A DNA stretch of 64,000 bases, from contig JBBRPR010000014.1 of the NCBI GenBank assembly GCA_038227875.1, positions 1 through 64,000 on the forward strand. Reading direction: 5' to 3'. This DNA is from Planctomycetota bacterium (GTDB taxonomy: Bacteria; Planctomycetota; SZUA-567; H5-PLA8). A model generated the notes under the pieces. It saw only the letters and a list, made by a program, of their open reading frames with translations. It searched no databases and had not been told where the DNA came from. Of this stretch, positions 1 through 64,000 are shown piece after piece. Within the stretch, counting starts at the first letter, position 1. Each line of letters begins with the position of its first letter. The position numbers were made by a program, and so were the translations under genes.

Positions 1-276
1 ACTGGATTGTAAACCGCGTCTGTCCTGTAGACAAAGCGGTCAGTACGAAGCGAGCCCCTTGACGAGGCCGTGAAAGGAAGGTACGTTTCGGTTTCGGCTA
101 CGGACGTTCAACCAATTTCAACAACGGATGGGACATCCGCAGCGTAAAGAGTCGTTGTGCCATCAGAGACTGGTGTGTAGTGCCCGCCATCATCGGGCTT
201 AGAGCGGAAGTAGCGCCAGAACGTCCCCATTGGGTCTGTAGCATTAACCGGGTCTCCGCCGCAGTATCTTTTAGTT
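1..276 (-). pseudogene. Orphan Rhs core end plus C-terminal toxin fragment
   Basis: Manual minus-strand translation RYCGGDPVNATDPMGTFWRYFRSK... matches the Rhs PxxxxDPxG motif; stops immediately upstream; in-frame TGA at 108-110, then the frame stays open to the window edge. Confidence 0.75.
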
Positions 277-429
277 TCCTATTACACGAATTAAGCAGGA
301 GCTCATGCCGGCCGTCGGTGTAATTGCGAATTGGTACTGTTGAGAGGACGAGTGAACCAGTGAGAGCGCATTACGGCGCATGATTCGTGGGTAGGATCTA
401 ACCAAGTGGCACCGCCGCCCACTTCGCCA

Positions 430-782
430 GCCTCCGACGAGCTATGGAGCCCATTCTCGGCAGGCGGAGGCCGGCGGCTATGTTTCAATGCGTTGGGGTA
501 TTGTAGGCGACGGTGGGCAGGCGATTGCGCGTATAGGGGCTTAAGAGCGTGTGGAAAGAGTCATGGATTACTCATCGGGACAAAGCACAGGCCAATGAAA
601 GGGCTTTCTGGAAGTATGGCCCGAAGATTTGGCGACATACGTTCGGAACTTGTCTTGCAATGAGTGGGTGGAATTCATTCGAAATCAGCAAAATGATAGG
701 CAACAGCCCGAGCGTGTGCGAAAAATTCTATGTGTCAACGGTGAGCAAAGGATTGAAAACACGCTGGCCGTTAGAGTTTTAA
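430..782 (+). pseudogene. Tyrosine recombinase/integrase C-terminal fragment, probably frameshifted
   Basis: KIWRHTFGTCLAMSG...ISKMIGNS...EKFY matches box II and the catalytic Tyr region; upstream part appears to lie in another frame (ORF 406-663), with the shift near 545-550. Confidence 0.7.
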
Positions 783-877
783 CGGTTTCTTGTTGACCGA
801 GAACATTCGTCGTGGCATCATTATGACATCGTGTAGGTTTTTCAACTTTTTACAGGCAACAAACGGAGGAATTGGAA

Positions 878-1129
878 ATGAATTTGGACAAGGCTATCTC
901 ACAACTTTATGACGATGTTTCCGCCATTCCGAAAGACCAAGGCGCTCAATTCATATCGATAGAAACGGCGGAACAATTCAACTTGATTTTAGCGGAGGCG
1001 AAACAACACTATTCAAGCGATACAATGATAAAGACAATCCAAAATGTCATGGGCGGACATACACGATTTAGAGATTTTCACCTAACCGTAGGACAATTGA
1101 AATCAGCAATTTTTAGTAATAAGCCTTGA
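878..1129 (+). CDS. Small hypothetical protein
   Basis: GGAGGA RBS before ATG 878; AT-rich; followed by a hairpin and T tract. Confidence 0.65.
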   Translation: MNLDKAISQLYDDVSAIPKDQGAQFISIETAEQFNLILAEAKQHYSSDTMIKTIQNVMGGHTRFRDFHLTVGQLKSAIFSNKP

Positions 1130-1146
1130 AAATGATTCATAGATAG

Positions 1147-1170
1147 GACCCGCTACAGCGGGTTCTTTTA
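1147..1170 (+). terminator. Putative intrinsic terminator
   Basis: gacccgc-taca-gcgggttc followed by tttt. Confidence 0.5.
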
Positions 1171-1235
1171 TTGCGTGGCGACATCGAAAGATAAAGATGG
1201 AGAATGAGATTGGCTCACGAAGGAGGGAGAGAACT

Positions 1236-1805
1236 ATGACTGTGGGCGAAACGATTTTAGCAATATTACTTAGCAACGCAGTTTTCGTAGGCATAGCGGG
1301 ATGGCTTATAAGATTGGTGCTTGAAACAAGAATTAAGGAAGCGGTAAAAAACGAATACGATAAGTCATTTCATAATTATCAAGAACATTGGAAGATAAAG
1401 CGAGATGCGTGCTTGGCTGCAATGGAAGTAGTTGACGCATCATTTTCACACGCGACTTGGGAAAATCTTGACCCAAAAATACCGCGCGGATTCCAAACGA
1501 CATCAACAACAAAAGCACGCGAAGTATGGAATAGACTTGCCGTCGCGTGTAATAGCGAAAAAGTTCTCATTGCCTACTTTAAATGCATTTGTGGTGATGG
1601 CGATGGAAAAAATCGAACAGCGCCTCTCATAAATGAACTTCGACTCGCCATAAGAGAAGAGCTTGGTTTAAAGCAAATTCCTCTTAGCAACGCTCATTGT
1701 TTTATTACCTCCGTAGAAAATGACCCGGAACTAATGACGCTCGCCGAACGGGACGAGGAAGAAACTAAAAAGCGCCGGGCGCGATTTGCCAATAAGAAAC
1801 CATGA
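1236..1805 (+). CDS. Hypothetical protein with N-terminal TM helix
   Basis: GGAGGGA RBS before ATG 1236; hydrophobic ILAILLSNAVFVGIAGWLI followed by a helical region. Confidence 0.7.
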   Translation: MTVGETILAILLSNAVFVGIAGWLIRLVLETRIKEAVKNEYDKSFHNYQEHWKIKRDACLAAMEVVDASFSHATWENLDPKIPRGFQTTSTTKAREVWNRLAVACNSEKVLIAYFKCICGDGDGKNRTAPLINELRLAIREELGLKQIPLSNAHCFITSVENDPELMTLAERDEEETKKRRARFANKKP

Positions 1806-2218
1806 GACTAATTATGAAAAAGAACCGGTTGACGATAGCGCTATCCATTCTCTTTGTCCTCTTAATCGGATACGTCTACTACCAACGACGTTTTCACCCG
1901 GAAGAACATAGCTATATAGATTTTTGGACTGCAATAACGGGAATAGGAACCGTAGCAGCAGCAGTGTTCGCAGGTCTCTATATGCACGGCCAAAATGAAA
2001 TTCTAATGAAACAAAATAAGATAATCACGAACGACATTAGGCTTACATTGTTTGATAAGCGGCTGGCAGTCTATGAAAAAGTGCTGGCATTGGTGCTTAG
2101 TATTGCGACATTCAGTATTGAATTAATACACGTTCAGTCTGTTCCTGGGATTCATCGACGGGGATTTCAAAGCAGCGTGACAGCATCTGCTCATCCAGCT
2201 TGCCAGCCGTACTGGTGA
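1802..2218 (+). pseudogene. Two-TM hypothetical protein, 3' end replaced by the antisense strand of the primase fragment
   Basis: ATGA overlap with upstream stop; from ~2112 the frame reads the reverse strand of the primase fragment and composition shifts. Confidence 0.55.
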
Positions 2219-2630
2219 TCACCGCCACCGGTCCCCGGGCTTCAATGAAGTGCGTTGCCGAGGTGCCATCGGGATTGCGGACTACGTGCGATTGCGTCAG
2301 CGCACCACGCGTCTGTAATACGCGTAGAGACACCAGGACTTCAGGCGTCAGTGCATCGGCTTCGTCCACGATCAGTAGCTTATGAGACAGGGAATCGCCA
2401 TCGTGATAATAGAGTGACGACTCTGTCAGCCGTGAGACGTGGATGCGGTCCTCCGGTGCCGTCAATTCCGCGATGGTTTCCAGAGATTTGGATTTTCCCG
2501 CACCACTGGACGCCAGCAACGCCGCCGAGATAGGCGCATTTAGCTTCCGTGAGACTGTGGCGAGGTAGAGCAGCCGTTTGGCATTCTCTTCACCCACCCA
2601 GCCCAACGCCGCCAGATCGCTGCCAATCAC
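2112..2630 (-). pseudogene. Internal P-loop ATPase fragment of a phage/ICE-type DNA primase
   Basis: LGWVGEENAKRLLYLATVSRKL, Walker A ASSGAGKS, Walker B LLIVDEAD, EARGPVAVITST...DESQEQT; truncated at both ends. Confidence 0.75.
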
Positions 2631-2678
2631 TTCTAATTTATAAGATCTCCCACTGAAAACCTGCTCAAGGATAAGCTC

Positions 2679-3010
2679 CTATTTGATGAGTTTTGCGCGC
2701 CTCAGTGTATCCAGAACAAGGTCTTCTCCAGCCGCAAACTCCCATTGTATTAAAGACATGCCAGGAGGACTTGCGGCATGTATTTTATTTAACAATTGAG
2801 TCCCAGCATTTTCGCTTAATGGGCCTCCCAACATTTGTATCAACTCCCTCTCAAGACTGGCGGCTTGCATTTCGGAAAGTTCTCCCGTTTCCCAAAGCAC
2901 TTGAGCAACCAAGTGCTCCTTACCACTGCCTTTCAATGCATGTGCCGCTATTCTGTCTGCAACTACTCCTCTACCGACGTACTTAATCTCTTGAGTGGCT
3001 GACCTTCCCC
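2679..3010 (-). pseudogene. GIY-YIG-like nuclease fragment (possible polymorphic toxin tip)
   Basis: Extending ORF 2679-2936 upstream gives EIKYVGRGVVADRIAAH...AASLERELI...LLN (YVG, R, H, E, N pattern); 5' end lost at a TAA. Confidence 0.6.
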
Positions 3011-3212
3011 ACGTTTATCGGCGAAAAGTGGAGATCACATTAAGGGTTCAGTTCCTGAGCCCACAGTCTCGTTAAGGAAAGCGGGTTTGATCAAACAGGG
3101 ACGGTTGCAACGCAGAAATTGAGGTGCCCTACGATCCATTGCAATGGGGGAACAAATCGGTAGAACAATCGAAAGCGGAGCCTATTGGTGCCAAACGACT
3201 TGCGTTGGAAAA

Positions 3213-3250
3213 ACCTGCCGGGACGCCCGGACTACAAATGGGCGTCCCGC
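3213..3250 (-). repeat. Degenerate solo GTAG-REP copy forming a hairpin after the sulfatase-like gene
   Basis: cgggacgcccggactac also present at 56969-56985; gggacgccc pairs with gggcgtccc. Confidence 0.7.
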
Positions 3251-3257
3251 AATTCGC

Positions 3258-4604
3258 TTATTTCTTTTCCTGCAGCTTCTGCGCCGTCGCGATCGAACCG
3301 ATCTTGCGACCGAGTCCCATCTCATAGAGCGTGATCGGATTGGGCTTGCCGGTTTCGCGCATGCGGCGTTCGATGTGCGCGGTCATGCGCGCCTTCAGCG
3401 CCTTGACCACTTCCGGCTCCTTGTCGGCGAGATTTACGTCCTCGTTGGGATCGGAGATCAAGTTGTAGAGCTCCACCGGCGGCTTGCCGTGGAAATCGGG
3501 CTCGAGCGCTTCGATGTACTTCCACTGCGGCGTGCGCCAGCCGTGCTTGCGCATCCACGTGCACTCGGTGATGTAGAATTCCGTCACGTTCGTCTCGCGT
3601 TCGCCGCGCACCATCGGCAGGACGCTCTTACCATCGAACGACAACTTCGATGCGGTGTCGCCGAGGTCCAGCAGATCGAGCACGGTCGGGACCAGGTCCT
3701 CGTGGAGCGAGTAGCCTTCGACGACCTTTCCGGCTGGCACCTTGCCCGGCGCGCGGATGATCAGCGGCACGTGCAGCGTGCAGTCGTAGAGGCCGTGGTG
3801 ATCGAAGTAGCAATCGTGATCGGCCAGCGTTTCACCATGGTCGCCGTTGAGGATGACGATGGTGTCTTCGGCCAGCCCCAGTTCTTCCAGGCGCACGAAG
3901 ATCTGGTTGATGCACGCGTCCATGTACGCCAGTTCGCCGTCGTACTGCGCGATGACGTAATCGATGTCGGTGAGGCCCGGGGGCATCCACGACTTGAAGA
4001 AATCGGCGAACGGCGCGAAATCGAAGACGGGCTTGATCGAATTCTTCGACGGATCGCACGGGTCCTTCGCGTAGAACAGCTTGTCGTACGGCGGCGGCGG
4101 CAGGTAGGGCGAATGGGGATCCATGTGGCGCAGGAAAAGCAACCACGGTTCGTCCTGCTTGGCCAGGCGGTCGAGCTCCGGCAGCGTGACGTTGTTCAGA
4201 TTTTCAGCTTTGCGCGCGGGACGTTCTTCCCACGACATCCACGCGGCGTAGGTCAGATTCTTGTCGAAGCCGCGCGGCCACTTGCCGTCGAAGCCGATCA
4301 CCGTTGAGGTGTAGCCTTCCTTGCGCAGAATTTCCGGCAGGGTCGGGATGTCCTCGGGCAGCGGAGTCTTGTTCTGCAGCGCAACGATCTGCGACGAGAA
4401 CAAATCCTTGCCCGTCAGCATCGCGTGATAGGCCGGGGTGGTGGGGATATAGGCGCTGTAGTTGCGCTTGAAGCGCGTGCCTTGTTTGGCGAAGGCGTCG
4501 ATGTGCGGCGTGGTCTGGCGGTGATAGCCGTAGCAGCTCATGTGGTCGGCCCACAGGCTGTCGACGCCGAAAATTAAAACGTTCTTTTTCTTCTTCTGGG
4601 ACAT
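3258..4604 (-). CDS. Sulfatase-like hydrolase (alkaline phosphatase superfamily, Thr-type)
   Basis: NVLIFGVDSLWADH, IPTTPAYHAMLTG, DPHSPY, GDHGE, HVPLII. Confidence 0.9.
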   Translation of the reverse strand: MSQKKKKNVLIFGVDSLWADHMSCYGYHRQTTPHIDAFAKQGTRFKRNYSAYIPTTPAYHAMLTGKDLFSSQIVALQNKTPLPEDIPTLPEILRKEGYTSTVIGFDGKWPRGFDKNLTYAAWMSWEERPARKAENLNNVTLPELDRLAKQDEPWLLFLRHMDPHSPYLPPPPYDKLFYAKDPCDPSKNSIKPVFDFAPFADFFKSWMPPGLTDIDYVIAQYDGELAYMDACINQIFVRLEELGLAEDTIVILNGDHGETLADHDCYFDHHGLYDCTLHVPLIIRAPGKVPAGKVVEGYSLHEDLVPTVLDLLDLGDTASKLSFDGKSVLPMVRGERETNVTEFYITECTWMRKHGWRTPQWKYIEALEPDFHGKPPVELYNLISDPNEDVNLADKEPEVVKALKARMTAHIERRMRETGKPNPITLYEMGLGRKIGSIATAQKLQEKK

Positions 4605-4633
4605 GCAGGGCTCCTTTTAGTTCACGTCGAGTT

Positions 4634-5671
4634 TTAAAGTTTGATGCGGCGGCCTTCTTTGGCTGAACGATACGCGTTCAGCACCATCAATGCGGCAGTG
4701 CGGCCTTCGTCGGCGGTGCAGATCGCTTCGCGCTGGCCGAGCAGGAAATCGACGGCCGGCTTGGCAACGCCGGCGATGCGATGGCCGTGCGCTTTTGGTG
4801 ACGGAATGTCGACGGGCGTCCAGGCCTTGTCGCCGGCATAAAGGTACTTCAAGCCGAGCGCGCCTTCCGGCGGCGGCGGATTGCTGCACGACGGCGCGTC
4901 GCCGTAGCTCTGTAGAATCGTGCCTTTTTCCGCGTAGATGCCGGTGGTGTCTTCGGCCGCGACGCAGGTGAAGGGACATTCCAGCACCGCGAGCATGCCG
5001 TTGGGGTAGCGATAAATGGCGATGCCGGTGTCGTCGGGAACTTTGGGGTTGACGATCGTTTCAATTTCTGCGGTGACCGATTCGGGCTTGCCGAAGGTCC
5101 ACAGCAGCCAGTCGGCGGCATGGCTGGCGTCGTCCATGAACATGCCGAGATTCAGTTCCTTTTTCACGTGCCAGGAATGGGTGAACGCTTCGCCCCAGAG
5201 CTGCGTGCCGAGTCCGTGGCGGCGGCGAACGAGCGTAATCTTGCCGAGCTTGCCGCTCTGCACCTGCTCGCGCATCCACTGGTTCTGCGGATCGCAGCGC
5301 ATCTGCCAGGCCATTGAGAACTTCACGCCGGTCTTCTTGATCACGTCGCAGATCGCGTCGCAATCTTCGACCGAAAACGCCATCGGTTTCTGCAGGACGA
5401 TGTTCTTTCCCGCTTTCGCGGCGGCGATGGTGTGCTCCGCGTGCTTGCTCGTTTCAGAGGCAATGAAGACGGCGCTGATGTCCTTGCGCGCCAGCAGCGC
5501 GTCGAGGTCCGGCATATACTCCGCGCCGGCCGCTTCGCTCTGCTTCTTGCCGCGTTCCGCGTCGGCGTCCCACGCCGCGATCACTTTCGCGTCGCTGCGT
5601 TTTTTGATTTCCGTCGCGTACGAACCGACGTGGCCGTGCGCGAACGAAATAATGCCAAGTCCAAGACTCAT
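4634..5671 (-). CDS. Gfo/Idh/MocA oxidoreductase
   Basis: Rossmann N-terminus, QKPMA (EKP variant), GMFMDDASH. Confidence 0.9.
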   Translation of the reverse strand: MSLGLGIISFAHGHVGSYATEIKKRSDAKVIAAWDADAERGKKQSEAAGAEYMPDLDALLARKDISAVFIASETSKHAEHTIAAAKAGKNIVLQKPMAFSVEDCDAICDVIKKTGVKFSMAWQMRCDPQNQWMREQVQSGKLGKITLVRRRHGLGTQLWGEAFTHSWHVKKELNLGMFMDDASHAADWLLWTFGKPESVTAEIETIVNPKVPDDTGIAIYRYPNGMLAVLECPFTCVAAEDTTGIYAEKGTILQSYGDAPSCSNPPPPEGALGLKYLYAGDKAWTPVDIPSPKAHGHRIAGVAKPAVDFLLGQREAICTADEGRTAALMVLNAYRSAKEGRRIKL

Positions 5672-7047
5672 TTTTTATGGCTCCTTCGGGCTTTGGGATC
5701 GATCAGTGTGACTTCAGTTTCCAAGAGCGGATCGCCGGCGCGGCCGCAGGCTTTGGCGCGCGTGGCGATCCAATCTTCCAGTTGGCGTTCCAGTTCGCCG
5801 GCGACGTCGGGCTTGAGCTCCGCGACGTTCTGCGTCAGCTTCGGGTCGGCCGTGAGATCGTAAAGTTCGCGCATGGGGTTCTCGTACCAATCTTGTTGGC
5901 GGGCGAGGATGAAGTGATAATTCGCGTCGCGGTACGACCATTTTTTCTGCCAGGTGCATTCTTCGCTGACCAGCGTGGTGTTGAGAACCTCGTCGCCACG
6001 CTGGCCGGTCATGATGCCCCAGGCGCTCTTGCCATCGATCACGCGTGCCGATTCGGCCGGCGTACCGGACTGCGCCGGCGTCTTGAGGTCGGCGGCCTCG
6101 CAGAGCGTCGGGAGAATATCGAAGTGCTGAATCAGTTGATCGGCCACGCGCCCCGCGGGAATGCGGCCAGGTAATCGCGCGATCAGCGGGACGTGGAGGT
6201 TCTCGTCGTAGAGTCCATGATGATCGAAATTCACGCCGTGTTCGGTCATGCACTCGCCATGATCGGCGATCAGCACCACCAGCGTGTTCTCGGTCAGTCC
6301 CGTCTCGTCGAGCGTATCGAGGACGTCGGCGATACCGTCGTCGACGTGGCGGATTTCCTGGTCGTACATTGCTTCCACGTACGCCGCGTCGGTGATTTCC
6401 TTCGAGGGATCGCGGCCACTGTCCTGGAGCACGCGGTTGAACCAGACTTCGCGCCAGCGCGGTCCCAGCGGATGATCGTAGAGCGGCTGCAGCGTTTTCT
6501 TCGCCGGGTCGCACGGGTCGCCGGAATAAAATAAATTGCGGTAGCGCGACGGCGCCCAGTACGGCGTGTGCGGATCCCAGTAGTGAACGAACGCGAAGAA
6601 CGGATCCTTGCCCTGGCTGCTCTGCTTGAGAAACGGGACGAGACGGCTGTTGATGTCTTCGCACGTCACCATCAAGCCACAGCCGCGTCGCTTGCTCGAG
6701 TCGACCAGCATTTCAAAGCCGCGTCCGAAGTGCGGCTTGTGGCCGGGCAGATTGTCGAAGGATGCGGTGAGGTAGCCGCGATCCAGGAAGAGCTGGGGAA
6801 TCGTCGCGGTGTCGTTATGAAGATGGTGCGGTCCGCCGTGTTCGACCACGCCGTGGCGGATCGGATGCTGGCCACTGAAAAGTGTGGTGAACGACGGATG
6901 CGTGGGGATGCCCGCCGCCATAAAATTTGAACAGCGCACGCCTTCCGACGCGAGTCGGTCGATCGAAGGGCTTGTGGGTCGGCGGTAATTGTAGCAACTG
7001 AGATGGTCGGCGCGGAGCGTGTCGATGGCGATGAGGAGGACGTTCAT
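5668..7047 (-). CDS. Sulfatase-like hydrolase (Thr-type)
   Basis: NVLLIAIDTLRADH, IPTHPSFTTLFSG, DPHTPY, ADHGE. Confidence 0.9.
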   Translation of the reverse strand: MNVLLIAIDTLRADHLSCYNYRRPTSPSIDRLASEGVRCSNFMAAGIPTHPSFTTLFSGQHPIRHGVVEHGGPHHLHNDTATIPQLFLDRGYLTASFDNLPGHKPHFGRGFEMLVDSSKRRGCGLMVTCEDINSRLVPFLKQSSQGKDPFFAFVHYWDPHTPYWAPSRYRNLFYSGDPCDPAKKTLQPLYDHPLGPRWREVWFNRVLQDSGRDPSKEITDAAYVEAMYDQEIRHVDDGIADVLDTLDETGLTENTLVVLIADHGECMTEHGVNFDHHGLYDENLHVPLIARLPGRIPAGRVADQLIQHFDILPTLCEAADLKTPAQSGTPAESARVIDGKSAWGIMTGQRGDEVLNTTLVSEECTWQKKWSYRDANYHFILARQQDWYENPMRELYDLTADPKLTQNVAELKPDVAGELERQLEDWIATRAKACGRAGDPLLETEVTLIDPKARRSHKK

Positions 7048-7098
7048 GGGGTGGCACCGGAGGGTGAACTGGAAATGCCCGTCCTCGTGGTACTGGGT

Positions 7099-7130
7099 GC
7101 GGAGCGCTCGCGCTTAAGCGAGCGCTCCGC
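7099..7130. repeat. Intergenic 13-bp-stem hairpin
   Basis: gcggagcgctcgc-gcttaa-gcgagcgctccgc. Confidence 0.75.
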
Positions 7131-7160
7131 TGGACTGCCAACTACTACTGCTTTATCGAC

Positions 7161-8168
7161 TCAACCACGGCCTTCGAGGTCGACGACCTTGCCGGTCTCG
7201 AACGATTCGATCGCGGCGTGTGCGACTTCCGAAGCGGCCAGACCGTCTTCACCGCTCGCTTCGATCTGTTCGCGCGGAACCTTGGCGATGATCTGATCGA
7301 TCCAGCGGTGGATGCGGTTCTTGAACGTCAGCTCGAAGCTGGCGCCCTGACCGAAGATGTTGTTTTTGACGACCGTCATTTCTTCGCCTTCGCGCGGGAA
7401 GAGGGTCAGGTTTTCGAACATGTTGTCGAGCACCAGGCGGCCCTTCGTGCCGGCATATTCGCAGCGTTCGATGCCGTACTGCATGCCCATGTCGTACGAG
7501 CCGGTGAGGTGGCCGACCATGCCGCTGGCGAATTCCATGTTCACCGAAATGTTCGACCAGCAGACCTTGCGGGTCGACGGCTTCATCATGAAGGCTTGGA
7601 CTCGCTTCACCGGTCCGGCGAAGAAGCGGATGATGTCGATCGAATGCGGATGGAGCGCTTTGATGTGGAAGTGCGGGCTTGATTCGTTGGGGTTGTTGAT
7701 CCACATGACCATGTTCAGGAACATGCCTTCGCCCAGGCGGCCTTCGACGATCCAGCCCTTGGCTTTGTTGGTCATCGGCGTGAAGCGATGGTTCAGGTCG
7801 ATGCCGAAGTAGACGCCCTTTTCCTTGGCCTTGGCGACCATTTCGCGGCCGTGCTTGACGTCGTTGGAGATCGGCTTTTCGCAGAGGACATGGATCTTCG
7901 CTTCGAGCAGTTGCATCGTCGGTTCGTAGTGATGTCCGCCGTTTTCCTGGCCGGCCGTGGCGACGCTGGCCACCTGCAGGTCTTCGTTCTTCAGCATGTC
8001 GGCGATCGAGTAATACGCCTTCACGCCAAACTGCTTGGCAGCCTTGTCGGCGCGTTCCTTGTCCAGGTCGCAGAAACACTTCAGGACGGCTTCTTTGTGC
8101 TGCGTGTACTGGCGGGCGTGGGTGTTGCCGATGCCGCCGCAGCCGACAATTCCAACATTCACAGGCAT
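7161..8168 (-). CDS. Gfo/Idh/MocA oxidoreductase
   Basis: VGIVGCGGIG, HVLCEKPIS. Confidence 0.92.
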   Translation of the reverse strand: MPVNVGIVGCGGIGNTHARQYTQHKEAVLKCFCDLDKERADKAAKQFGVKAYYSIADMLKNEDLQVASVATAGQENGGHHYEPTMQLLEAKIHVLCEKPISNDVKHGREMVAKAKEKGVYFGIDLNHRFTPMTNKAKGWIVEGRLGEGMFLNMVMWINNPNESSPHFHIKALHPHSIDIIRFFAGPVKRVQAFMMKPSTRKVCWSNISVNMEFASGMVGHLTGSYDMGMQYGIERCEYAGTKGRLVLDNMFENLTLFPREGEEMTVVKNNIFGQGASFELTFKNRIHRWIDQIIAKVPREQIEASGEDGLAASEVAHAAIESFETGKVVDLEGRG

Positions 8169-8212
8169 GGTCGAATCTCCAGGTTTTTAACGTGTCAAGT
8201 TTGAAGAAGGGT

Positions 8213-8241
8213 GGACGCAGAGGCGCAGTGCCTCTGCGTCC
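8213..8241. repeat. Intergenic 12-bp-stem hairpin
   Basis: ggacgcagaggc-gcagt-gcctctgcgtcc. Confidence 0.75.
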
Positions 8242-8251
8242 GAAGGAATTT

Positions 8252-9067
8252 TTACGCCTTGAGCAGATTCTTCTCGTGGACGTACTTGGCGCAGCGTTCG
8301 ATCACGTCCTGAACCTTGGCCAGTTCCAGCACCGAGGCGCCGACGATTTCCAGCGTGACGTACTGAATGTTCGGGGCATCGGCGAGCACCGCGAAGTACG
8401 CCGGGATGTCCAGCACGCCGCAGCCGCAGACCTGCTTGTCGACGGGTCCGATGTTCAGTTCGCGGCCGGCGCAATCGCGGAAGCGCGTGGTGAGAATGTG
8501 CGGCGCGAGCTGCTTATAGGTGGCGACGGGATCTTCGTTCGAAGGCGTGCGGTAGATGTGGGTGGGGTCGTAGTTGATGCCGACCCACTGCGTGTCCAGT
8601 TCCTTCAGGAAGCGCAGCGACGACGGCCCGTGGTAGACGGCCGAACGAACGTGCGGCTTGACGCTGAGCTTGACGTTGGCATCGGCGGCGGCCTTGGCGT
8701 AATCCTTCCACTGCTTGACGACTTCGGCGAACGAGGCTTCATCGTCGCTCTTGCCGCCCGTCGCGGTGGTGATGGCCGGCGCACCGAGAATGGCGGCGGC
8801 GGCGAGCACGCGCTTGACGCTGTCGAGATTTCCCGCCGCGCCGCTGGCGCCCAGGGATTCGATTACCAGGCCGCGGTCGGCGACCTTCTGTTTCACCTTC
8901 TTGAGCGCTTCGGGTGTCAGGATCGTGGAGAAATGTTCAGCCATTCCGGGGATGCAGCAGAGTTCGACGGCCGCATAGCCGGCCTTCTTGATGCCATCCA
9001 AAGCATCGTCGAGAAGGTGTCCGCCGAAGAGTAGAGTGCTGCAGCCGAGCTTGATTTGACGTGCCAT
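8252..9067 (-). CDS. Sugar phosphate isomerase/epimerase (xylose-isomerase-like TIM barrel)
   Basis: GYAAVEL, INYDPTH, VTLE pattern; KPH where EPH/ENH is usual. Confidence 0.85.
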   Translation of the reverse strand: MARQIKLGCSTLLFGGHLLDDALDGIKKAGYAAVELCCIPGMAEHFSTILTPEALKKVKQKVADRGLVIESLGASGAAGNLDSVKRVLAAAAILGAPAITTATGGKSDDEASFAEVVKQWKDYAKAAADANVKLSVKPHVRSAVYHGPSSLRFLKELDTQWVGINYDPTHIYRTPSNEDPVATYKQLAPHILTTRFRDCAGRELNIGPVDKQVCGCGVLDIPAYFAVLADAPNIQYVTLEIVGASVLELAKVQDVIERCAKYVHEKNLLKA

Positions 9068-9247
9068 GAATCAGGGTCTCCTGTTTTGTCAAAAGTGATG
9101 CTGCATTCTACGATTCTCTACTCCAGTGGTGTTAGGATTGTTCCGGCTTTCCATTAGCACAATTTTGGCTATGTCGGAGGCGAAGACGGAATCGTGCTAG
9201 CAAACAGGACGAAATTGCACAGGGGCAGGCGTTGCATTTTGAGCTGT

Positions 9248-9425
9248 GTAGTCCGGGCGTCTCGCCCGGTCAGACTATACCCAAGTCGAACAATGCATAC
9301 TTCCCGAGCGGCGCTTGCTCAATTGCGAAGCAAACCGCTATTGCTTCGTGGTTGAAAGAGCCCATCGAACAAATTGACCCTGCTCGCTCATTCCGAGATT
9401 TGACCGGGCGGGACGCCCGGACTGC
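9248..9425. repeat. REP doublet (REPIN/MITE-like), GTAG family
   Basis: gtagtccgggcgtctcgcccggtc ... gaccgggcgggacgcccggactgc inverted ends around a ~130 bp spacer. Confidence 0.85.
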
Positions 9426-9483
9426 GAAACTGCAGGTCGCTCGCGCCGAGTACAACATACCCGCAAACCGGACAATTCAGCGG

Positions 9484-10614
9484 CTACACATACCGCTTCA
9501 ACCATGCCCACGCCTCGCGCTGCATCTCGAGATTGAACTCATGCGGCGCGTCGTAGAGGGAGCCTTTGAACTTTCCCGGCGCGCCGGCTTTGGCGTAGAC
9601 CTGCTCGAGTTTCGCGAAGCATTCCTTCACGCCGGTTAGTTCGAAGAGCTTGTCCTGACTTCCGTTGATCGCCAGCAAGGCGCGCGGCGCGGCGAGGGCG
9701 GCCATGTCGGGGTAGTCCATCTCTTTGTAAAGGCCCGGGATGATCTTGGTGAAGCCGACGCTGTGCGGCATGTGGTGTTCGAGCTGGCGGCGGAAACTGG
9801 CCATCCAACCGACCACGACGCCGGCCTTGATGCGTTCGTCCAGCGCGGTGAGATAGCACGTGCGCAGGCCGCCGACACTTAAACCCACCGCGCCGATGCG
9901 GTCGGGATCGACTTCCGGACGCGTGACCAAGTAATCGACCGTGCGCATGTCGTCGTAAATGATCACGCCCGGCCACGTGAAACCGGCGCAGAGAATCGTG
10001 CGGCCGACGAGCTGCTCGTTCTGACCGGAGCGCGCGTTGAATTCCTGGATGCGCTCGGAGGTGAGCGTCAGCGGGCGCTCGCGCCAGTCGGCGGCGTCGC
10101 CGTCCAGCAGCATGCGCCGCTCGCCCCAGTAAAACATGTCGATCACGATCACGACGTAGCCGTCGCGCGCGAGATCGTCGGCGATCGATCTGCCGCCGTA
10201 GCCATCGCGCCAGGTCTTCAGCTTCTCGTGCTGAGGTTCGACGGCGACGATCTTCTCTTTGCCCCAGAGATAAAATCCGCCGTGGTCGTGCAGCGCCACG
10301 ATCGCGGGGGCGCGGCCTTTGAGATTTTTCGGCACGAGCACAAACGCCGGAACGCGAATGTGCGGCGTGGTGTTGAAATAGATTTTTTCGCGGATGAACT
10401 CGCCGCAGTCGACGCGCTCCACGGTTTCCGCATCGTGCGGACAGACCGGCGGATTGTAGTTGAGCAGGCCGAGAATTTTTGCGCGCATCTCTTCACGCCA
10501 GGCGTGGACGTCGGTGAACCGGGGCTGGAGAAACGAATGCGCGTACTCACCCGTCACTGCCTGGCTGGCAATAAAGGGATACAACGAACCGAGCGACGGA
10601 CCCGTGGCGGCCAT
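9484..10614 (-). CDS. Alpha/beta hydrolase (dienelactone hydrolase / Abhydrolase_7-like)
   Basis: ALHDHGG, nucleophile elbow GLSVGG, D and PHEF; AGGAG RBS before ATG 10614. Confidence 0.88.
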   Translation of the reverse strand: MAATGPSLGSLYPFIASQAVTGEYAHSFLQPRFTDVHAWREEMRAKILGLLNYNPPVCPHDAETVERVDCGEFIREKIYFNTTPHIRVPAFVLVPKNLKGRAPAIVALHDHGGFYLWGKEKIVAVEPQHEKLKTWRDGYGGRSIADDLARDGYVVIVIDMFYWGERRMLLDGDAADWRERPLTLTSERIQEFNARSGQNEQLVGRTILCAGFTWPGVIIYDDMRTVDYLVTRPEVDPDRIGAVGLSVGGLRTCYLTALDERIKAGVVVGWMASFRRQLEHHMPHSVGFTKIIPGLYKEMDYPDMAALAAPRALLAINGSQDKLFELTGVKECFAKLEQVYAKAGAPGKFKGSLYDAPHEFNLEMQREAWAWLKRYV

Positions 10615-10783
10615 GGTTCTCCTTGGAGAATTCGGCGTCGTCGTGGGTAAACTCACACGTGCGTCGGCGAATCATTCGCAACTTGCCCGTGGATTGTTTC
10701 ACCGGCGAGAGTATATGTGTTTGATGGGCGCTACCAATAGAATGTCGCAAAGAAACCGGTGTAGCTCTCGTCAGAGAACTGTG

Positions 10784-12550
10784 ATGATCAGCCGAATCAA
10801 ACTTCTGGCGTGCGCGCTCCTTCTTTGCCCGCCGCTCATTTTTGCCGCGGATGCGCCGGCACCTCCGGTCGCTCCAACTCCCGCTACAAAGACAGAGCCA
10901 GCCAAGCCACGCATGGATGTGCTCGCGCATTTGCGCAGCCATTTCATGCTCGGGCTGGCGACTTCGCCGACGGATCCGTGGATCGACGAGACCCACAAGC
11001 AGGGCGCGGCGTGGGATGCGCGCTACATGTATTTCTGCGGCGGCGTGAACACCGGGAACAACTGGACCACGTGGAATCAGCCGGCCGGCATGTACCTCAC
11101 GATTTTTCTCAACGAGTCCGAGAAGCTGAACACCATCCCCGTCGTCACGTACTACCAGTTGCTGCAGTCGCTGCCGGCGAAGGGCACGGGCGGCGAATCT
11201 CAGGTGAACCGCGTCAATTCCAACAACGCGGCCACGATGAAGGCCTACTACGAAGACGTGAAGCTGGTGATGCAGAAATGCGGCGAGTACCGCACCAAGG
11301 ACGGGCGCGCGGTGCCGATCATTTTTCATCATGAGCCGGACTTGTGGGGCTACTTCTTCATCGGGCCGGAATTCGCGCCGCACGATCCGGACAAAGTTCA
11401 CATCATGGTCAAATCCAGCGGCATGGCCGACGTCGCCGCGTTCGACGACACGATCTCCGGCTTCGGCAAAGCGCTGATTGCGCTGCGCGACAAGTACGCA
11501 CCGAACGTGATCATGGCCGCGCACGTCTCGCGCTGGGGGAATATCGACGCCAAGCAACTGGCCGCGTTTTACGCGCGCTGCGGAACGTGGGACATGTTCT
11601 TCGCCGACGTCAGCGACCGCGATTCCGGCTGGAAGCTCGCGCACAATTACATGACCGGCGGCGCGTGGTGGAAGGACAAGGACTTCGACGACTTCCGGAA
11701 TTTCACCGCGGAGCTTAACCGCATCACCGGTATGAAAATGATGCTCTGGCAGGTCCCCGAAGGCAACACGATCATGGCTTCGTGCAACAACACTGAAGGC
11801 CATTTCATGGACAACCGTCCGGAGTACTTCCTCGAAAACTACCCGACCAACACGCATATCGAAGAATGGGCGAAGTGCGGCGTCATCGGCATTCTATTCG
11901 GCGGCGGCGCGGGTGGATGCACCAGCCGCGGCGACGGCTGTAAGGACGGTATCACCAACCCAACGCCGATCGCGAATAATAAAGGTGAGAAAGCGATCTA
12001 TCCCGACGACGACGGCGGCTACCTGCGCACGCGCGGGATTGGCTACTACAAGAAACCGCTGGCTTTCGGACAGGCACCAAAGCCAGCTGTGAAAGCCGCA
12101 GCGAAAGTGGAAGCTCCGAAAATCGACGAGAGCATGCTGGCCGCATGGCAGCCGAAGCTCGTCGCGCAGATCAACGCCGCCGTGAAGTCCGGCAAGAAAA
12201 TTTCGATCACGCTGGCGATGGGCCGCGACAAGGAAACGTTTACCGTCGCCGGCGCCGACGAAAAAAGTCTGCGCGTGACGATCCAGGACAACCCGATGGA
12301 CTATAGCTGGAAGGACATTCCGCTGGCCGCGCGTCTCCAGGTGATCAAAGGCGCGCTGAGCGGCGACGACGACGTCAATGGTCTGCTGCTGGTCGCGCTC
12401 TACGCGGCGGTGAGCGGCGATAAAGCGGTCAGCGACGAATTCCTGGCCAAGGCCTCGCTGAAGGATTCCGCGGCGGCACTGGAGTTGAAGTCCGCGCTGG
12501 TCGCGAGTGCGCCAGCGCCGGTAACGGAAAAATCGGAGAAGAAGGACTGA
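10784..12550 (+). CDS. Secreted putative glycoside hydrolase (TIM barrel) with extra C-terminal domain
   Basis: Signal peptide, Pro/Ala linker, HHEPDLWGY motif, Trp-rich, second linker then C-terminal domain. Confidence 0.7.
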   Translation: MISRIKLLACALLLCPPLIFAADAPAPPVAPTPATKTEPAKPRMDVLAHLRSHFMLGLATSPTDPWIDETHKQGAAWDARYMYFCGGVNTGNNWTTWNQPAGMYLTIFLNESEKLNTIPVVTYYQLLQSLPAKGTGGESQVNRVNSNNAATMKAYYEDVKLVMQKCGEYRTKDGRAVPIIFHHEPDLWGYFFIGPEFAPHDPDKVHIMVKSSGMADVAAFDDTISGFGKALIALRDKYAPNVIMAAHVSRWGNIDAKQLAAFYARCGTWDMFFADVSDRDSGWKLAHNYMTGGAWWKDKDFDDFRNFTAELNRITGMKMMLWQVPEGNTIMASCNNTEGHFMDNRPEYFLENYPTNTHIEEWAKCGVIGILFGGGAGGCTSRGDGCKDGITNPTPIANNKGEKAIYPDDDGGYLRTRGIGYYKKPLAFGQAPKPAVKAAAKVEAPKIDESMLAAWQPKLVAQINAAVKSGKKISITLAMGRDKETFTVAGADEKSLRVTIQDNPMDYSWKDIPLAARLQVIKGALSGDDDVNGLLLVALYAAVSGDKAVSDEFLAKASLKDSAAALELKSALVASAPAPVTEKSEKKD

Positions 12551-12560
12551 GGACTGAGGA

Positions 12561-12594
12561 ACAAAAACTCCCCGCTTACGCGAGGAGTTTTTGT
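12561..12594. terminator. Bidirectional terminator between convergent genes, framed by GGACTGA/CAGTCCT heptamers
   Basis: acaaaaactcc-ccgcttacgcga-ggagtttttgt. Confidence 0.75.
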
Positions 12595-12650
12595 TTCCCT
12601 AACTTAAAGAGAGAAGCGACGCGCCGTAACCGCAGTCCTCAGTCCTGTCC

Positions 12651-12995
12651 CTATTTGATCGAAATCAATTCTACCTCAAAAATCAGCGTGTCGCCGGCCT
12701 TGATGCCGCTGCCGGGCGGAGGGTTCTGGCCGTAGGCGAGCTTGGAAGGGATGACCAGCAGGGCTTTCGAGCCGACGGTCATTTTCTGCAGACCTTCGGT
12801 CCAGCCGGCGATAACCTGGTTGAGCGGAAAAGAAATCGTCGCGCCGCGCGGGTAGGAGCTGTCGAAGACGAAGCCGTTTTCGAGCTTGCCGGTGTAATGC
12901 ACTTCCACGGTATCGGTTTTCTTGGGCGAAGCGCCTTTGCCTTCCCGCAGAATCTTGTACTGCAGGCCGCTGGGCAGTGTGATCAAGTTTTCCAT
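12651..12995 (-). CDS. FKBP-type peptidyl-prolyl isomerase
   Basis: VHYTGKL, FDSS, VIAGWTEGL, LAYG, LIFEVEL. Confidence 0.97.
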   Translation of the reverse strand: MENLITLPSGLQYKILREGKGASPKKTDTVEVHYTGKLENGFVFDSSYPRGATISFPLNQVIAGWTEGLQKMTVGSKALLVIPSKLAYGQNPPPGSGIKAGDTLIFEVELISIK

Positions 12996-13123
12996 GTCGA
13001 CGAGCCTCCGGAAAAGTCTGAGGCGTCCGCCGCACCACGGGCTTCTGCCCGCACGATCGCGCCGCCTGATTTCACGCGAACGCTTGTAACGTGGAGGTGG
13101 AATTCGTCAACAGGTACTTGCCG

Positions 13124-13669
13124 CTAAGGCTTGCGGAACACAAAGAGATTGTTAAGCCCAAACTGAAAGCTCTTTCGCGCATGCAGTTCCATACCAGCGC
13201 GTTTAAAAATTTCCGGGGATTCATTGGGGTGGAAGCCGTGGTGCTGCTCCAGCGACATACCATCGATGATGCGGAAGAACTTGAGCACATGCAGGATGTA
13301 ATCCACGTTCGTCGACGGCACCGTCACCATTAGAAAACCACCCGGCTTCAGATGCTTGAAAATCCCTTGCGCCAGACTGTCCTGCTCCTTCGGCAGAATA
13401 TGTTCGAGGACGGCGAGCATGGTAATGCAATCGAACGGGCCGACGTCGGGCACATCATCAGGAAATGTGCCGCGAATGACGCGGATGTTGCCTTCTTCAT
13501 AGTGATTCGTGGCACCCGGATCGATGCCGATCCCCAGTGTCAGATCGCCGACGTGCCGGAAGATTTCACCGTCGTAGCAGCCAATGTCGAGCAGCCTGTC
13601 GCCCGGTTTAATGTAAGGTTTGGCCATGCTCAGCCGCCAACGCTGAAGCATGCGGTCGAAACGTTTCAT
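13124..13669 (-). CDS. Class I SAM-dependent methyltransferase
   Basis: LLDIGCYDG, FDCITMLAVLEH, LKPGG. Confidence 0.9.
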   Translation of the reverse strand: MKRFDRMLQRWRLSMAKPYIKPGDRLLDIGCYDGEIFRHVGDLTLGIGIDPGATNHYEEGNIRVIRGTFPDDVPDVGPFDCITMLAVLEHILPKEQDSLAQGIFKHLKPGGFLMVTVPSTNVDYILHVLKFFRIIDGMSLEQHHGFHPNESPEIFKRAGMELHARKSFQFGLNNLFVFRKP

Positions 13670-15228
13670 GGATTGCCCGGACCTTCCTTCTTTGAGGGTG
13701 TGGCGGGAATTGTCGGTGGCGGGCCATCGGGGCCAGTTAAAGCGTAAACCAGCGCGTGTTCATAAACGCGGACCGGGCGCCAGATGCCTTCGCGCAAGCC
13801 TGGCAGATCCAATTCTTGTGACTGATTCTGGATGACCATGTACCGCGCGTTGAACATCTTTGCCAAGAGTGCTCCATCGACTTTGAGACGCTGGCTGCGC
13901 ATGCCTTCCAGCAAATCGGCCTGCTCCTTGTCATAGAGCAGCGTGAAATGCGGATCCATGCCCCAGACGTACGTACGATCAACTCCATCGTAGTACAAAT
14001 CCGGAAAATCGTGCCACCACAGATTGACGATGGTCTCGCCCGGTTGCGTGCGCGGACGGAGCCACTCCAGCGCGGCGCGAAAATGCGGAGCGTGGGCTTC
14101 GGATTTCGTGTCGTACCAGAACATCGCCGATAGTACGTGCCCCGTGGCGAGCAGCACGACCGCCAGCGCCATCCCGGCCGCCACGCGTCCCGGGACGGGA
14201 TTCTGAAAGAGCGCGGCGAGGTCCACCTGCTGCAATGCATCGCGTATAGTGAAGCCCAGCGTGACGGCAAGCACGGGCACGGCGTATTCAAAGCTCCGGG
14301 CAAACTTAACGCTCAGCAGTGACCAGAAGACAGTGAGGATTAACAGTCCCAGCAACTCCGGAGAGCGCCGGCTCCGCAGACGCCAGCCGGTGATCAGCAC
14401 GCCGGCGAGCGTCACAAAATACAGCGGATGAAAGAACAGGAGATCGCGCGCCGAGTACGCGGTCATTTCGCTGCCGAGTTCGAACGACGGCCCGCCGTGC
14501 GCGGAGCTGGTAATTTCCTTCACGATCACGATGAACGTGTCGAGTGTGTGCGGTGAATACGGATGAATCACGAGCCCCGCGATCACGCCGCCGAGGGCCG
14601 CGCAGACCGAACGCCAATCGAGCCCGCCGCCGGCCAGCCAGCGACCGAAGACAAATGGAGCGCCGATGAAAATCAGGATGAACGGTACCGAGTAACTCCA
14701 CGCATAGACGAAACCGAGCGCGATCAGCCAGCGCCAGCTGCGTGAAATAAAAAGCTGCAGCCCGATGACGGCCAGCACGATGCTCAACACGTGCGCGCGG
14801 ACGCATTCCAGCCGCACCAGAAAATCGCCGCCCATGCAGAGCATTGCCAGCGCAAAGACCCACGCCAGCGGCACGTTGCTTTTCCGCAGCAGGAAATACA
14901 CGCTGCTGAAGACAGCCGCGACGAGCAGCAGGGAACAGTACAGCGCGCCGGTGATCGGCTCAGCGGCGTTGCGTGTAAATGGGATCAGCAGAACGTGGTA
15001 GAGAAATTCCTTGTCGCAGAAGTGGTCTTTCCAGACGCTCGCCTGCGTCCACGGGAAGGTGCGTTCCAGAAAATGGGCAGGCATCTGCTGAGCGAACCGC
15101 GCATGAAAATAACTCTCGCGGTCGTAGACGCCGGGCTTCAGGCTATGCGCGGCCGCGTACAAATAGATCACGTATGCCAGCGCCAGAAAGGGCGCGAGCT
15201 TCGCCAAGGTTTCACGCGTGCGGGACAT
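13666..15228 (-). CDS. Multi-pass membrane protein, GT-C glycosyltransferase-like
   Basis: About 10-12 TM segments, DRESYFH loop after TM1, C-terminal soluble domain; overlaps the methyltransferase start. Confidence 0.65.
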   Translation of the reverse strand: MSRTRETLAKLAPFLALAYVIYLYAAAHSLKPGVYDRESYFHARFAQQMPAHFLERTFPWTQASVWKDHFCDKEFLYHVLLIPFTRNAAEPITGALYCSLLLVAAVFSSVYFLLRKSNVPLAWVFALAMLCMGGDFLVRLECVRAHVLSIVLAVIGLQLFISRSWRWLIALGFVYAWSYSVPFILIFIGAPFVFGRWLAGGGLDWRSVCAALGGVIAGLVIHPYSPHTLDTFIVIVKEITSSAHGGPSFELGSEMTAYSARDLLFFHPLYFVTLAGVLITGWRLRSRRSPELLGLLILTVFWSLLSVKFARSFEYAVPVLAVTLGFTIRDALQQVDLAALFQNPVPGRVAAGMALAVVLLATGHVLSAMFWYDTKSEAHAPHFRAALEWLRPRTQPGETIVNLWWHDFPDLYYDGVDRTYVWGMDPHFTLLYDKEQADLLEGMRSQRLKVDGALLAKMFNARYMVIQNQSQELDLPGLREGIWRPVRVYEHALVYALTGPDGPPPTIPATPSKKEGPGNP

Positions 15229-15257
15229 TGGCTGGCATGTTACCCGTTGCGCGAAGC

Positions 15258-15992
15258 CTACGCAAACTCGCGCTTTGGCCTGCGGCGTGGATGACGTCGG
15301 CGGTACTCGGCCGGCGTGATGCCCAGCTCACGGCGGAAATCGGCGATGAATTGCGAGGTGCTCGCGATCCCCACGCGCTGCGCGATTTCGGCGAGCTTCA
15401 AGGCCGAATGGACGAGCAGGCGGCAGGCTTCCTCGTTGCGCAGCCGCCGCACTTCATCGCGAAATGGCCGGCCGACGCTGGCCGTGAATGTCCGCGAGAG
15501 ATGTCCGGTGCTGACGTTGAGCTGCGCGGCGTACTGTTCGAGCGTCTGCGGATTTTTCAGCGACGCGCGCATCGCCGCGAGCATGCTCCGGACTTTTGCG
15601 GCCATCGCGCTCGCCGGTTTTTGCGGAGCGAGATGCGCCAGCAGCTCATCGAGGTATGCATGCATGCTCCGCGCAAGCTGCTTCCAGCTTTTCAGCCGCG
15701 ACACGGCTTCGAGCATCGCCAGGTGTTCGTCGAAGAGTACGTCGCTGTCTCCGCCGCCGCGGCGCGCGCCGCGCATGCAGGCGCTCATGGTCTGGCAGCA
15801 GCGGATTTTTCCCAGTGCGAGCGTGGCGCTGTCGCGGATGAACAGCGCGATCAGCGCATCGAGATCGCGGTGCGCCTGGGCGCGCATGCCGTACTCGATC
15901 TCCGAAGCGAGCTTCGGCAGCAGCTCCCAGCGGTAGCGCCGAGGTGCGCCGCGCTGCGTCCGTGACTTTTTTGTGGATCGTCGGGATGTCAT
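15258..15992 (-). CDS. AraC family transcriptional regulator
   Basis: C-terminal double HTH (HLSRTF...IAQRVG...FRRELGITPAEYR). Confidence 0.9.
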   Translation of the reverse strand: MTSRRSTKKSRTQRGAPRRYRWELLPKLASEIEYGMRAQAHRDLDALIALFIRDSATLALGKIRCCQTMSACMRGARRGGGDSDVLFDEHLAMLEAVSRLKSWKQLARSMHAYLDELLAHLAPQKPASAMAAKVRSMLAAMRASLKNPQTLEQYAAQLNVSTGHLSRTFTASVGRPFRDEVRRLRNEEACRLLVHSALKLAEIAQRVGIASTSQFIADFRRELGITPAEYRRRHPRRRPKREFA

Positions 15993-16101
15993 ACTTTCGA
16001 TAGTGATAGCACCGCCCCGGTATTGCGATCAATCGTTTTTCCGGCCTAATTGCAGTCACGAGCGCAAAAGACGCTTGCGGCTAAACCGGAGAGCGAAAAT
16101 T

Positions 16102-16857
16102 ATGAAATGGACGCCCGAACAACTGGCTCAATACGAACGCGACGGCTATCTGCTCGTCCGCGGGCTGCTCAATTCCAATGAAGTTGCCAAACTGCACGAA
16201 CCGATGGAAGTACTGCTCACCGGCGACGAGAAAGTCGACCAGATTCATCGCGAGCGTGAGAAGAGCGGCGCGGTTCGCGCGGTTTTCCTGGCGCATCGCC
16301 ACCAGCCCGAATACCGCGAGCTCATTCGCAATCCGAAAATTCTCGACCCCATCAAGCAGCTCACAGGCAACGACGTCTATATCTGGCACACCAAGGTCAA
16401 TGTGAAAGACGCGTTCGAAGGCGCGGTGTGGCTCTGGCATCAGGACTACGGTTATTGGATGTGGGACGGCATCGCACCAAAAGTGTCGTCAGCGATGGTA
16501 ATGCTTGACCGCGCGACGCTTAACAACGGCTGTCTGATGGTCATCGCCGGCTCGCACAAGTGGAACCGGCTCGAACATTACGCCGACACCGTCACCACGA
16601 GTTACAAGCAGTGGTGCATCGATACGAAGACGCTGAAGGAACGCGTGAAAGAAGAAGACATTCGCCACGTCACCGGCGAGCCCGGTGACGTCTTGTTCTT
16701 CCACTGCAATCTCGTCCACGGCAGCGGCCACAACATGTCACCGCTCCCGCGCAAGACGTTCATCATCTGCTACAACGACATCGCCAACAAACCGACGCCG
16801 GTCGAGAAGCCCCGTCCGGATTGGGTTGTGTCGCGTGAATTCGATATTGTGAAGTAG
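16102..16857 (+). CDS. Phytanoyl-CoA dioxygenase family Fe/2OG enzyme (ectoine/proline hydroxylase-like)
   Basis: YERDGYL, WHQDYGYW, NGCLMVIAGSH, GDVLFFH..VHGSGHNMS..R. Confidence 0.9.
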   Translation: MKWTPEQLAQYERDGYLLVRGLLNSNEVAKLHEPMEVLLTGDEKVDQIHREREKSGAVRAVFLAHRHQPEYRELIRNPKILDPIKQLTGNDVYIWHTKVNVKDAFEGAVWLWHQDYGYWMWDGIAPKVSSAMVMLDRATLNNGCLMVIAGSHKWNRLEHYADTVTTSYKQWCIDTKTLKERVKEEDIRHVTGEPGDVLFFHCNLVHGSGHNMSPLPRKTFIICYNDIANKPTPVEKPRPDWVVSREFDIVK

Positions 16858-16921
16858 CGGTATAGGCAATCGTATTAGGTAGAAGGCAGTAACGGCTGCA
16901 GAAGTCGCGACTGCCTTTTGC

Positions 16922-17782
16922 CTACTGGACGTTCACGTTCCGATCTTCCGCCAGACCGCTCGACCAGGCCTTGGACGAATCGAAGGGGCATCCCGGCGGC
17001 ATCGGTACGACGTTCAGTGTTTCCACGCTGATCTCCTTTTCCTGCACGCGGATCAAACGCGCCTGGAATGGAGGCTCAGCCAGCGACGAAGTCGTCAATT
17101 GCATGCGCGACGGAAATCCTGTCGCGCAGGTGACGTGATTGTGGCCGGAGAGCATCAGCTTCACGAGGGGGTGGCGGTCGAGCAAGTCGATCATCCGCGA
17201 CGCGTACGACGCCGAGGGGCCGTGCATGTCGGTGCACTTTCCGGTCAAGCGTGGCGGCAGCGGATCGAGCGGCGCATGCACGACGACGATTGCCGCGCGC
17301 GTCAGCTTCGCCAACTCGGCTTCGAGCCATTGCCACTGCGGTTCGAGCAGCGCTTCGGTACAGCCGCCGCAGTCCCAGTAAAAATCAGCGTTGCCCTGAC
17401 TGACCCACGCATTGTTGAGCAGGATTACATCGCATTGCTTCAGCGCGATGACGCGATCGGCGAACAGCACTTTCGCATTTTGCGTGGCTGCCGTCCAGAG
17501 TTCCATGGAATTGCGCAGCGCCAGATCGTGATTGCCTGTGCAGACGGCAACCGGCGCATCCATTCCGCGCAGCGACGCCATCGCATTCTGGATCTCCGGC
17601 CACGTACCGTGCTCGGTCATGTCGCCGCCGTGGACGACCAGATCCACGCCGCGCGTCCGGACGAGCTCGCGGATCGCCCGAAACATCTCCGGCAGCAGAT
17701 CCATGCGCCGCGGCTGCTGCACGAATCCGCCGAGGCCGGCGCCTTCGTGAGAATCGGTCAGGAAGAGAATCGTGTCGGTCAA
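16922..17782 (-). CDS. Calcineurin-like metallophosphoesterase
   Basis: TDSH, GGD, GNHD, H, SGHNH motifs. Confidence 0.88.
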   Translation of the reverse strand: MTDTILFLTDSHEGAGLGGFVQQPRRMDLLPEMFRAIRELVRTRGVDLVVHGGDMTEHGTWPEIQNAMASLRGMDAPVAVCTGNHDLALRNSMELWTAATQNAKVLFADRVIALKQCDVILLNNAWVSQGNADFYWDCGGCTEALLEPQWQWLEAELAKLTRAAIVVVHAPLDPLPPRLTGKCTDMHGPSASYASRMIDLLDRHPLVKLMLSGHNHVTCATGFPSRMQLTTSSLAEPPFQARLIRVQEKEISVETLNVVPMPPGCPFDSSKAWSSGLAEDRNVNVQ

Positions 17783-17794
17783 GGACAGGTCCTT

Positions 17795-17975
17795 TTATTG
17801 CGGATTTCGGATTTCGGATTAGCGAAGGGAATCCGTCCGCAATGCAAAGTATGTCTCGAGAGCGCGTGCAAAGCCCACTGAAATTAGTCTCGCATAACAT
17901 CGATCTCGAAGCAACTTGTGCAGAACGGACTGAACCGCTTCGCCAATCCGCAATCCGCAATCCAAAATCCGCAAT
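17795..17975. repeat. Heptamer-ended (CGGATTK / AATCCGC) inverted-repeat element, copy 1
   Basis: ttattgcggatttcggatttcggattagcgaag ... cttcgccaatccgcaatccgcaatccaaaatccgcaat. Confidence 0.85.
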
Positions 17976-18056
17976 GCCGTTCACTTCGCTCGCTTTTTCG
18001 TCGCCCACATATTACCGTTTCCCCCACCAACACCCCTTCTTAAGGAGTACTTCCAA

Positions 18057-19025
18057 ATGCCAATGGTTGATAAACCGTTGCCTGAACTCTTGCAGTACCA
18101 GGGCCGCAATCCGTGTCCGGCGGATATGGATTCGTTCTGGGACAACAGCCTTGCCGAAATGCACAAGCTCAACGCGCAGGTTGAATTTCAGCCTTCGTCG
18201 TTCACCGTGCCCAATGTCGAATGCTTCGACCTGTATTTCCGCGGCATGGGCGGCGCCCGGATTCACGCCAAGTACGCGCGACCTAAAGGCGCGGGCAAGA
18301 GCGGCAAGCTGCCGGCCGTCTGCATGTTTCATGGCTACTCGGGAAATTGCGGCGATTGGCTCGATAAGCTGGCGTGGGCCGGCCAGGGGTTTGTTGTCGC
18401 TGCGCTGGATTGCCGCGGTCAGGCCGGTCAGTCGGAAGACGTCGGCGGCGTAAAGGGCAACACGCTACGCGGCCACATTATTCGCGGTCTGGATGAAGCG
18501 TCGCCGGCCAAGCTGCTCTTTCGCGACATATTCCTCGATACGGCTCAGTTGGCGCGCATCGTGATGAGCCAGCCGGAAGTGGACCCCACGCGCGTCGGGG
18601 CAACTGGCGGTTCGCAGGGCGGCGCGCTGACGCTGGCCTGCGCGGCACTGGAACCGAAGATCAAGCGCTCGGCGCCGGTCTTTCCGTTCCTCTGCGATTA
18701 CCTCCGCGTCTGGGAGATGGACCTGGCGAAGGGCGCGTACGAAGAACTCGCGACGTACTTCCGCAATTTCGATCCGCGCCACGAACGCAAAGACGCGATC
18801 TTCGAACGCCTCGGCTACATCGATTGCCAGCATCTGGCCAAGCGCACCAAGGCCCAGACGCTGATGGCCGTGGGCCTGATGGACACGATCTGCCCGCCAT
18901 CGACGCAGTTTGCCGCCTACAACAAGATCACGGCGAAGAAGGATCTGATCATTTACCCCGACTTCGGCCACGAAGGCCTGCCGGGCGCGAACGAGAGAAT
19001 CTTTCAGTTCATGCTCGGACTGTAA
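18057..19025 (+). CDS. Acetyl xylan esterase / cephalosporin-C deacetylase (CE7)
   Basis: FHGY, RGQ, GGSQGG, D.ICPPSTQFAAYN, GHE. Confidence 0.95.
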   Translation: MPMVDKPLPELLQYQGRNPCPADMDSFWDNSLAEMHKLNAQVEFQPSSFTVPNVECFDLYFRGMGGARIHAKYARPKGAGKSGKLPAVCMFHGYSGNCGDWLDKLAWAGQGFVVAALDCRGQAGQSEDVGGVKGNTLRGHIIRGLDEASPAKLLFRDIFLDTAQLARIVMSQPEVDPTRVGATGGSQGGALTLACAALEPKIKRSAPVFPFLCDYLRVWEMDLAKGAYEELATYFRNFDPRHERKDAIFERLGYIDCQHLAKRTKAQTLMAVGLMDTICPPSTQFAAYNKITAKKDLIIYPDFGHEGLPGANERIFQFMLGL

Positions 19026-19076
19026 TGTTTGGCGGTCCCTCGGGTCAATGGGCCCGAGGGAGCTTGGTCGGCGGAC

Positions 19077-19266
19077 TTATTGCGGATTTCGGATTGCGGA
19101 TTAGCGAAGCGAATCAGTCCGTTTTGCGATCATGGCAACGAGATCGATGTTGTTGGAGACAGATTCTTCCAGAACTAAAATTGGATCTCGGAACCAGTCC
19201 CGCGAAGCGGACAAGCGTCCTTCGCTAATCCGCAATCCGCAATCCGCAATCCGAAATCCGCAATAA
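19077..19266. repeat. Heptamer-ended inverted-repeat element, copy 2 (opposite orientation)
   Basis: ttattgcggatttcggattgcggattagcgaag ... cttcgctaatccgcaatccgcaatccgcaatccgaaatccgcaataa. Confidence 0.85.
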
Positions 19267-19310
19267 AAAATTCCCCTGTAGACTTCCCCCACTTAGTCTA
19301 AGATGCCCTC

Positions 19311-20756
19311 ATGAAATCCAAGTCCGCCCCCACGAAAAAAGAAGTCCGCCGGCCCGTGATCTCGCTGGTCAATCTCGGCTGCGCCAAGAATCTCGTCGAT
19401 AGCGAGCGCATCCTCGGCAACCTCGCGCAGGCGGGGTTCCTGATTGCGCAGGATCCGGCCGTCGCGGAAGTCTGCCTGGTCAACACCTGCGGTTTCATCA
19501 ATGAAGCTCGCGAAGAAACCGCCGGCGTGCTCAACGAACTTTCCGGACTGAAGGAAACTGGCAGCCTCAAGACGCTCGTCGCGCTTGGTTGCCTGGTTGA
19601 ACGCTGTGCCGACGCGCCGGAACTTGACCGCTTTCTCCAGGCCGCGGATGTGCGGCTGGGATTCAAGGAGTACCCGCGCATCGCGCAGATCTGCCACGAT
19701 TTGATCGATGAAGCGCGCGGCAAGAAATCCGAGATCCGTGTCGGCGACGCCGAACGTTCGGGCCCGAAAGTCAGCGCCGCGAAGAAGAAGGTGCCGCAGA
19801 GCTACAACGATTTCCTGGTCTCGCCGCGTTTGCGCATCGGTTCGCCGCACGCCGCGTTTTTGAAAATCTCCGAAGGCTGCAACAACCCCTGCCGCTTCTG
19901 CGCCATCCCCCGCATGCGCGGTCTGCAGGTTTCGCGGCCGATCGAAGCGATCGTGCAGGAAGCTCAGGAACTCGTCGAGGGCGGCGCGCAGGAAATCAGC
20001 CTGATCGCGCAGGACACGACCAGCTACGGCCAGGACATCTACGGAAAATTCCGCCTCGCCGATCTCCTCAACGCATTGAAAGAAGTCGACGGCCCGAGCT
20101 GGTACCGACTGATGTACGCGTACCCGAAGTTCCTCACCGAAGAAATGCTGGACGTGCTCGCCAGCGACCCGCGCTTCTGTCCGTATATCGACATGCCGCT
20201 GCAGCACATCTCCGACCCGATGCTCAGCGCGATGGCCCGCGGCGTGACCAAAGCGCAGACGGTCAAGCTGCTGGACCTCATCGCCAAAAAGTTGCCCGGC
20301 GGCGCGATCCGTACCACTTTCATCACCGGCTATCCCGGCGAAACCGACGCGGATTTTCAGGAGATGCTCGACTTCGTGAACGAAGGCCGCTTCACGCACG
20401 CCGGCGTATTTTTGTATTCGACCGAACCGTTGACGCCCGCGTCGAAATCGCCGGACACCATTCCGCTGAAGGAAAAGCAGGCGCGCCGCGACGCGGTGAT
20501 GCTCGCCCAGCGCGAAGTTTCCCGCAAACGCACCGCCTCACGCATCGGGCAGACCATCGACGTGATGGTCGATGGCTCGCTGGCCGAATCGCCTGTAAAA
20601 GGTGCGAAGCTGTTGGGCCGCAGCCGCTTGGAAGCCCCGGAGGTCGACGGCGTCGTCTACTTAAAGGGGCGGGGGATCGACAAGCATCCGCCCGGCACGA
20701 TTCTGTCGGCGAAGGTCGTCGCGGCGCTCGACTACGACATCGTGGCCAACGCCTGA
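19311..20756 (+). CDS. rimO: Ribosomal protein S12 methylthiotransferase
   Basis: LGCAKNLVDSE, NTCGFI, EGCNNPCRFCAIP, APEVDG, TRAM domain. Confidence 0.95.
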   Translation: MKSKSAPTKKEVRRPVISLVNLGCAKNLVDSERILGNLAQAGFLIAQDPAVAEVCLVNTCGFINEAREETAGVLNELSGLKETGSLKTLVALGCLVERCADAPELDRFLQAADVRLGFKEYPRIAQICHDLIDEARGKKSEIRVGDAERSGPKVSAAKKKVPQSYNDFLVSPRLRIGSPHAAFLKISEGCNNPCRFCAIPRMRGLQVSRPIEAIVQEAQELVEGGAQEISLIAQDTTSYGQDIYGKFRLADLLNALKEVDGPSWYRLMYAYPKFLTEEMLDVLASDPRFCPYIDMPLQHISDPMLSAMARGVTKAQTVKLLDLIAKKLPGGAIRTTFITGYPGETDADFQEMLDFVNEGRFTHAGVFLYSTEPLTPASKSPDTIPLKEKQARRDAVMLAQREVSRKRTASRIGQTIDVMVDGSLAESPVKGAKLLGRSRLEAPEVDGVVYLKGRGIDKHPPGTILSAKVVAALDYDIVANA

Positions 20757-20779
20757 ACAGTTTACAGAGGGACGCTGAC

Positions 20780-21253
20780 ATGCACAGCGAATCGATGCTG
20801 CTGGTGCGGCCCGAGCATCTCAATCACCACGGCTTTCTGTTCGGCGGTCGATTGCTGGAGTGGCTCGACGAGCAGGCGTACATCGCCGCGACCACGCGTT
20901 TGATGCCCGAAGCCAATCTGGTCACCGTGGCGATCGACCGCGTTGAATTCAAGTTTGCGGTGGTCCAAGGTTCGGTGCTGCGCTTCCGTTCGATGCTGGT
21001 GCATACCGGCCGGACCTCGCTGACGGTTTTCACGCAGGTCTTCCGTGGCCGCGCGACGGAGGAAGAGGAAATCTTCCGCGCGTATGTCACTTTTGTCTGT
21101 CTGGACAAGGAAGCCCATCCACGTCCGGTTGCTCCGTTGCTGCTTCAGCCGTTCAACAAGGATACGCTTCAGTCAGACGAGGCGCGGAAGCACTGGGATG
21201 AAGTGGAACACTCGCGCGCCCAACGCTCGCTGCTAAGCAGGCCGAAGGCATGA
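20780..21253 (+). CDS. Acyl-CoA thioesterase (hotdog fold)
   Basis: HLNHHGFLFGGRLLEWLDE, GRTSL, TFVCLD. Confidence 0.9.
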   Translation: MHSESMLLVRPEHLNHHGFLFGGRLLEWLDEQAYIAATTRLMPEANLVTVAIDRVEFKFAVVQGSVLRFRSMLVHTGRTSLTVFTQVFRGRATEEEEIFRAYVTFVCLDKEAHPRPVAPLLLQPFNKDTLQSDEARKHWDEVEHSRAQRSLLSRPKA

Positions 21254-21306
21254 CCCTTCAAAACTAAAGATTCAAAACTCAAAACTGTCTTCGAGAACCA
21301 CTCCAC

Positions 21307-21771
21307 TCACTCCTCGTCCTCTTCAATATGCCTGCCCAATACTAGCAGCTCGTGCTCCGAACATTCCAGCGGCGTGTATCCTTCCACCTCAATTTGCGGC
21401 GCCACCATTTCGGCGAACGGTTGCAGCTCCAGATTCGGGTCTTCGCGATGCGGGCCGATCAGCGCTTCCATGTCGGCTCGGAGTTTCTCAATATTGAGGC
21501 CCTGATAACGATTCGCGGGAATGGATTTGGCTTTTAGCTGGAACGTGTGGTGCAGCGAGAGCACGCCCTTGCGGTTGCCGTTCTCCCAATGCACGAAGGC
21601 CACCGCGGCGTGGATGATCATTTGGTAGAACGTTTTCTCAGTTCCGATTGTTTCCATCCACTGCGCTTCGAGAATTTCGTGGCATTCAAAGAAGAAGCGA
21701 TTGTTAAACAACCACACGCCCTTCATGTAGCGTTCAGGATAGTCGGCGGGTGAAAGTTCTCCGTAAATCAT
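21307..21771 (-). CDS. DUF309 domain protein
   Basis: GVWLFN...FFECHEILE..W...YQMII.AAVAFVH..GN; start uncertain (21771, 21870 or 21909). Confidence 0.85.
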   Translation of the reverse strand: MIYGELSPADYPERYMKGVWLFNNRFFFECHEILEAQWMETIGTEKTFYQMIIHAAVAFVHWENGNRKGVLSLHHTFQLKAKSIPANRYQGLNIEKLRADMEALIGPHREDPNLELQPFAEMVAPQIEVEGYTPLECSEHELLVLGRHIEEDEE

Positions 21772-21899
21772 GCTGACAGAATACTCAAAATCGTGTATAT
21801 ACAACGCCCGATACCACTCTACAGGGGGTCCTTCCACGTCGTCCTTTCTGGACGCAGTCGCCACTTTCATTCGCCGCGTTTCAACGGAGAGATTCACGC

Positions 21900-22928
21900 T
21901 TGTTCTCAAAATTCTTCGTCGCCATCGTCCGCTGGTTTGATACGTCCGTCGGCAAAGAACAAGCCGATGATCCCCATAAGATCGATTGGATCCGCGTCAG
22001 CCCGTTTTTAGGGATGCATGTCGTCTGCATCGTGGCGCCATTTTTTGTGGGCTGGAGCTGGACGGCACTGGGCGTCGCCGCGTTTCTGTACTTCATCCGC
22101 ATGTTTGCGATCACCGGATTTTACCACCGCTACTTCTCGCACAAGACCTTCAAGACCTCGCGCGCCGGCCAGTTCGTGCTCGGCGTGATGGGCAATTCCG
22201 CCGTGCAGCGTGGACCGCTGTGGTGGGCGGCGCACCACCGCCATCATCACATTCATTCCGACGACGAACACGACGTCCATTCGCCCACGCAGCACGGTTT
22301 CATGTGGAGCCACATGCTGTGGCTGATGAACCGCCGCAACTTCGCCACCGATCTGAAGGCCGTGCCCGACTTGGCCAAGTTTCCCGAACTGCGATTCCTC
22401 GACCGCTTCGATTTCTTCGTGCCGATTGTCCTGGCCGTCAGCCTGACGCTGCTGGGCGTGGGCCTCAACGCGTACGCGCCGCAACTGCACACCAACGGGT
22501 TGCAAATGCTGGTATGGGGATTCTTTATCTCAAGCATCGTGCTCTTCCACGGGACCTGCACGATCAATTCGCTCTCGCACGTCTTCGGCAGCCGCCGCTT
22601 CAAGACCACCGATACGAGCCGCAACAATTTCGTACTCTCGTTGGTGACGCTGGGCGAAGGCTGGCACAACAACCACCACCATTACTGCGCGTCGACGCGC
22701 CAGGGATTTTTCTGGTGGGAGATCGACATTACCTATTACATGCTGGTGATGTGCTCGTGGGTCGGCCTGATCTGGGACCTGCAGCCCGTGCCCGAGCGCG
22801 TGTACGAACGATTGAAGGCCGGCAAGACCGCCGAGAAGGAAGTGAGCTCGCTACCCGCGATCAGTCTGCCCGACACCGATCCGTTGGTGATGCTGCAACG
22901 CCAGACGGTTTCAGGAGCCGGCAACTAG
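21900..22928 (+). CDS. Acyl-CoA (delta-9-type) fatty acid desaturase
   Basis: His boxes HRYFSH, HRHHH, GEGWHNNHH. Confidence 0.95.
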   Translation: MFSKFFVAIVRWFDTSVGKEQADDPHKIDWIRVSPFLGMHVVCIVAPFFVGWSWTALGVAAFLYFIRMFAITGFYHRYFSHKTFKTSRAGQFVLGVMGNSAVQRGPLWWAAHHRHHHIHSDDEHDVHSPTQHGFMWSHMLWLMNRRNFATDLKAVPDLAKFPELRFLDRFDFFVPIVLAVSLTLLGVGLNAYAPQLHTNGLQMLVWGFFISSIVLFHGTCTINSLSHVFGSRRFKTTDTSRNNFVLSLVTLGEGWHNNHHHYCASTRQGFFWWEIDITYYMLVMCSWVGLIWDLQPVPERVYERLKAGKTAEKEVSSLPAISLPDTDPLVMLQRQTVSGAGN

Positions 22929-22943
22929 CCGGGTCTCAGGCTC

Positions 22944-23630
22944 TTAGCTCTTGGCTGTTGGCTCTTGAGAACGGTCCGGAGTCAGCGCTTTCCCAACCTC
23001 GCGCAACGGCGGAACGATTCTCCGCGCTAACAGCAGCAGGATCAGAACCGCCGCGTAGATCAGCGGTTCGCGCAGATCTGCTTTCACGCGCATGATGAAA
23101 TGAACGACGCCGAGCATCCCCGCGACGTACGCGAGTTGGTGCAGCGTCTGCCAGCGTTTTGCGCCGAGACGGCGGATCATTCCGCCCGTGGAAGTGAGCG
23201 CCAGCGGCGTGAGAATCACGAGCGCTGTGAAGCCCACCGCGATGAACGGGCGCTCCAGCACGTCTGCGACGACGCTGCGCAACACTCCCCCCGGTGAACC
23301 GGTCTGGCCTCTCAAGTAAATTCCGAAGTGAAGCAAGGCGTAGAAAAAAGCAAACAAGCCCAGCATTCGCCGCAATTTAATCGGCCAGGTCCAACCGGTG
23401 AGCAGTTTAATGGGCGTGCACGCCAGCGAAGCCAGCAGTGCAACCAGAGCAAGAATGCCGACACGATTTAAAAGGTCCGCGAATCGGTCAGCGGCAAGTT
23501 GGTCTGTTGTGTACCAGAAAACAAAAAAGCCCAGCGGCATCAGCCCGCCTACGAACACGGCCGGACGCAACCACGCGGTCGGATCCGCACGACGCGGAGG
23601 TACGTTCGCGCCCACTTCAGAAGTACTCAC
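22944..23630 (-). CDS. msrQ: Methionine sulfoxide reductase heme-binding subunit
   Basis: [29 protein letters not shown]; directly downstream of msrP. Confidence 0.93.
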
Positions 23631-24720
23631 GCAGATTCATGTCCTTGTACATCGACGCGACCTGATCGCCGTAGCCATTGAACGGCAGCGTTGGTCGCTG
23701 CCGCCAGTCGCCGACGCGATGTTCGCTCGCCTGGCTCCAGCGCGGATGGTTGACGTCCGGGTTGACGTTTGCGTAGAAGCCGTACTCCTCCGGCGCGGAG
23801 ACATTCCACGACGTCATCGGCTGCTGCTCCATAAATTTGATTTTCACGATCGCCTTGATGCCCTTGAAGCCGTACTTCCACGGCACGACCAGCCGCAGCG
23901 GCGCGCCGTTCTGGTTGGGCAGCACGCGCCCATACATGCCGACGCTCAGCAGCGTCAGCGGATTCATCGCTTCGTCCAGGCGCAGGCCTTCGCTGTACGG
24001 CCACTGCAGCACGCGCCGTTTCTGTCCCGGCATCTGCGCGGGATCCACCAGTGTGCGGAAGGCGACGTACTTCGCTTTCGAAGTCGGCTCGACGCGCTTG
24101 ATCACCGCCGCGAGCGGAAAGCCGACCCACGGAATCACCATCGACCACGCTTCGACGCAACGCATGCGGTAGACGCGCTCTTCCAGTGGCGCCCACTTGA
24201 TCAGCGTGTCGATGTCGATGGTCTGCGGCTTGGCGCACTCGCCTTCGATCGCAATCGTCCACGGCCGCGGCTTGAAGTCCTGGGAATTCAGCGCCGGATC
24301 GCTCTTGGATGTGCCGAACTCGTAATAATTATTGTACGTCGTCGCGCCGTCGTACGGCGTCTGGTCTTCTCCGCCCGCCAGTTCGGTTTTCCGGACGATT
24401 TTCCAGCCGCTGCCGTCGGCCTTCGCGGTGGACTCCGCGGTCGCGTCGGCGGCGACGCTTGTGCCAGTGGACGTCGCCGCATCCGTGCTGGTCGTGGGTG
24501 AAGTACTTGTGGCCGGCGTTTCCGTCTCGACAACGATCGCGCGCGTCTGCACCGATTTCGGCCGTGGACGCCCGGTGAGCGCCGTCAGGCCCGTACCGAT
24601 TGCACCGGCGCCGATCGCGAACAGCGCCGCGTTCTTGATGAAATCACGCCGCGATGCATAGAGCGGTTCGGGCGTAATTTCGCTGCTCGGCGGTTCGGGC
24701 GGCAAATCGGAACGTGACAT
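23617..24720 (-). CDS. msrP: Methionine sulfoxide reductase catalytic (Mo) subunit
   Basis: SEITPE, Tat motif [41 protein letters not shown]. Confidence 0.97.
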
Positions 24721-24790
24721 CAGCGGGCCCTCGAACACTTCCCGCGTTTATATGTCAAACTCTGCCGATTTCATTTCCGGAAACCCACAC

Positions 24791-24821
24791 AAAAAAACTC
24801 GCCGCTAAAAGCGGCGAGTTT
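24791..24821 (-). terminator. Intrinsic terminator of the sugar isomerase operon
   Basis: Minus strand aaactcgccgc-tttta-gcggcgagtttttttg. Confidence 0.8.
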
Positions 24822-24857
24822 CTTTCGACATTCGACATTCGTACTTTGACCTTCACT

Positions 24858-25907
24858 TCAGCCCTTCTTCCCCATCAGCATTCCCACAATGTACTGGTCG
24901 AGCGCTTCGTAATCGCGGGCGCGGCGGAAGTCTTCGACCTTGTCGGCGTCGACCTTCTCGACGATGTCGCAGAGGTCCTTGAACGTCTGGAGCGAATTCT
25001 TGAGGTGGCGCATCGAATCGTCCTGTTTCTGCGTGCGCATCGCCTTCACGTCGAGTCCCACGTACTCGCCCTTCGCGCCGAAACCGCCGCGCGCGAGGAC
25101 CCAGACCTGGTTGAACGCGCGCCGAATGTTCACGGACCCGAACGACTTGTCCTGGTCGTACTTCAGGCCGTCCTGATCGTTGAGATGTACGCCCCAGAGC
25201 TTGCCGAGCGCCAGGCACAACGCCATGTCATCGGACGGATCGATGCCCAGCAGCATCGAATGCGCTGATTCGATTAGCACGCCGATGCGCTTGGGGTCGA
25301 CCGACTGCGCGCCGAGCGCGAGGAAGTGGCCGGGCGTCGGCAGGTATGCGGCGTCGGTCGGTTCGTTGGGCTTCATTTCGCCGAGGATCTGGATCGACTT
25401 GTCATATTCGAGCAGCGCGTTGACGTAGTCGAAGTAGCGCTTGTAGCTTTCGAACGGATCCTTCGCTTCGCGGATATACGTGCCTTCGCGGGCGGGCCAG
25501 AGCACGATCTTTTTCGTGCCGAGCTCCAGGGCGATGTCGATGGTGCGCTTGGACCGCGTGAGCGCATAAGTGCGCATCTTCGGATCGTTGTTTGTCCATC
25601 CGCCGTCGATCGTGTTGGGATGTTCCCACAAGCGCGGCGCGACGAATTCAGCGGCGAGGCCCAGGTCTTTGAGCTGCTTTTTCATCTCGCGCGTGCGCGC
25701 GGTGGTCTCGCGTTCGTTCAGGTCCGCCGGACAGACGTCGTCGTCGTGGAACTGGATCGCGTCGAAGCCGATCTCCTTGAAGATTTCCATCTTCTGTTCC
25801 CACGAAAATTCTTCGCGGACCGGCGGGCCGAACGGATCGGCGCCCGGATGAAGATTCCACGGGCCTACGGAAAAGCGGAACTGTGCGCGGCCAACTTTGA
25901 GAGCCAT
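24858..25907 (-). CDS. Xylose isomerase family protein
   Basis: FHDDD, VLWPAREG, EMKPNEP, HLNDQ..KYDQD. Confidence 0.88.
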   Translation of the reverse strand: MALKVGRAQFRFSVGPWNLHPGADPFGPPVREEFSWEQKMEIFKEIGFDAIQFHDDDVCPADLNERETTARTREMKKQLKDLGLAAEFVAPRLWEHPNTIDGGWTNNDPKMRTYALTRSKRTIDIALELGTKKIVLWPAREGTYIREAKDPFESYKRYFDYVNALLEYDKSIQILGEMKPNEPTDAAYLPTPGHFLALGAQSVDPKRIGVLIESAHSMLLGIDPSDDMALCLALGKLWGVHLNDQDGLKYDQDKSFGSVNIRRAFNQVWVLARGGFGAKGEYVGLDVKAMRTQKQDDSMRHLKNSLQTFKDLCDIVEKVDADKVEDFRRARDYEALDQYIVGMLMGKKG

Positions 25908-25967
25908 TGCTGTAAGTCTCCTTAGAATTTGTTCGGCGACAGTGCCGCCTTGAATTGTTTGCCAGCG

Positions 25968-27128
25968 TTAGTTGCCAGTGACAGGTACGACAGAATTCTT
26001 TTTGTGTGATTCCAACGACGCCGTGAACAGCCGATGACTGATCCGCGTCTCTTCCGGCGTCACGCAGCCGAAGGGCACGGCCTGCTTGCCTTCCGTCAAC
26101 TCCACGCAGAACGCGGCCCACATCTGCAGGATCGCGTCGGTGAAGCCGAATTCGAAAATGTGTCCGGTGATGCACTTGAACGGCGGCGTGTAGCCGACGT
26201 CTTCGCTCTTCCACGTCTGCGCGCCGCCGGGTGTGTATTCCATCCAGCGCAACGTCTTGGGCTGCGCAGAACTGAATTCCATCGAGAGTTTCATCCCGCG
26301 CACTTTCAGGAACCACGTGTTCGTGTCGCCGGGCGAGATGCGTTTGGTCGACACGGTCAGCGGAAAGGTTTCGCCGCTGCCGCCGGCCAGCGGATTGGTC
26401 GCGTTGCAGACCATGATCGCGTTGTCCCACGTCTCGCAGGCTTCGAGCTTGCCGTCCTTGCCGGGGCGTTGCGGAACCAGTTTGCTCAACATCGCGCGCA
26501 CGTCTTTGGGAATCCAGCCGAGGCGCAGCGGCACATGCAGCGCGTGCATCCCGAGGTCGCCCATGCAGCCGTATTCGCCGTTGAATTGAATCTTGCGTTT
26601 CCAGTTGATCGCCTTGGTCGGGTCGAGGTCCGAGGAATGATGCAGGCCGGTTTCAACTTCGATGATCGTGCCGAACGCACCGGATTTCGCCGCGGTGATG
26701 ATGCGCTGAACTGCGGGGAAGAAGGGAAATTCCGACGAGCAGCGGACGAACACATCCGGATGCGCCGCGATCGCTTTCAGGATGCGGTCGTTGGCCGGAC
26801 CATCGATGCCAAACGGCTTTTCGCCGAGCAGATGCTTGCCGGCCGCGAGCGCGTCTTCGTAGATCTCGGCGTGAAGATTGTGCGGCACCGCGACGTAGAC
26901 CGCGTCGACATCCTTCCGCGCCAGCAGCTCTTTGTGCTCCGCGGTGTAGCAGGTGATGCTCGGAAAATTGCGTTTGTACCAGCCGTAGAGTTCCGTGTTC
27001 TTATCGCAGATCGCGACGATCTCCGGCCGCACGTTGATGTCGAGCAGATGGCACCAGCGCGCCGCCGCGGACGCGAATTCGCGCCCCATCAGGCCGCAGC
27101 CAATGATTCCAAAACGAATTGTTCGCAC
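25968..27128 (-). CDS. Gfo/Idh/MocA oxidoreductase
   Basis: FGIIGCGLMG, GEKPFG, GDLGMH; GGAGG RBS before GTG 27128. Confidence 0.92.
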   Translation of the reverse strand: MRTIRFGIIGCGLMGREFASAAARWCHLLDINVRPEIVAICDKNTELYGWYKRNFPSITCYTAEHKELLARKDVDAVYVAVPHNLHAEIYEDALAAGKHLLGEKPFGIDGPANDRILKAIAAHPDVFVRCSSEFPFFPAVQRIITAAKSGAFGTIIEVETGLHHSSDLDPTKAINWKRKIQFNGEYGCMGDLGMHALHVPLRLGWIPKDVRAMLSKLVPQRPGKDGKLEACETWDNAIMVCNATNPLAGGSGETFPLTVSTKRISPGDTNTWFLKVRGMKLSMEFSSAQPKTLRWMEYTPGGAQTWKSEDVGYTPPFKCITGHIFEFGFTDAILQMWAAFCVELTEGKQAVPFGCVTPEETRISHRLFTASLESHKKNSVVPVTGN

Positions 27129-27208
27129 GAGACCTCCGGTCAAGAAATGTTGAGTTAGGAATGATGAGTGATGAATCCGGGGCGGCTAGTCAGCGCGCCG
27201 TTCATCCG

Positions 27209-28042
27209 TCATCGTTCTGCGTTCAAAACTTTCATCGCTTCATCGACACTGGCGCCGCGATGGACGATGGCCATGAAAGCCTCGGTCATCCGCTTCGGGT
27301 TGCTGTGCTGAATGACGTTGCGTCCGTAGACGATGCCCTTCGCGCCCTGCTTGATCAGTTCGACCGTGCGCGAGAAAATTTCACGATCCGGAGCTCGGCC
27401 GCCGCCGCGCGGCAGCACCGGCACCCCGGCCGTTTCAACGATGCGGTGGTATTCCGAAACGTTGTCGCACGGATCGGCCTTGATGATGTCCGCGCCCAGT
27501 TCGCGCGCCTGGCGGACCAGCGGGAGAATTTTCTTGATGTCGCCGTCGACCATGTAGCCGCCGCTCTTGTCGTTGGGCTGCATCACCAGCGGTTCGATCA
27601 TCAGCGGCATGCCGTAACGGTCGCAGGCGGGTTTCAGCTTGCAGATGTTGTCGATGCACTGGCTGTAGAGATTGGGCTGGTTGGGCAGCAGCAGCAGGTT
27701 GACGACCACGCACGCCGCATCCAGGCGCACGGCCTGTTCGACCGGGTCCTCGACCATCTTGCTGAAAATGTACGACGGCAGGACCGCGCCGTAAACGTTG
27801 GCAATGTCCGTGCGCAGCACCAGCGAAGGCTTCTGCTTGCCGGGAATCTTCTGCAGCAGCTCGGCCTGGCCGACGGTGAGCTGGATCGCATCGGGACCGG
27901 CGGCGACGATCGTTTCAATCGCGCGAGCCATGTCTTCGATGCCGCTCAGGAAGCTGAGCTCGTTGAAAAAACCGTGATCAATGGCGACATCGAAGCACTT
28001 GCCGCTTGATGCAAACAACCGGTTCAGGCGTGCTTTGGACAT
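27209..28042 (-). CDS. Class I aldolase (DhnA/LsrF/FbaB family)
   Basis: AIDHG, ELGADIIKAD (Schiff-base Lys), GIVYGRNVIQ. Confidence 0.92.
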   Translation of the reverse strand: MSKARLNRLFASSGKCFDVAIDHGFFNELSFLSGIEDMARAIETIVAAGPDAIQLTVGQAELLQKIPGKQKPSLVLRTDIANVYGAVLPSYIFSKMVEDPVEQAVRLDAACVVVNLLLLPNQPNLYSQCIDNICKLKPACDRYGMPLMIEPLVMQPNDKSGGYMVDGDIKKILPLVRQARELGADIIKADPCDNVSEYHRIVETAGVPVLPRGGGRAPDREIFSRTVELIKQGAKGIVYGRNVIQHSNPKRMTEAFMAIVHRGASVDEAMKVLNAER

Positions 28043-28043
28043 G

Positions 28044-28928
28044 TTAGAAATTCACTCCGGTAGTGGGGACATGGGAAATCAGCGCGGGGTTGGCGCCATT
28101 CGCGCTGTTCGAAACTGACGAGGCGGCCGACTTTTCGCTCTGCGGCGTTGGCACGGCGGGATGGTCGGCGCCCGAGCCGTAGGCGTTGGTCGCGGTGATG
28201 TTCTGCTCCAGCACAAACGGGCCCTGTGCGGCGTAGAGATCGATGCGCATCGCTGACGGGAACGCTTCCGTCGCGACGCCACCGCGTGAAAGGTCGATGC
28301 TGCGGACGACGCGCAGGAGCGGCGCGCCCGGGCGCACCCGCAATGCGCGGGCGATCTTCAGCGGCGCGGCCACAGCGGAGAAGCGCTGTTTGCCGCCGCC
28401 CACGCGCAGGTTGAAATTGTCCTGCAGCGTCTTGTAGAGCGAACGGTTGTTGAGATCCGACTTGTCGAGGCCCGAGACGAGCGCCGCGCTGATCCACGTG
28501 TATTCAAAGAACGTCGGAACCTGGTTGAGACTGCGCACGCGTTCGAACTTGACCCAGCCCTGCTCCGGATCGTCGCCTTCGGCGAGGATGCAGGCGCTGC
28601 TGCGACCGGCGTAGCTGACGCGCGTTTCAACCTGGATGTTCGAGCCGGCGAATGCGTCGCTGACTCCGGTGACCGAGAACAGTCCGACCGGCAGCGGCGG
28701 ATCCGTGACGAACGCGCCCTTGCCGCGGCGCTTAACCAGCAGGCCTTCGCGGACGAGGCCTTCGAGTGCCTGCCGCACGGTCGGGCGCGTGACGCCGTAG
28801 GTGCGGCAGAGGTCGTGCTCGCTGGGGATCTGCGTGCCGACGTTCCAAGCCCGGTTGGCGATCTTCAGCCGCAGGATTTCCTGGAGCTGGTGGTAGAGCG
28901 GCACGGGCGATTCGAGGTTCAGTTTCAT
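28044..28928 (-). CDS. GntR (HutC/UTRA) transcriptional regulator
   Basis: PLYHQL, IPSEHDL, VTRPTVRQAL, GKGAFV, UTRA-like C-terminus. Confidence 0.93.
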   Translation of the reverse strand: MKLNLESPVPLYHQLQEILRLKIANRAWNVGTQIPSEHDLCRTYGVTRPTVRQALEGLVREGLLVKRRGKGAFVTDPPLPVGLFSVTGVSDAFAGSNIQVETRVSYAGRSSACILAEGDDPEQGWVKFERVRSLNQVPTFFEYTWISAALVSGLDKSDLNNRSLYKTLQDNFNLRVGGGKQRFSAVAAPLKIARALRVRPGAPLLRVVRSIDLSRGGVATEAFPSAMRIDLYAAQGPFVLEQNITATNAYGSGADHPAVPTPQSEKSAASSVSNSANGANPALISHVPTTGVNF

Positions 28929-28938
28929 GACCGCTGAT

Positions 28939-28968
28939 CTTGTCAACTTGTCATTACAAGTCAACAAG
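28939..28968. promoter_or_regulatory. Probable GntR operator (imperfect 30-bp palindrome)
   Basis: cttgtcaACTTGT-catt-ACAAGTcaacaag immediately upstream of the GntR start. Confidence 0.7.
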
Positions 28969-29016
28969 AATCTTTTTGGAATTTAAAAATCATCAATTTT
29001 ACCTATGAAACAGCGA

Positions 29017-30918
29017 CTATTTCACGCGGCTCTCGAGAATCGCACCGCACTTCTGAAACCAGAGCTTGTGCTCTTCGTCGTAGAGCGCGTCGCGCAGATC
29101 GACGAGGTAGAAATCGACGTTGTCGAGAACCGCGCCGCGCAAATCCGCGCCGCGAAGATTGGCTTTGCGGATTTCTTCCGGCGCTTTGAATCCCTGCTCG
29201 TGGAATTCGTCGGTATAGAAACCGGTCTTGCTTCCCTCGGAAGCGATGGTGCTGTTGACGTGGCCGGTGCGCGTGGAACCCATGTGAAATGTCGCGCCGG
29301 TCAGGTTCGCGCCTTGCAGATTGGCGTGAGGCCAATCGATCTCGGCCAATTTCGCGCCGAAGAGGACCGCCTTCGAGAAGTCACCCTGCGGAATGGATGA
29401 ACCGGTGAAGTCTGCTCCAGAAAGAGTTGCGGCACTGAAATTTGCCTTGGGCAGTGAAAGGAACCCGCAGTCACATCCGGCCATCGCGGCGTTAACGAAT
29501 CGCGCGCGATTGAAGTTCGCGACGCGAAGGCACTGCCGCGAGAAGCGTACGCCATCGAGAATCGCACCGGTAAAATCCGCGCCGTCGAACTTTGCGCCTT
29601 CCAGATTGGCCTGCGTAAGGTCAGCGACGAGAAATGATGCACCGCACAGATTGGCCTGCTCAAAGTTGACGTTGTTTAGTTTTGCGCTCTTGAAGCAGGA
29701 GCCGATGAAATTTCCACGCTCGAATTGAGCATCGTGAGCGTTCGCCGCCGAGAAATCAGCGCGTGTGAACCGCGTTTCGCGGCCGCGCGCGTTGCACAAT
29801 GATGCGCTGACGAATGACGCGCGGGAGCAATTGGCATTATTTAAAATGGATTGATCAAGATTGGCGTGGGTCAAATCCGCGCCCGACAAATCGGCATAGC
29901 GGAATTTCGCCTCTCGGAGTTCTGCTCCAACCCAGCTCGCGCCATGAAAATACCCGCCGGTGTAGCGTTTCACCTGCCGTACTTCGGCACGCCATGCCAT
30001 GCTGAGATGAAGGAGACTGGCGGCCATCGGGTGTGGTTTTGAGTCTCGGTTATTTACGATCTTCAGGAGGCGTTCAATTAACGGCGGTTCATTCTTGATA
30101 GCAACCGCTGCGCGTTGAATCAGTTCTCGCCGGTGTTGGTGGACAAGACAGTGTGTCTCACCGGGAGAACGCAAGTGGTCCAGAAGATGATCTCGCGCCA
30201 GTATCATTTGTACGGCGGAGTAACGCAGCACTTTGAGCTCAACCTTCTCCATGCTTTTCGTGAGTGAACTCAACAGATCGTTCACGCTCTTTTTTGATTC
30301 CTCTTTGAAAAGATTGGAGAAACTTCTAGGCGTCAGCAGCATGCCAAAACAAAATCCGCGAGCGACCTCCACGAATTCATTCTGATACGTCGCCGCGATG
30401 TACGCTTCCAGCGCGGCATCGCTCGTCGTCAGGTTCTCGTCCTTCGCCAGCGCGTCGAGCACGATCCGCCAGAGGGCCGGCTTGCCTTCCAGTGACTCCG
30501 GATGTTCGAACTTCATCACGCGGCTCATGATCGAGCCGCAGCGCTCGGGATGCGCGGCCTGGCAGTATTCGATCCACTCGTCCACGCCCCACGGCGCGAG
30601 GTGGAAGACGCCGAGATGGTCATTCTCCAGCGGCCTCTGCGCCGCATAGATCACCGGGCCGGTCTTAAGAAGGTGACGCAAGGTTCCAAGCGATGGGCAG
30701 TCGATCAACTGGATCGGGCGTTCATCGGATAGCAGCGCGGCGAGATGCTGCAACGCGGTGGTGCGGCCGGAACCCATGCCGCCGACGATTGCGATCGCAC
30801 CGTGATCGAACTCGTCCACCAGCGACGCGACTTCGCTTTCCAACGGTACAGTGCCGCCCGCCTCTGGAAGCGAGACGCGTGGACGGACCAAGGCACGGCA
30901 GGGATCAAACTCGAGCAT
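29017..30918 (-). CDS. Pentapeptide repeat protein with N-terminal P-loop (NACHT-like) region
   Basis: GGMGSGRTT near N-terminus; long A(D/N)(L/F)xx repeat region; alternative start 30978. Confidence 0.85.
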   Translation of the reverse strand: MLEFDPCRALVRPRVSLPEAGGTVPLESEVASLVDEFDHGAIAIVGGMGSGRTTALQHLAALLSDERPIQLIDCPSLGTLRHLLKTGPVIYAAQRPLENDHLGVFHLAPWGVDEWIEYCQAAHPERCGSIMSRVMKFEHPESLEGKPALWRIVLDALAKDENLTTSDAALEAYIAATYQNEFVEVARGFCFGMLLTPRSFSNLFKEESKKSVNDLLSSLTKSMEKVELKVLRYSAVQMILARDHLLDHLRSPGETHCLVHQHRRELIQRAAVAIKNEPPLIERLLKIVNNRDSKPHPMAASLLHLSMAWRAEVRQVKRYTGGYFHGASWVGAELREAKFRYADLSGADLTHANLDQSILNNANCSRASFVSASLCNARGRETRFTRADFSAANAHDAQFERGNFIGSCFKSAKLNNVNFEQANLCGASFLVADLTQANLEGAKFDGADFTGAILDGVRFSRQCLRVANFNRARFVNAAMAGCDCGFLSLPKANFSAATLSGADFTGSSIPQGDFSKAVLFGAKLAEIDWPHANLQGANLTGATFHMGSTRTGHVNSTIASEGSKTGFYTDEFHEQGFKAPEEIRKANLRGADLRGAVLDNVDFYLVDLRDALYDEEHKLWFQKCGAILESRVK

Positions 30919-31045
30919 ACGGGCCCTCATAGGAGGGAAGAATGGAAAATTGTAGCGAGGAACCATGTCCGTGGCCATACTTTCTGTTGCACTTTAATTG
31001 CGCGGCTGCGGTTGTATTTTCAGGAAGACCCGCGGGAGATCCGGA

Positions 31046-31894
31046 ATGAAATTTGGCATTCACGCTTACGCCTGGTGTTCGCAGTGGACCAACGAGTCGC
31101 TGCCGCTGATCGATCGGATCAAAGGGCTGGGGCTCGACTTCATCGAAATTCCGCTGATGTGCCTTGAGACGCTGGACACGCGCGCCGTCTCCGCGCGGCT
31201 GAAGTCCACCGGACTTGACGTGTGTACGTCGACGGTGCTGCTGAGCGGCACGGACATCACCAGCGACGACGCGGCGGTACGCAAGTCGGGCGTCGAGTAC
31301 CTGAAGGCCTGCGTGCGCGCCACGGCGGAACTCGGTGCGACCAACTTTTCCGGCGTGATCTACTCGCAGCACGTGAAGCCCGCGACGCGGCGGCCGACCG
31401 AGCAGGCGTGGGTCTACTCCGCCGATGCCCTGCGCGAGGTGGCGCGCTACGCCCGCACGCTGCACGTGAAGATCGGTCTTGAGCCGGTTAATCGGTACGA
31501 GACGTACCTCGTCAACACCTGCGAGCAGGCACGGAAATTGAAGACGCTGATTGGCGAAGACAACGTCAAGATTCATCTCGACACCTACCATATGAACATC
31601 GAAGAGAAAGACTTTTACGCGGCGACCAAGCTCGCCGGCGCGGACCTGATTCACTACCACCTCTGCGAAAACGATCGCGGCATTCCCGGCACGGGCCAGG
31701 TCGATTGGGACGGCATCTTCCGCGCGCTGGCGGAATTGAACTACGACGGCTACGCGGCGCTGGAATCGTTCGTCGACTGCACAGACAACATGAACACGTG
31801 GGTCTGGCGGCAACTGGCGCCCAACGGCGACACGCTGGTGCGCGAAGGCATCGCCTTCATCCGCAGCATGCAAAAGAAACACGGATTGAAATGA
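31046..31894 (+). CDS. D-psicose/D-tagatose 3-epimerase family protein
   Basis: LEPVNRYETY, LDTYHMNIEE, HLCENDRGIPG, ESF. Confidence 0.92.
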   Translation: MKFGIHAYAWCSQWTNESLPLIDRIKGLGLDFIEIPLMCLETLDTRAVSARLKSTGLDVCTSTVLLSGTDITSDDAAVRKSGVEYLKACVRATAELGATNFSGVIYSQHVKPATRRPTEQAWVYSADALREVARYARTLHVKIGLEPVNRYETYLVNTCEQARKLKTLIGEDNVKIHLDTYHMNIEEKDFYAATKLAGADLIHYHLCENDRGIPGTGQVDWDGIFRALAELNYDGYAALESFVDCTDNMNTWVWRQLAPNGDTLVREGIAFIRSMQKKHGLK

Positions 31895-33345
31895 TGCCTC
31901 CGCGTGCGCTGACCTTCCTTGCGTTTCTGCTGGCTCTGGCTGCGCCGCTGGCGCGAGCCGAATCGTTGACGGCCGACGACATTGACCTGCAGGCGATCTT
32001 TCGTGACAATCCCAATCAGATCCCGTCGGGTCTCGCGAGCAGCACGCCGATTCCAGTGATCTACGCGGACTTCCTCGGTGCCGTCACGGCGCGCGTGGAC
32101 AAGACGGCGCTGGCGGAATTCAAGACCGCGTTGCTCGCGGACCTTCCTCCATTCATTGATGTCAACGATCCCGTTCCCGAGAACAAGACACTCGGGGGTT
32201 TGCTGCAGCAGAACAAGAAGCGTGCCATCGCGCTGATCGTCATTGCGCTGACGAAGTTTCCAGACCATTCGAAGTGGACGATCCTGCGCGCCTGCGGCGC
32301 ACTCGACGCGGCGGAGCTCGATGAGCCGCTCGAGACCGTCGCGCTCACGGACACCAACGCGACGAACCGCGCGTTCGCGTTCAAGGCCATCGCGCAGCGC
32401 AAACAGAAGAACGCCGCCGCGCTGCTCCAGGAAGGGTTGTTCGATCCGCAGCTGTCCATCCGCCTTCTGTGCATGGAACTGCTCAGCGAGGCGGGTGAGA
32501 ATATTGGCAGCGTCACGGCGGTAATGCCTTGCCGTCCCCGGCACGCGTTTCAATTCCTCTTTTTGGAAACGGCGCTGAAGCGTGTCATGCCGACCATCGA
32601 TGCGCCGACGTTCTTCAAGCAACCATTTTCCATCCGCTATGGTGCGTTCACGGGAGCTGCGCCGGAGGTCACCAAGTCGTTCGTCGCGCTGGCTGAAAAG
32701 CGCGCGGACCGGCCGTACGCGGCGATGGTGCTCTATCTCTGCGGCGACGAGGTTGCGTCCGCCAAGGCGCTGGACACGCTGGTGAAAGTGATGCTGGAGA
32801 ACGGCAAGAAGCCGGCCGATCACCGCTCGCCGGAATTCCAGATTCAATCGGATCTCGTCGATGTCTTTCAACAGAGCACTCCGGCGCAATTCAAAGCGAT
32901 CCAGAAGATCTTCAAAACCAACCTGCGCGAATTCTCCGAGGAACGAGAAGCGCTGCTGACCACGCTGGCGTACGCGCAATCGGTCAGCGATGCGCCGGAC
33001 CTTGCCGACGATCTGCTCCGCGTGCGCGACATGCAGACCAGGAACAAGGATCTGCTGCTCGGCGCCGCGCTGGCGCTGGCTCATCATAAAAGTCCGCAGG
33101 CGATTCCATCGTTAATTCAAATCTTGAGCATGCGCTCAGACGCGTACACGGTCGTGGCGATTCAGACGCTTGAGAAACTAACCGGCATCGAGACGCCGGG
33201 CGTACCGCGTCCCGATCCGAAGACGGGCCAGTACGATCCGAAGGCCGCGTGGAACGTTCAGGGCGCGTACGACTTCTGGCGCAAGTGGATCCAGAATATG
33301 GATCACGACCTGCAGTTCGACGCCGAATCTCAGCACGTCAAGTAG
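31891..33345 (+). CDS. Secreted HEAT-repeat protein
   Basis: Signal peptide ending ARA, helical repeats, AIPSLIQIL, LEKLTG...W.KW C-terminus. Confidence 0.75.
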   Translation: MMPPRALTFLAFLLALAAPLARAESLTADDIDLQAIFRDNPNQIPSGLASSTPIPVIYADFLGAVTARVDKTALAEFKTALLADLPPFIDVNDPVPENKTLGGLLQQNKKRAIALIVIALTKFPDHSKWTILRACGALDAAELDEPLETVALTDTNATNRAFAFKAIAQRKQKNAAALLQEGLFDPQLSIRLLCMELLSEAGENIGSVTAVMPCRPRHAFQFLFLETALKRVMPTIDAPTFFKQPFSIRYGAFTGAAPEVTKSFVALAEKRADRPYAAMVLYLCGDEVASAKALDTLVKVMLENGKKPADHRSPEFQIQSDLVDVFQQSTPAQFKAIQKIFKTNLREFSEEREALLTTLAYAQSVSDAPDLADDLLRVRDMQTRNKDLLLGAALALAHHKSPQAIPSLIQILSMRSDAYTVVAIQTLEKLTGIETPGVPRPDPKTGQYDPKAAWNVQGAYDFWRKWIQNMDHDLQFDAESQHVK

Positions 33346-33346
33346 G

Positions 33347-33715
33347 CTACAGTACGTTGATCGTTCCCGAGCGCTTGTACTGCGCGAGTACCTTGCGGAC
33401 ACGCCGGCGGAGTTTTAGATCCGGATCGTTCCACATGCGTTCGATCGCCGCGACGATCTCCTCGTGCCGTTCGTTGGGCGAACCGTCGCAGAGTGTGTGC
33501 AGCACATGGCTGCGTATTGTGGCATCCGGATCGGCCGACATCTCAATCATGCGGTCCCACACACGCGGATGATTGGCTTTGAGATGGCACGGACAAAGAT
33601 TCCGCACGGCCGCTTTGCGTACGCGGATGTCCTGGTCCTGCGTCAGGGTGAGGAACTCCGCGATATCGTCGCTGTCGACGGAAACTTCAACGTAGCAGGA
33701 ATTGCGCGTGCTCAT
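33347..33715 (-). CDS. Small HEAT-repeat protein with CPCH and HTLCD motifs
   Basis: DQDIRVRKAAV, DPDATIRSHVL, DPDLKLRRRV repeats. Confidence 0.8.
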   Translation of the reverse strand: MSTRNSCYVEVSVDSDDIAEFLTLTQDQDIRVRKAAVRNLCPCHLKANHPRVWDRMIEMSADPDATIRSHVLHTLCDGSPNERHEEIVAAIERMWNDPDLKLRRRVRKVLAQYKRSGTINVL

Positions 33716-33790
33716 CGGGGACCCTCAAATTCCAGTCCCCTCAACTAAACACACGAATCGAGCATTGTCAATTCGGGCCTGTGTCCGACA

Positions 33791-33814
33791 CCAGGTATTA
33801 AATTTAATACCTGG
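33791..33814. promoter_or_regulatory. Perfect 24-bp palindrome, probable transcription factor site
   Basis: CCAGGTATTAAATTTAATACCTGG. Confidence 0.6.
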
Positions 33815-33844
33815 CAAAAACTAACAACTTGCCGCGCGTCGCTA

Positions 33845-36800
33845 TTAATGCGCGTGGGCGTGCGCGTCATGGCCGTGCGCGTGTTCATCGTGACCGTGGC
33901 CGTGTGCGGCTTCCATCGACGGCGTCGACTCGGAGACGGCAATGGAGTGATGGTCGTCGTGAACCGGAGCGGGCGCCGGCGGCTCTTCGCCGCTGCCGTC
34001 GTCGCGGACGTGCGCGGCTTCGTAGCCGTAGGCCTGCGCAAGCACCTGGATCGGGTGGAGCGTCTTCTTCTCCGCGCCGTGTTCCATCTGCATGCGGCAG
34101 CACGAGCTCTCGCTCATCGCGTACTCGATGCCTTTACGCTCGTCCTTGAGCTGTTCGAAGAGCTTCTTGCCGATCCACATCGACTCGTCGTAGTTCTTTT
34201 TGATCATTCCCCACATCGACGGATTGCCGCAACATCCGTGGTCGAGCTGCACGACCTTGACACCGGGGACCAGCTTGACCAGGTCGATGCCCGGCGTGCC
34301 GATATGCAGCGACTTGTGATGGCAGGCCTGATGGTAGCCGACGACCGCATCGACCTTCTGGAAATTGGTCTTCAGCTTGCGCTCGCTTTTCAGCTTCATC
34401 AGGAACTGGCCGATCTCGTATGTGTGGCGCGCGACGGCGCGCGTCTCGGGGGTGTCGACGTAGGTCAGGAAATCTTCCTGCAGGCACATGCAGGCTGTAG
34501 CGTCGAGCGCGACAATCGGGATGCCCTTGAACGCGTACGGCGCGAGCACTCCGGCGACTTTCGTCACGTGTTCGCGGCTGGCTTCGACCGCGCCTTCGCT
34601 CAGCGTGGGGCTCTTGCACCACGGCGCGTCGGGAAGGTCAACTTCGAAGCCGTGGTGTTCGAGGACATCGATGGCAGCCTGGGCCAGTTGCGGATTGCAG
34701 TACTTGGCGTCGAGATCGAGATAGAGCACCGCCTTCGGGCGGTCGGAACCGGGGGAGGGCATGTAGCGGCGCTGCGGACGCCAGCGCTTGAGCTGCGGAA
34801 GCTTGTAGCGATGGTCGATCCCCGTCACGGCTTCGCGGATCATGCGCGCGGGCAGGGTGTTGACCAGCGAATTGAAGAGTGGCGACACGTATGAGGCCGC
34901 GCGGAAAACGTCCTCCATGCTGGAGAGCGCCACAGTGCTCGCGGGCAGACTGTTGGACTGGTAGTGGCGCGCCTTGGCTTCGAGCACGAGCTTGGGGATA
35001 TTGACGTTTGACGGGCAACCGTCGTGGCAGAGCTTGCAGTTGAAACACGTGTTCATGACTTCCAGCAGCTCTTCGCTGCCGAACGATCCGCCGACCTGCC
35101 GGCCGGTCATCATGCGGCGCAGGACGTTGGCCTTGGCGCGTGGCGACGCGTCTTCAATGCGTTCGTACTTGAAGCGCGGACACATCTCTTCTTCAGGTCC
35201 GGTCGTGCGGCAGTAACCGCAGCCGTTGCAGCTCTCGGCTTCCTTGGCCATCTCGGCGCCGGCCCACTTTAGGGGCGAGCCGCCGTGGACGTGGACTTCG
35301 GCGCTGCTGGTGGCGATGCGTTCGACGGTACCTTCGGTGCGCACGGCCGTCTGCGATTTGAACATGCGGAAGTTCGCGGCCTGCGTCGGGTCGATGGAGC
35401 TGGGCTTCGGCCGTTCGCCGGTGCTGAACTGGTAGGCCGCGCCGAGGCGCAGGTTCTTGAGCATGAGATGCGCATCGGCCGTGATCTTCTTCTGCGGATT
35501 GAGCAGGCCGGACGGATCGAAGATCGATTTCAGTTCCTTGAAGACGGCGTAGAGTTCCTTGCCGGCCTGTTTTTCGAGCCACTGCGAGCGGGCGAGGCCT
35601 TCACCGTGCGTGCCGGAGATGGTGCCGCCGACTTCCCAGACCGCCGCGTGAATTTCGCCGGCGACCTTTTCGAGGATGTCGAGGTGTTCCTTCTGATGCA
35701 GATCCATCATCGGCATCAGATGCACTTCGCCCTGGCCAGCGTTGGCCCAGGCGCTCCATTCGAGCTTGTACTTCTCGCAGATCTTCCCGGCCTTCTCAAT
35801 GTATGCGGCGAGCTTGTCGAGCGGCACGACGGCGTCTTCGACGACCGGCACCGGCTGCAGGTTGTCCTTGCGGCGGTAGAGCATGGACGTGCCGGCGACG
35901 CGCGCGGCCCAGATTTTCGCTTCCTGTTCCGGCTCCATCACGCGTCGCGACTTCACGTGCGGAATTTCCTTGAGCTTGGCTTCGACGGCGGTGAGGCGAT
36001 CGGTGACGTCGGCTTCGGCTTGGCCTTCGAATTCGAGAATCAGCACAGCCTTCGCGCTTTCGGGCACGGCGAATTCCTGCGGCGCGGCCTGGCGGCGCAG
36101 CAGCATCATCTTTTCATCCAGCATCTCGCAGCCGAACGGATTGAGCGCGCGCAGAGCCGGGACGGCCTTGGCGGCGTCGAGCAGCGTCTTGAAGTAAACT
36201 TCGAGCATGCCGATGCGTTCAGGAAGCGGATGAACCTTCAGCACCGCCTGCGTGACGATGCCGAGCGTGCCTTCGCTGCCGCAGAGGACGCGCGAGAGGT
36301 CGTAGACTTCTCCCGAGACAACGCCATCGACCAAATAGCCGGCGCGGTTGCGTTCGGTCTTCACGGCTTTCGAGGCGATCAGCGCGGCGTTTTTCTGGAG
36401 CAGCGCGGGAACTTCGCGGTGGACCTTGCCGCTCAAGCCTTCTTCGCGCTTCTTGCCTTCGATATCGGCGCCGGCGAGTTTCACCGGATTGGCCAGCGTG
36501 ACGGTGCCGTCCATCAGGCAGAGGCGCGCACCGACGAGATTCTTGCGCGTATCGCCGTAGAACGCGGAGTGCGGGCCGGAACCGTTGCGCGCGATCATGC
36601 CGCCCACGGTGGAGCGGTTGCCGTTGAGAGGATCGGGGCCGACGCGGAAGCCGTGGGGCTTAAGCGCGCGGTTGAGGCTGTCGAGCACCACGCCGGTCTG
36701 CACGGTGACCTGCTTGCGGCCTTTATCCAGTTCGATGATGCCCTTCATGTACACGGACAGATCGACGATGATGCCCTTGGCCAGCGATTCGCCGGTGACG

Positions 36801-37048
36801 CCCGAGCCGCTGCCGCGCGCGACAACCGGGATGCCGTGCTTCTGGCCAAACCACATGCAGCTGCGCACATCCAGTTCGTCCAGCGGATGGACGACCAGCA
36901 GCGGTTCGATCTCGTAGATTGAGCCGTCGGTGGCGTACATGCTGCGCGTGAACGGATCGTCGTAGACGTCGCCTTTCACCATCTCGCGCAGGGCGCGGGC
37001 GAGCGTGCTGGGTGAACGATCGAGAATGTCGGATGTGGCCAGGGACAT
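33845..37048 (-). CDS. FAD-binding / Fe-S (GlcD-GlcF fusion-like) oxidoreductase homologue with His-rich tail
   Basis: ARGSGSGVTGES, GSEGTLG, LLNPQK, CNGCGYC, CFNCKLCHDGCP, CCG domain. Confidence 0.9.
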   Translation of the reverse strand: MSLATSDILDRSPSTLARALREMVKGDVYDDPFTRSMYATDGSIYEIEPLLVVHPLDELDVRSCMWFGQKHGIPVVARGSGSGVTGESLAKGIIVDLSVYMKGIIELDKGRKQVTVQTGVVLDSLNRALKPHGFRVGPDPLNGNRSTVGGMIARNGSGPHSAFYGDTRKNLVGARLCLMDGTVTLANPVKLAGADIEGKKREEGLSGKVHREVPALLQKNAALIASKAVKTERNRAGYLVDGVVSGEVYDLSRVLCGSEGTLGIVTQAVLKVHPLPERIGMLEVYFKTLLDAAKAVPALRALNPFGCEMLDEKMMLLRRQAAPQEFAVPESAKAVLILEFEGQAEADVTDRLTAVEAKLKEIPHVKSRRVMEPEQEAKIWAARVAGTSMLYRRKDNLQPVPVVEDAVVPLDKLAAYIEKAGKICEKYKLEWSAWANAGQGEVHLMPMMDLHQKEHLDILEKVAGEIHAAVWEVGGTISGTHGEGLARSQWLEKQAGKELYAVFKELKSIFDPSGLLNPQKKITADAHLMLKNLRLGAAYQFSTGERPKPSSIDPTQAANFRMFKSQTAVRTEGTVERIATSSAEVHVHGGSPLKWAGAEMAKEAESCNGCGYCRTTGPEEEMCPRFKYERIEDASPRAKANVLRRMMTGRQVGGSFGSEELLEVMNTCFNCKLCHDGCPSNVNIPKLVLEAKARHYQSNSLPASTVALSSMEDVFRAASYVSPLFNSLVNTLPARMIREAVTGIDHRYKLPQLKRWRPQRRYMPSPGSDRPKAVLYLDLDAKYCNPQLAQAAIDVLEHHGFEVDLPDAPWCKSPTLSEGAVEASREHVTKVAGVLAPYAFKGIPIVALDATACMCLQEDFLTYVDTPETRAVARHTYEIGQFLMKLKSERKLKTNFQKVDAVVGYHQACHHKSLHIGTPGIDLVKLVPGVKVVQLDHGCCGNPSMWGMIKKNYDESMWIGKKLFEQLKDERKGIEYAMSESSCCRMQMEHGAEKKTLHPIQVLAQAYGYEAAHVRDDGSGEEPPAPAPVHDDHHSIAVSESTPSMEAAHGHGHDEHAHGHDAHAHAH

Positions 37049-37050
37049 GG

Positions 37051-37632
37051 TTACTCCTCTTTTATCGATACTTTCCTGAAGCGGTCTTCAACTGCGTGCT
37101 GCGCCAGGATCCAGTCAACGGCTTCCGGCAGGGTTGGCGCGAGCAGGTCGGGCACGTATTCCTTCTTCAAGTTCGCCGGGTTGGGCAGATTCTCGCGGCA
37201 CAGAATCGTGCGGCAGCCGGCAGCTTTTCCCATCTCGATGTCGCGCCCCGAATCGCCGATCACAAAACTGGCGGCCGGGTTGAGTCGGTGTTCCTTGCAC
37301 GCGTTCTGAATCATCCGCGGCGACGGCTTTCGGCAACCGCAGGCGTCGTCGGGATGATGCGGGCAGAAGTAGACCGCATCGAACGCCTGTTCCCCCAAGT
37401 GCCCCTGCATGCGCGCATGGATGTCGTGCAAGGCTTCCAGCGGCATCAACCCTCTTCCCACGCCGCTCTGATTGGTGATCAGCGCGATGAAGAAGTCCTG
37501 CTTGCGAAGCCGGATCAGTTGTTCGGCCACGCCGGGCATGAACTGAAACATCTCCCAGGACAACACAAACTGCCCCGGCCCCGGAAAAACGTTGACTACC
37601 CCGTCGCGGTCGAAGAACACGGCATGACGCAT
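37051..37632 (-). CDS. gmhB: D,D-heptose 1,7-bisphosphate phosphatase-like HAD hydrolase
   Basis: FFDRDGVVN, ITNQSG, CPHHPDDACGCRKP, GDSGRD. Confidence 0.9.
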   Translation of the reverse strand: MRHAVFFDRDGVVNVFPGPGQFVLSWEMFQFMPGVAEQLIRLRKQDFFIALITNQSGVGRGLMPLEALHDIHARMQGHLGEQAFDAVYFCPHHPDDACGCRKPSPRMIQNACKEHRLNPAASFVIGDSGRDIEMGKAAGCRTILCRENLPNPANLKKEYVPDLLAPTLPEAVDWILAQHAVEDRFRKVSIKEE

Positions 37633-37856
37633 GGACGTTTGCTCTCGTTGGTGTCACAGCCATTGTCGACCATAAGCCCAAGTGCTGCAAGTGCGGCTCT
37701 TGGTTGCGACTTGGTGCCAGTGCCGTGGCCTGACAGATACACGATCTGTGCTTCCACTGCGATCGCACTGGCAGGCCGGACTTTCACTCCGCTCAAGTCC
37801 GTCCGTGCCAGTGGCAACTCATCCCGCCAGGCCCCAAGAGCCAAGAGCTGCCCTAT

Positions 37857-39500
37857 CTAGTTCTCCACAACTCCCACGCCACGGCACGGGAAGATCTGCG
37901 CGGTCAGCGCGGTCGCTTCGAGCTGGCGCGGCAGGTAGTAGGCGCTGTTCAGGTTCTCGACAAGCATCTTGTAGCTCTCGAGTTTGCAGAGGATCGCGAC
38001 ACGCTGCGTGCCGGACCAGCGGGCGGCGAGGACGCCGGGAACGTTCAGGGCCAGATCGCAGAGCAGATCGGTTTCCAGCGAACTACCAGCAGAGCGGCCC
38101 GACTGACGCCAGAGCGGGTCGCCGTGTTCGGACATCGAGAGCAGTTCGTCGTCGCCGGTGCCGTGGAGGATCGGGCGGACGGATTCGACGCGGCCACTGG
38201 CGGTCAGTTCGTGGGAAACGGACGCTTCGCCCACCTGGCCGATGTTCATGAACGCAGCGATGCGGCCGAGATCGGCGTGGCGCAGGGCGTCACCGGCGCG
38301 GGCGGCGCGCTGGAGTTCAGCGAAGACGAAGAGTAGCTTTTCACGCGGGAAGTAGCCCTGCTTCGGATCGGGATGCTGCGTGAAGCGCTGCTTCAAATCC
38401 TTGGCGAACGACTCGGCGAGTCCGGATTCGAGTGCCGCGGAACGGGAGATGGCCTGCGGGATCTTCGTCAGCAGTTCCAGCAGCAGTTCGTCGGGCATGG
38501 TGAAGTCGCGGCCCGCGTCGGCGGTCGAGAGGCGCTTGAGCGCTTCCTTCTGGAAAAGAGCCATGCCGATCTGCGTGGTCGTCGCGCGGTAGCTGCCGTG
38601 ACCGGCGGGAGAGGCGTCGGGCACTCCGGCGTGAGCGATGACCAGGCAATGTCCGGCAAGCGTCGCCTTGGTCTTGGCGCGCGCGGGGCTGCGGCCTGCG
38701 TAGGTCAGTTCGTTGGGCATGCCGAAGAGCACCGAGCCCATGCTGCTGCGGCGGCCGGCGCAGCCCGACTGCGCTTCCGCGCACCAGCCGGCGAATTCGG
38801 CGAGCGGAATCTTGGCCCATTCGCCCGACGCGGCGGCGATCGAAGCCAGCGTGGCAGCGACGAGCGTGGTGTCCGAGTGCGACGTGTAGCCGGGCGGCAG
38901 AATGCTGCCGACGACGATGTTCAGGCCGGGAATGTTGAGCTCGACTTGTCCCGTCGGTCCCTTGTGGCGGTTGACGTAGTAGACCAGCGCGGCCTTCAGC
39001 GGCGCCGACCATCCGGTCGCGGCGCCGAAATTCTCAGCGGCGTAGGTGCGCCAATCCAGCGCGCGGGTTTTTGGCGCGGATGCAAAGAGATCAAATTCCA
39101 CCGGCGCGAACTGACCATCGACGTGCGCGACGGTGATCTTCTTGTCCGTGCGCGGCGAGACGCAGAGAACCGTCTCGTAACACGCGGCGCTGAGCGTCGA
39201 GCCGCCGAAGTCTTCGAGATGAAGTCCGACCAGGTCCAGGCTTTCCGGCGCGCGCATCAGGAAACATTTGGTGCCGTCGCCATGGAGCTCCGCGAACTTC
39301 TTCACCAGCGCCGTGTAAAGGTCGAGAACCTTGTTCTCAAACTTGGCCGGCGATTCATCGACCAGGCCGTGGTTGAGCTGGATCTTCGAAAGTATCAGCG
39401 TGCCGGGGACGCCGGGTTGCAACATCAACTGCCACATCTTCGGTGAACGCAGCGACGACAGCGGGACGATCGGTTCATTGCAGACAATCGGATTGGACAT
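37857..39500 (-). CDS. Galactokinase-like GHMP protein with degenerate motifs
   Basis: RAPESLDLVGLHLED for APGRVNLIGEHTDY; SSLETDLLCDLALNVPGVLAAR C-terminal signature. Confidence 0.8.
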   Translation of the reverse strand: MSNPIVCNEPIVPLSSLRSPKMWQLMLQPGVPGTLILSKIQLNHGLVDESPAKFENKVLDLYTALVKKFAELHGDGTKCFLMRAPESLDLVGLHLEDFGGSTLSAACYETVLCVSPRTDKKITVAHVDGQFAPVEFDLFASAPKTRALDWRTYAAENFGAATGWSAPLKAALVYYVNRHKGPTGQVELNIPGLNIVVGSILPPGYTSHSDTTLVAATLASIAAASGEWAKIPLAEFAGWCAEAQSGCAGRRSSMGSVLFGMPNELTYAGRSPARAKTKATLAGHCLVIAHAGVPDASPAGHGSYRATTTQIGMALFQKEALKRLSTADAGRDFTMPDELLLELLTKIPQAISRSAALESGLAESFAKDLKQRFTQHPDPKQGYFPREKLLFVFAELQRAARAGDALRHADLGRIAAFMNIGQVGEASVSHELTASGRVESVRPILHGTGDDELLSMSEHGDPLWRQSGRSAGSSLETDLLCDLALNVPGVLAARWSGTQRVAILCKLESYKMLVENLNSAYYLPRQLEATALTAQIFPCRGVGVVEN

Positions 39501-39565
39501 TGACTCGTAGACTCTCCTGGACAGCCCTTAGTTGCTGGGAATGGAAGTGAAAGGTGTCGAAAGCA

Positions 39566-40537
39566 TTATGCCTTGGCCAGCTCGTGGATGCACTTCAAGA
39601 TCGAGGCTTCCGAGGGCAGCGCGGCCGGTGTGCAGACCGGCACATCCAGCGCGCATTCGCGGCGGATCGGCGCATCGAGATCGTCGAAGCCGTGTTCCAT
39701 GATGCGCATCGCCAGTTCGCTGCTGAAGCCGCCATTGGACGGTGCATCGGCACAGAGCAGCAGGCGGCCGGTTTTCTTGAGCGATTCGAGCACGCAGACG
39801 AGGTCGACCGGCGTGAGCGTGCGCAGGTCGATCAACTCTGTTTGAATGCCGGACTGCGCCGCCGCTTTCTCGCACGCCGCGGCCGCTTTGCGGATGACGC
39901 TGCCGTAGCCGACGACGGTGAGGTCCTTGCCGCGGCGCAGCACGCGTGCGAGGCCGAAGGGAATTTCTGGAATCGCGACGGCGGTGTCTCCGCTGATGGC
40001 GTAGAGCTCCGGGAATTCAAAGAGCACCACCGGATTATCGTTGCCGTGGAGCGCGGTGCGCAGCAGGCCGCAGGCATCGGCGGAGGAAGAAGGGGAGGCG
40101 ACGAGCAGGCCGGGCACGTGCGTGCACCAGGATTCCCAGCCGTGAGTGCTATTGGACGCAGGTTCGGTGAGCACGCGGAGCGTGATCGGCGCGGCGAGCT
40201 GGCCGGAGGTCAGCCACGCCGTGCGGGTCGCGCCGGCGGCCAGGGAATCGAGCGCAAACGGGAGATCGTCGGGCGAGGAGAGTTCCACGACCGGTCGGTA
40301 ACCGCAGAGCGCCGCGCCGACGGCCGCAGAGACCAGCGCCGCGGCGCTGGCCGGCGAACTGCGGATGCGTTCAGCGCTGAATTTGTCGCGGAGTTCGCGG
40401 TAGACGGACCCGGCGTCACTGGGATGCGAATGGGCGGAGTCTTCACCGTGGATGAGCACAATCTTGGCGTTGGCGCGCATCTCGCGAGCCAGCGTGGTGA
40501 CCAGCAGATGTTCCTGAGTTTGCGTGTGTTCGCTCAT
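39566..40537 (-). CDS. 2-oxoacid dehydrogenase E1 beta-subunit homologue, degenerate
   Basis: GED, GAALCGYRPVVE, HVPGL, DNPVVLFE, IDLRTL, KKTGRL, LDAPIRR. Confidence 0.88.
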   Translation of the reverse strand: MSEHTQTQEHLLVTTLAREMRANAKIVLIHGEDSAHSHPSDAGSVYRELRDKFSAERIRSSPASAAALVSAAVGAALCGYRPVVELSSPDDLPFALDSLAAGATRTAWLTSGQLAAPITLRVLTEPASNSTHGWESWCTHVPGLLVASPSSSADACGLLRTALHGNDNPVVLFEFPELYAISGDTAVAIPEIPFGLARVLRRGKDLTVVGYGSVIRKAAAACEKAAAQSGIQTELIDLRTLTPVDLVCVLESLKKTGRLLLCADAPSNGGFSSELAMRIMEHGFDDLDAPIRRECALDVPVCTPAALPSEASILKCIHELAKA

Positions 40538-40773
40538 CGCGGCGCCAGCGAGCCCATTGCGTAAAGTTGACGTAAGTTGTGTAACAGATTGGGCGGGCGG
40601 ATCAACGGTAACGGCGGTTTTGGTGGGGGGCAGTAAATCACCGCTAACGACCAAAGACCCCAACGCAACATCCCGCGATAGACCATGGGAAATAGGGTGT
40701 ACTTATAAGAATTCGATAAGCTGCTCGCGTTGGTGTGTGTATCAGCAAATCCAGTCGACCATTTAATCCTATG

Positions 40774-42288
40774 TCATGGCAACGGGCTGATGGATATGTT
40801 GCCGGTGACCGACTCGATTCGAAGTTGGTGTGAGCCATCGCCGAGCGTGCCGTCAATTTTCTCACCGATATCATATTCACGCTTCTTTGCCTGAATCAGA
40901 CCCGGCACCGAACATTTAGCGCTGCCGTTGTTGCTCTCCGCATGGACTTTGGCGTTCAACGTGGGAGACAACCGCAGCCGGATCGAGCCGTTGCTTGCTT
41001 CAATTTTGGTGTCATCGGCAAGTACGGAGATATCGGCGGTGATGCTGCCGGTCACGCTCACTAATTTTTTGATTCCCGACGGCCCGGAGATGTCGATGCT
41101 GCCGTTTGACGCACTGGCCTCGATCAATCCGCCGCAGTTCTCCAGGCGAATCTTTCCCGTGATGCTTTCCAGGCGACCGGTCTGGGCAACGTCGCTGAGC
41201 TGAATGCCGCCATTGGACGCCGACGCGCTGGCCAGGCTGGCGGCGTTCTGAACTCGAATGGCGCCGGTCACCGTCGACAACGGGCCCACGTGTTTGGCGC
41301 CGCGAATCTGGATGCCCCCGTTGGAGGCTTCGGCGCTTTCCACGTCGCCCACGTCGCTGACGCGAATGGCGCCCGTGACGGAGGAGAGTTTGCCTGTGCC
41401 CTGGGTGCGCGCAATTTCAATGCTGCCGTTGGAGCACGAGGCGGTCACCACGCCCCGCAAGCCGTCCATTCGAATGGTTCCGGTGGTGGATTCCAGCACG
41501 GGTGTGCCGGCTGAGCCTACCACGTTAATATCCCCGGTGGATGTACGTACGTTGCCCAGGTTTCCGTTCCTGGGGATTCCAATCTCGTAGTCCACGTTGA
41601 ACAGAAGCGTGCTGTCCTTCGACTCCGTCCTGACGCTGACGTCGCCGTTGGCCTGTGTGCTCACGCGAACCGTGACGTTCTTGAGTGCATCCTTGTCCGC
41701 GCCGGCGGCGGCGGGTTCCAGGAGCCGCTTGCCGTTGATGATAATGATGGAGTTGACGCTGCCGGCATTTCCCAGCACGCTTTTGATGGCGTGAATGGTG
41801 AGTTGGTTGCCATCGATCTCTTTGATGCTGATCGTGCCACAAGTATTTTCCACGTGCAGCGCAGCGCGCGGACTCAGCGGGACTGTGGTCTCGAAAACGT
41901 CGGCGGTGGCGGTGGGGCTCGTGGGGTCAGCGATGTCAGCCTTCTCGGCGGGCTTCGGCGGCACGTCACGGTCCTCTTCAGCGACTGTCGTGCGCGAGTG
42001 ATCGGGGTTTGCGCCTTTGGCCACGGGAGTGGCCGGTTTGCGTCCCCACACCAGCGCCAGCCCGAGCATCAAGGCGACGAGCGCCGCGACGGCAATGGTC
42101 GGCCAGGCGGAAACCGCTTCTTCGCGCCGCGGCAAGGCATCGCCACTGGGCTCGTTCTGAAGACGCAGGCGCAACTGTGCCAGGCGGGCAGACGAGGGGA
42201 TCGTTTCCCGATCCGCGTCCCACCGCTGCAGTGCGCGTTGCAGCGCGGCCTGTTCCGGTTTTGAAAGATCCGTTTCGTCGGCGTTCAT
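40774..42288 (-). CDS. Anti-sigma-like membrane protein with DUF4097/adhesin-like beta-repeat domain
   Basis: Short N-terminal domain, one TM helix, alternating S.TG.I / SNG.I repeats; overlaps the ECF gene stop. Confidence 0.8.
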   Translation of the reverse strand: MNADETDLSKPEQAALQRALQRWDADRETIPSSARLAQLRLRLQNEPSGDALPRREEAVSAWPTIAVAALVALMLGLALVWGRKPATPVAKGANPDHSRTTVAEEDRDVPPKPAEKADIADPTSPTATADVFETTVPLSPRAALHVENTCGTISIKEIDGNQLTIHAIKSVLGNAGSVNSIIIINGKRLLEPAAAGADKDALKNVTVRVSTQANGDVSVRTESKDSTLLFNVDYEIGIPRNGNLGNVRTSTGDINVVGSAGTPVLESTTGTIRMDGLRGVVTASCSNGSIEIARTQGTGKLSSVTGAIRVSDVGDVESAEASNGGIQIRGAKHVGPLSTVTGAIRVQNAASLASASASNGGIQLSDVAQTGRLESITGKIRLENCGGLIEASASNGSIDISGPSGIKKLVSVTGSITADISVLADDTKIEASNGSIRLRLSPTLNAKVHAESNNGSAKCSVPGLIQAKKREYDIGEKIDGTLGDGSHQLRIESVTGNISISPLP

Positions 42289-42878
42289 GATTTGTGCTCC
42301 GGAGAAAGCAGCGTCCGCAGTTCTGCAATGGCGCGAAAAAGGCGCACCCGCACGTTGACGCCGGAATCGCCGATGATGCGGCCAATCTGCGCCGGCTCAA
42401 GATCGTGGAAAAACCGCAGTACCACGATTTCCCGCGCGGCCGCCGGTAATTTCTCAATCGCGGCCGTGACACGGCCGGCGTCTTCCAATGCCACGATCAT
42501 CTCATCGGGCGAAAGAGCCGGTTGCTGTCGCATCGGCGAGGGGTCGGAGGCGTGATCGAATTCCAGTTCCCCCCGCGCGCGCCGTTTGCGCAGCAGGCTC
42601 AGCGCCGTGTTGCGCGCGATGCAAAGCACCCAGGTGTCAAAGGACTGCCCGTCGCCGTCAAAGTTCGCCAGGTTTTTAAGCACCTGCAGCAGCGTGTCCT
42701 GAGTCACATCGTCGGACGCCGCTTTCTGCCGGACGATCGCGCGCGCCAGCGCGTGGATGCGGGGTTCCTGGCGTTCAATGATCTGCTCCAGCGCGGCATC
42801 GTCGCCGGACCGAGCCAGCGTCAATATCCTTGCCTGTTCCGCGGCGGAGGGCTCCTGAGGTCTGTTCATCGTGAGCAT
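42285..42878 (-). CDS. ECF sigma factor
   Basis: Region 2 (DDVTQDT, FDTWVLCIARN) and region 4 (LP...REIVVLRF...VRVRLFRA). Confidence 0.93.
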   Translation of the reverse strand: MLTMNRPQEPSAAEQARILTLARSGDDAALEQIIERQEPRIHALARAIVRQKAASDDVTQDTLLQVLKNLANFDGDGQSFDTWVLCIARNTALSLLRKRRARGELEFDHASDPSPMRQQPALSPDEMIVALEDAGRVTAAIEKLPAAAREIVVLRFFHDLEPAQIGRIIGDSGVNVRVRLFRAIAELRTLLSPEHKS

Positions 42879-43043
42879 ATGTTAGTGTCGTGATCCATTG
42901 CCGTGAAATTTTCTTTGTACAAATGAGTCTTCACGCAAGCCAACGCGCCAGCGCGCGCAGCGTTTCAAAATCCATGAAAAAAGAGACAGGGGACCTATTG
43001 ATTCTCACATGGTGCAACGCAACATGGGAGAAAGGACAATTCG

Positions 43044-43655
43044 TCAGGCGCCGCGCTTCCGGCTTTTTTGCATCTGGATAAAGAGCCAGACGCCGGCAGC
43101 GAGACTGAACAGCATCGACGCATGGCCGAGCATCCGCACCATCAGGCCGAGGCCTTCGCAGTGTTCGATCAGGCCGAAGTGCGAGAAGAGCCAGTGCCAA
43201 TCGTGGATGATGATGCCGTCGCCGCCTTCGGCCGAAACCAGCGGCAGGGCTTGGGCTCGGGCGTCCTGCATGTAGACGGACATGCTGACCAGATTGGTGC
43301 TCAGCCAGCCGAAGCAGAACGAGATCGCGAAATAGTCGCGCTGCTTGAGGAACATGAACATCGAGAAGATCGGCGCGGCGAGCTGCAGAATCGTACCGCC
43401 GGCGACATGAAAAAATTCACCGAAGGGGCGGAAGAGCAGATGGCCGCCTTCGTGGATCGGCAGATTTAAACTCTGCAGCGCATTCCAGCTCTCGGGCTCT
43501 TTGAATTGAGAGAACCCCAGCCACGCGGTGTAGAGCCACAGGATCGCGCGGATTTCCCAGCTGCGGCCCTTGCACCAATCGAGGATGTCTTCATAGAGCC
43601 CCGCGGCGAATTCGCTGACGCGCGTGCCGAAATCCGTTTCGCCGCTTCGGCTCAT
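43044..43655 (-). CDS. Membrane protein with HExxH motif (peptidase M50-like)
   Basis: LPIHEGGHLLF, AGG, HDW; ATGA overlap with the gluQ stop. Confidence 0.7.
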   Translation of the reverse strand: MSRSGETDFGTRVSEFAAGLYEDILDWCKGRSWEIRAILWLYTAWLGFSQFKEPESWNALQSLNLPIHEGGHLLFRPFGEFFHVAGGTILQLAAPIFSMFMFLKQRDYFAISFCFGWLSTNLVSMSVYMQDARAQALPLVSAEGGDGIIIHDWHWLFSHFGLIEHCEGLGLMVRMLGHASMLFSLAAGVWLFIQMQKSRKRGA

Positions 43656-44620
43656 TTTTTCGGCTGCTCCAGTTCGGCAAGTTTCTCGGGCGTCAACACC
43701 ACGCGCTCGCGGTTGACGGTACTCCACGACCACAGCGGGAGCAAATCGCGCGGCATCGCCGACGAGCCGCACGGCAGGCCCGACCAGCGCGCCAGCGTGG
43801 CGATAATGTGCGAGGGGGCGATGCCCGCCGCGCGGAGACTGGCGATGCGCGCGTCGCCGTGGCGCTTGGCCAGGCGCTTGCCGTCCGGTCCGACGACGAG
43901 TGGGACGTGGCCGAACCTGGGGATCGGCGCGCCGAGCAGCCGGTAGAGGAGAATCTGTCGGCCGGTGCTGGAGATCAAGTCGTCGCCGCGCACTACTTCA
44001 GTGACATTCATGGCGATGTCGTCGGCGACGACGGCCAGCTGATAGGCCGGATTGTCCGGACCTTTCGCGACGATAAAGTCGCCGATGGTATTGTACACGT
44101 CGATGGCGTGCGGGCCGCTGAGCAGATCCGTGTAGTCAACGCGACCAGGATCGACTTTGAGGCGCCACGCCGGCGCGCGGCCGGTGGGCGAAGCGGCGAT
44201 GGCGCTGGCTTCGTCGGCGAACTTCCCGCGGCAGAGGCCGGGGTAGCGCAATTCGCCCTCGGAGTCCGCGTCGCCTTCGTGCGGGGCACTCTGCGCCGCG
44301 GCGATGTCGCCGCGTGTGCAGATGCAGGGGTAGATCGCGCCGATTGCGCGGAGTCGCTCATGGATCTGCAGGTAATAGGCGCGCCGCTGAGTCTGGACGC
44401 AGCCGTCGGGGCCTTCGTCCCAGTCAAAGCCGAGCCACGTCAGGTCGTCGAGCATTTTCTCGGTGACACCGGGCTTGACGCGCGGCGAATCAAGATCCTC
44501 GACACGCATGATCACGCGCCCGTTTTGCGCGCGCGCGGAAAGCCACGCCCAGAGAAACGTCCGGATGTTTCCGAGATGGAGCGCGCCGGTGGGGGATGGC
44601 GCCAACCGGGAAGTGATCAT
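43652..44620 (-). CDS. gluQ: Glutamyl-Q tRNA(Asp) synthetase
   Basis: RLAPSPTGALHLGN, YPCICTR, YQLAVVADD, VVRGDDL, RLAKRHG; no anticodon-binding domain. Confidence 0.93.
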   Translation of the reverse strand: MITSRLAPSPTGALHLGNIRTFLWAWLSARAQNGRVIMRVEDLDSPRVKPGVTEKMLDDLTWLGFDWDEGPDGCVQTQRRAYYLQIHERLRAIGAIYPCICTRGDIAAAQSAPHEGDADSEGELRYPGLCRGKFADEASAIAASPTGRAPAWRLKVDPGRVDYTDLLSGPHAIDVYNTIGDFIVAKGPDNPAYQLAVVADDIAMNVTEVVRGDDLISSTGRQILLYRLLGAPIPRFGHVPLVVGPDGKRLAKRHGDARIASLRAAGIAPSHIIATLARWSGLPCGSSAMPRDLLPLWSWSTVNRERVVLTPEKLAELEQPKK

Positions 44621-44680
44621 TTTCCATTTTCCATCGGTCATTTTCCATTTTCCATCGGACCGGCAGCGCGCCGATGGAAA
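44617..44680. repeat. TTTTCCA heptamer repeat (two 21-bp units plus a short inverted arm)
   Basis: tcattttccattttccatcgg x2 then ccgatggaaa. Confidence 0.85.
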
Positions 44681-44858
44681 GAGACGTTGTGTGTCAGGGA
44701 GCAAGCGGCTGTTTGCTTGCTCCCTGCTCAAACGCTACGCATACAGAATTCGGCGCACTTCCGCCATGCGAAATCGAATCCGCTGGCGCGAAAAGTCGCG
44801 CGCAACAGCAAGAAGCAAGCATACGGCCGCTTGCTCCTTGACACACAGACCCGTCTCT
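44681..44858. repeat. REP-like doublet, GAGCAAGC family
   Basis: tgtgtgtcagggagcaagcggctgtttgcttgct versus agcaagcatacggccgcttgctccttgacacaca, inverted. Confidence 0.8.
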
Positions 44859-46177
44859 CACGACGGCAGTGTTTCGAAAATTCTCACATACGACCGATGC
44901 CGTCGCGGGTGGATTTTTCCGGCGGCGACGGCGGCGAGGACTGCGCAGCCCTTCTCGACGATGTGGGTGCAGTCGGGGAAGGCGCATTGGCCCTGCAGCT
45001 TGGCGATCTCGGGGAACCAGCCCCACAAATTGCGGCGGTCGGAATCGGCGGGCGTGAATTCGCGGACGCCGGGGGTGTCGATCACTTCGCAGTCGACGCC
45101 GGGCGCGAAAGTGAGCTGGAACAAGCGCGCGTGCGTGGTGGTGTGCTTGCCTTTTCCGGTCTGCGTGGAAATTTCGCCGGTCTTCACGATCTCGAGATCG
45201 AGGTTCGGATCCAGCACGCGCATCAAGCTCGATTTGCCCACGCCGCTGTGGCCGGTCAGCACGCTGCGGCCGCCGGCGAGCATCGCTTTCAGGCGCGTGA
45301 ATTCCTCGGCAGTGCTCTCCGGATCGCGCGCGCTGACGCGGATGACGGGGACGCCCAGCGATTCGTAGACGCGCAGGAGTTCAGCGTCGTCGGGTTTCAG
45401 TCCCAAATCGGCCTTGTTGAGCACCAGCGCGGCGGCCAGCCCGCTGGACGCGGCGCAGGCGAGCACGCGATCGACGAAACCCGGACGGAATTCCGGCTCG
45501 CCGGCCGACGAGACCACGACGACGCGGTCAATGTTCGCGGCGAGCGTCTGGATCGCGCGGCCGGACGGGTGGACGCGTCGGAATTCGTTGCGGCGCGCGA
45601 GCACCTTGGTCAGGATGCCGTGCAATCCGGCTTGAAACAGATCCTGCTCGCCGGACTGCGGCGGGACGACGACTTCGACGTTGTCTCCGGGCGCGACGAG
45701 ACTGGAGAGGCCCAGATCGAATTGCTGAAGCATGCCGCGGACGATCGTGCGCATGATCTCGTTGTTCTTCCAGCGCGGTGGAATGACGCTGCCGTCGGCG
45801 GCGAGTTCCTGATCCGGCGCGGTGAGCATGCGGGTGAGGAAGTTGCCTTTGCGGACTTCGACGACCACGCCGGCGCCGATCGTTCCGGAGAGCAATCGCG
45901 CGCCGAATTTCTGCGCGTCGCCGGTGGTCTCGACGCGCTTCTCGACTTCCGCGCGCTTCTCGGTCCGGTTGATGTCGTAAAGCGCTTCGTCACCCAGCCG
46001 CGAGAAATCTTTGGTGCGCGTGGCGTCGTCAGTGCGGCCGCGCCCGCTGCCCATCGTCCGCGGCGCGTCCCGCCCGCCGCGCTGTCGATGGTGCGAACCG
46101 TGTCCGCGATCGAACCCGCGCGACTTCGGCGCCTGATCACGACCGGCTGATTTTTTGGAGTGAGAACGACGACCCAT
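44858..46177 (-). CDS. rsgA: Ribosome small subunit-dependent GTPase
   Basis: AANID, NKADL, GHSGVGKSS, GKHTTT, DTPGVR, C.FPDC.H..E.GC. Confidence 0.96.
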   Translation of the reverse strand: MGRRSHSKKSAGRDQAPKSRGFDRGHGSHHRQRGGRDAPRTMGSGRGRTDDATRTKDFSRLGDEALYDINRTEKRAEVEKRVETTGDAQKFGARLLSGTIGAGVVVEVRKGNFLTRMLTAPDQELAADGSVIPPRWKNNEIMRTIVRGMLQQFDLGLSSLVAPGDNVEVVVPPQSGEQDLFQAGLHGILTKVLARRNEFRRVHPSGRAIQTLAANIDRVVVVSSAGEPEFRPGFVDRVLACAASSGLAAALVLNKADLGLKPDDAELLRVYESLGVPVIRVSARDPESTAEEFTRLKAMLAGGRSVLTGHSGVGKSSLMRVLDPNLDLEIVKTGEISTQTGKGKHTTTHARLFQLTFAPGVDCEVIDTPGVREFTPADSDRRNLWGWFPEIAKLQGQCAFPDCTHIVEKGCAVLAAVAAGKIHPRRHRSYVRIFETLPS

Positions 46178-46222
46178 GGCATTCCCGTATGCAAGGTGGT
46201 TAGTGCGGGGTTAGAGACGGAT

Positions 46223-46324
46223 TATTTTCCATTTCCATCGGTCATTTTCCATTTTCCATTTTCCATTGTCGCATGCGGAGGTCGGGGCGCTCAATGGAAA
46301 ATAGAAAATCAGAAATGGAAAATA
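46223..46324. repeat. TTTTCCA heptamer-ended inverted-repeat element
   Basis: tattttccatttccatcggtcattttccattttccattttccattg ... caatggaaaatagaaaatcagaaatggaaaata. Confidence 0.85.
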
Positions 46325-46329
46325 TCAGT

Positions 46330-47940
46330 TCACGGTATTTCCTGCGTCTTCGGATTCGGTTCCTTCGTGGTGGATTTGCCGGAGACGGATTCTTCGGGAA
46401 CGAAGTTGGTCGCGTTCACTTCGCCGCCTTTAACGGTCACCTTTATGTTGCCGGTGTAGACCTGCGCGATGGGCGTGGTGCCGTTGCCGGGGACGACGCA
46501 GATGCCGATACGCTGGTTTTTGAAGATGCCTTTCAGATCGGCGCGGCCCAGGCGCGGGTCGCCGGTGCGGTCGAACTGGCCGGCGAGGATCTTGATCGAG
46601 ATGCCGGATGCGGTGACCTTCACCGAGAGATTCTTGGCCTGGCGCGTTTTGCCGGTGAAGCCGCCGCCCTTGATGATGATGTCCGTATCGTCGCCGCCAT
46701 CGGACGCGAACATGCGGCCGAAGCGGTTGCGGTTGTAGACGAAGACGATGCGGTCGCCGGCGCGGGCGGTGATGTTGGAGAAGGTGACGTTGAGCGTGTC
46801 GGCCTTCTCGTCGCCGATGCCGGCTTCAATCGGGATGATCTTCTTGTTGAAGCTGAACTTGAGCGTCGGCACGACCGTGGCGCCGACGATGATGTTGTCC
46901 TGCGCCACAGCCGTGGCGCCGGCGCCATCGGCGACCGTGCAGCGCACGGCGTAAATTCCCGGCAGCGCGTAAGTATGGTTGGCGGACGAGGAAATACCGG
47001 TGACGACCGTGCCGTCGCCGAAGTCGTAGATTTCATTGGCGAAAGCGGACTGGCCGGTTTCCGGATCGACCGCGTTGGGCTGCAATGTGATTTTCTGGCC
47101 GACGGCGGGAGTGAAGGCGTCGGAGGACATGCCGTCGGTCACCGGCGCCAGGTTGTTGCTGCCAAACGCGCAGCGGAAGACGCGGCCGACGGAATTGGTG
47201 CCGCGGGCCGGTTCGCCCGGAACGTCGCGGGGCGTGACGATGGTGTAGTAGTAGCCGAGCACCGTCGGGCGGAATTTTACCGTCTGAATTCCCGTGATCG
47301 ACGAACTGAACAACCCCGTGGCGGTGGATGTCACGCCGGTGGTGCGCACTTCGCACTTCGGTTTTTTCTCGCCGCGGCCCGTCTGCGTCCAGGTGTAGCG
47401 CACAATCTGGCCGGGCTGAATGTCCGCTCCAAAGGACTGGTTGACGAACGGCGTGCCGCGCACGCGCGTGTTGCGGGCGCGGATATCGATGCTCAGCGTG
47501 TACGTCGCCGGATTGGTAATGCCCCGCGCCGTGACCTGAAAGGAGTACGTCACGATCTGCGGCGTGGTGTTCTCCGGGACGGTGAACTGCAGCAGTCCCG
47601 TGTTTGGATCGAATCGATCGATGGTGACCACGTCGCTGAGCGGAGTCATGTTGATGAAAATCGGCTGCGCGCCTGGATCAAAGCCCACGACCACATAGTT
47701 GAATGAACCCGGCCGCACGACGAGAATCTGGTTCCAGGAGAACGGATCGTTCAGCGGCACCGCGCCCGAAGGACCGTCGCGCGGCCCGACCGGCGAGGGT
47801 GGCGGCGTCGCGGCGGCATAATCAGGAAACGACGGATGCAGCACCGGCGCGGGCGCATCGTCAGCCGCACGCAGCAGGGAGAAACTCAGCACACCGCACA
47901 GCACTGCGAAGATCCGGGACATGTTGCGAGACAATTTCAT
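46330..47940 (-). CDS. Secreted PKD/Ig-like domain protein
   Basis: Signal peptide; YDFGDGT...HTYALPGIYAVRCTV PKD signature. Confidence 0.82.
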   Translation of the reverse strand: MKLSRNMSRIFAVLCGVLSFSLLRAADDAPAPVLHPSFPDYAAATPPPSPVGPRDGPSGAVPLNDPFSWNQILVVRPGSFNYVVVGFDPGAQPIFINMTPLSDVVTIDRFDPNTGLLQFTVPENTTPQIVTYSFQVTARGITNPATYTLSIDIRARNTRVRGTPFVNQSFGADIQPGQIVRYTWTQTGRGEKKPKCEVRTTGVTSTATGLFSSSITGIQTVKFRPTVLGYYYTIVTPRDVPGEPARGTNSVGRVFRCAFGSNNLAPVTDGMSSDAFTPAVGQKITLQPNAVDPETGQSAFANEIYDFGDGTVVTGISSSANHTYALPGIYAVRCTVADGAGATAVAQDNIIVGATVVPTLKFSFNKKIIPIEAGIGDEKADTLNVTFSNITARAGDRIVFVYNRNRFGRMFASDGGDDTDIIIKGGGFTGKTRQAKNLSVKVTASGISIKILAGQFDRTGDPRLGRADLKGIFKNQRIGICVVPGNGTTPIAQVYTGNIKVTVKGGEVNATNFVPEESVSGKSTTKEPNPKTQEIP

Positions 47941-48361
47941 TCCTCGCCTTTCACGTTGACAGCCCATTCCAATTTTTCCACACTCCAAGTTCCGGGAACT
48001 GTTCCACGGAATTGGCCGCACTGTTCGTGCACTCTGATGAACGAATGCCTTACCAGCATCCCGTTGTTCGTCCCTCTGCCTGCGCCGTGAAACACCTTTA
48101 CTCCGAGCGTTTCGCGGAGAAACCGGGCAGAATCGACGTTTTACCGGGCTGCCCACATCCTACGGCATGAGGCGGCGGAATAAAAGACGCGGTACGGGTC
48201 CGCCGGCTTCATGTATCGGTTTTATTTCAGAAGTTCGATAGGCGCCAGCACTGGCGAGTATCCATAAAAGGGTCGCGCTGGCAATGTATCACAGGCGCCC
48301 CGGGTCACTCAGCGCGGGGGATGGCGTGCTGATTTCCAAGACCGTGGACTGGAGTGCCTCG

Positions 48362-48400
48362 AAAAAAAGCAGGCGCGGCCATTTCTGGTCGCGCCTGCAC
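48362..48400 (-). terminator. Intrinsic terminator after the EF-hand gene
   Basis: Minus strand gcaggcgcgacc-agaaat-ggccgcgcctgc-ttttttt. Confidence 0.85.
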
Positions 48401-48425
48401 TTCCCTGGCTTGTAACGCGTCAGTA

Positions 48426-48830
48426 CTACTTCTTCTCGCGCTTCTCCCGACGGTGATGCAGCCGTTCGCCCAGGCGATGATACAGCACCGGGTCGCTGGC
48501 CTTCAGAGCCGCGTAAGCCTTGCGGAATTCGCCGTCGTCAACCTTGCCGTCCTTGTTGGTGTCGAGCTTCGCGCGCAAGGCCTGGAGCGCTTTGCGCTGT
48601 TCGCCGTGATCGATCTTGCCGTCTTTATCGGCATCGATCGCGCCAATCTCTTCGTCGAGCGCCGCGCGGAGCTCCCCGTGGTCGAGCTTGCCGTCCTTAT
48701 CGGTGTCCAATTCCGGATCCTTCTCCGCCGCGCGTTCGCGCCGGCGTTCTTCAGAAGCCGTCGCCTTCGTGGCGGTGAACGTCAACAGGGTCAGCATGGC
48801 CAGCAGCGCAAGAGCAGTAGTCCGGAACAT
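48426..48830 (-). CDS. Secreted EF-hand calcium-binding protein
   Basis: Signal peptide; DTDKDGKLDHGE, DADKDGKIDHGE, DTNKDGKVDDGE. Confidence 0.9.
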   Translation of the reverse strand: MFRTTALALLAMLTLLTFTATKATASEERRRERAAEKDPELDTDKDGKLDHGELRAALDEEIGAIDADKDGKIDHGEQRKALQALRAKLDTNKDGKVDDGEFRKAYAALKASDPVLYHRLGERLHHRREKREKK

Positions 48831-48955
48831 CGGCGATCTCCAATCCAATAAAAGGGGTGTTTTTAACCAGTGACATTAACAAGGAGGCCATATATACCGG
48901 TTGCGTTGGTCAATTTGTGAACTATTTTTCCGCCGTGAGCTTACGTCCCCAATCC

Positions 48956-49888
48956 ATGCGCTTCATTCAGACGCTACTTGTTGTTTGGATTGGACTTGCG
49001 ACCGCGCAGGCCGCCGATCCCTGGCCCCCGTCTCTTCGCAATCTAACAGTCTGGGAAGGCACCTACCCGCCCGAAACGCTCGACGAAAACCTCGCCGAAC
49101 CCGGCACGTTCGTGGCGGTCGGCGCGTCGTTGATGCTCGGCCTGATTTTGTTCGTCGCGGTGAGCTCCATGATGCGCGGTCGCAGGCCGCGTTTCTCGCT
49201 GCGCGTGGCGCTGGCGTTCATGATTGCGGCGGGGATTTTTTTGTTCGGTGGCGTGCCGATGTGGAGTACGGATCGCGCGTCAGATCATGTTGCATGGAAA
49301 AGGAAAGTGCGTCAGTCGTTGAATACGCCTGTTTACGCAGGCATTGACGATATGACACTTCCGCAAGCGGCGAGATCAATTCAAACTCAATCTCGCATTT
49401 TTATTGTTGTCAGTCCGTCGTTAGCCAATGAACCAATAAAGACGCCATTGGAATTCGATCACGTTAGATTGTCCGATGCTCTCGATAAACTTTGCGAGCG
49501 TGTCAAAGCTAAGTGGTCCGTCTGCAACGGTGCCATCTTCATTTATCCTGAGAATGTTTTGCCTCCTCAGCAACGGGTACCTCACGCGGACGAACCCTGG
49601 CAGTTGAACGTTGAGACCTCTATCCAGCGGCGTGTCAGTCTTGAATTTTTCGACATGCCCTTCGACGAAGGTGTGAACTTTATAAGTGAAATTTCAGGAG
49701 TGGAGATACGAATCAGTCCAGACCTGCGTGAGGCAACACCGGTTATCCAATTTTGCCCAGTAAGTGAAATGCGCGTGGACGACGCCCTCACGTGGATGTG
49801 CCTGCTCGCCGACGCCCAATGGTCCCTCCGCAAAGGCCCCGACGGCAAAGGCGAAATCTACATCTCCCCCCGCGAACGGGAAAAATAG
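48956..49888 (+). CDS. Hypothetical membrane protein with RFSLR motif and two STN-like domains
   Basis: Signal peptide, TM-RRPRFSLR-TM, two repeats of L..ALD.LC....W type. Confidence 0.7.
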   Translation: MRFIQTLLVVWIGLATAQAADPWPPSLRNLTVWEGTYPPETLDENLAEPGTFVAVGASLMLGLILFVAVSSMMRGRRPRFSLRVALAFMIAAGIFLFGGVPMWSTDRASDHVAWKRKVRQSLNTPVYAGIDDMTLPQAARSIQTQSRIFIVVSPSLANEPIKTPLEFDHVRLSDALDKLCERVKAKWSVCNGAIFIYPENVLPPQQRVPHADEPWQLNVETSIQRRVSLEFFDMPFDEGVNFISEISGVEIRISPDLREATPVIQFCPVSEMRVDDALTWMCLLADAQWSLRKGPDGKGEIYISPREREK

Positions 49889-50033
49889 TTTGAACTCCAT
49901 CGTGAAGCAGCACGTTGCACCTGCGCAACGTCAATATAATCAGAAAACACATGTTTATTGGATAAAAATTCTATTCTCTAATGGATAATCCATATCGTAT
50001 AGTCCATTCAACGCATAAATGAGGAGCCTTACT

Positions 50034-50906
50034 ATGTCCGCAATCGCCAAACTCAGCCCTAATCCAGTCAATGGACATCATGCTCGAAAGAGCATCGGCA
50101 ATACACAATTCAAAGGACCTCTTGAAAATCTTCCCTACCCCACTGGCCCCGTCTCAACGCAGGAAGCGGTCAAGTCGATGTACGAGGACGGTTACGCCAT
50201 CCTCCCCAAAGTGCTGAACCGCGCCGAGGTCGCCGAGTTCCGGAAATTCATCGATCAATCCGGCGGTGATGATGCTCAGTATCAGGTCAAAGACTGGTGC
50301 TTCAATAAACAACTACCGATGAACTTTCATCGGGATCCGGCCATTCTCAAATACATGGATCCAGAACCGCTGATGCCAGTGTTGGATCAAATTCTGGGAC
50401 CCGATGGCCACGTCATTTCCGGTTCGATGTGGGTCACGGGTTCCGGGCGAAGCATGGGCATTCACGCCGATCATCTGTACTACAGCCTGCCTGAGGACAT
50501 CCACAGCGACCCGCGTTTTACGTTGCCCATTTTTTCAGTTTCGGCCCATCTCTACCTGAACGATATGACGGCGGAACTGGGACCGACCATACTCATCCCC
50601 GGCAGCCATCGCGCGGGTCGGCCGCCGAGCGATGAATGCACATGGAACGGCATCACGCCAAAAGCCGTCATGGTCCAGGCCGGCGACATCTGCCTTTTCC
50701 GCCACGAAATCTGGCACGGCGCATGGGGCAATACCAGCAAAACCGATCGCCGCTACATGGTTCAGGTTGCATATGCGCACACGACAATTGCAACCTGGGG
50801 CAATCCTTCGCTGCGCTTCAAGGAACTCTACAATCCGGAAGTCCTGTCAAGCCTGACGCCGCGCCAGGCCCGCCTGCTGGGACCGGAGTTCAGTCCGAGT
50901 TACTGA
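50034..50906 (+). CDS. Phytanoyl-CoA dioxygenase family protein
   Basis: EDGY, HAD, GPTILIPGSH, GDICLF...WHG, R. Confidence 0.9.
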   Translation: MSAIAKLSPNPVNGHHARKSIGNTQFKGPLENLPYPTGPVSTQEAVKSMYEDGYAILPKVLNRAEVAEFRKFIDQSGGDDAQYQVKDWCFNKQLPMNFHRDPAILKYMDPEPLMPVLDQILGPDGHVISGSMWVTGSGRSMGIHADHLYYSLPEDIHSDPRFTLPIFSVSAHLYLNDMTAELGPTILIPGSHRAGRPPSDECTWNGITPKAVMVQAGDICLFRHEIWHGAWGNTSKTDRRYMVQVAYAHTTIATWGNPSLRFKELYNPEVLSSLTPRQARLLGPEFSPSY

Positions 50907-51029
50907 TTCCCAACACAGCCCGTCCATCGGCTTCGCGCATTTCGTTTCGCTGGCGCCGACGACGATCAGTTCGCCGTAGGCAAACGATTGATTCTAGCGA
51001 AAAAAGACTGTTCCTGTACAAGGTGCCGC

Positions 51030-53336
51030 ATGGGTGACCGCGGCTATCTCCCCCTCTTCCTATGTACTCTTGCTGCTTGTGCGTGTTGCGAAGCGGCGCA
51101 AGTCACTGGCGACGTGCTTCACGTGAGCGTCGATGGAACGACGGAGTATGCGATACTCCTTGCCGCCGACGCGTCCGTTGCAGAGAAGCACGCGGCCGAC
51201 GAGCTGGGCGCATACCTCAAACAGGTAACGGGCGCGGAATTTCAACGCGTGGCGAAGGCCCCGGATGGGAAGCCGGTCCTCGCGGTCGGTGCCGGCGCGG
51301 CGTTGGCAATCGAGCCGGGAATTGATCTGAAGGACCTCGGGCCGGAGGGCAACGTCATCCGGATGACCGGGAAGAACATCATTCTTTCCGGTGGCGAGGG
51401 CGCGCCCCGCGGGACGCTCTACGCGGTCTACGCGTTTCTCGAAGATTTCGTCGACATTCATTGGTGGACGCCGGATGCGACGCAAATTCCGAAGCAGCCA
51501 AATCTCGTGATTGCGCCTCGCGATAGTCGTTATCGCCCGGTGTTCGAATACCGCGACCCGTTCATCAAAAGTGCGTTTGATCCGGATTTTGCGGTCCGCA
51601 ACCGCATCAATGGACTCTACCGCGATTTCGGCGACGCGCGCGGCGGAGCGATGTCGTATGCGAATTCGTTCGTTCACACGATGTATGACCTGGTCCCTCC
51701 GAAGGAGCATTTTGAAAAACATCCGGAGTGGTTTGCGGAGATCAACGGCAAGCGGACGGGCGGGGGATCCCAGTTGTGCGTGAGTAACCCCGAACTGCAA
51801 GCGTTTACGAAGCAGCGGGTGCGCGCATGGATCAAGGCCAATCCTCACGCGTCGATCGTCTCCGTATCGCAGAACGACTTCCCGATTCCCTGCCAGTGCA
51901 AACAATGCAAGGCGATTGAAGAGGAAGAAGGCAGCGCCGCGGGCCCGCTGCTGCGTTTTGTCAACGCCATCGCGTTGGATCTCGAAGCCGATTATCCGCA
52001 CATCGCCGTGGATACGCTTGCCTACCAATACAGCCGCAAGGCGCCGAAGATCACGAAGCCACGCGATAACGTCATCATCCGGTTGTGCTCGATTGAATGT
52101 TCGTTCCTGCAGCCGCTGGACAGCGCGGCCAATCAGAGTTTCCGCGCGGACATTGAGGCCTGGTCGAAGATCGCGAAGAAGCTGTACGTGTGGGATTACG
52201 TCGTTAACTTTTCGCATTTCCTCGCACCGCATCCGAATCTGCGCGTGTTGGAGCCAAACATTCGCTTTTTTGCGGAACACCGCGTGGCTGGAATTCTCGA
52301 GCAGGGCGACAACCGGGCGCACTGCGGCGAATTTGCAGAGTTGAAAGCCTGGGTGCTGGCCAAATTGCTGTGGAACCCGCAGCTCAAGGCCGACGCCTTG
52401 ATCGATCAGTTCCTGCGCGGTTATTACGGCGACGCGGCTCCATCGGTACGGGCCTGCATCGACCTGTTGCACAACACTGCGGAGCCGACCGGTTACTATT
52501 TGAAAATGGACGATGAAATGACCGCGCCGTATCTAACGGTGGAGTTGCTTGGGAAATCCGAAGCGCTGTTGCAAGCGGCGTTGAAAGCGGTGGACGGCGA
52601 TCCTGTCCTGAAGCGGCGCGTGGAATGCGTTCAGCTGGGCGCGCGTTACGCCGCGGTCGTGCTCTGGCTGCAACTCCAGCGCGATGCGGCGCTGCGTGGC
52701 GCCGACTGGCCATTTTCGCGGACCCGGGATGAGTTGATCGCGGAGATCCGCCGCGTCTACACCGACAATAAAATCGAAGCGATGTTTGAAGACTGGAGTG
52801 GCGATCCTCGGCCGCACATCGACACGTTCGCGCTTCGCTATGGCAGCCGGAAGAAAGCCGTGCGCCCTGCCGGATTTGAACAGACCGGCGCCGCTGACTT
52901 TATCGATCTGCAAGATGAAAGCGCGACGATCTGGGGGCGGCCCGAAAAAGGGGACTGGGCGCCCGACGCGAAGGCCTCCGACGGGAAAGCGATCTGGATG
53001 CCGTGCACGTACTACTCGTGGAGTTTCTATCTGCCGCTGAGCGCCCCGGTGGTGAACTGGGCCGCCGGGAGCGAGTGGACGGTTTATGCCGCCGTCCGCG
53101 CCACCAGGAAGGGCAACGAAGGGAATGCGTTCAGTCTTGGGATCTATGACAACGCAAACAAGCGCGACCTTGCGACCGTCGTCACACCGTGTCGTGACGT
53201 GACGGGCGAATATCAGATCTACAAAGTGGGGGCGATCAAGCCGGCGGCTGGGATTTACTTCTGGGCGTCGCCAGCCAACAATCCCGGCAATGCGGAAGCG
53301 GTGTGGGTGGATCGCTGGTTTTTGGTACGCCGCTGA
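51030..53336 (+). CDS. DUF4838 domain protein (putative glycoside hydrolase)
   Basis: AADEL..YL, RGTLYAVYAFLE, HPEWFA, QLCVSNP, SQND..C.C..C, TLAY, WDY. Confidence 0.85.
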   Translation: MGDRGYLPLFLCTLAACACCEAAQVTGDVLHVSVDGTTEYAILLAADASVAEKHAADELGAYLKQVTGAEFQRVAKAPDGKPVLAVGAGAALAIEPGIDLKDLGPEGNVIRMTGKNIILSGGEGAPRGTLYAVYAFLEDFVDIHWWTPDATQIPKQPNLVIAPRDSRYRPVFEYRDPFIKSAFDPDFAVRNRINGLYRDFGDARGGAMSYANSFVHTMYDLVPPKEHFEKHPEWFAEINGKRTGGGSQLCVSNPELQAFTKQRVRAWIKANPHASIVSVSQNDFPIPCQCKQCKAIEEEEGSAAGPLLRFVNAIALDLEADYPHIAVDTLAYQYSRKAPKITKPRDNVIIRLCSIECSFLQPLDSAANQSFRADIEAWSKIAKKLYVWDYVVNFSHFLAPHPNLRVLEPNIRFFAEHRVAGILEQGDNRAHCGEFAELKAWVLAKLLWNPQLKADALIDQFLRGYYGDAAPSVRACIDLLHNTAEPTGYYLKMDDEMTAPYLTVELLGKSEALLQAALKAVDGDPVLKRRVECVQLGARYAAVVLWLQLQRDAALRGADWPFSRTRDELIAEIRRVYTDNKIEAMFEDWSGDPRPHIDTFALRYGSRKKAVRPAGFEQTGAADFIDLQDESATIWGRPEKGDWAPDAKASDGKAIWMPCTYYSWSFYLPLSAPVVNWAAGSEWTVYAAVRATRKGNEGNAFSLGIYDNANKRDLATVVTPCRDVTGEYQIYKVGAIKPAAGIYFWASPANNPGNAEAVWVDRWFLVRR

Positions 53337-53352
53337 ACCGTGACCCCGCTCC

Positions 53353-55845
53353 TCACGGCTGAACGTCGATCGTGAACTTCTGCGTCGCCGTCCCGACATG
53401 TTCCGTGGTCGTCGACGCCACTTTCTCGTCGCCCCACTTGAGCGCCCCCTCATCCAGTTTTCGGACCTCGCGATCAATCGCGGCGCTCACCACGACCTCC
53501 GCGCTGCCCGCCGCGTCCGGCGTACCTGACAGCACGCCCGTCGCCGCGTCGATCTTCAACCACGCCGGGCCTTGCTGGATGGAATACTTCGGTTTTTCGA
53601 CATCCCAGAAGCTCGCCGTCTCCCCACCGTTGATCACACGCATGCGCAGATCGCCCAACGAACGGTTGGCGGCGAGTTGGAATTTGAAGTCGGCTTTGAC
53701 TTTTGCCGCCGTCAGCGGCGTGCTGAAAATCACTGGGCGCGGCGCCGTCGCGTAGTCCGACGGCCCGCTGCGTTTCTCCTGATTGTCGATCGCCACCACG
53801 CGGTAATACGTCTTGTTGGCCGCCGGCAATTTCACACCAGGGCCGAGCACCGCCAACTCCGTCGCCGTGGTTTCCGCGATGAAGTTCGCCGGAAATTGCG
53901 GCGGCAGCTCTTTCGTCGTGCCGATCGGCGCCGTGTACGGAACGTCGCTGATCGAAAACCCTTTCTCATCGCTGCCATAGACGCGGTACTTCACCGGCGC
54001 GCGGCCGGCCGGATTGGCCTTCCAGCGCAGCGTGCCGATCGATTTGTCCTTGTCGAAATCCACCGCAACGTCGAGCGGATACTCCGGCGCGTGCGCGGTA
54101 AAGCTCCACGTTTTGCTCCACGGACCCCACACGCCCTTGTCGTTCTTCGCGCGCACATGCCAGTAGTATTTTTTCTCCGACGCCAGCAGCCCGGGCATCG
54201 GCAGCGTAAATTGCGCCTTGCCCTTGTCGCCGGTTCGCGAGATCAGCTTGTAAAAACTCGTCGAAAGCGGCCATTTCATGTCGGGCCGGTTGGCGAGTTC
54301 GAAGTGATAATCCGCGATCGTGTTTCCACCAAGATCGCTGGCCGGCGCCCACTGGAAAACGAGCTCCGTGCCGCTGCTCTCACCGTCGTCGGCCGGAGCA
54401 ATGGCGGCTGGCGGCGCCGCCGGCGGTTTGGCTAGCGATCGTTCGACCCAACTATGCGTAATCCGTATCTGCCGCTCGCCCTTCGTTTCGTCCGTGTAGA
54501 CAAACGCGTTCTCGCCCACCTTCATCGACGGCAGCGCGAACGGCGCCATCTGGATGTCATTGACGATGCGCACTTTTTTAAGCTGCGCGTCTCCGGCGAG
54601 CTGACACTTTAATTTGTACTCGTACACCGCCGGACCTTCCGGCGTAAAGAACGCATCGAGATTCGCCCCCGCATCTTTCCACGTCTTCCCATCCGTGGAG
54701 ACCGCGAACTTCGCGCCCGCCGGTTCCGCTTCGATCCGGCCTCCGACGAAAACATAGGGACTCTTGATCGTCCAGGTCAGCGTGCCCGTCTTTCCGGACT
54801 CCGCCGTGAGCACCCCGCCAGATGCCGCGACGTTCTCAACCGCCGCGCCTTTGCGCCAGAGCTCCTTCGAAAAATCCGGCTGGTACTCCCAATTGCCGTT
54901 GTAGATCGTGTCCGGGTACAGCGGCTTGCGACCGCGGAATTTTCCCGGATTCAAATGCCCCCAGCGCCACGTGATCGCTTCGCCCGGGCGCAACGTCATG
55001 TTCATGGACGTGTCCATCTTCGCGTTGCGATCGCCGCCGATCGCGCCTTCAAAGACGTGCCGCGACGACTCGTACTGCTCCGAACTGCGCGTCTCCGGCT
55101 GCAGAATCCCCTGCGTGTGCGTGCGCGCAATCAGATCGTGATCGCGCACGATCTCCTGTTCGCTGGCGATCGTCTCGTTGTCGCGCAGCAGATAAAGCGT
55201 GTGCTCGTCGCCGTCCAGCAGATGCCAGCGCCCGTCGAAAAAAGCCTGCGTGATGCAGTGCCCGATCACCAGCGCCGGCGCGATTTTCAGACCGGCCGTT
55301 TTCCACAATCCGGCCATGCAGATCGAATCGTTGCCGCAGGTGTTGTGCCCGTAGATGTTGAAGACTTTGACCGGATCGCCCAGCTCCGTGTTGTCGCCGG
55401 CCCAATGGTAGCGGTGCTGTATCTCCTGAAACCACAACGCCATCGCCTTCTCGCGGTCCTGCATTCCCGGCGTCACGGCCAACGCCACAAGCTCCGCGAT
55501 CGTGCGCCCGGTGCGGCCATTCGAAAGCCACGGGTTCACCACGTCGCTCTCGCCCGTGTTCTCCAGCCGCACCGAACGGTTGGATTCCCACGTCTGCTCA
55601 AGGACGCCCTCGCGCGACAGCCCGCAGCCCAGCGGCGAGCGGCAGTTCTCGCCATCCATCGTCCCGCCCTGTGTGACCGTGTATTTATGGGGCGAGGACG
55701 TCGTGACCGTTTCGACGTGCTGCTTCGGCGCGTCGCTCGGTTGCGTCATCGACGCCCACGGTTCGCCGCCCTCGCTGGCCGACGCGTTCGCCGCGAGCAG
55801 CAGCACAAGACAATACGCAAAGCGAAATTTCGGTGGCGTGATCAC
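53353..55845 (-). CDS. Secreted transglutaminase-like protein with FN3 and Ig domains
   Basis: GGAGG RBS before GTG 55845, signal peptide; TCGN...GHCITQAFFDGRWHLLDGD; YYWHVRA..GPWS; IDAATGVLSGTP. Confidence 0.72.
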   Translation of the reverse strand: MITPPKFRFAYCLVLLLAANASASEGGEPWASMTQPSDAPKQHVETVTTSSPHKYTVTQGGTMDGENCRSPLGCGLSREGVLEQTWESNRSVRLENTGESDVVNPWLSNGRTGRTIAELVALAVTPGMQDREKAMALWFQEIQHRYHWAGDNTELGDPVKVFNIYGHNTCGNDSICMAGLWKTAGLKIAPALVIGHCITQAFFDGRWHLLDGDEHTLYLLRDNETIASEQEIVRDHDLIARTHTQGILQPETRSSEQYESSRHVFEGAIGGDRNAKMDTSMNMTLRPGEAITWRWGHLNPGKFRGRKPLYPDTIYNGNWEYQPDFSKELWRKGAAVENVAASGGVLTAESGKTGTLTWTIKSPYVFVGGRIEAEPAGAKFAVSTDGKTWKDAGANLDAFFTPEGPAVYEYKLKCQLAGDAQLKKVRIVNDIQMAPFALPSMKVGENAFVYTDETKGERQIRITHSWVERSLAKPPAAPPAAIAPADDGESSGTELVFQWAPASDLGGNTIADYHFELANRPDMKWPLSTSFYKLISRTGDKGKAQFTLPMPGLLASEKKYYWHVRAKNDKGVWGPWSKTWSFTAHAPEYPLDVAVDFDKDKSIGTLRWKANPAGRAPVKYRVYGSDEKGFSISDVPYTAPIGTTKELPPQFPANFIAETTATELAVLGPGVKLPAANKTYYRVVAIDNQEKRSGPSDYATAPRPVIFSTPLTAAKVKADFKFQLAANRSLGDLRMRVINGGETASFWDVEKPKYSIQQGPAWLKIDAATGVLSGTPDAAGSAEVVVSAAIDREVRKLDEGALKWGDEKVASTTTEHVGTATQKFTIDVQP

Positions 55846-55938
55846 GAGCTGAGCCTCCAGTAGTGCTGCTAGCCTACGCCCGAACCTGCACACGTATTTA
55901 GACAGAAACGACTCTGCATTTATCAAATCATGACAACG

Positions 55939-56787
55939 CTACAGCGCCGAGGGTCGTTCCCGAAATTCGCTCGGATTGAGTTTCGTCTCGCGCAGGAACC
56001 AGCGCGAAAATCCGTGAATCGTCGGGAAGCCCAGCGTCTCTGCCACCTCCGTCACGTTCATGCCGCCTGCCGCCAGCATGTCCTTGGCGCGCGCCAGGCG
56101 CCGCCGCGTGACGTACACATGCGGCGTGCAGCCCATCACCGCGGAGAACTGCCGGAAAAACTGACGCGGCGAAAGTGCCGCCACTTCCGCCATTTCGCGA
56201 ATGTCCGGCGGCGACGTCAGGCATTCGTCGATCAGCTTCAGCACGGTGTCCAGCTTCCCCTTCGCCTCCGTCCAATCGTGCTCGCCCGGCATTTCACCTT
56301 TCGCGCCCGGCCAGACCGCAATGATCTCCGCCAGCGTGCTCAGCACCCCCAGCGACTGCTCCCGCCCCGTCGCGCACAACCATGCCACGCGCCGCATCGA
56401 GCGGATCAGCAGCCGCGGCGGCGCCGCCAAATGACAGAGCGTCGGAAACGCGCGATGCGTTACCGCCGGCGCGCGGGTCGAGACGGAAAGTTTGAACGTC
56501 AGCACTTCGGAGTCCGCGTTGAGGATCGTCAGCGCATGGCTGTGGCGTTCGCCCGGATAAAACACGTACGCGCTGGCCGCTTTCACCGCCATGCGCCGGC
56601 CTTCGCATTCCACGCTGCCGCCGCAGTGCAGCGCCAGATCGAACTGCATCAAATCCGCATGCGCATGCGGCAAGGTCCGCAGCAGACCCGCGTCCAGCAA
56701 TCGAGCCGCCTCGCGAATCTGCGCCGGCGCGCCGAAAACCCGCGCGCACAGTTCCCGGCGGCAGTCTTCCTGGCTGGGATTGGCCAT
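55939..56787 (-). CDS. AraC family regulator with cupin domain
   Basis: PHAH, PGERH, C-terminal HTH VTEVAETLGF..FSRWF. Confidence 0.92.
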   Translation of the reverse strand: MANPSQEDCRRELCARVFGAPAQIREAARLLDAGLLRTLPHAHADLMQFDLALHCGGSVECEGRRMAVKAASAYVFYPGERHSHALTILNADSEVLTFKLSVSTRAPAVTHRAFPTLCHLAAPPRLLIRSMRRVAWLCATGREQSLGVLSTLAEIIAVWPGAKGEMPGEHDWTEAKGKLDTVLKLIDECLTSPPDIREMAEVAALSPRQFFRQFSAVMGCTPHVYVTRRRLARAKDMLAAGGMNVTEVAETLGFPTIHGFSRWFLRETKLNPSEFRERPSAL

Positions 56788-56804
56788 CGCGAGCAACTCC
56801 TAAT

Positions 56805-56985
56805 GTAGTCCGGGCGTCCCGCCCGGTCTAACCTCGGCATACAGCAGGGCAGGTGAATTCGTTCGATGAACTTCGCTATCTTGCGAAGCAACAGCCCGTT
56901 GCTTTCGCGGTAGAACGCGCGCCGTTTGAACGCGCATGTCTCCCGTCATTAGGTGCGATTAGACCGGGCGGGACGCCCGGACTAC
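56805..56985. repeat. REP doublet (REPIN/MITE-like), GTAG family
   Basis: Perfect 28-bp inverted repeat tgtagtccgggcgtcccgcccggtctaa. Confidence 0.9.
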
Positions 56986-57091
56986 AAAAGTCGGAGTATA
57001 CTCCACTGGCGCTTTTTGATAAACAAAACGTCCGCTCCGAATAAGACATTACTTTCGTCGGCGGTGTATCGAGTCCACTGGAGAACCCACT

Positions 57092-60000
57092 ATGCCGCGG
57101 CGATCCCACCTGTTAGCTCTCTGCGTCCCGCTCCTCGCTCTGGCTTCCGCACGCGCGCAGGACCAAGGCAACGCGCCGCTGCCCAACGGTGTCAGCGCCG
57201 TCTGGGATCTCGAAAAAGCCTTTCGCGAAAGCACGCCGACTCAAGAACGCGTCTGCCTCAACGGACTCTGGCTCTGGCAACCGGCCAAGCCGGAGAAAGA
57301 GGAAACCCCGCCCACTACCGCGTGGGGCTGGTTCAAAGTTCCCGGCCCGTGGCCCGGCGGCACCAGTTGGATCATGGCCAATTCGCAGACGCTCTACCCG
57401 CACCCCAGCTGGCAGGATAAATTCTGGGGAACAAACTCCGCGTGGTACCAACGCGATTTTTTCGTCCCGAAAGAATGGGCCGGCCGGCGCATTACCCTCA
57501 GCGCCGAGTACCTCAACTCCTTCGCCTCCGTCTTTGTCGATGGAAAACGCGCCGGTAAAATGCAGTTCCCCGGCGGCGAGGTCGACCTTACGCCGCTCTG
57601 CCAAGCGGCGGGCAAACACGTCCTCGCGCTGCGCGTCGTCGCCGCGCCGTTGCGCGAAATCGCGGTGCTCTTCAACGACACCAACACGGAGAACTCGATC
57701 AAGGCCTCCGTCGAACGCCGCGGTCTCTGCGGTGACGTCTTCCTCAACGCCGCGCCCGTCGCCGCGCGCATCGACGACGTGAAAATCGATACGTCCGTGC
57801 GCAAAGGCGAAATCACGCTCGACGCCGTGCTCCAGGATCTCCCCGCCGAAGGCCCGTACACGTTGCGCGCCGCGATCACCGACCACGGCAAGCCGGTCAA
57901 GGAATTCACCAGCGCTCCCTTTAAGAAGGGCGATCTGAAAAACGGACGCTTCGCGTTTTCCGAAAAGTGGAAGGCCGAGAAACTCTGGGACACGAATACG
58001 CCGCAAAATACGTATGACCTGCAACTCTCGCTCCTGGATTCCGGCGGCAAAGTCGTGGACACCGCTTTGCCCCGGCGCTTCGGCTTCCGTGAATTCTGGA
58101 TCGACGGCCGCGACTTTTATCTCAACGGCACGCGCATTTTCCTCTCGGTCGTGCCGACCGCGCTGGCCCAGGTCGCGACGCCCTTTGCCAGCTATGACAC
58201 CGCGCTCGAATCGTTCAAGCGCCTGCAAACCGCCGGGGTGAACTGCGTCTACACGCACAACTACGGCTGCGATCCCGGCGCGCACTTGAGTTTCACCGAA
58301 GTCCTCCGCGCCGCCGACGACGCCGGCATGCTCGTCTCGTTTACGCAGCCGCATTTTGGCCAGTACGACTGGTCCGCGCCCGACGCCGATCAGGCCAACG
58401 GCTACGCCCGCCACGCCGCGTTCTACGTCCGCGCCGCGCAGAATCATCCGGCCGTCGTGATGTATGCCATGAGCCACAACGCGACCGGCTACGTCGAGGA
58501 CTGCAATCCCGATCAGATCGGCAACGGCAAACCCGCGCCGCGCGAACAATGGGCGAGCAACAATGTCAAATCCGCGCTGCGCGCCGAGGCCATCGTCCAC
58601 GCGCTCGATCCGGGCCGCATCGTTTATCATCACTCGTCGGGCGATTTGAACGCGATCTACAACATTAATTTCTATCCCAACTTTGCGCCTGTCCAGGAAC
58701 TCTCCGACTGGTTCGAACCATGGGCGAAGAACGGCGTCAAGCCGGCCTTCCCCTGCGAATACGGCGCGCCGTGTACGTGGGATTTTTCGATGTACCGCGG
58801 CTGGTTCAAAGGCAAGCGGACCTTCGGCAACGCCAAAGTCCCCTGGGAATTCTGCCTCGCGGAATGGAAGTCGCAGTTCTACGGCGACAGCGCGTTTCAT
58901 CTGGAGGAAAACGAGAAGACGGTGCTCCGTTCCGAAACTAAATGGCTCGCGGAAGGCCGCGAAGGCTGGAACCGCTGGGATTATCCGCGCGAAAAACCGG
59001 TCGCCGATTTTCAAGACGTCGCCGCGCTCTACTTCATCGACAACTGCCGTGCGACCCGCACGTGGGGACTTTCCGCCTGCAATACCGCGTGGGAATTCGA
59101 GACCGCGTGGCTTCCCCGCGACGACGGCAAGCGCCCCCGCAAGGACCTGAAGACCGATTGGGAGCACCTCCAGCGTCCCGGCTTCAGCCCCGATTTCATC
59201 GAACTGGGCCGCACCGACTACGCCGCGCGGCGTTGGGACATGTCGCTCGACCGCGCCGATTGGACGCCCACCGCGCTCGGCGCGGCGATGCTGCGCAACA
59301 ACCAGCCGCTGCTCGGCTACATCGCCGGCAAGGCCGCGCATTTCACCAGCAAGGATCACAACTTTACGCCGGGAGAAAGCGTCGAAAAGCAACTGATCGT
59401 CCTGAACAATTCGCGCGTCACCGTTTCGTGCGAGTGCGAGTGGTCGCTGAATCTTCCCAAGCCGCTGAAGGGAAATCAGAAAGTCGAAGTCCCCACCGGC
59501 GACAAGCAAGCCGTTCCCATCCACATCGACCTTGGCGCGGACACACCGCCCGACATCTACGAACTCAGCGCGAGCTTCAAATTCAGCAACGGCCAAACCC
59601 AGACCGGCACGTTCGCGCTGCACGTTCTGCCCTCACCGCCGACGCTCAAAATCGCCGCGAAAATCGCGGTCTTCGATCCTAGCGGCGCGGCCGGCAAGTG
59701 GCTCAGCGCCATGGGCGTGACTGCCGAGAGCGTCAGTGCGACTGACGATCTCAGCGCTTACACCGTGCTCGTGGTCGGAAAATCCGCGCTGACCGTCGAG
59801 GGCGCCGCTCCGGACATCACCCGCGTCCGCGACGGCCTGCGCGTCGTCATCTTCGAGCAGACTTCCGCCGTCCTGGAACAGCGCTTCGGATTCCGCGTCG
59901 AAGAGTACGGGCTGCGCAAGGTCTTCCGGCGCGTCGGCAACAGCCCTGCGCTGGGTGACGTCTCCAACGGATATTTGCGCGACTGGCGCGGCGAGGCCAC

Positions 60001-61015
60001 GCTGCTGCCGCCGCGGCTGACCTACGCAACTTCCGGCGATAAATTCAACGGATCGCCGACGGTGAAGTGGGCGGGGATCGATGTCCAGCGGACGTGGCGC
60101 AGCGGCTGCCGCGGCAGCGTCGCGTCGGTCCTGATCGAAAAGCCCGCGTGCGGCGATTTTTTTCCGCTCGTCGACGGCGGCTTCAGCCTGCAATACAGCC
60201 CGCTGCTGGAATACCGCGAAGGGAAGGGGATGGTCCTCTTCTGCCAGCTTGACGTCAGCGGCCGCACCGAAAGCGATCCCGCCGCCGAAACCGTTGCGCG
60301 AAACATTCTTCAGTACGCCGCCGAGTGGAAACCCGCACCCGAGCGAACCGCCGTGTACGCCGGCGATCCCGCTGGACAGAAGCATCTCACCGCTGCTGGA
60401 TTCTCCTGCGCCGCGTTCGCCGCCGGAAAACTCGCGCCCAATTCGGTGCTCGTCGTCGGTCCCGGCGGCGGAAAAACTCTCGCCGCCAACGCCGCTGCCA
60501 TCGGCGACTGGCTCAAAGCCGGCGGTCACGTGCTGGCCATCGGTCTGGACGAAACCGACGCCAACGATTTCCTCCCGAATAAGGTAAGCATGAAGAAGGG
60601 TGAATACATCGGTGACGATTTCTCGCCTAGAAACATTCACTCCCCGCTGGCCGGCGTAGGACCTGCCGATATTCACGTCCGCGATGTTCGCGAGATTCCG
60701 CTGATAACCGGCGGCGCGAATGCGTTGGCCGGCGGCGTTCTCGCCACTGCCGAAAATGGGAGCGTCGTCTTCTCGCAACTCGTGCCGTGGAAGTACGAGT
60801 ACAAAATCCCGCAAGGCACCAAGCGGACCTTCCGCCGCACCGCGTTCCTGACCACGCGCCTGCTCGCCAACCTGGGCGTCGCCGCAACCACGCCGCTGCT
60901 CGCCCGCTTCCACGACCCCGTCCCCGCCGCCAAACCCGAAAAGCGCTGGCTGACCGGCCTATACCTGGACACGCCGGAAGAATGGGACGACCCCTACCGC
61001 GCGTTCGGGTGGTAG
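57092..61015 (+). CDS. Large secreted glycoside hydrolase family 2-like protein
   Basis: CLNGLW, SAWYQRDF, LWDTNTPQNTY, FGFREFWIDG..FYLNG, NHPAVVMY, PCEYG. Confidence 0.88.
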   Translation: MPRRSHLLALCVPLLALASARAQDQGNAPLPNGVSAVWDLEKAFRESTPTQERVCLNGLWLWQPAKPEKEETPPTTAWGWFKVPGPWPGGTSWIMANSQTLYPHPSWQDKFWGTNSAWYQRDFFVPKEWAGRRITLSAEYLNSFASVFVDGKRAGKMQFPGGEVDLTPLCQAAGKHVLALRVVAAPLREIAVLFNDTNTENSIKASVERRGLCGDVFLNAAPVAARIDDVKIDTSVRKGEITLDAVLQDLPAEGPYTLRAAITDHGKPVKEFTSAPFKKGDLKNGRFAFSEKWKAEKLWDTNTPQNTYDLQLSLLDSGGKVVDTALPRRFGFREFWIDGRDFYLNGTRIFLSVVPTALAQVATPFASYDTALESFKRLQTAGVNCVYTHNYGCDPGAHLSFTEVLRAADDAGMLVSFTQPHFGQYDWSAPDADQANGYARHAAFYVRAAQNHPAVVMYAMSHNATGYVEDCNPDQIGNGKPAPREQWASNNVKSALRAEAIVHALDPGRIVYHHSSGDLNAIYNINFYPNFAPVQELSDWFEPWAKNGVKPAFPCEYGAPCTWDFSMYRGWFKGKRTFGNAKVPWEFCLAEWKSQFYGDSAFHLEENEKTVLRSETKWLAEGREGWNRWDYPREKPVADFQDVAALYFIDNCRATRTWGLSACNTAWEFETAWLPRDDGKRPRKDLKTDWEHLQRPGFSPDFIELGRTDYAARRWDMSLDRADWTPTALGAAMLRNNQPLLGYIAGKAAHFTSKDHNFTPGESVEKQLIVLNNSRVTVSCECEWSLNLPKPLKGNQKVEVPTGDKQAVPIHIDLGADTPPDIYELSASFKFSNGQTQTGTFALHVLPSPPTLKIAAKIAVFDPSGAAGKWLSAMGVTAESVSATDDLSAYTVLVVGKSALTVEGAAPDITRVRDGLRVVIFEQTSAVLEQRFGFRVEEYGLRKVFRRVGNSPALGDVSNGYLRDWRGEATLLPPRLTYATSGDKFNGSPTVKWAGIDVQRTWRSGCRGSVASVLIEKPACGDFFPLVDGGFSLQYSPLLEYREGKGMVLFCQLDVSGRTESDPAAETVARNILQYAAEWKPAPERTAVYAGDPAGQKHLTAAGFSCAAFAAGKLAPNSVLVVGPGGGKTLAANAAAIGDWLKAGGHVLAIGLDETDANDFLPNKVSMKKGEYIGDDFSPRNIHSPLAGVGPADIHVRDVREIPLITGGANALAGGVLATAENGSVVFSQLVPWKYEYKIPQGTKRTFRRTAFLTTRLLANLGVAATTPLLARFHDPVPAAKPEKRWLTGLYLDTPEEWDDPYRAFGW

Positions 61016-61148
61016 AAAGTTCATCTGAACAATATCCAAAAAAACGTTCATTCAATCTGAATCCCAGCCATTTCCTCGCTGGCGCTGATCAGCGATAAGG
61101 GATATTCACATCTCCACCTGTCACCCGGCCCAAAGCCCGCGAGGTCTC

Positions 61149-63188
61149 ATGCCTTATTATCCGGTCAACACCCCTCTTCCTGAAGCCTGGCGCGGTATTC
61201 CCAAGCAGCATCCGCGGCTCTTCGGTTCGCTGGAACGACTCAAGCAACTGGCGCTCGCGCGGCCCGAGGCCTACCGCCGCACGCAGATCATCGCGCGCGA
61301 GAAGGGCGTCGACGACACGTCCGAGCCGGTGATGGAATCCCGCCTTGTCCACCGCGAGAACAAGCTCATCTCCATGGCGCTGGTCGCCGCGATTGATGGC
61401 GACGCGGCGCTCGCTCGGCGCACGGTGGACGTCTGCCTCGATTGGCACGTCGACCGCACGCCGCATCTCGGGCACACTGGCTGGGCCGGCGACATGGTCT
61501 CGTGCTCGCTGGTCTTCGATCTCTGTCACGAAGCGTGGACGCCGTCCGAACGGCTGCGCCTGTTCCGCTATTTCGGTGCGTGCCGCGATGCCAACATCAA
61601 CGAAGAGCCCTGTCCGTTTCACAACGGCTGGTACGCCATGCGCCACAACGGCTACGGCGCGGCGGGGCTGGCCACTATGCACGAATGGGAGCGCGCTCCG
61701 GCATTTCTGGCGGAAGTCGATCACGCGCTGAAAACGCTCGGCCATCCCGCGCTCGATTTCGCCGGCAACGGCGGCTGCTTCACCGAAGGCTTCTACACGC
61801 AGTACTGGATTGAAAGCTGGGTGATGTTCCTGGCGATGGTCCACCACGCTTCGGGTCTCGATCTGTTTGCCGCGTGTCCGTCGTTCTACAAAAATCGCGC
61901 CGTGGCCAGCATGTTCGAATGCTACCCGGGCCTGCAGGAACGCGGTTCGCGCCGGGGCGTCGCGTTTGGCGATGCCGGCGGCCGCTACTTCGGCCACCAG
62001 CGCGAACGCGACCGCAATCGCACCGCGCGCAACATCCTGATCAATCACTTCCGCGACGATGCCGATCACCAATCCGTCGCCAGTTTTCAGGACACCAGTC
62101 CCGGCTGCGGCGCCGATGAGAGCGCCTGGAAAGATTTCATGTTCGCCGACGCCACCGTGCCGCGCCGCGATCACAAAAAATTCAAGCTCTCCCACTTCGG
62201 CCGCGGAGCCGGCATGGTCCACGCGCGCAGTTCGTGGGAAGAAGATGCGACTTACTTCGCCTTCAAATGCGCGGGCCGTTTCTCCGGCCACGAACACCTC
62301 GACAACGGTCACTTCTACATCGTGAAGCACAAAGAGCTGGCCACGCGCAGCGGCCAGTACTACGAATTCGGCGGCGAACACGACGTCAACTTTCACTGCC
62401 GTTCGATCGCGCACAACACGATGCTGATCCACGACCCATCAGAAGTCTTTCCCTTCTTCTTAAAGGGCTACCCCGGCTGGCCGGCCAACGACGGCGGCCA
62501 GGCGTGGCCGTGGGTCGGCACGCCGTTCCGGCACAACGGCTGGGCCGAGAGCAAAGAGATGTGGCTTGAGCACCGTGAACTCGGCGACACCGGCCGCATG
62601 ACCGCGTACCACGACGCCGGGCCGTGGCTCTACACCGGCGGCGACCTGACGCGCGCGTACTCCGCGAAGAAACTCAAGGTGTTCACGCGGCAGATCGTCT
62701 TCATCCGACCGGGAACGTTCGTCGTCTTCGACCGCGTCGAATCGACCGATCCGTCGTTCAAAAAAACGTGGCTGCTCCACGCCGCGAAACCGCCGAGCGT
62801 AGCGAACGGCCGCCTGACCATCGCGCACGGACTCGGTCGCTTGACCGTCGACCCGCTGCTGCCGGCCAATCCGCTCGTCACGGTCAACACGGGTGAAGAC
62901 CAGTACACGTACGGCGGCCGCCGTTTCATTCCCGCGCGCAGCGTCGGACCGTGCGCGGAGTGCCGCATTGATATCTCCCCGCGCACACCGGCCACGTTCG
63001 ATTATTTCCTGAACGTGCTGACCGCCGACGACGCAAACACGCCAGCTCCGGCCGCGGCCACGGTGGTGGAACACTCCGATCGCGTCGAAGTCTCCGTCGC
63101 CGGCGCGGTGATCACATTTACCCGCGCTGCGTTTGGCGGCTCCATCAAGATCGGCGGAAAGGAAACCTCGCTGCCGGCCCTTTCGTAG
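61149..63188 (+). CDS. Heparinase II/III family polysaccharide lyase-like protein
   Basis: HPRL N-terminus, EGFY, ARSSW, GHEHLDNGHF, AHNTMLI, FVVFDRV. Confidence 0.85.
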   Translation: MPYYPVNTPLPEAWRGIPKQHPRLFGSLERLKQLALARPEAYRRTQIIAREKGVDDTSEPVMESRLVHRENKLISMALVAAIDGDAALARRTVDVCLDWHVDRTPHLGHTGWAGDMVSCSLVFDLCHEAWTPSERLRLFRYFGACRDANINEEPCPFHNGWYAMRHNGYGAAGLATMHEWERAPAFLAEVDHALKTLGHPALDFAGNGGCFTEGFYTQYWIESWVMFLAMVHHASGLDLFAACPSFYKNRAVASMFECYPGLQERGSRRGVAFGDAGGRYFGHQRERDRNRTARNILINHFRDDADHQSVASFQDTSPGCGADESAWKDFMFADATVPRRDHKKFKLSHFGRGAGMVHARSSWEEDATYFAFKCAGRFSGHEHLDNGHFYIVKHKELATRSGQYYEFGGEHDVNFHCRSIAHNTMLIHDPSEVFPFFLKGYPGWPANDGGQAWPWVGTPFRHNGWAESKEMWLEHRELGDTGRMTAYHDAGPWLYTGGDLTRAYSAKKLKVFTRQIVFIRPGTFVVFDRVESTDPSFKKTWLLHAAKPPSVANGRLTIAHGLGRLTVDPLLPANPLVTVNTGEDQYTYGGRRFIPARSVGPCAECRIDISPRTPATFDYFLNVLTADDANTPAPAAATVVEHSDRVEVSVAGAVITFTRAAFGGSIKIGGKETSLPALS

Positions 63189-63245
63189 TCCGGGCGGTTC
63201 GCCCGGTATCTCAAACCACGCAGTGAGACGGATTCGCCCCGACTC
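63185..63245. repeat. GTAG-REP copy overlapping a stop codon, with a degenerate inverted partner
   Basis: gtagtccgggcggttcgcccgg ... cggattcgccccgactc. Confidence 0.7.
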
Positions 63246-64000
63246 AAAAATCTCCGTTCCCCGCTTGCGGGGGACGGTTGCGAGCGGCGAACTTTTCCAG
63301 CGCGGTGATGATCTTCTCCCGCTCGGCCAGTCGGGTGCAGCTCAAGTATGGGCGCAGGGAACTCGCTGCGATGGGGGCCATCCAGTTTTTTGGAGCCTCG
63401 GTGAGAAATCCGATCAGGGCGTCGACGGCCCGGGTATTTCCGTGTCGCGACAAGGTCATCGCCGCGTTCCAGCGAGTGGAAAGATCGCCGTGGCTTAGCG
63501 CGTTTTCGACAGCGTCCAGCGACCGCGGCGTGCGCAGTGCCTCCAGCGCCTGCACCGCCAACTGGGTCTGCGCGGGATCGGTGCTTTTCATCATTTCAAG
63601 CAACATGCTTTCCGTGCGTTCGTCGCGAATTTCGCCCAGCGCCCGGACGAAGTAGTGCGTCGCGGTGGTGGTCTTCGCCAAACGCGAATAATTGTCCAGC
63701 ACGTAAGTTACCGCCTCGTCGGTGCGCACGGCGGCGAGCGTTTCGAACGCGCTCTGTCGCGCTGCCGAATCGGGTTGCGTGTCGATAAAGCGGATCAGAT
63801 CTTTTGCGGCATGGGGATGATCGCAATTTGCGAATGCCCAGGTTGCGTTCTCGGCTACTTTCGCGTCTTTGGAATTATTGAGCAGTTCCAACAAAGCCGC
63901 ATAAGCCAGATCGCGCGACGGTCCGCGCACAAAGGACAGCACGGTGGCGGCGTTGCACTTTTCGGCGCTGCTCCCCTTGTCCAGGATGCGCTGCAATTCC
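63244..64000 (-). CDS. HEAT-repeat protein (5' end outside window)
   Basis: RALGEIRDER, ALEALRTPRS, TLSRHGNTRAVDALI repeats. Confidence 0.8.
   Translation of the reverse strand, partial: ELQRILDKGSSAEKCNAATVLSFVRGPSRDLAYAALLELLNNSKDAKVAENATWAFANCDHPHAAKDLIRFIDTQPDSAARQSAFETLAAVRTDEAVTYVLDNYSRLAKTTTATHYFVRALGEIRDERTESMLLEMMKSTDPAQTQLAVQALEALRTPRSLDAVENALSHGDLSTRWNAAMTLSRHGNTRAVDALIGFLTEAPKNWMAPIAASSLRPYLSCTRLAEREKIITALEKFAARNRPPQAGNGDF

Follow-up and report, generated by a model that had tools for sequence, protein, structure and literature searches.

The window (the whole stretch analysed, 64,000 nucleotides) comes from a planctomycete of soil or sediment. An earlier note had described in it four co-oriented, full-length, stop-free genes, and so we find them: all on the minus strand, with no internal stops and with the same coordinates (Table 1). 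The spacings are 65 bp (E1-beta-like/GHMP-like), 224 bp (GHMP-like/GmhB-like) and 2 bp (GmhB-like/YdiJ-like). Minus-strand terminator-like sites were sought in the gaps between the four genes and none was found; in the largest gap, an Rfam search at E <= 0.1 gave no match and a search for a sigma-70-like site was also negative. That gap holds 6 of the 12 listed indels of related strains. A CAI-like index is 0.81 for the YdiJ-like gene, 0.65 for GmhB-like, 0.77 for GHMP-like and 0.76 for E1-beta-like, against a mean of 0.69 (sd 0.09) over 419 long ORFs of the genome, a rough reference set that may include shadow ORFs. Host-typical codon usage, previously claimed for the two largest genes, therefore stands. 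The genome carrying the four genes is called G000 below.

Table 1. Coordinates of the four genes and of the gap between the two gene pairs
Feature	Position	Strand	Description
PDH-type E1-beta homologue (pseudo-E1-beta)	39566-40537	-	323 aa from ATG; pair 1, first gene
Galactokinase-fold pseudokinase (GHMP-like)	37857-39500	-	547 aa; pair 1, second gene
224-bp gap, pair 1 / pair 2	37633-37856	.	
HAD-IIIA phosphatase, GmhB/HisB-N type, intact (GmhB-like)	37051-37632	-	193 aa; pair 2, first gene
YdiJ-type FAD / 2x[4Fe-4S] / CCG oxidoreductase (YdiJ-like)	33845-37048	-	1067 aa; pair 2, second gene

The GHMP-like protein matches no Pfam family. Its best profile match in the PDB is the GalNAc kinase 2a2c_A (E 9.8e-17), and its AlphaFold model (pLDDT 89.9) has GalNAc kinase, Gal1p, Gal3p and GALK1 as top Foldseek matches. 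The claim that this galactokinase homologue lacks catalytic residues is confirmed, with none of the three GHMP kinase motifs left and no catalytic Asp. Relatives have 'P..AGLSSSS' in motif II and this protein has 'PPGYTSHSDTTL'; 'RSS' stands at the catalytic 'GDH' position, and motif III ('GAGLGGC') is substituted, with three residues deleted. Loss of motifs I-III and of the catalytic Asp is clade-wide (20/20 aligned members), with substitutes of the 'HSDTTL' type. Outside the clade, GLSSSS, GDH and GAGxGGC are kept in the homologue from genome G026 and in 18 of 20 aligned representatives; P0232 has GAGRGGC, P0239 keeps GLSSSS but has GDQ and GGGLGGC, and P0242 has lost all three. Of 401 genomes sampled across the phylum, 3 were found to carry a member of the clade, and all 3 belong to family f1.

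By sequence, the closest relatives (up to 438 bits) are long bacterial galactokinase-like sugar-1-kinases (~520-560 aa; P0232-P0252). They share the length and N-terminal extension of GHMP-like but retain motifs I-III, the catalytic Asp and three Pfam galactokinase domains, none of which is kept in the GHMP-like clade; four of the seven scanned also have an N-terminal nucleotidyltransferase domain. The pseudokinase clade descends from such sugar-1-kinases, often nucleotidyltransferase-fused. The G026 gene for the long sugar-1-kinase adjoins a hexapeptide-repeat protein gene.

Gal3p is a galactokinase paralogue without kinase activity, a ligand sensor that binds Gal80p; it keeps the motifs almost intact and still binds ATP and galactose. 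GHMP-like has the same galactokinase fold as Gal3p of Saccharomyces cerevisiae (PDB 3v2u and 3v5r, both titled as Gal3p in complex with Gal80p; Foldseek E 4.1e-19, TM 0.62-0.66; profile match E 1.1e-10), and both are non-kinase members of the GHMP superfamily. In the planctomycete clade, unlike in Gal3p, nothing is left of the P-loop, of motif III or of the residues at the sugar site.

The E1-beta-like protein, whose open frame extends to a TTG at 40663, has the two-domain form of the beta subunit of alpha2beta2 PDH / 2-oxo-acid dehydrogenase E1 (Thermus thermophilus 1um9, Pyrobaculum 1ik6; E 1e-39 to 3e-40). It matches Pfam Transketolase_C at 94.9 bits and Transket_pyr at 41.5 bits (156.3 in the orthologue from G001, the nearest searchable genome), and scores 199.2 bits against the NCBIfam PDH E1-beta subfamily NF006667, below the cut-off of 321 that the G001 protein clears (373.2). 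Here too the catalytic residues are gone, as had been proposed: 'SSPASA' occupies the 'TP(I/L)SE' site, changing the ThDP-activating Glu to Ala, and 'ASNSTHG', four residues shorter, replaces 'AAQHSQS', eliminating HSQS. Both losses are common to 6/6 aligned orthologues at 74-89% identity.

An E1-alpha-like gene is found in G000 at C2:199420-200853, unlinked to the E1-beta-like gene. Its product matches 1um9_A at 1.2e-16 and lacks the GDG...NN ThDP-Mg motif, GGSMH and YRYRGHS. The alpha score is 113 in G000 and 363 in G001 (cut-off 393.85), and the G001 alpha and beta orthologues together resemble a working PDH-type E1. In the loci read, no E2 or E3 gene lies beside the alpha-like or beta-like gene. 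Five genomes have both orthologues (G000, G001, G003, G005, G008); in four of them, related and non-independent and with G003 left out, the residue states of the two chains agree: G001 has two canonical chains, and G000, G005 and G008 each have two degenerate ones. We infer that the degenerate E1-alpha-like protein is the likely partner of E1-beta-like. Because this likely partner is equally degenerate, the earlier idea of an inactive partner of active paralogues is superfluous for E1-beta.

The phosphatase passes TIGR01656 (131.1 bits, cut-off 84.15) and TIGR01662 (102.9, cut-off 44.6) but falls under both models for GmhB, the D-glycero-D-manno-heptose-1,7-bisphosphate 7-phosphatase (NF006506, 140.2, cut-off 178; TIGR00213, 106.7, cut-off 149.6). 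It aligns to 4pnh_A (E 6.1e-28) and shares with GmhB (PDB 4pnh, 3l8h, 2gmw) the HAD-IIIA fold and the DxD, Zn-binding CxH...CxC and GD motifs, all present as previously reported. In contrast to GmhB, its conserved neighbour is a flavoprotein and no heptose-pathway gene. G000 has three HAD-IIIA genes, and the paralogue at C63 adjoins a GmhA-like gene. The ATG of the YdiJ-like gene lies 2 nt past the phosphatase stop codon, with its Shine-Dalgarno sequence inside the phosphatase gene.

According to an excerpt of PMC9504171, E. coli YdiJ carries FAD and a [4Fe-4S] cluster and acts as a D-2-hydroxyglutarate dehydrogenase. The window protein resembles it and the D-2-HGDH / D-LDH / GlcD group (excerpt of PMC7801405) in architecture, with FAD_binding_4 (125.6), FAD-oxidase_C (164.4), two Fe-S motifs (Fer4_17, Fer4_8) and CCG domains, and its best NCBIfam match is YdiJ, NF049975, at 404.8 bits, far under the equivalog cut-off of 1350. 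It differs further in its HAD-IIIA phosphatase pairing, its His-rich C-terminal tail and its Zn ligands, which are N..H..T and not H..H..E ('NAGQGEVH' for 'HAGxGxxH', 'SGTHG' for 'SGEHG'). The two Fe-S Cys motifs and the two CCG motifs remain unbroken, and of five residues named essential and conserved in the same excerpt of PMC7801405 the Arg and two His are retained. The supposed loss of catalytic residues in this third protein is thus partial, applying to two Zn ligands but not to the Arg, the two His or the Fe-S and CCG cysteines. Human D-2-HGDH is inactive when single Zn ligands are mutated (same excerpt). Since two of the three ligands are replaced, canonical D-2-hydroxy-acid oxidation has most likely been lost or changed; the protein may still be an enzyme, because it retains the Arg and the proposed catalytic His along with FAD and Fe-S. 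Among the 50 family members aligned, 37 retain H..H..E. N..H..T is found in the window protein, P0151 and P0152, the E to T change also in P0153, P0154 and P0162; these three and P0155 are the other members of the sub-clade with Zn-ligand losses. Elsewhere in the family ligands are lost in P0164, P0165, P0168, P0177 and P0179, the last two also lacking Fe-S cysteines, and P0187 has A..H..E.

Related strains were compared through short contigs from four metagenome runs, in which strains and relatives are mixed. Of 525 differences, the 40 best supported give synonymous:non-synonymous counts of 11:6 (YdiJ-like), 6:0 (GmhB-like), 7:1 (GHMP-like) and 4:1 (E1-beta-like), and the coding indels among those listed sum to multiples of 3. 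The genes are maintained, since these differences are mostly synonymous. Every clade member has intact frames, although the proteins diverge by 11-26% for E1-beta, by up to 57% for GHMP-like and by as much as 27% within the YdiJ-like sub-clade. The proposal of active-site loss without gene decay is supported by this, by the confident fold of GHMP-like and by the sharing of the same substitutions by orthologues (6/6 for E1-beta, 20/20 for GHMP-like, P0151 and P0152 for YdiJ-like). Redundant paralogues under relaxed selection after duplication, in early decay and not yet broken, might be expected in a genome with 7 E1_dh and 11 Transketolase_C matches, one canonical adjacent alpha/beta pair on C2 and the three HAD-IIIA genes. 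Within the degenerate beta clade, moreover, evolution is faster in the Pyr than in the C domain (conservation 0.73 versus 0.83), an order reversed in the canonical clade (0.89 versus 0.81). We nevertheless consider early decay very improbable, given the intact frames, the synonymous excess, codon usage that is typical or better and the confident pseudokinase model.

Synteny separates the four genes into two pairs. E1-beta-like adjoins GHMP-like in 6 of the 13 distinct loci that reach 1 kb or more upstream of GHMP-like (the window, L027, L028 (= L022 = L041), L029, L036 (divergent) and L039; L031 and L034 were excluded as not judgeable), and for five more E1-beta/GHMP pairs the longest contigs of both genes are equal in size (31853, 25565, 9605, 44857 and 26897 bp). 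GmhB-like lies directly upstream of YdiJ-like in 7 of 11 relatives' loci, and neither gene appears in relatives' fetched loci around GHMP-like. In G001 the first pair is on C165 and the second on C8. Conserved synteny of all four genes, which the earlier note suggested as a check, is therefore not seen, the pairs being conserved separately and never together in relatives with readable DNA, and its 'one undescribed system' is not borne out. Such a system, with the phosphatase acting alongside three inactive proteins, would suit the co-orientation, tight spacing and lack of terminator-like sites, as well as the similar depth of the E1-beta and YdiJ-like losses, common to relatives down to ~73-75% identity; we hold it to be improbable, given this separation and the unlike phyletic patterns (GHMP-like in 5/40 relatives, YdiJ-like in 13/40). 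A lineage-specific functional link between the pairs may exist, because in one close relative (84-89% identity) E1-beta-like, GHMP-like and YdiJ-like appear to share the 31853-bp contig, a co-location read from equal longest-contig size, with adjacency not seen. E1-beta-like and GHMP-like are non-obligate partners; among genomes of 83-91% completeness, G009, G013 and G015 have the pseudokinase with merely generic E1-beta matches (33-35% identity), and G005 and G008 have E1-beta-like with no pseudokinase found by the GHMP-like query.

Alternatively, the three proteins could be active enzymes with new chemistry, the replacement residues ('HSDTTL', 'HKGPTGQ(I/V)E' and 'GRR' in GHMP-like, Asn/Thr in YdiJ-like) forming new active sites and the phosphatase product feeding the flavoprotein. 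In the GHMP-like clade 33 alignment columns are indeed invariant and many others nearly so, with conserved charged positions at R83, R117, D119, H179, E395, R398, R401, D410 and E476; YdiJ-like keeps its FAD domain scores and all Fe-S/CCG cysteines as well as the Arg and the second His; and phosphatase and flavoprotein are a conserved, translationally coupled pair. Both halves of the E1 ThDP site are missing, however (alpha GDG and NN, beta Glu), and their replacements differ between lineages ('SSPASA', 'TAPLDA', 'SFERQA'; 'TPN', 'DDD'), so they look like relaxed constraint rather than a new site. The YdiJ-like family losses are likewise heterogeneous (N..T, H..T, L..T/N, H..G/R, D..A), extending to Fe-S cysteines in P0177 and P0179. 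We regard new chemistry as rather unlikely.

On balance we think it somewhat more probable than not that two separately inherited two-gene units abut in this lineage, a pseudokinase with a cofactor-free E1 and a phosphatase with a remodelled flavoprotein. The second unit couples an intact HAD-IIIA phosphatase translationally to a YdiJ-type dehydrogenase whose 2-hydroxy-acid site, full in most orthologues, is altered here, with FAD and Fe-S binding retained. In the first, a PDH-type E1-beta, canonical in sister lineages, has lost its ThDP-activating Glu in the lineage of this genome, and its likely, unlinked alpha partner the ThDP-Mg motif. The two would form a cofactor-free alpha2beta2 shell kept for binding rather than catalysis, in keeping with the strong conservation of the beta C-terminal domain and with the 'KGW.EG..GL' motif at the alpha C-terminus. 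The galactokinase-fold protein, apparently a pseudokinase in every member seen, may contact the E1-beta-like protein as a ligand-binding or protein-binding partner of this shell. New here are the likely partnership of an 'orphan' E1-beta with an unlinked E1-alpha-like protein that lost the GDG/NN ThDP motif and, judged from sequence, a predicted pseudokinase clade, founded by GHMP-like, that among the genomes sampled occurs in only one planctomycete family.

The four genes, E1-beta-like, GHMP-like, phosphatase and YdiJ-like, are separated by gaps of 65, 224 and 2 bp in that order, and the Shine-Dalgarno sequence of the YdiJ-like gene lies within the 3′ end of the phosphatase gene. The start methionine of the E1-beta-like protein is the same as in its homologues. 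The host genome (G000; 9.3 Mb, 176 contigs, 88% complete) supports the host-typical codon usage proposed in the earlier note, now for all four genes, each of which is typical for G000 or better. A scan of 33000-43200 gave no promoter-like sites, 12 terminator-like sites vs 10.2 expected, and no Rfam match at E <= 0.1.

Features of the cluster, its surroundings and related genes elsewhere in the host genome (positions in the window unless a contig is named)
Feature	Position	Strand	Description
E1-beta homologue	39566-40537	minus	323 aa from ATG; no internal stop
GHMP-like protein	37857-39500	minus	547 aa; no internal stop
HAD phosphatase	37051-37632	minus	193 aa; no internal stop
FAD/Fe-S (YdiJ-like) protein	33845-37048	minus	1067 aa; no internal stop
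YdiJ-like C-terminal tail	33845-34050		acidic, His-rich; 14 His in last 70 residues
Candidate E1-alpha partner	G000:C2:199420-200853		stand-alone gene; E1_dh only 76.5 bits
Secreted protein after alpha-like gene	G000:C2:198205-199293 (L045:286-1374)	minus	~360 aa; signal peptide, HEAT-like/coiled-coil
HAD-IIIA paralogue	G000:C63:41763-42191		beside GmhA-like gene
The same GmhB-like paralogue with its GmhA-like SIS neighbour	G000:C63:41763-42721		paralogue is the better heptose-pathway candidate
DUF4097 'toastrack' protein	40774-42288	minus	504 aa; anti-sigma-like region at N-terminus
ECF sigma factor	42285-42878	minus	overlaps DUF4097 gene
HEAT-repeat protein	31894-33345	plus	483 aa
HEAT-repeat protein	33347-33715	minus	122 aa
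P-loop/pentapeptide protein	29017-30978		653 aa; weak AAA_22 match in P-loop N-terminus, seven pentapeptide-repeat stretches
GluRS/GlnRS-domain protein	43652-44731		359 aa; class-I catalytic domain only, no anticodon-binding part

Strain differences were read from contigs of four metagenome runs (two studies), which are short (longest ~500 bases) and mixed, and the 40 differences listed out of 525 are a small, selected sample. Of these, 36 fall inside the four genes, with synonymous and non-synonymous counts of 11 and 6 (YdiJ-like), 6 and 0 (GmhB-like), 7 and 1 (GHMP-like) and 4 and 1 (E1-beta-like). Six of the 12 indels listed lie in the 224-bp gap, and the coding ones sum to 3 and 9 bases. 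The comparison points to purifying selection, as do reading frames that stay unbroken across 11-57% protein divergence. The loss of active-site residues without gene decay, as first proposed, is borne out: the substitutions are common to relatives, frames are intact and the listed differences are mostly synonymous. Alignments with canonical relatives, those keeping the catalytic motifs of their family, likewise show that the earlier note was right about residue loss in the E1-beta-like and GHMP-like proteins and partly right for the YdiJ-like one.

Other genes surround the cluster. The DUF4097 gene, which the ECF sigma gene overlaps, is directly upstream of the E1-beta-like gene; the sigma factor and anti-sigma were considered as members of the unit and rejected, since they were absent beside the E1-beta-like and GHMP-like genes in all relatives' loci read. 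Two HEAT-repeat proteins stand at the downstream edge, the P-loop/pentapeptide protein is also in the window, and the GluRS/GlnRS-domain protein resembles in its domain content enzymes of the GluQ-RS type.

The GHMP-like protein matches no Pfam family. GHMP_kinases_N, GHMP_kinases_C and GalKase_gal_bdg are all unmatched, the galactokinase NCBIfam scores 20.6 bits vs a cut-off of 499, and galactokinase models match only the N-terminus (E ~1e-4). A profile of 21 sequences nevertheless finds human GalNAc kinase (E 9.8e-17), GALK1 (2.8e-14) and Gal3p (1.1e-10), and Foldseek with the AlphaFold model (pLDDT 89.9, pTM 0.89) gives E values of 1e-16 to 7e-20 for GalNAc kinase, GALK1 and the yeast proteins Gal1p and Gal3p, the two-domain GHMP fold being kept (2a2c, E 7.1e-20, TM 0.61/0.74). 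Motif II, P-x-x-x-G-L-(G/S)-S-S-(A/S), is absent, with PPGYTSHSDTTL opposite PPSSGLSSSSAL of 2a2c_A and 'AGLSSSS' of relatives; motif III (GAGxGGC) and the catalytic Asp (G-x-x-D) are absent too, their places taken by 'ARWSGTQR---V' and 'GRRSSMG'. Every aligned family member has 'ES(L/I).L(V/I)G.H....GG' at the motif I position, 'P.G...HSDTTL' at the P-loop position, 'GRRS..G' vs 'RGG.GDH' in relatives, and a 3-residue deletion replacing 'GAGLGGC'.

A word-based search gave 29 GHMP-like clusters at 40-86% identity, the few with a taxon name being Planctomycetota MAGs, and an ESM Atlas feature search returned the same family. It occurs in three of 401 genomes sampled across the phylum, all in one family (f1), and in 4/16 same-family genomes among the 40 nearest relatives; in relatives, adjoining genes have the planctomycete-specific domains PSCyt1, PSD1 and DUF1570, and the named relatives are again Planctomycetota MAGs. 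An exhaustive profile search extended this to 2964 relatives at E <= 1e-3. All kinase motifs are kept in 18 of the 20 best representatives aligned from outside the pseudokinase clade. Also outside it, P0239 reads GDQ and GGGLGGC, and P0242, a member of the canonical long galactokinase-like family, has independently lost the catalytic Asp along with motifs II and III; motif loss may recur in that family. Judged by these alignments, the window's clade is an old, conserved pseudokinase. Its ancestor was accordingly a sugar-1-kinase that served in NDP-sugar salvage, because the canonical relatives scanned carry the three galactokinase Pfam domains (7/7), often with an N-terminal nucleotidyltransferase (4/7), and the canonical homologue of one relative (G026, 28% identity) adjoins a hexapeptide-repeat protein.

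The E1-beta-like protein is recognizable by both its domains (Pfam Transket_pyr, 41.5 bits, cut-off 27; Transketolase_C, 94.9 bits) and by solved E1-beta chains (E 1e-39 to 3e-40). It fails the NCBIfam cut-offs for pyruvate dehydrogenase (PDH) E1 beta (NF006667, 199.2 vs 321; NF008854, 201.4 vs 454); the orthologue in G001, a relative's genome, passes the former at 373.2. The Glu of 'TP(I/L)SE', which we take to activate N1′ of ThDP as in E1 structures, is Ala: 'SSPASA' stands opposite 'DTPLSE'/'DTPLNE' of 1um9_B and 1ik6_A and 'DTPISE' of canonical relatives. 'EIQ(F/Y).D(F/Y)' is replaced by 'ELSSPDD', and the 'AAQHSQS' stretch reads 'ASNSTHG', four residues shorter. At E <= 1e-30 the database search gave 3547 proteins, whose identities fall off in a sharp step: seven clusters at 74-89% identity, eleven at 44-49% and generic E1-beta below ~41%. 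We aligned 21 sequences, including six full-length clusters of the first group, ten of the second and four generic ones. All six at 74-89% have the same ThDP-site losses; at 44-49%, six are fully canonical ('DTPISE', 'HSQS'), whereas the degeneration takes other forms in four (P0042, P0046, P0047, P0048). Constraint on the catalytic (Pyr) domain appears weaker yet not absent, because the order of mean identities flips between clades: Pyr 0.73 vs C-terminal 0.83 in the degenerate clade, Pyr 0.89 vs C-terminal 0.81 in the canonical one.

No E1-alpha gene adjoins the E1-beta-like gene, whose neighbours are the GHMP-like and DUF4097 genes. The host genome holds seven E1_dh and 11 Transketolase_C matches, including several fusions of alpha with beta and an alpha/beta pair that is both adjacent and canonical. 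The candidate partner is the stand-alone gene on contig C2, whose product scores 113 vs the TIGR03181 cut-off of 411.35. At the ThDP-Mg motif it has FCTPNDLAKGSF opposite 'FGDGATSEG', 'FGDG' having become 'FCTPND'; the 'ENN' stretch is deleted and 'GKGGSMH' and 'YRYRGHS' are lost. Alpha-like orthologues (34-40% identity in G001, G003, G005 and G008) and E1-beta-like orthologues (43-50%) co-occur in the same five genomes, G000 and these four. Residue states were compared in all but G003. Both proteins are canonical in G001 (alpha scoring 363 vs 393.85), and both are degenerate in G000 and G005; in G008 beta is degenerate and alpha partly so, with GDG kept and ENN, GGSMH and YRYRGHS lost. Since the four genomes are related, this match of states is a lead, not a statistic. 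It is still most simply read as two genes coding for the halves of a single PDH-type E1, one which dropped ThDP in some lineages.

After the alpha-like gene lies that for the ~360-aa secreted protein, to which Pfam gives a weak HEAT_2 match only; it holds this place in G000, G001 (50% identity), G003 (44%) and G008 (38%).

The phosphatase is intact, as the earlier note had it, in that DxD, Thr/Ser, Lys and GDxxxD ('FFDRDGV', 'TNQSG', 'CRKPSP', 'GDSGRD') and the Zn-binding CxH...CxC ('CPHHPDDACGC') are all kept, but the name GmhB is not secure. Although the protein can be aligned to GmhB structures, it fails the GmhB models (NF006506, 140.2 vs 178; TIGR00213, 106.7 vs 149.6) and passes only the broad HAD-IIIA models TIGR01656 and TIGR01662; moreover, of the three HAD-IIIA genes in the host genome, it is a paralogue on contig C63 that sits beside a GmhA-like gene. 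Heptose-pathway context (gmhA, hldE or hddA nearby) is absent at the phosphatase, and its conserved neighbour is the YdiJ-like gene.

That neighbour has the YdiJ architecture (FAD_binding_4, FAD-oxidase_C, two CxxCxxC...CP motifs and CCG domains) and fails the equivalog cut-off of NF049975, the YdiJ D-2-hydroxyglutarate dehydrogenase model (404.8 vs 1350). PMC9504171 describes E. coli YdiJ as a D-2-hydroxyglutarate dehydrogenase that contains FAD together with a [4Fe-4S] cluster. In human D-2-HGDH, according to PMC7801405, the Zn ligands are His434, His441 and Glu475, and each single mutant is inactive; D-LDH and GlcD conserve these three residues as well as Arg386 and His476. The window's protein has N, H and T at the Zn-ligand positions, so canonical 2-hydroxy-acid oxidation seems unlikely. 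The earlier reading of a pseudoenzyme stands insofar as two Zn ligands are replaced, but is not proven, since the Arg ('WAARVAG'), two of the His (the second and the third, the catalytic one standing in 'GTHG') and the Fe-S and CCG motifs, two of each, are kept. H..H..E is found in 37/50 aligned members, including distant ones at 33-36% identity. N..H..T is shared with P0151 and P0152; P0153 and P0162 read H..H..T, P0187 reads A..H..E, and P0154 and P0155 have other replacements. Glu or His is lost in varied ways in P0164, P0165, P0168 and P0177, and P0179 (from G004) keeps almost nothing, its Fe-S cysteines being gone too, as in P0177.

The protein ends in a His-rich tail that may bind metal; among the planctomycete orthologues listed, 23 of 32 have at least six His in the last 70 residues, and most of these are His-terminal.

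The earlier note proposed one undescribed system of four genes, and synteny speaks against it. We judged 13 distinct GHMP-like loci including the window, each with at least 1 kb upstream (L031 and L034 were not judged). The E1-beta-like gene adjoins in six (the window, L027, L028, L029, L039 and, divergently, L036) and is not beside it in seven (L030, L032, L035, L037, L038, L040, L042); in protein tables, five further pairs have longest contigs of equal size for both members. It is the sole neighbour recurring across subclades, and the linkage is found with canonical and degenerate beta alike. In G005 the E1-beta-like gene is followed by an ORF of 547 aa, the size of the GHMP-like protein; this was rejected as a further case, being a prolyl-tRNA synthetase. 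No GmhB-like or YdiJ-like gene occurs in any relative's GHMP-like locus read.

YdiJ-like orthologues are present in 13/40 relatives. A GmhB-like gene is just upstream in 7/11 loci (G001, G006, G010, G011, G012, G018, G019), and none is found within 1.5 kb in G002, G004, G014 and G017; the last, an unpublished genome, enters only this count and one residue row. Four loci read more widely gave no further conserved neighbour of this pair. Throughout the analysis, shadow-ORF rows in high-GC loci (L047, L063, L065, L067, L071) were left out. Because the two pairs are conserved separately in relatives, and in G001 lie on different contigs (E1-beta-like/GHMP-like on C165, phosphatase/YdiJ-like on C8), gene order indicates that two older pairs came to abut only recently to give the four-gene string. 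Only in the closest relative do three of the genes seem to share a contig (31853 bp; P0002 86%, P0031 89% and P0152 84% identity).

As far as sequence can tell, ThDP catalysis by the E1-alpha-like and E1-beta-like proteins of G000 and ATP-dependent phosphorylation by the GHMP-like protein are excluded. The alpha-like and beta-like proteins would still assemble, because the beta C-terminal domain and an alpha C-terminal motif, 'KGW.EG..GL', are conserved, and the assembly would form a binding shell. The pseudokinase would be a ligand-binding or protein-binding partner outside E1's own reaction, possibly in contact with the E1-beta-like protein. Of known proteins, Gal3p comes closest to it in principle, but Gal3p, unlike this clade, keeps its nucleotide and sugar sites. 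The phosphatase and YdiJ-like protein would be an enzymatic couple in most relatives, with the acceptor site changed or lost in the G000 lineage. We consider it improbable that all of this forms a single story, in which one planctomycete family converted both subunits of its PDH-type E1, repeatedly and in step, as well as a sugar-1-kinase into cofactor-free binding proteins. Jointly these would be a non-catalytic metabolite sensor or scaffold that follows the Gal3p principle in a bacterium, physically and functionally joined in the G000 lineage to the phosphatase and remodelled flavoprotein.

Comparative evidence is seldom available for bacterial pseudoenzymes, and our searches of open-access full text found neither a bacterial GHMP pseudokinase clade nor a cofactor-free E1 described. 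The GHMP pseudokinase clade has family-wide losses, known active relatives and a confident model; the E1 alpha and beta proteins, each having lost its own half of the ThDP site in step despite unlinked genes, offer a natural experiment on a cofactor-free E1 shell; and the YdiJ-type flavoprotein family has lost its Zn site several times. Annotation pipelines would give the three the names "pyruvate dehydrogenase E1 beta", "galactokinase" and "FAD-binding oxidoreductase", and any metabolic model that relied on such labels would be in error. Should the proteins turn out to be sensors or scaffolds, new regulatory parts would be at hand; otherwise the locus would be a well-described case of drift from enzyme to non-enzyme.
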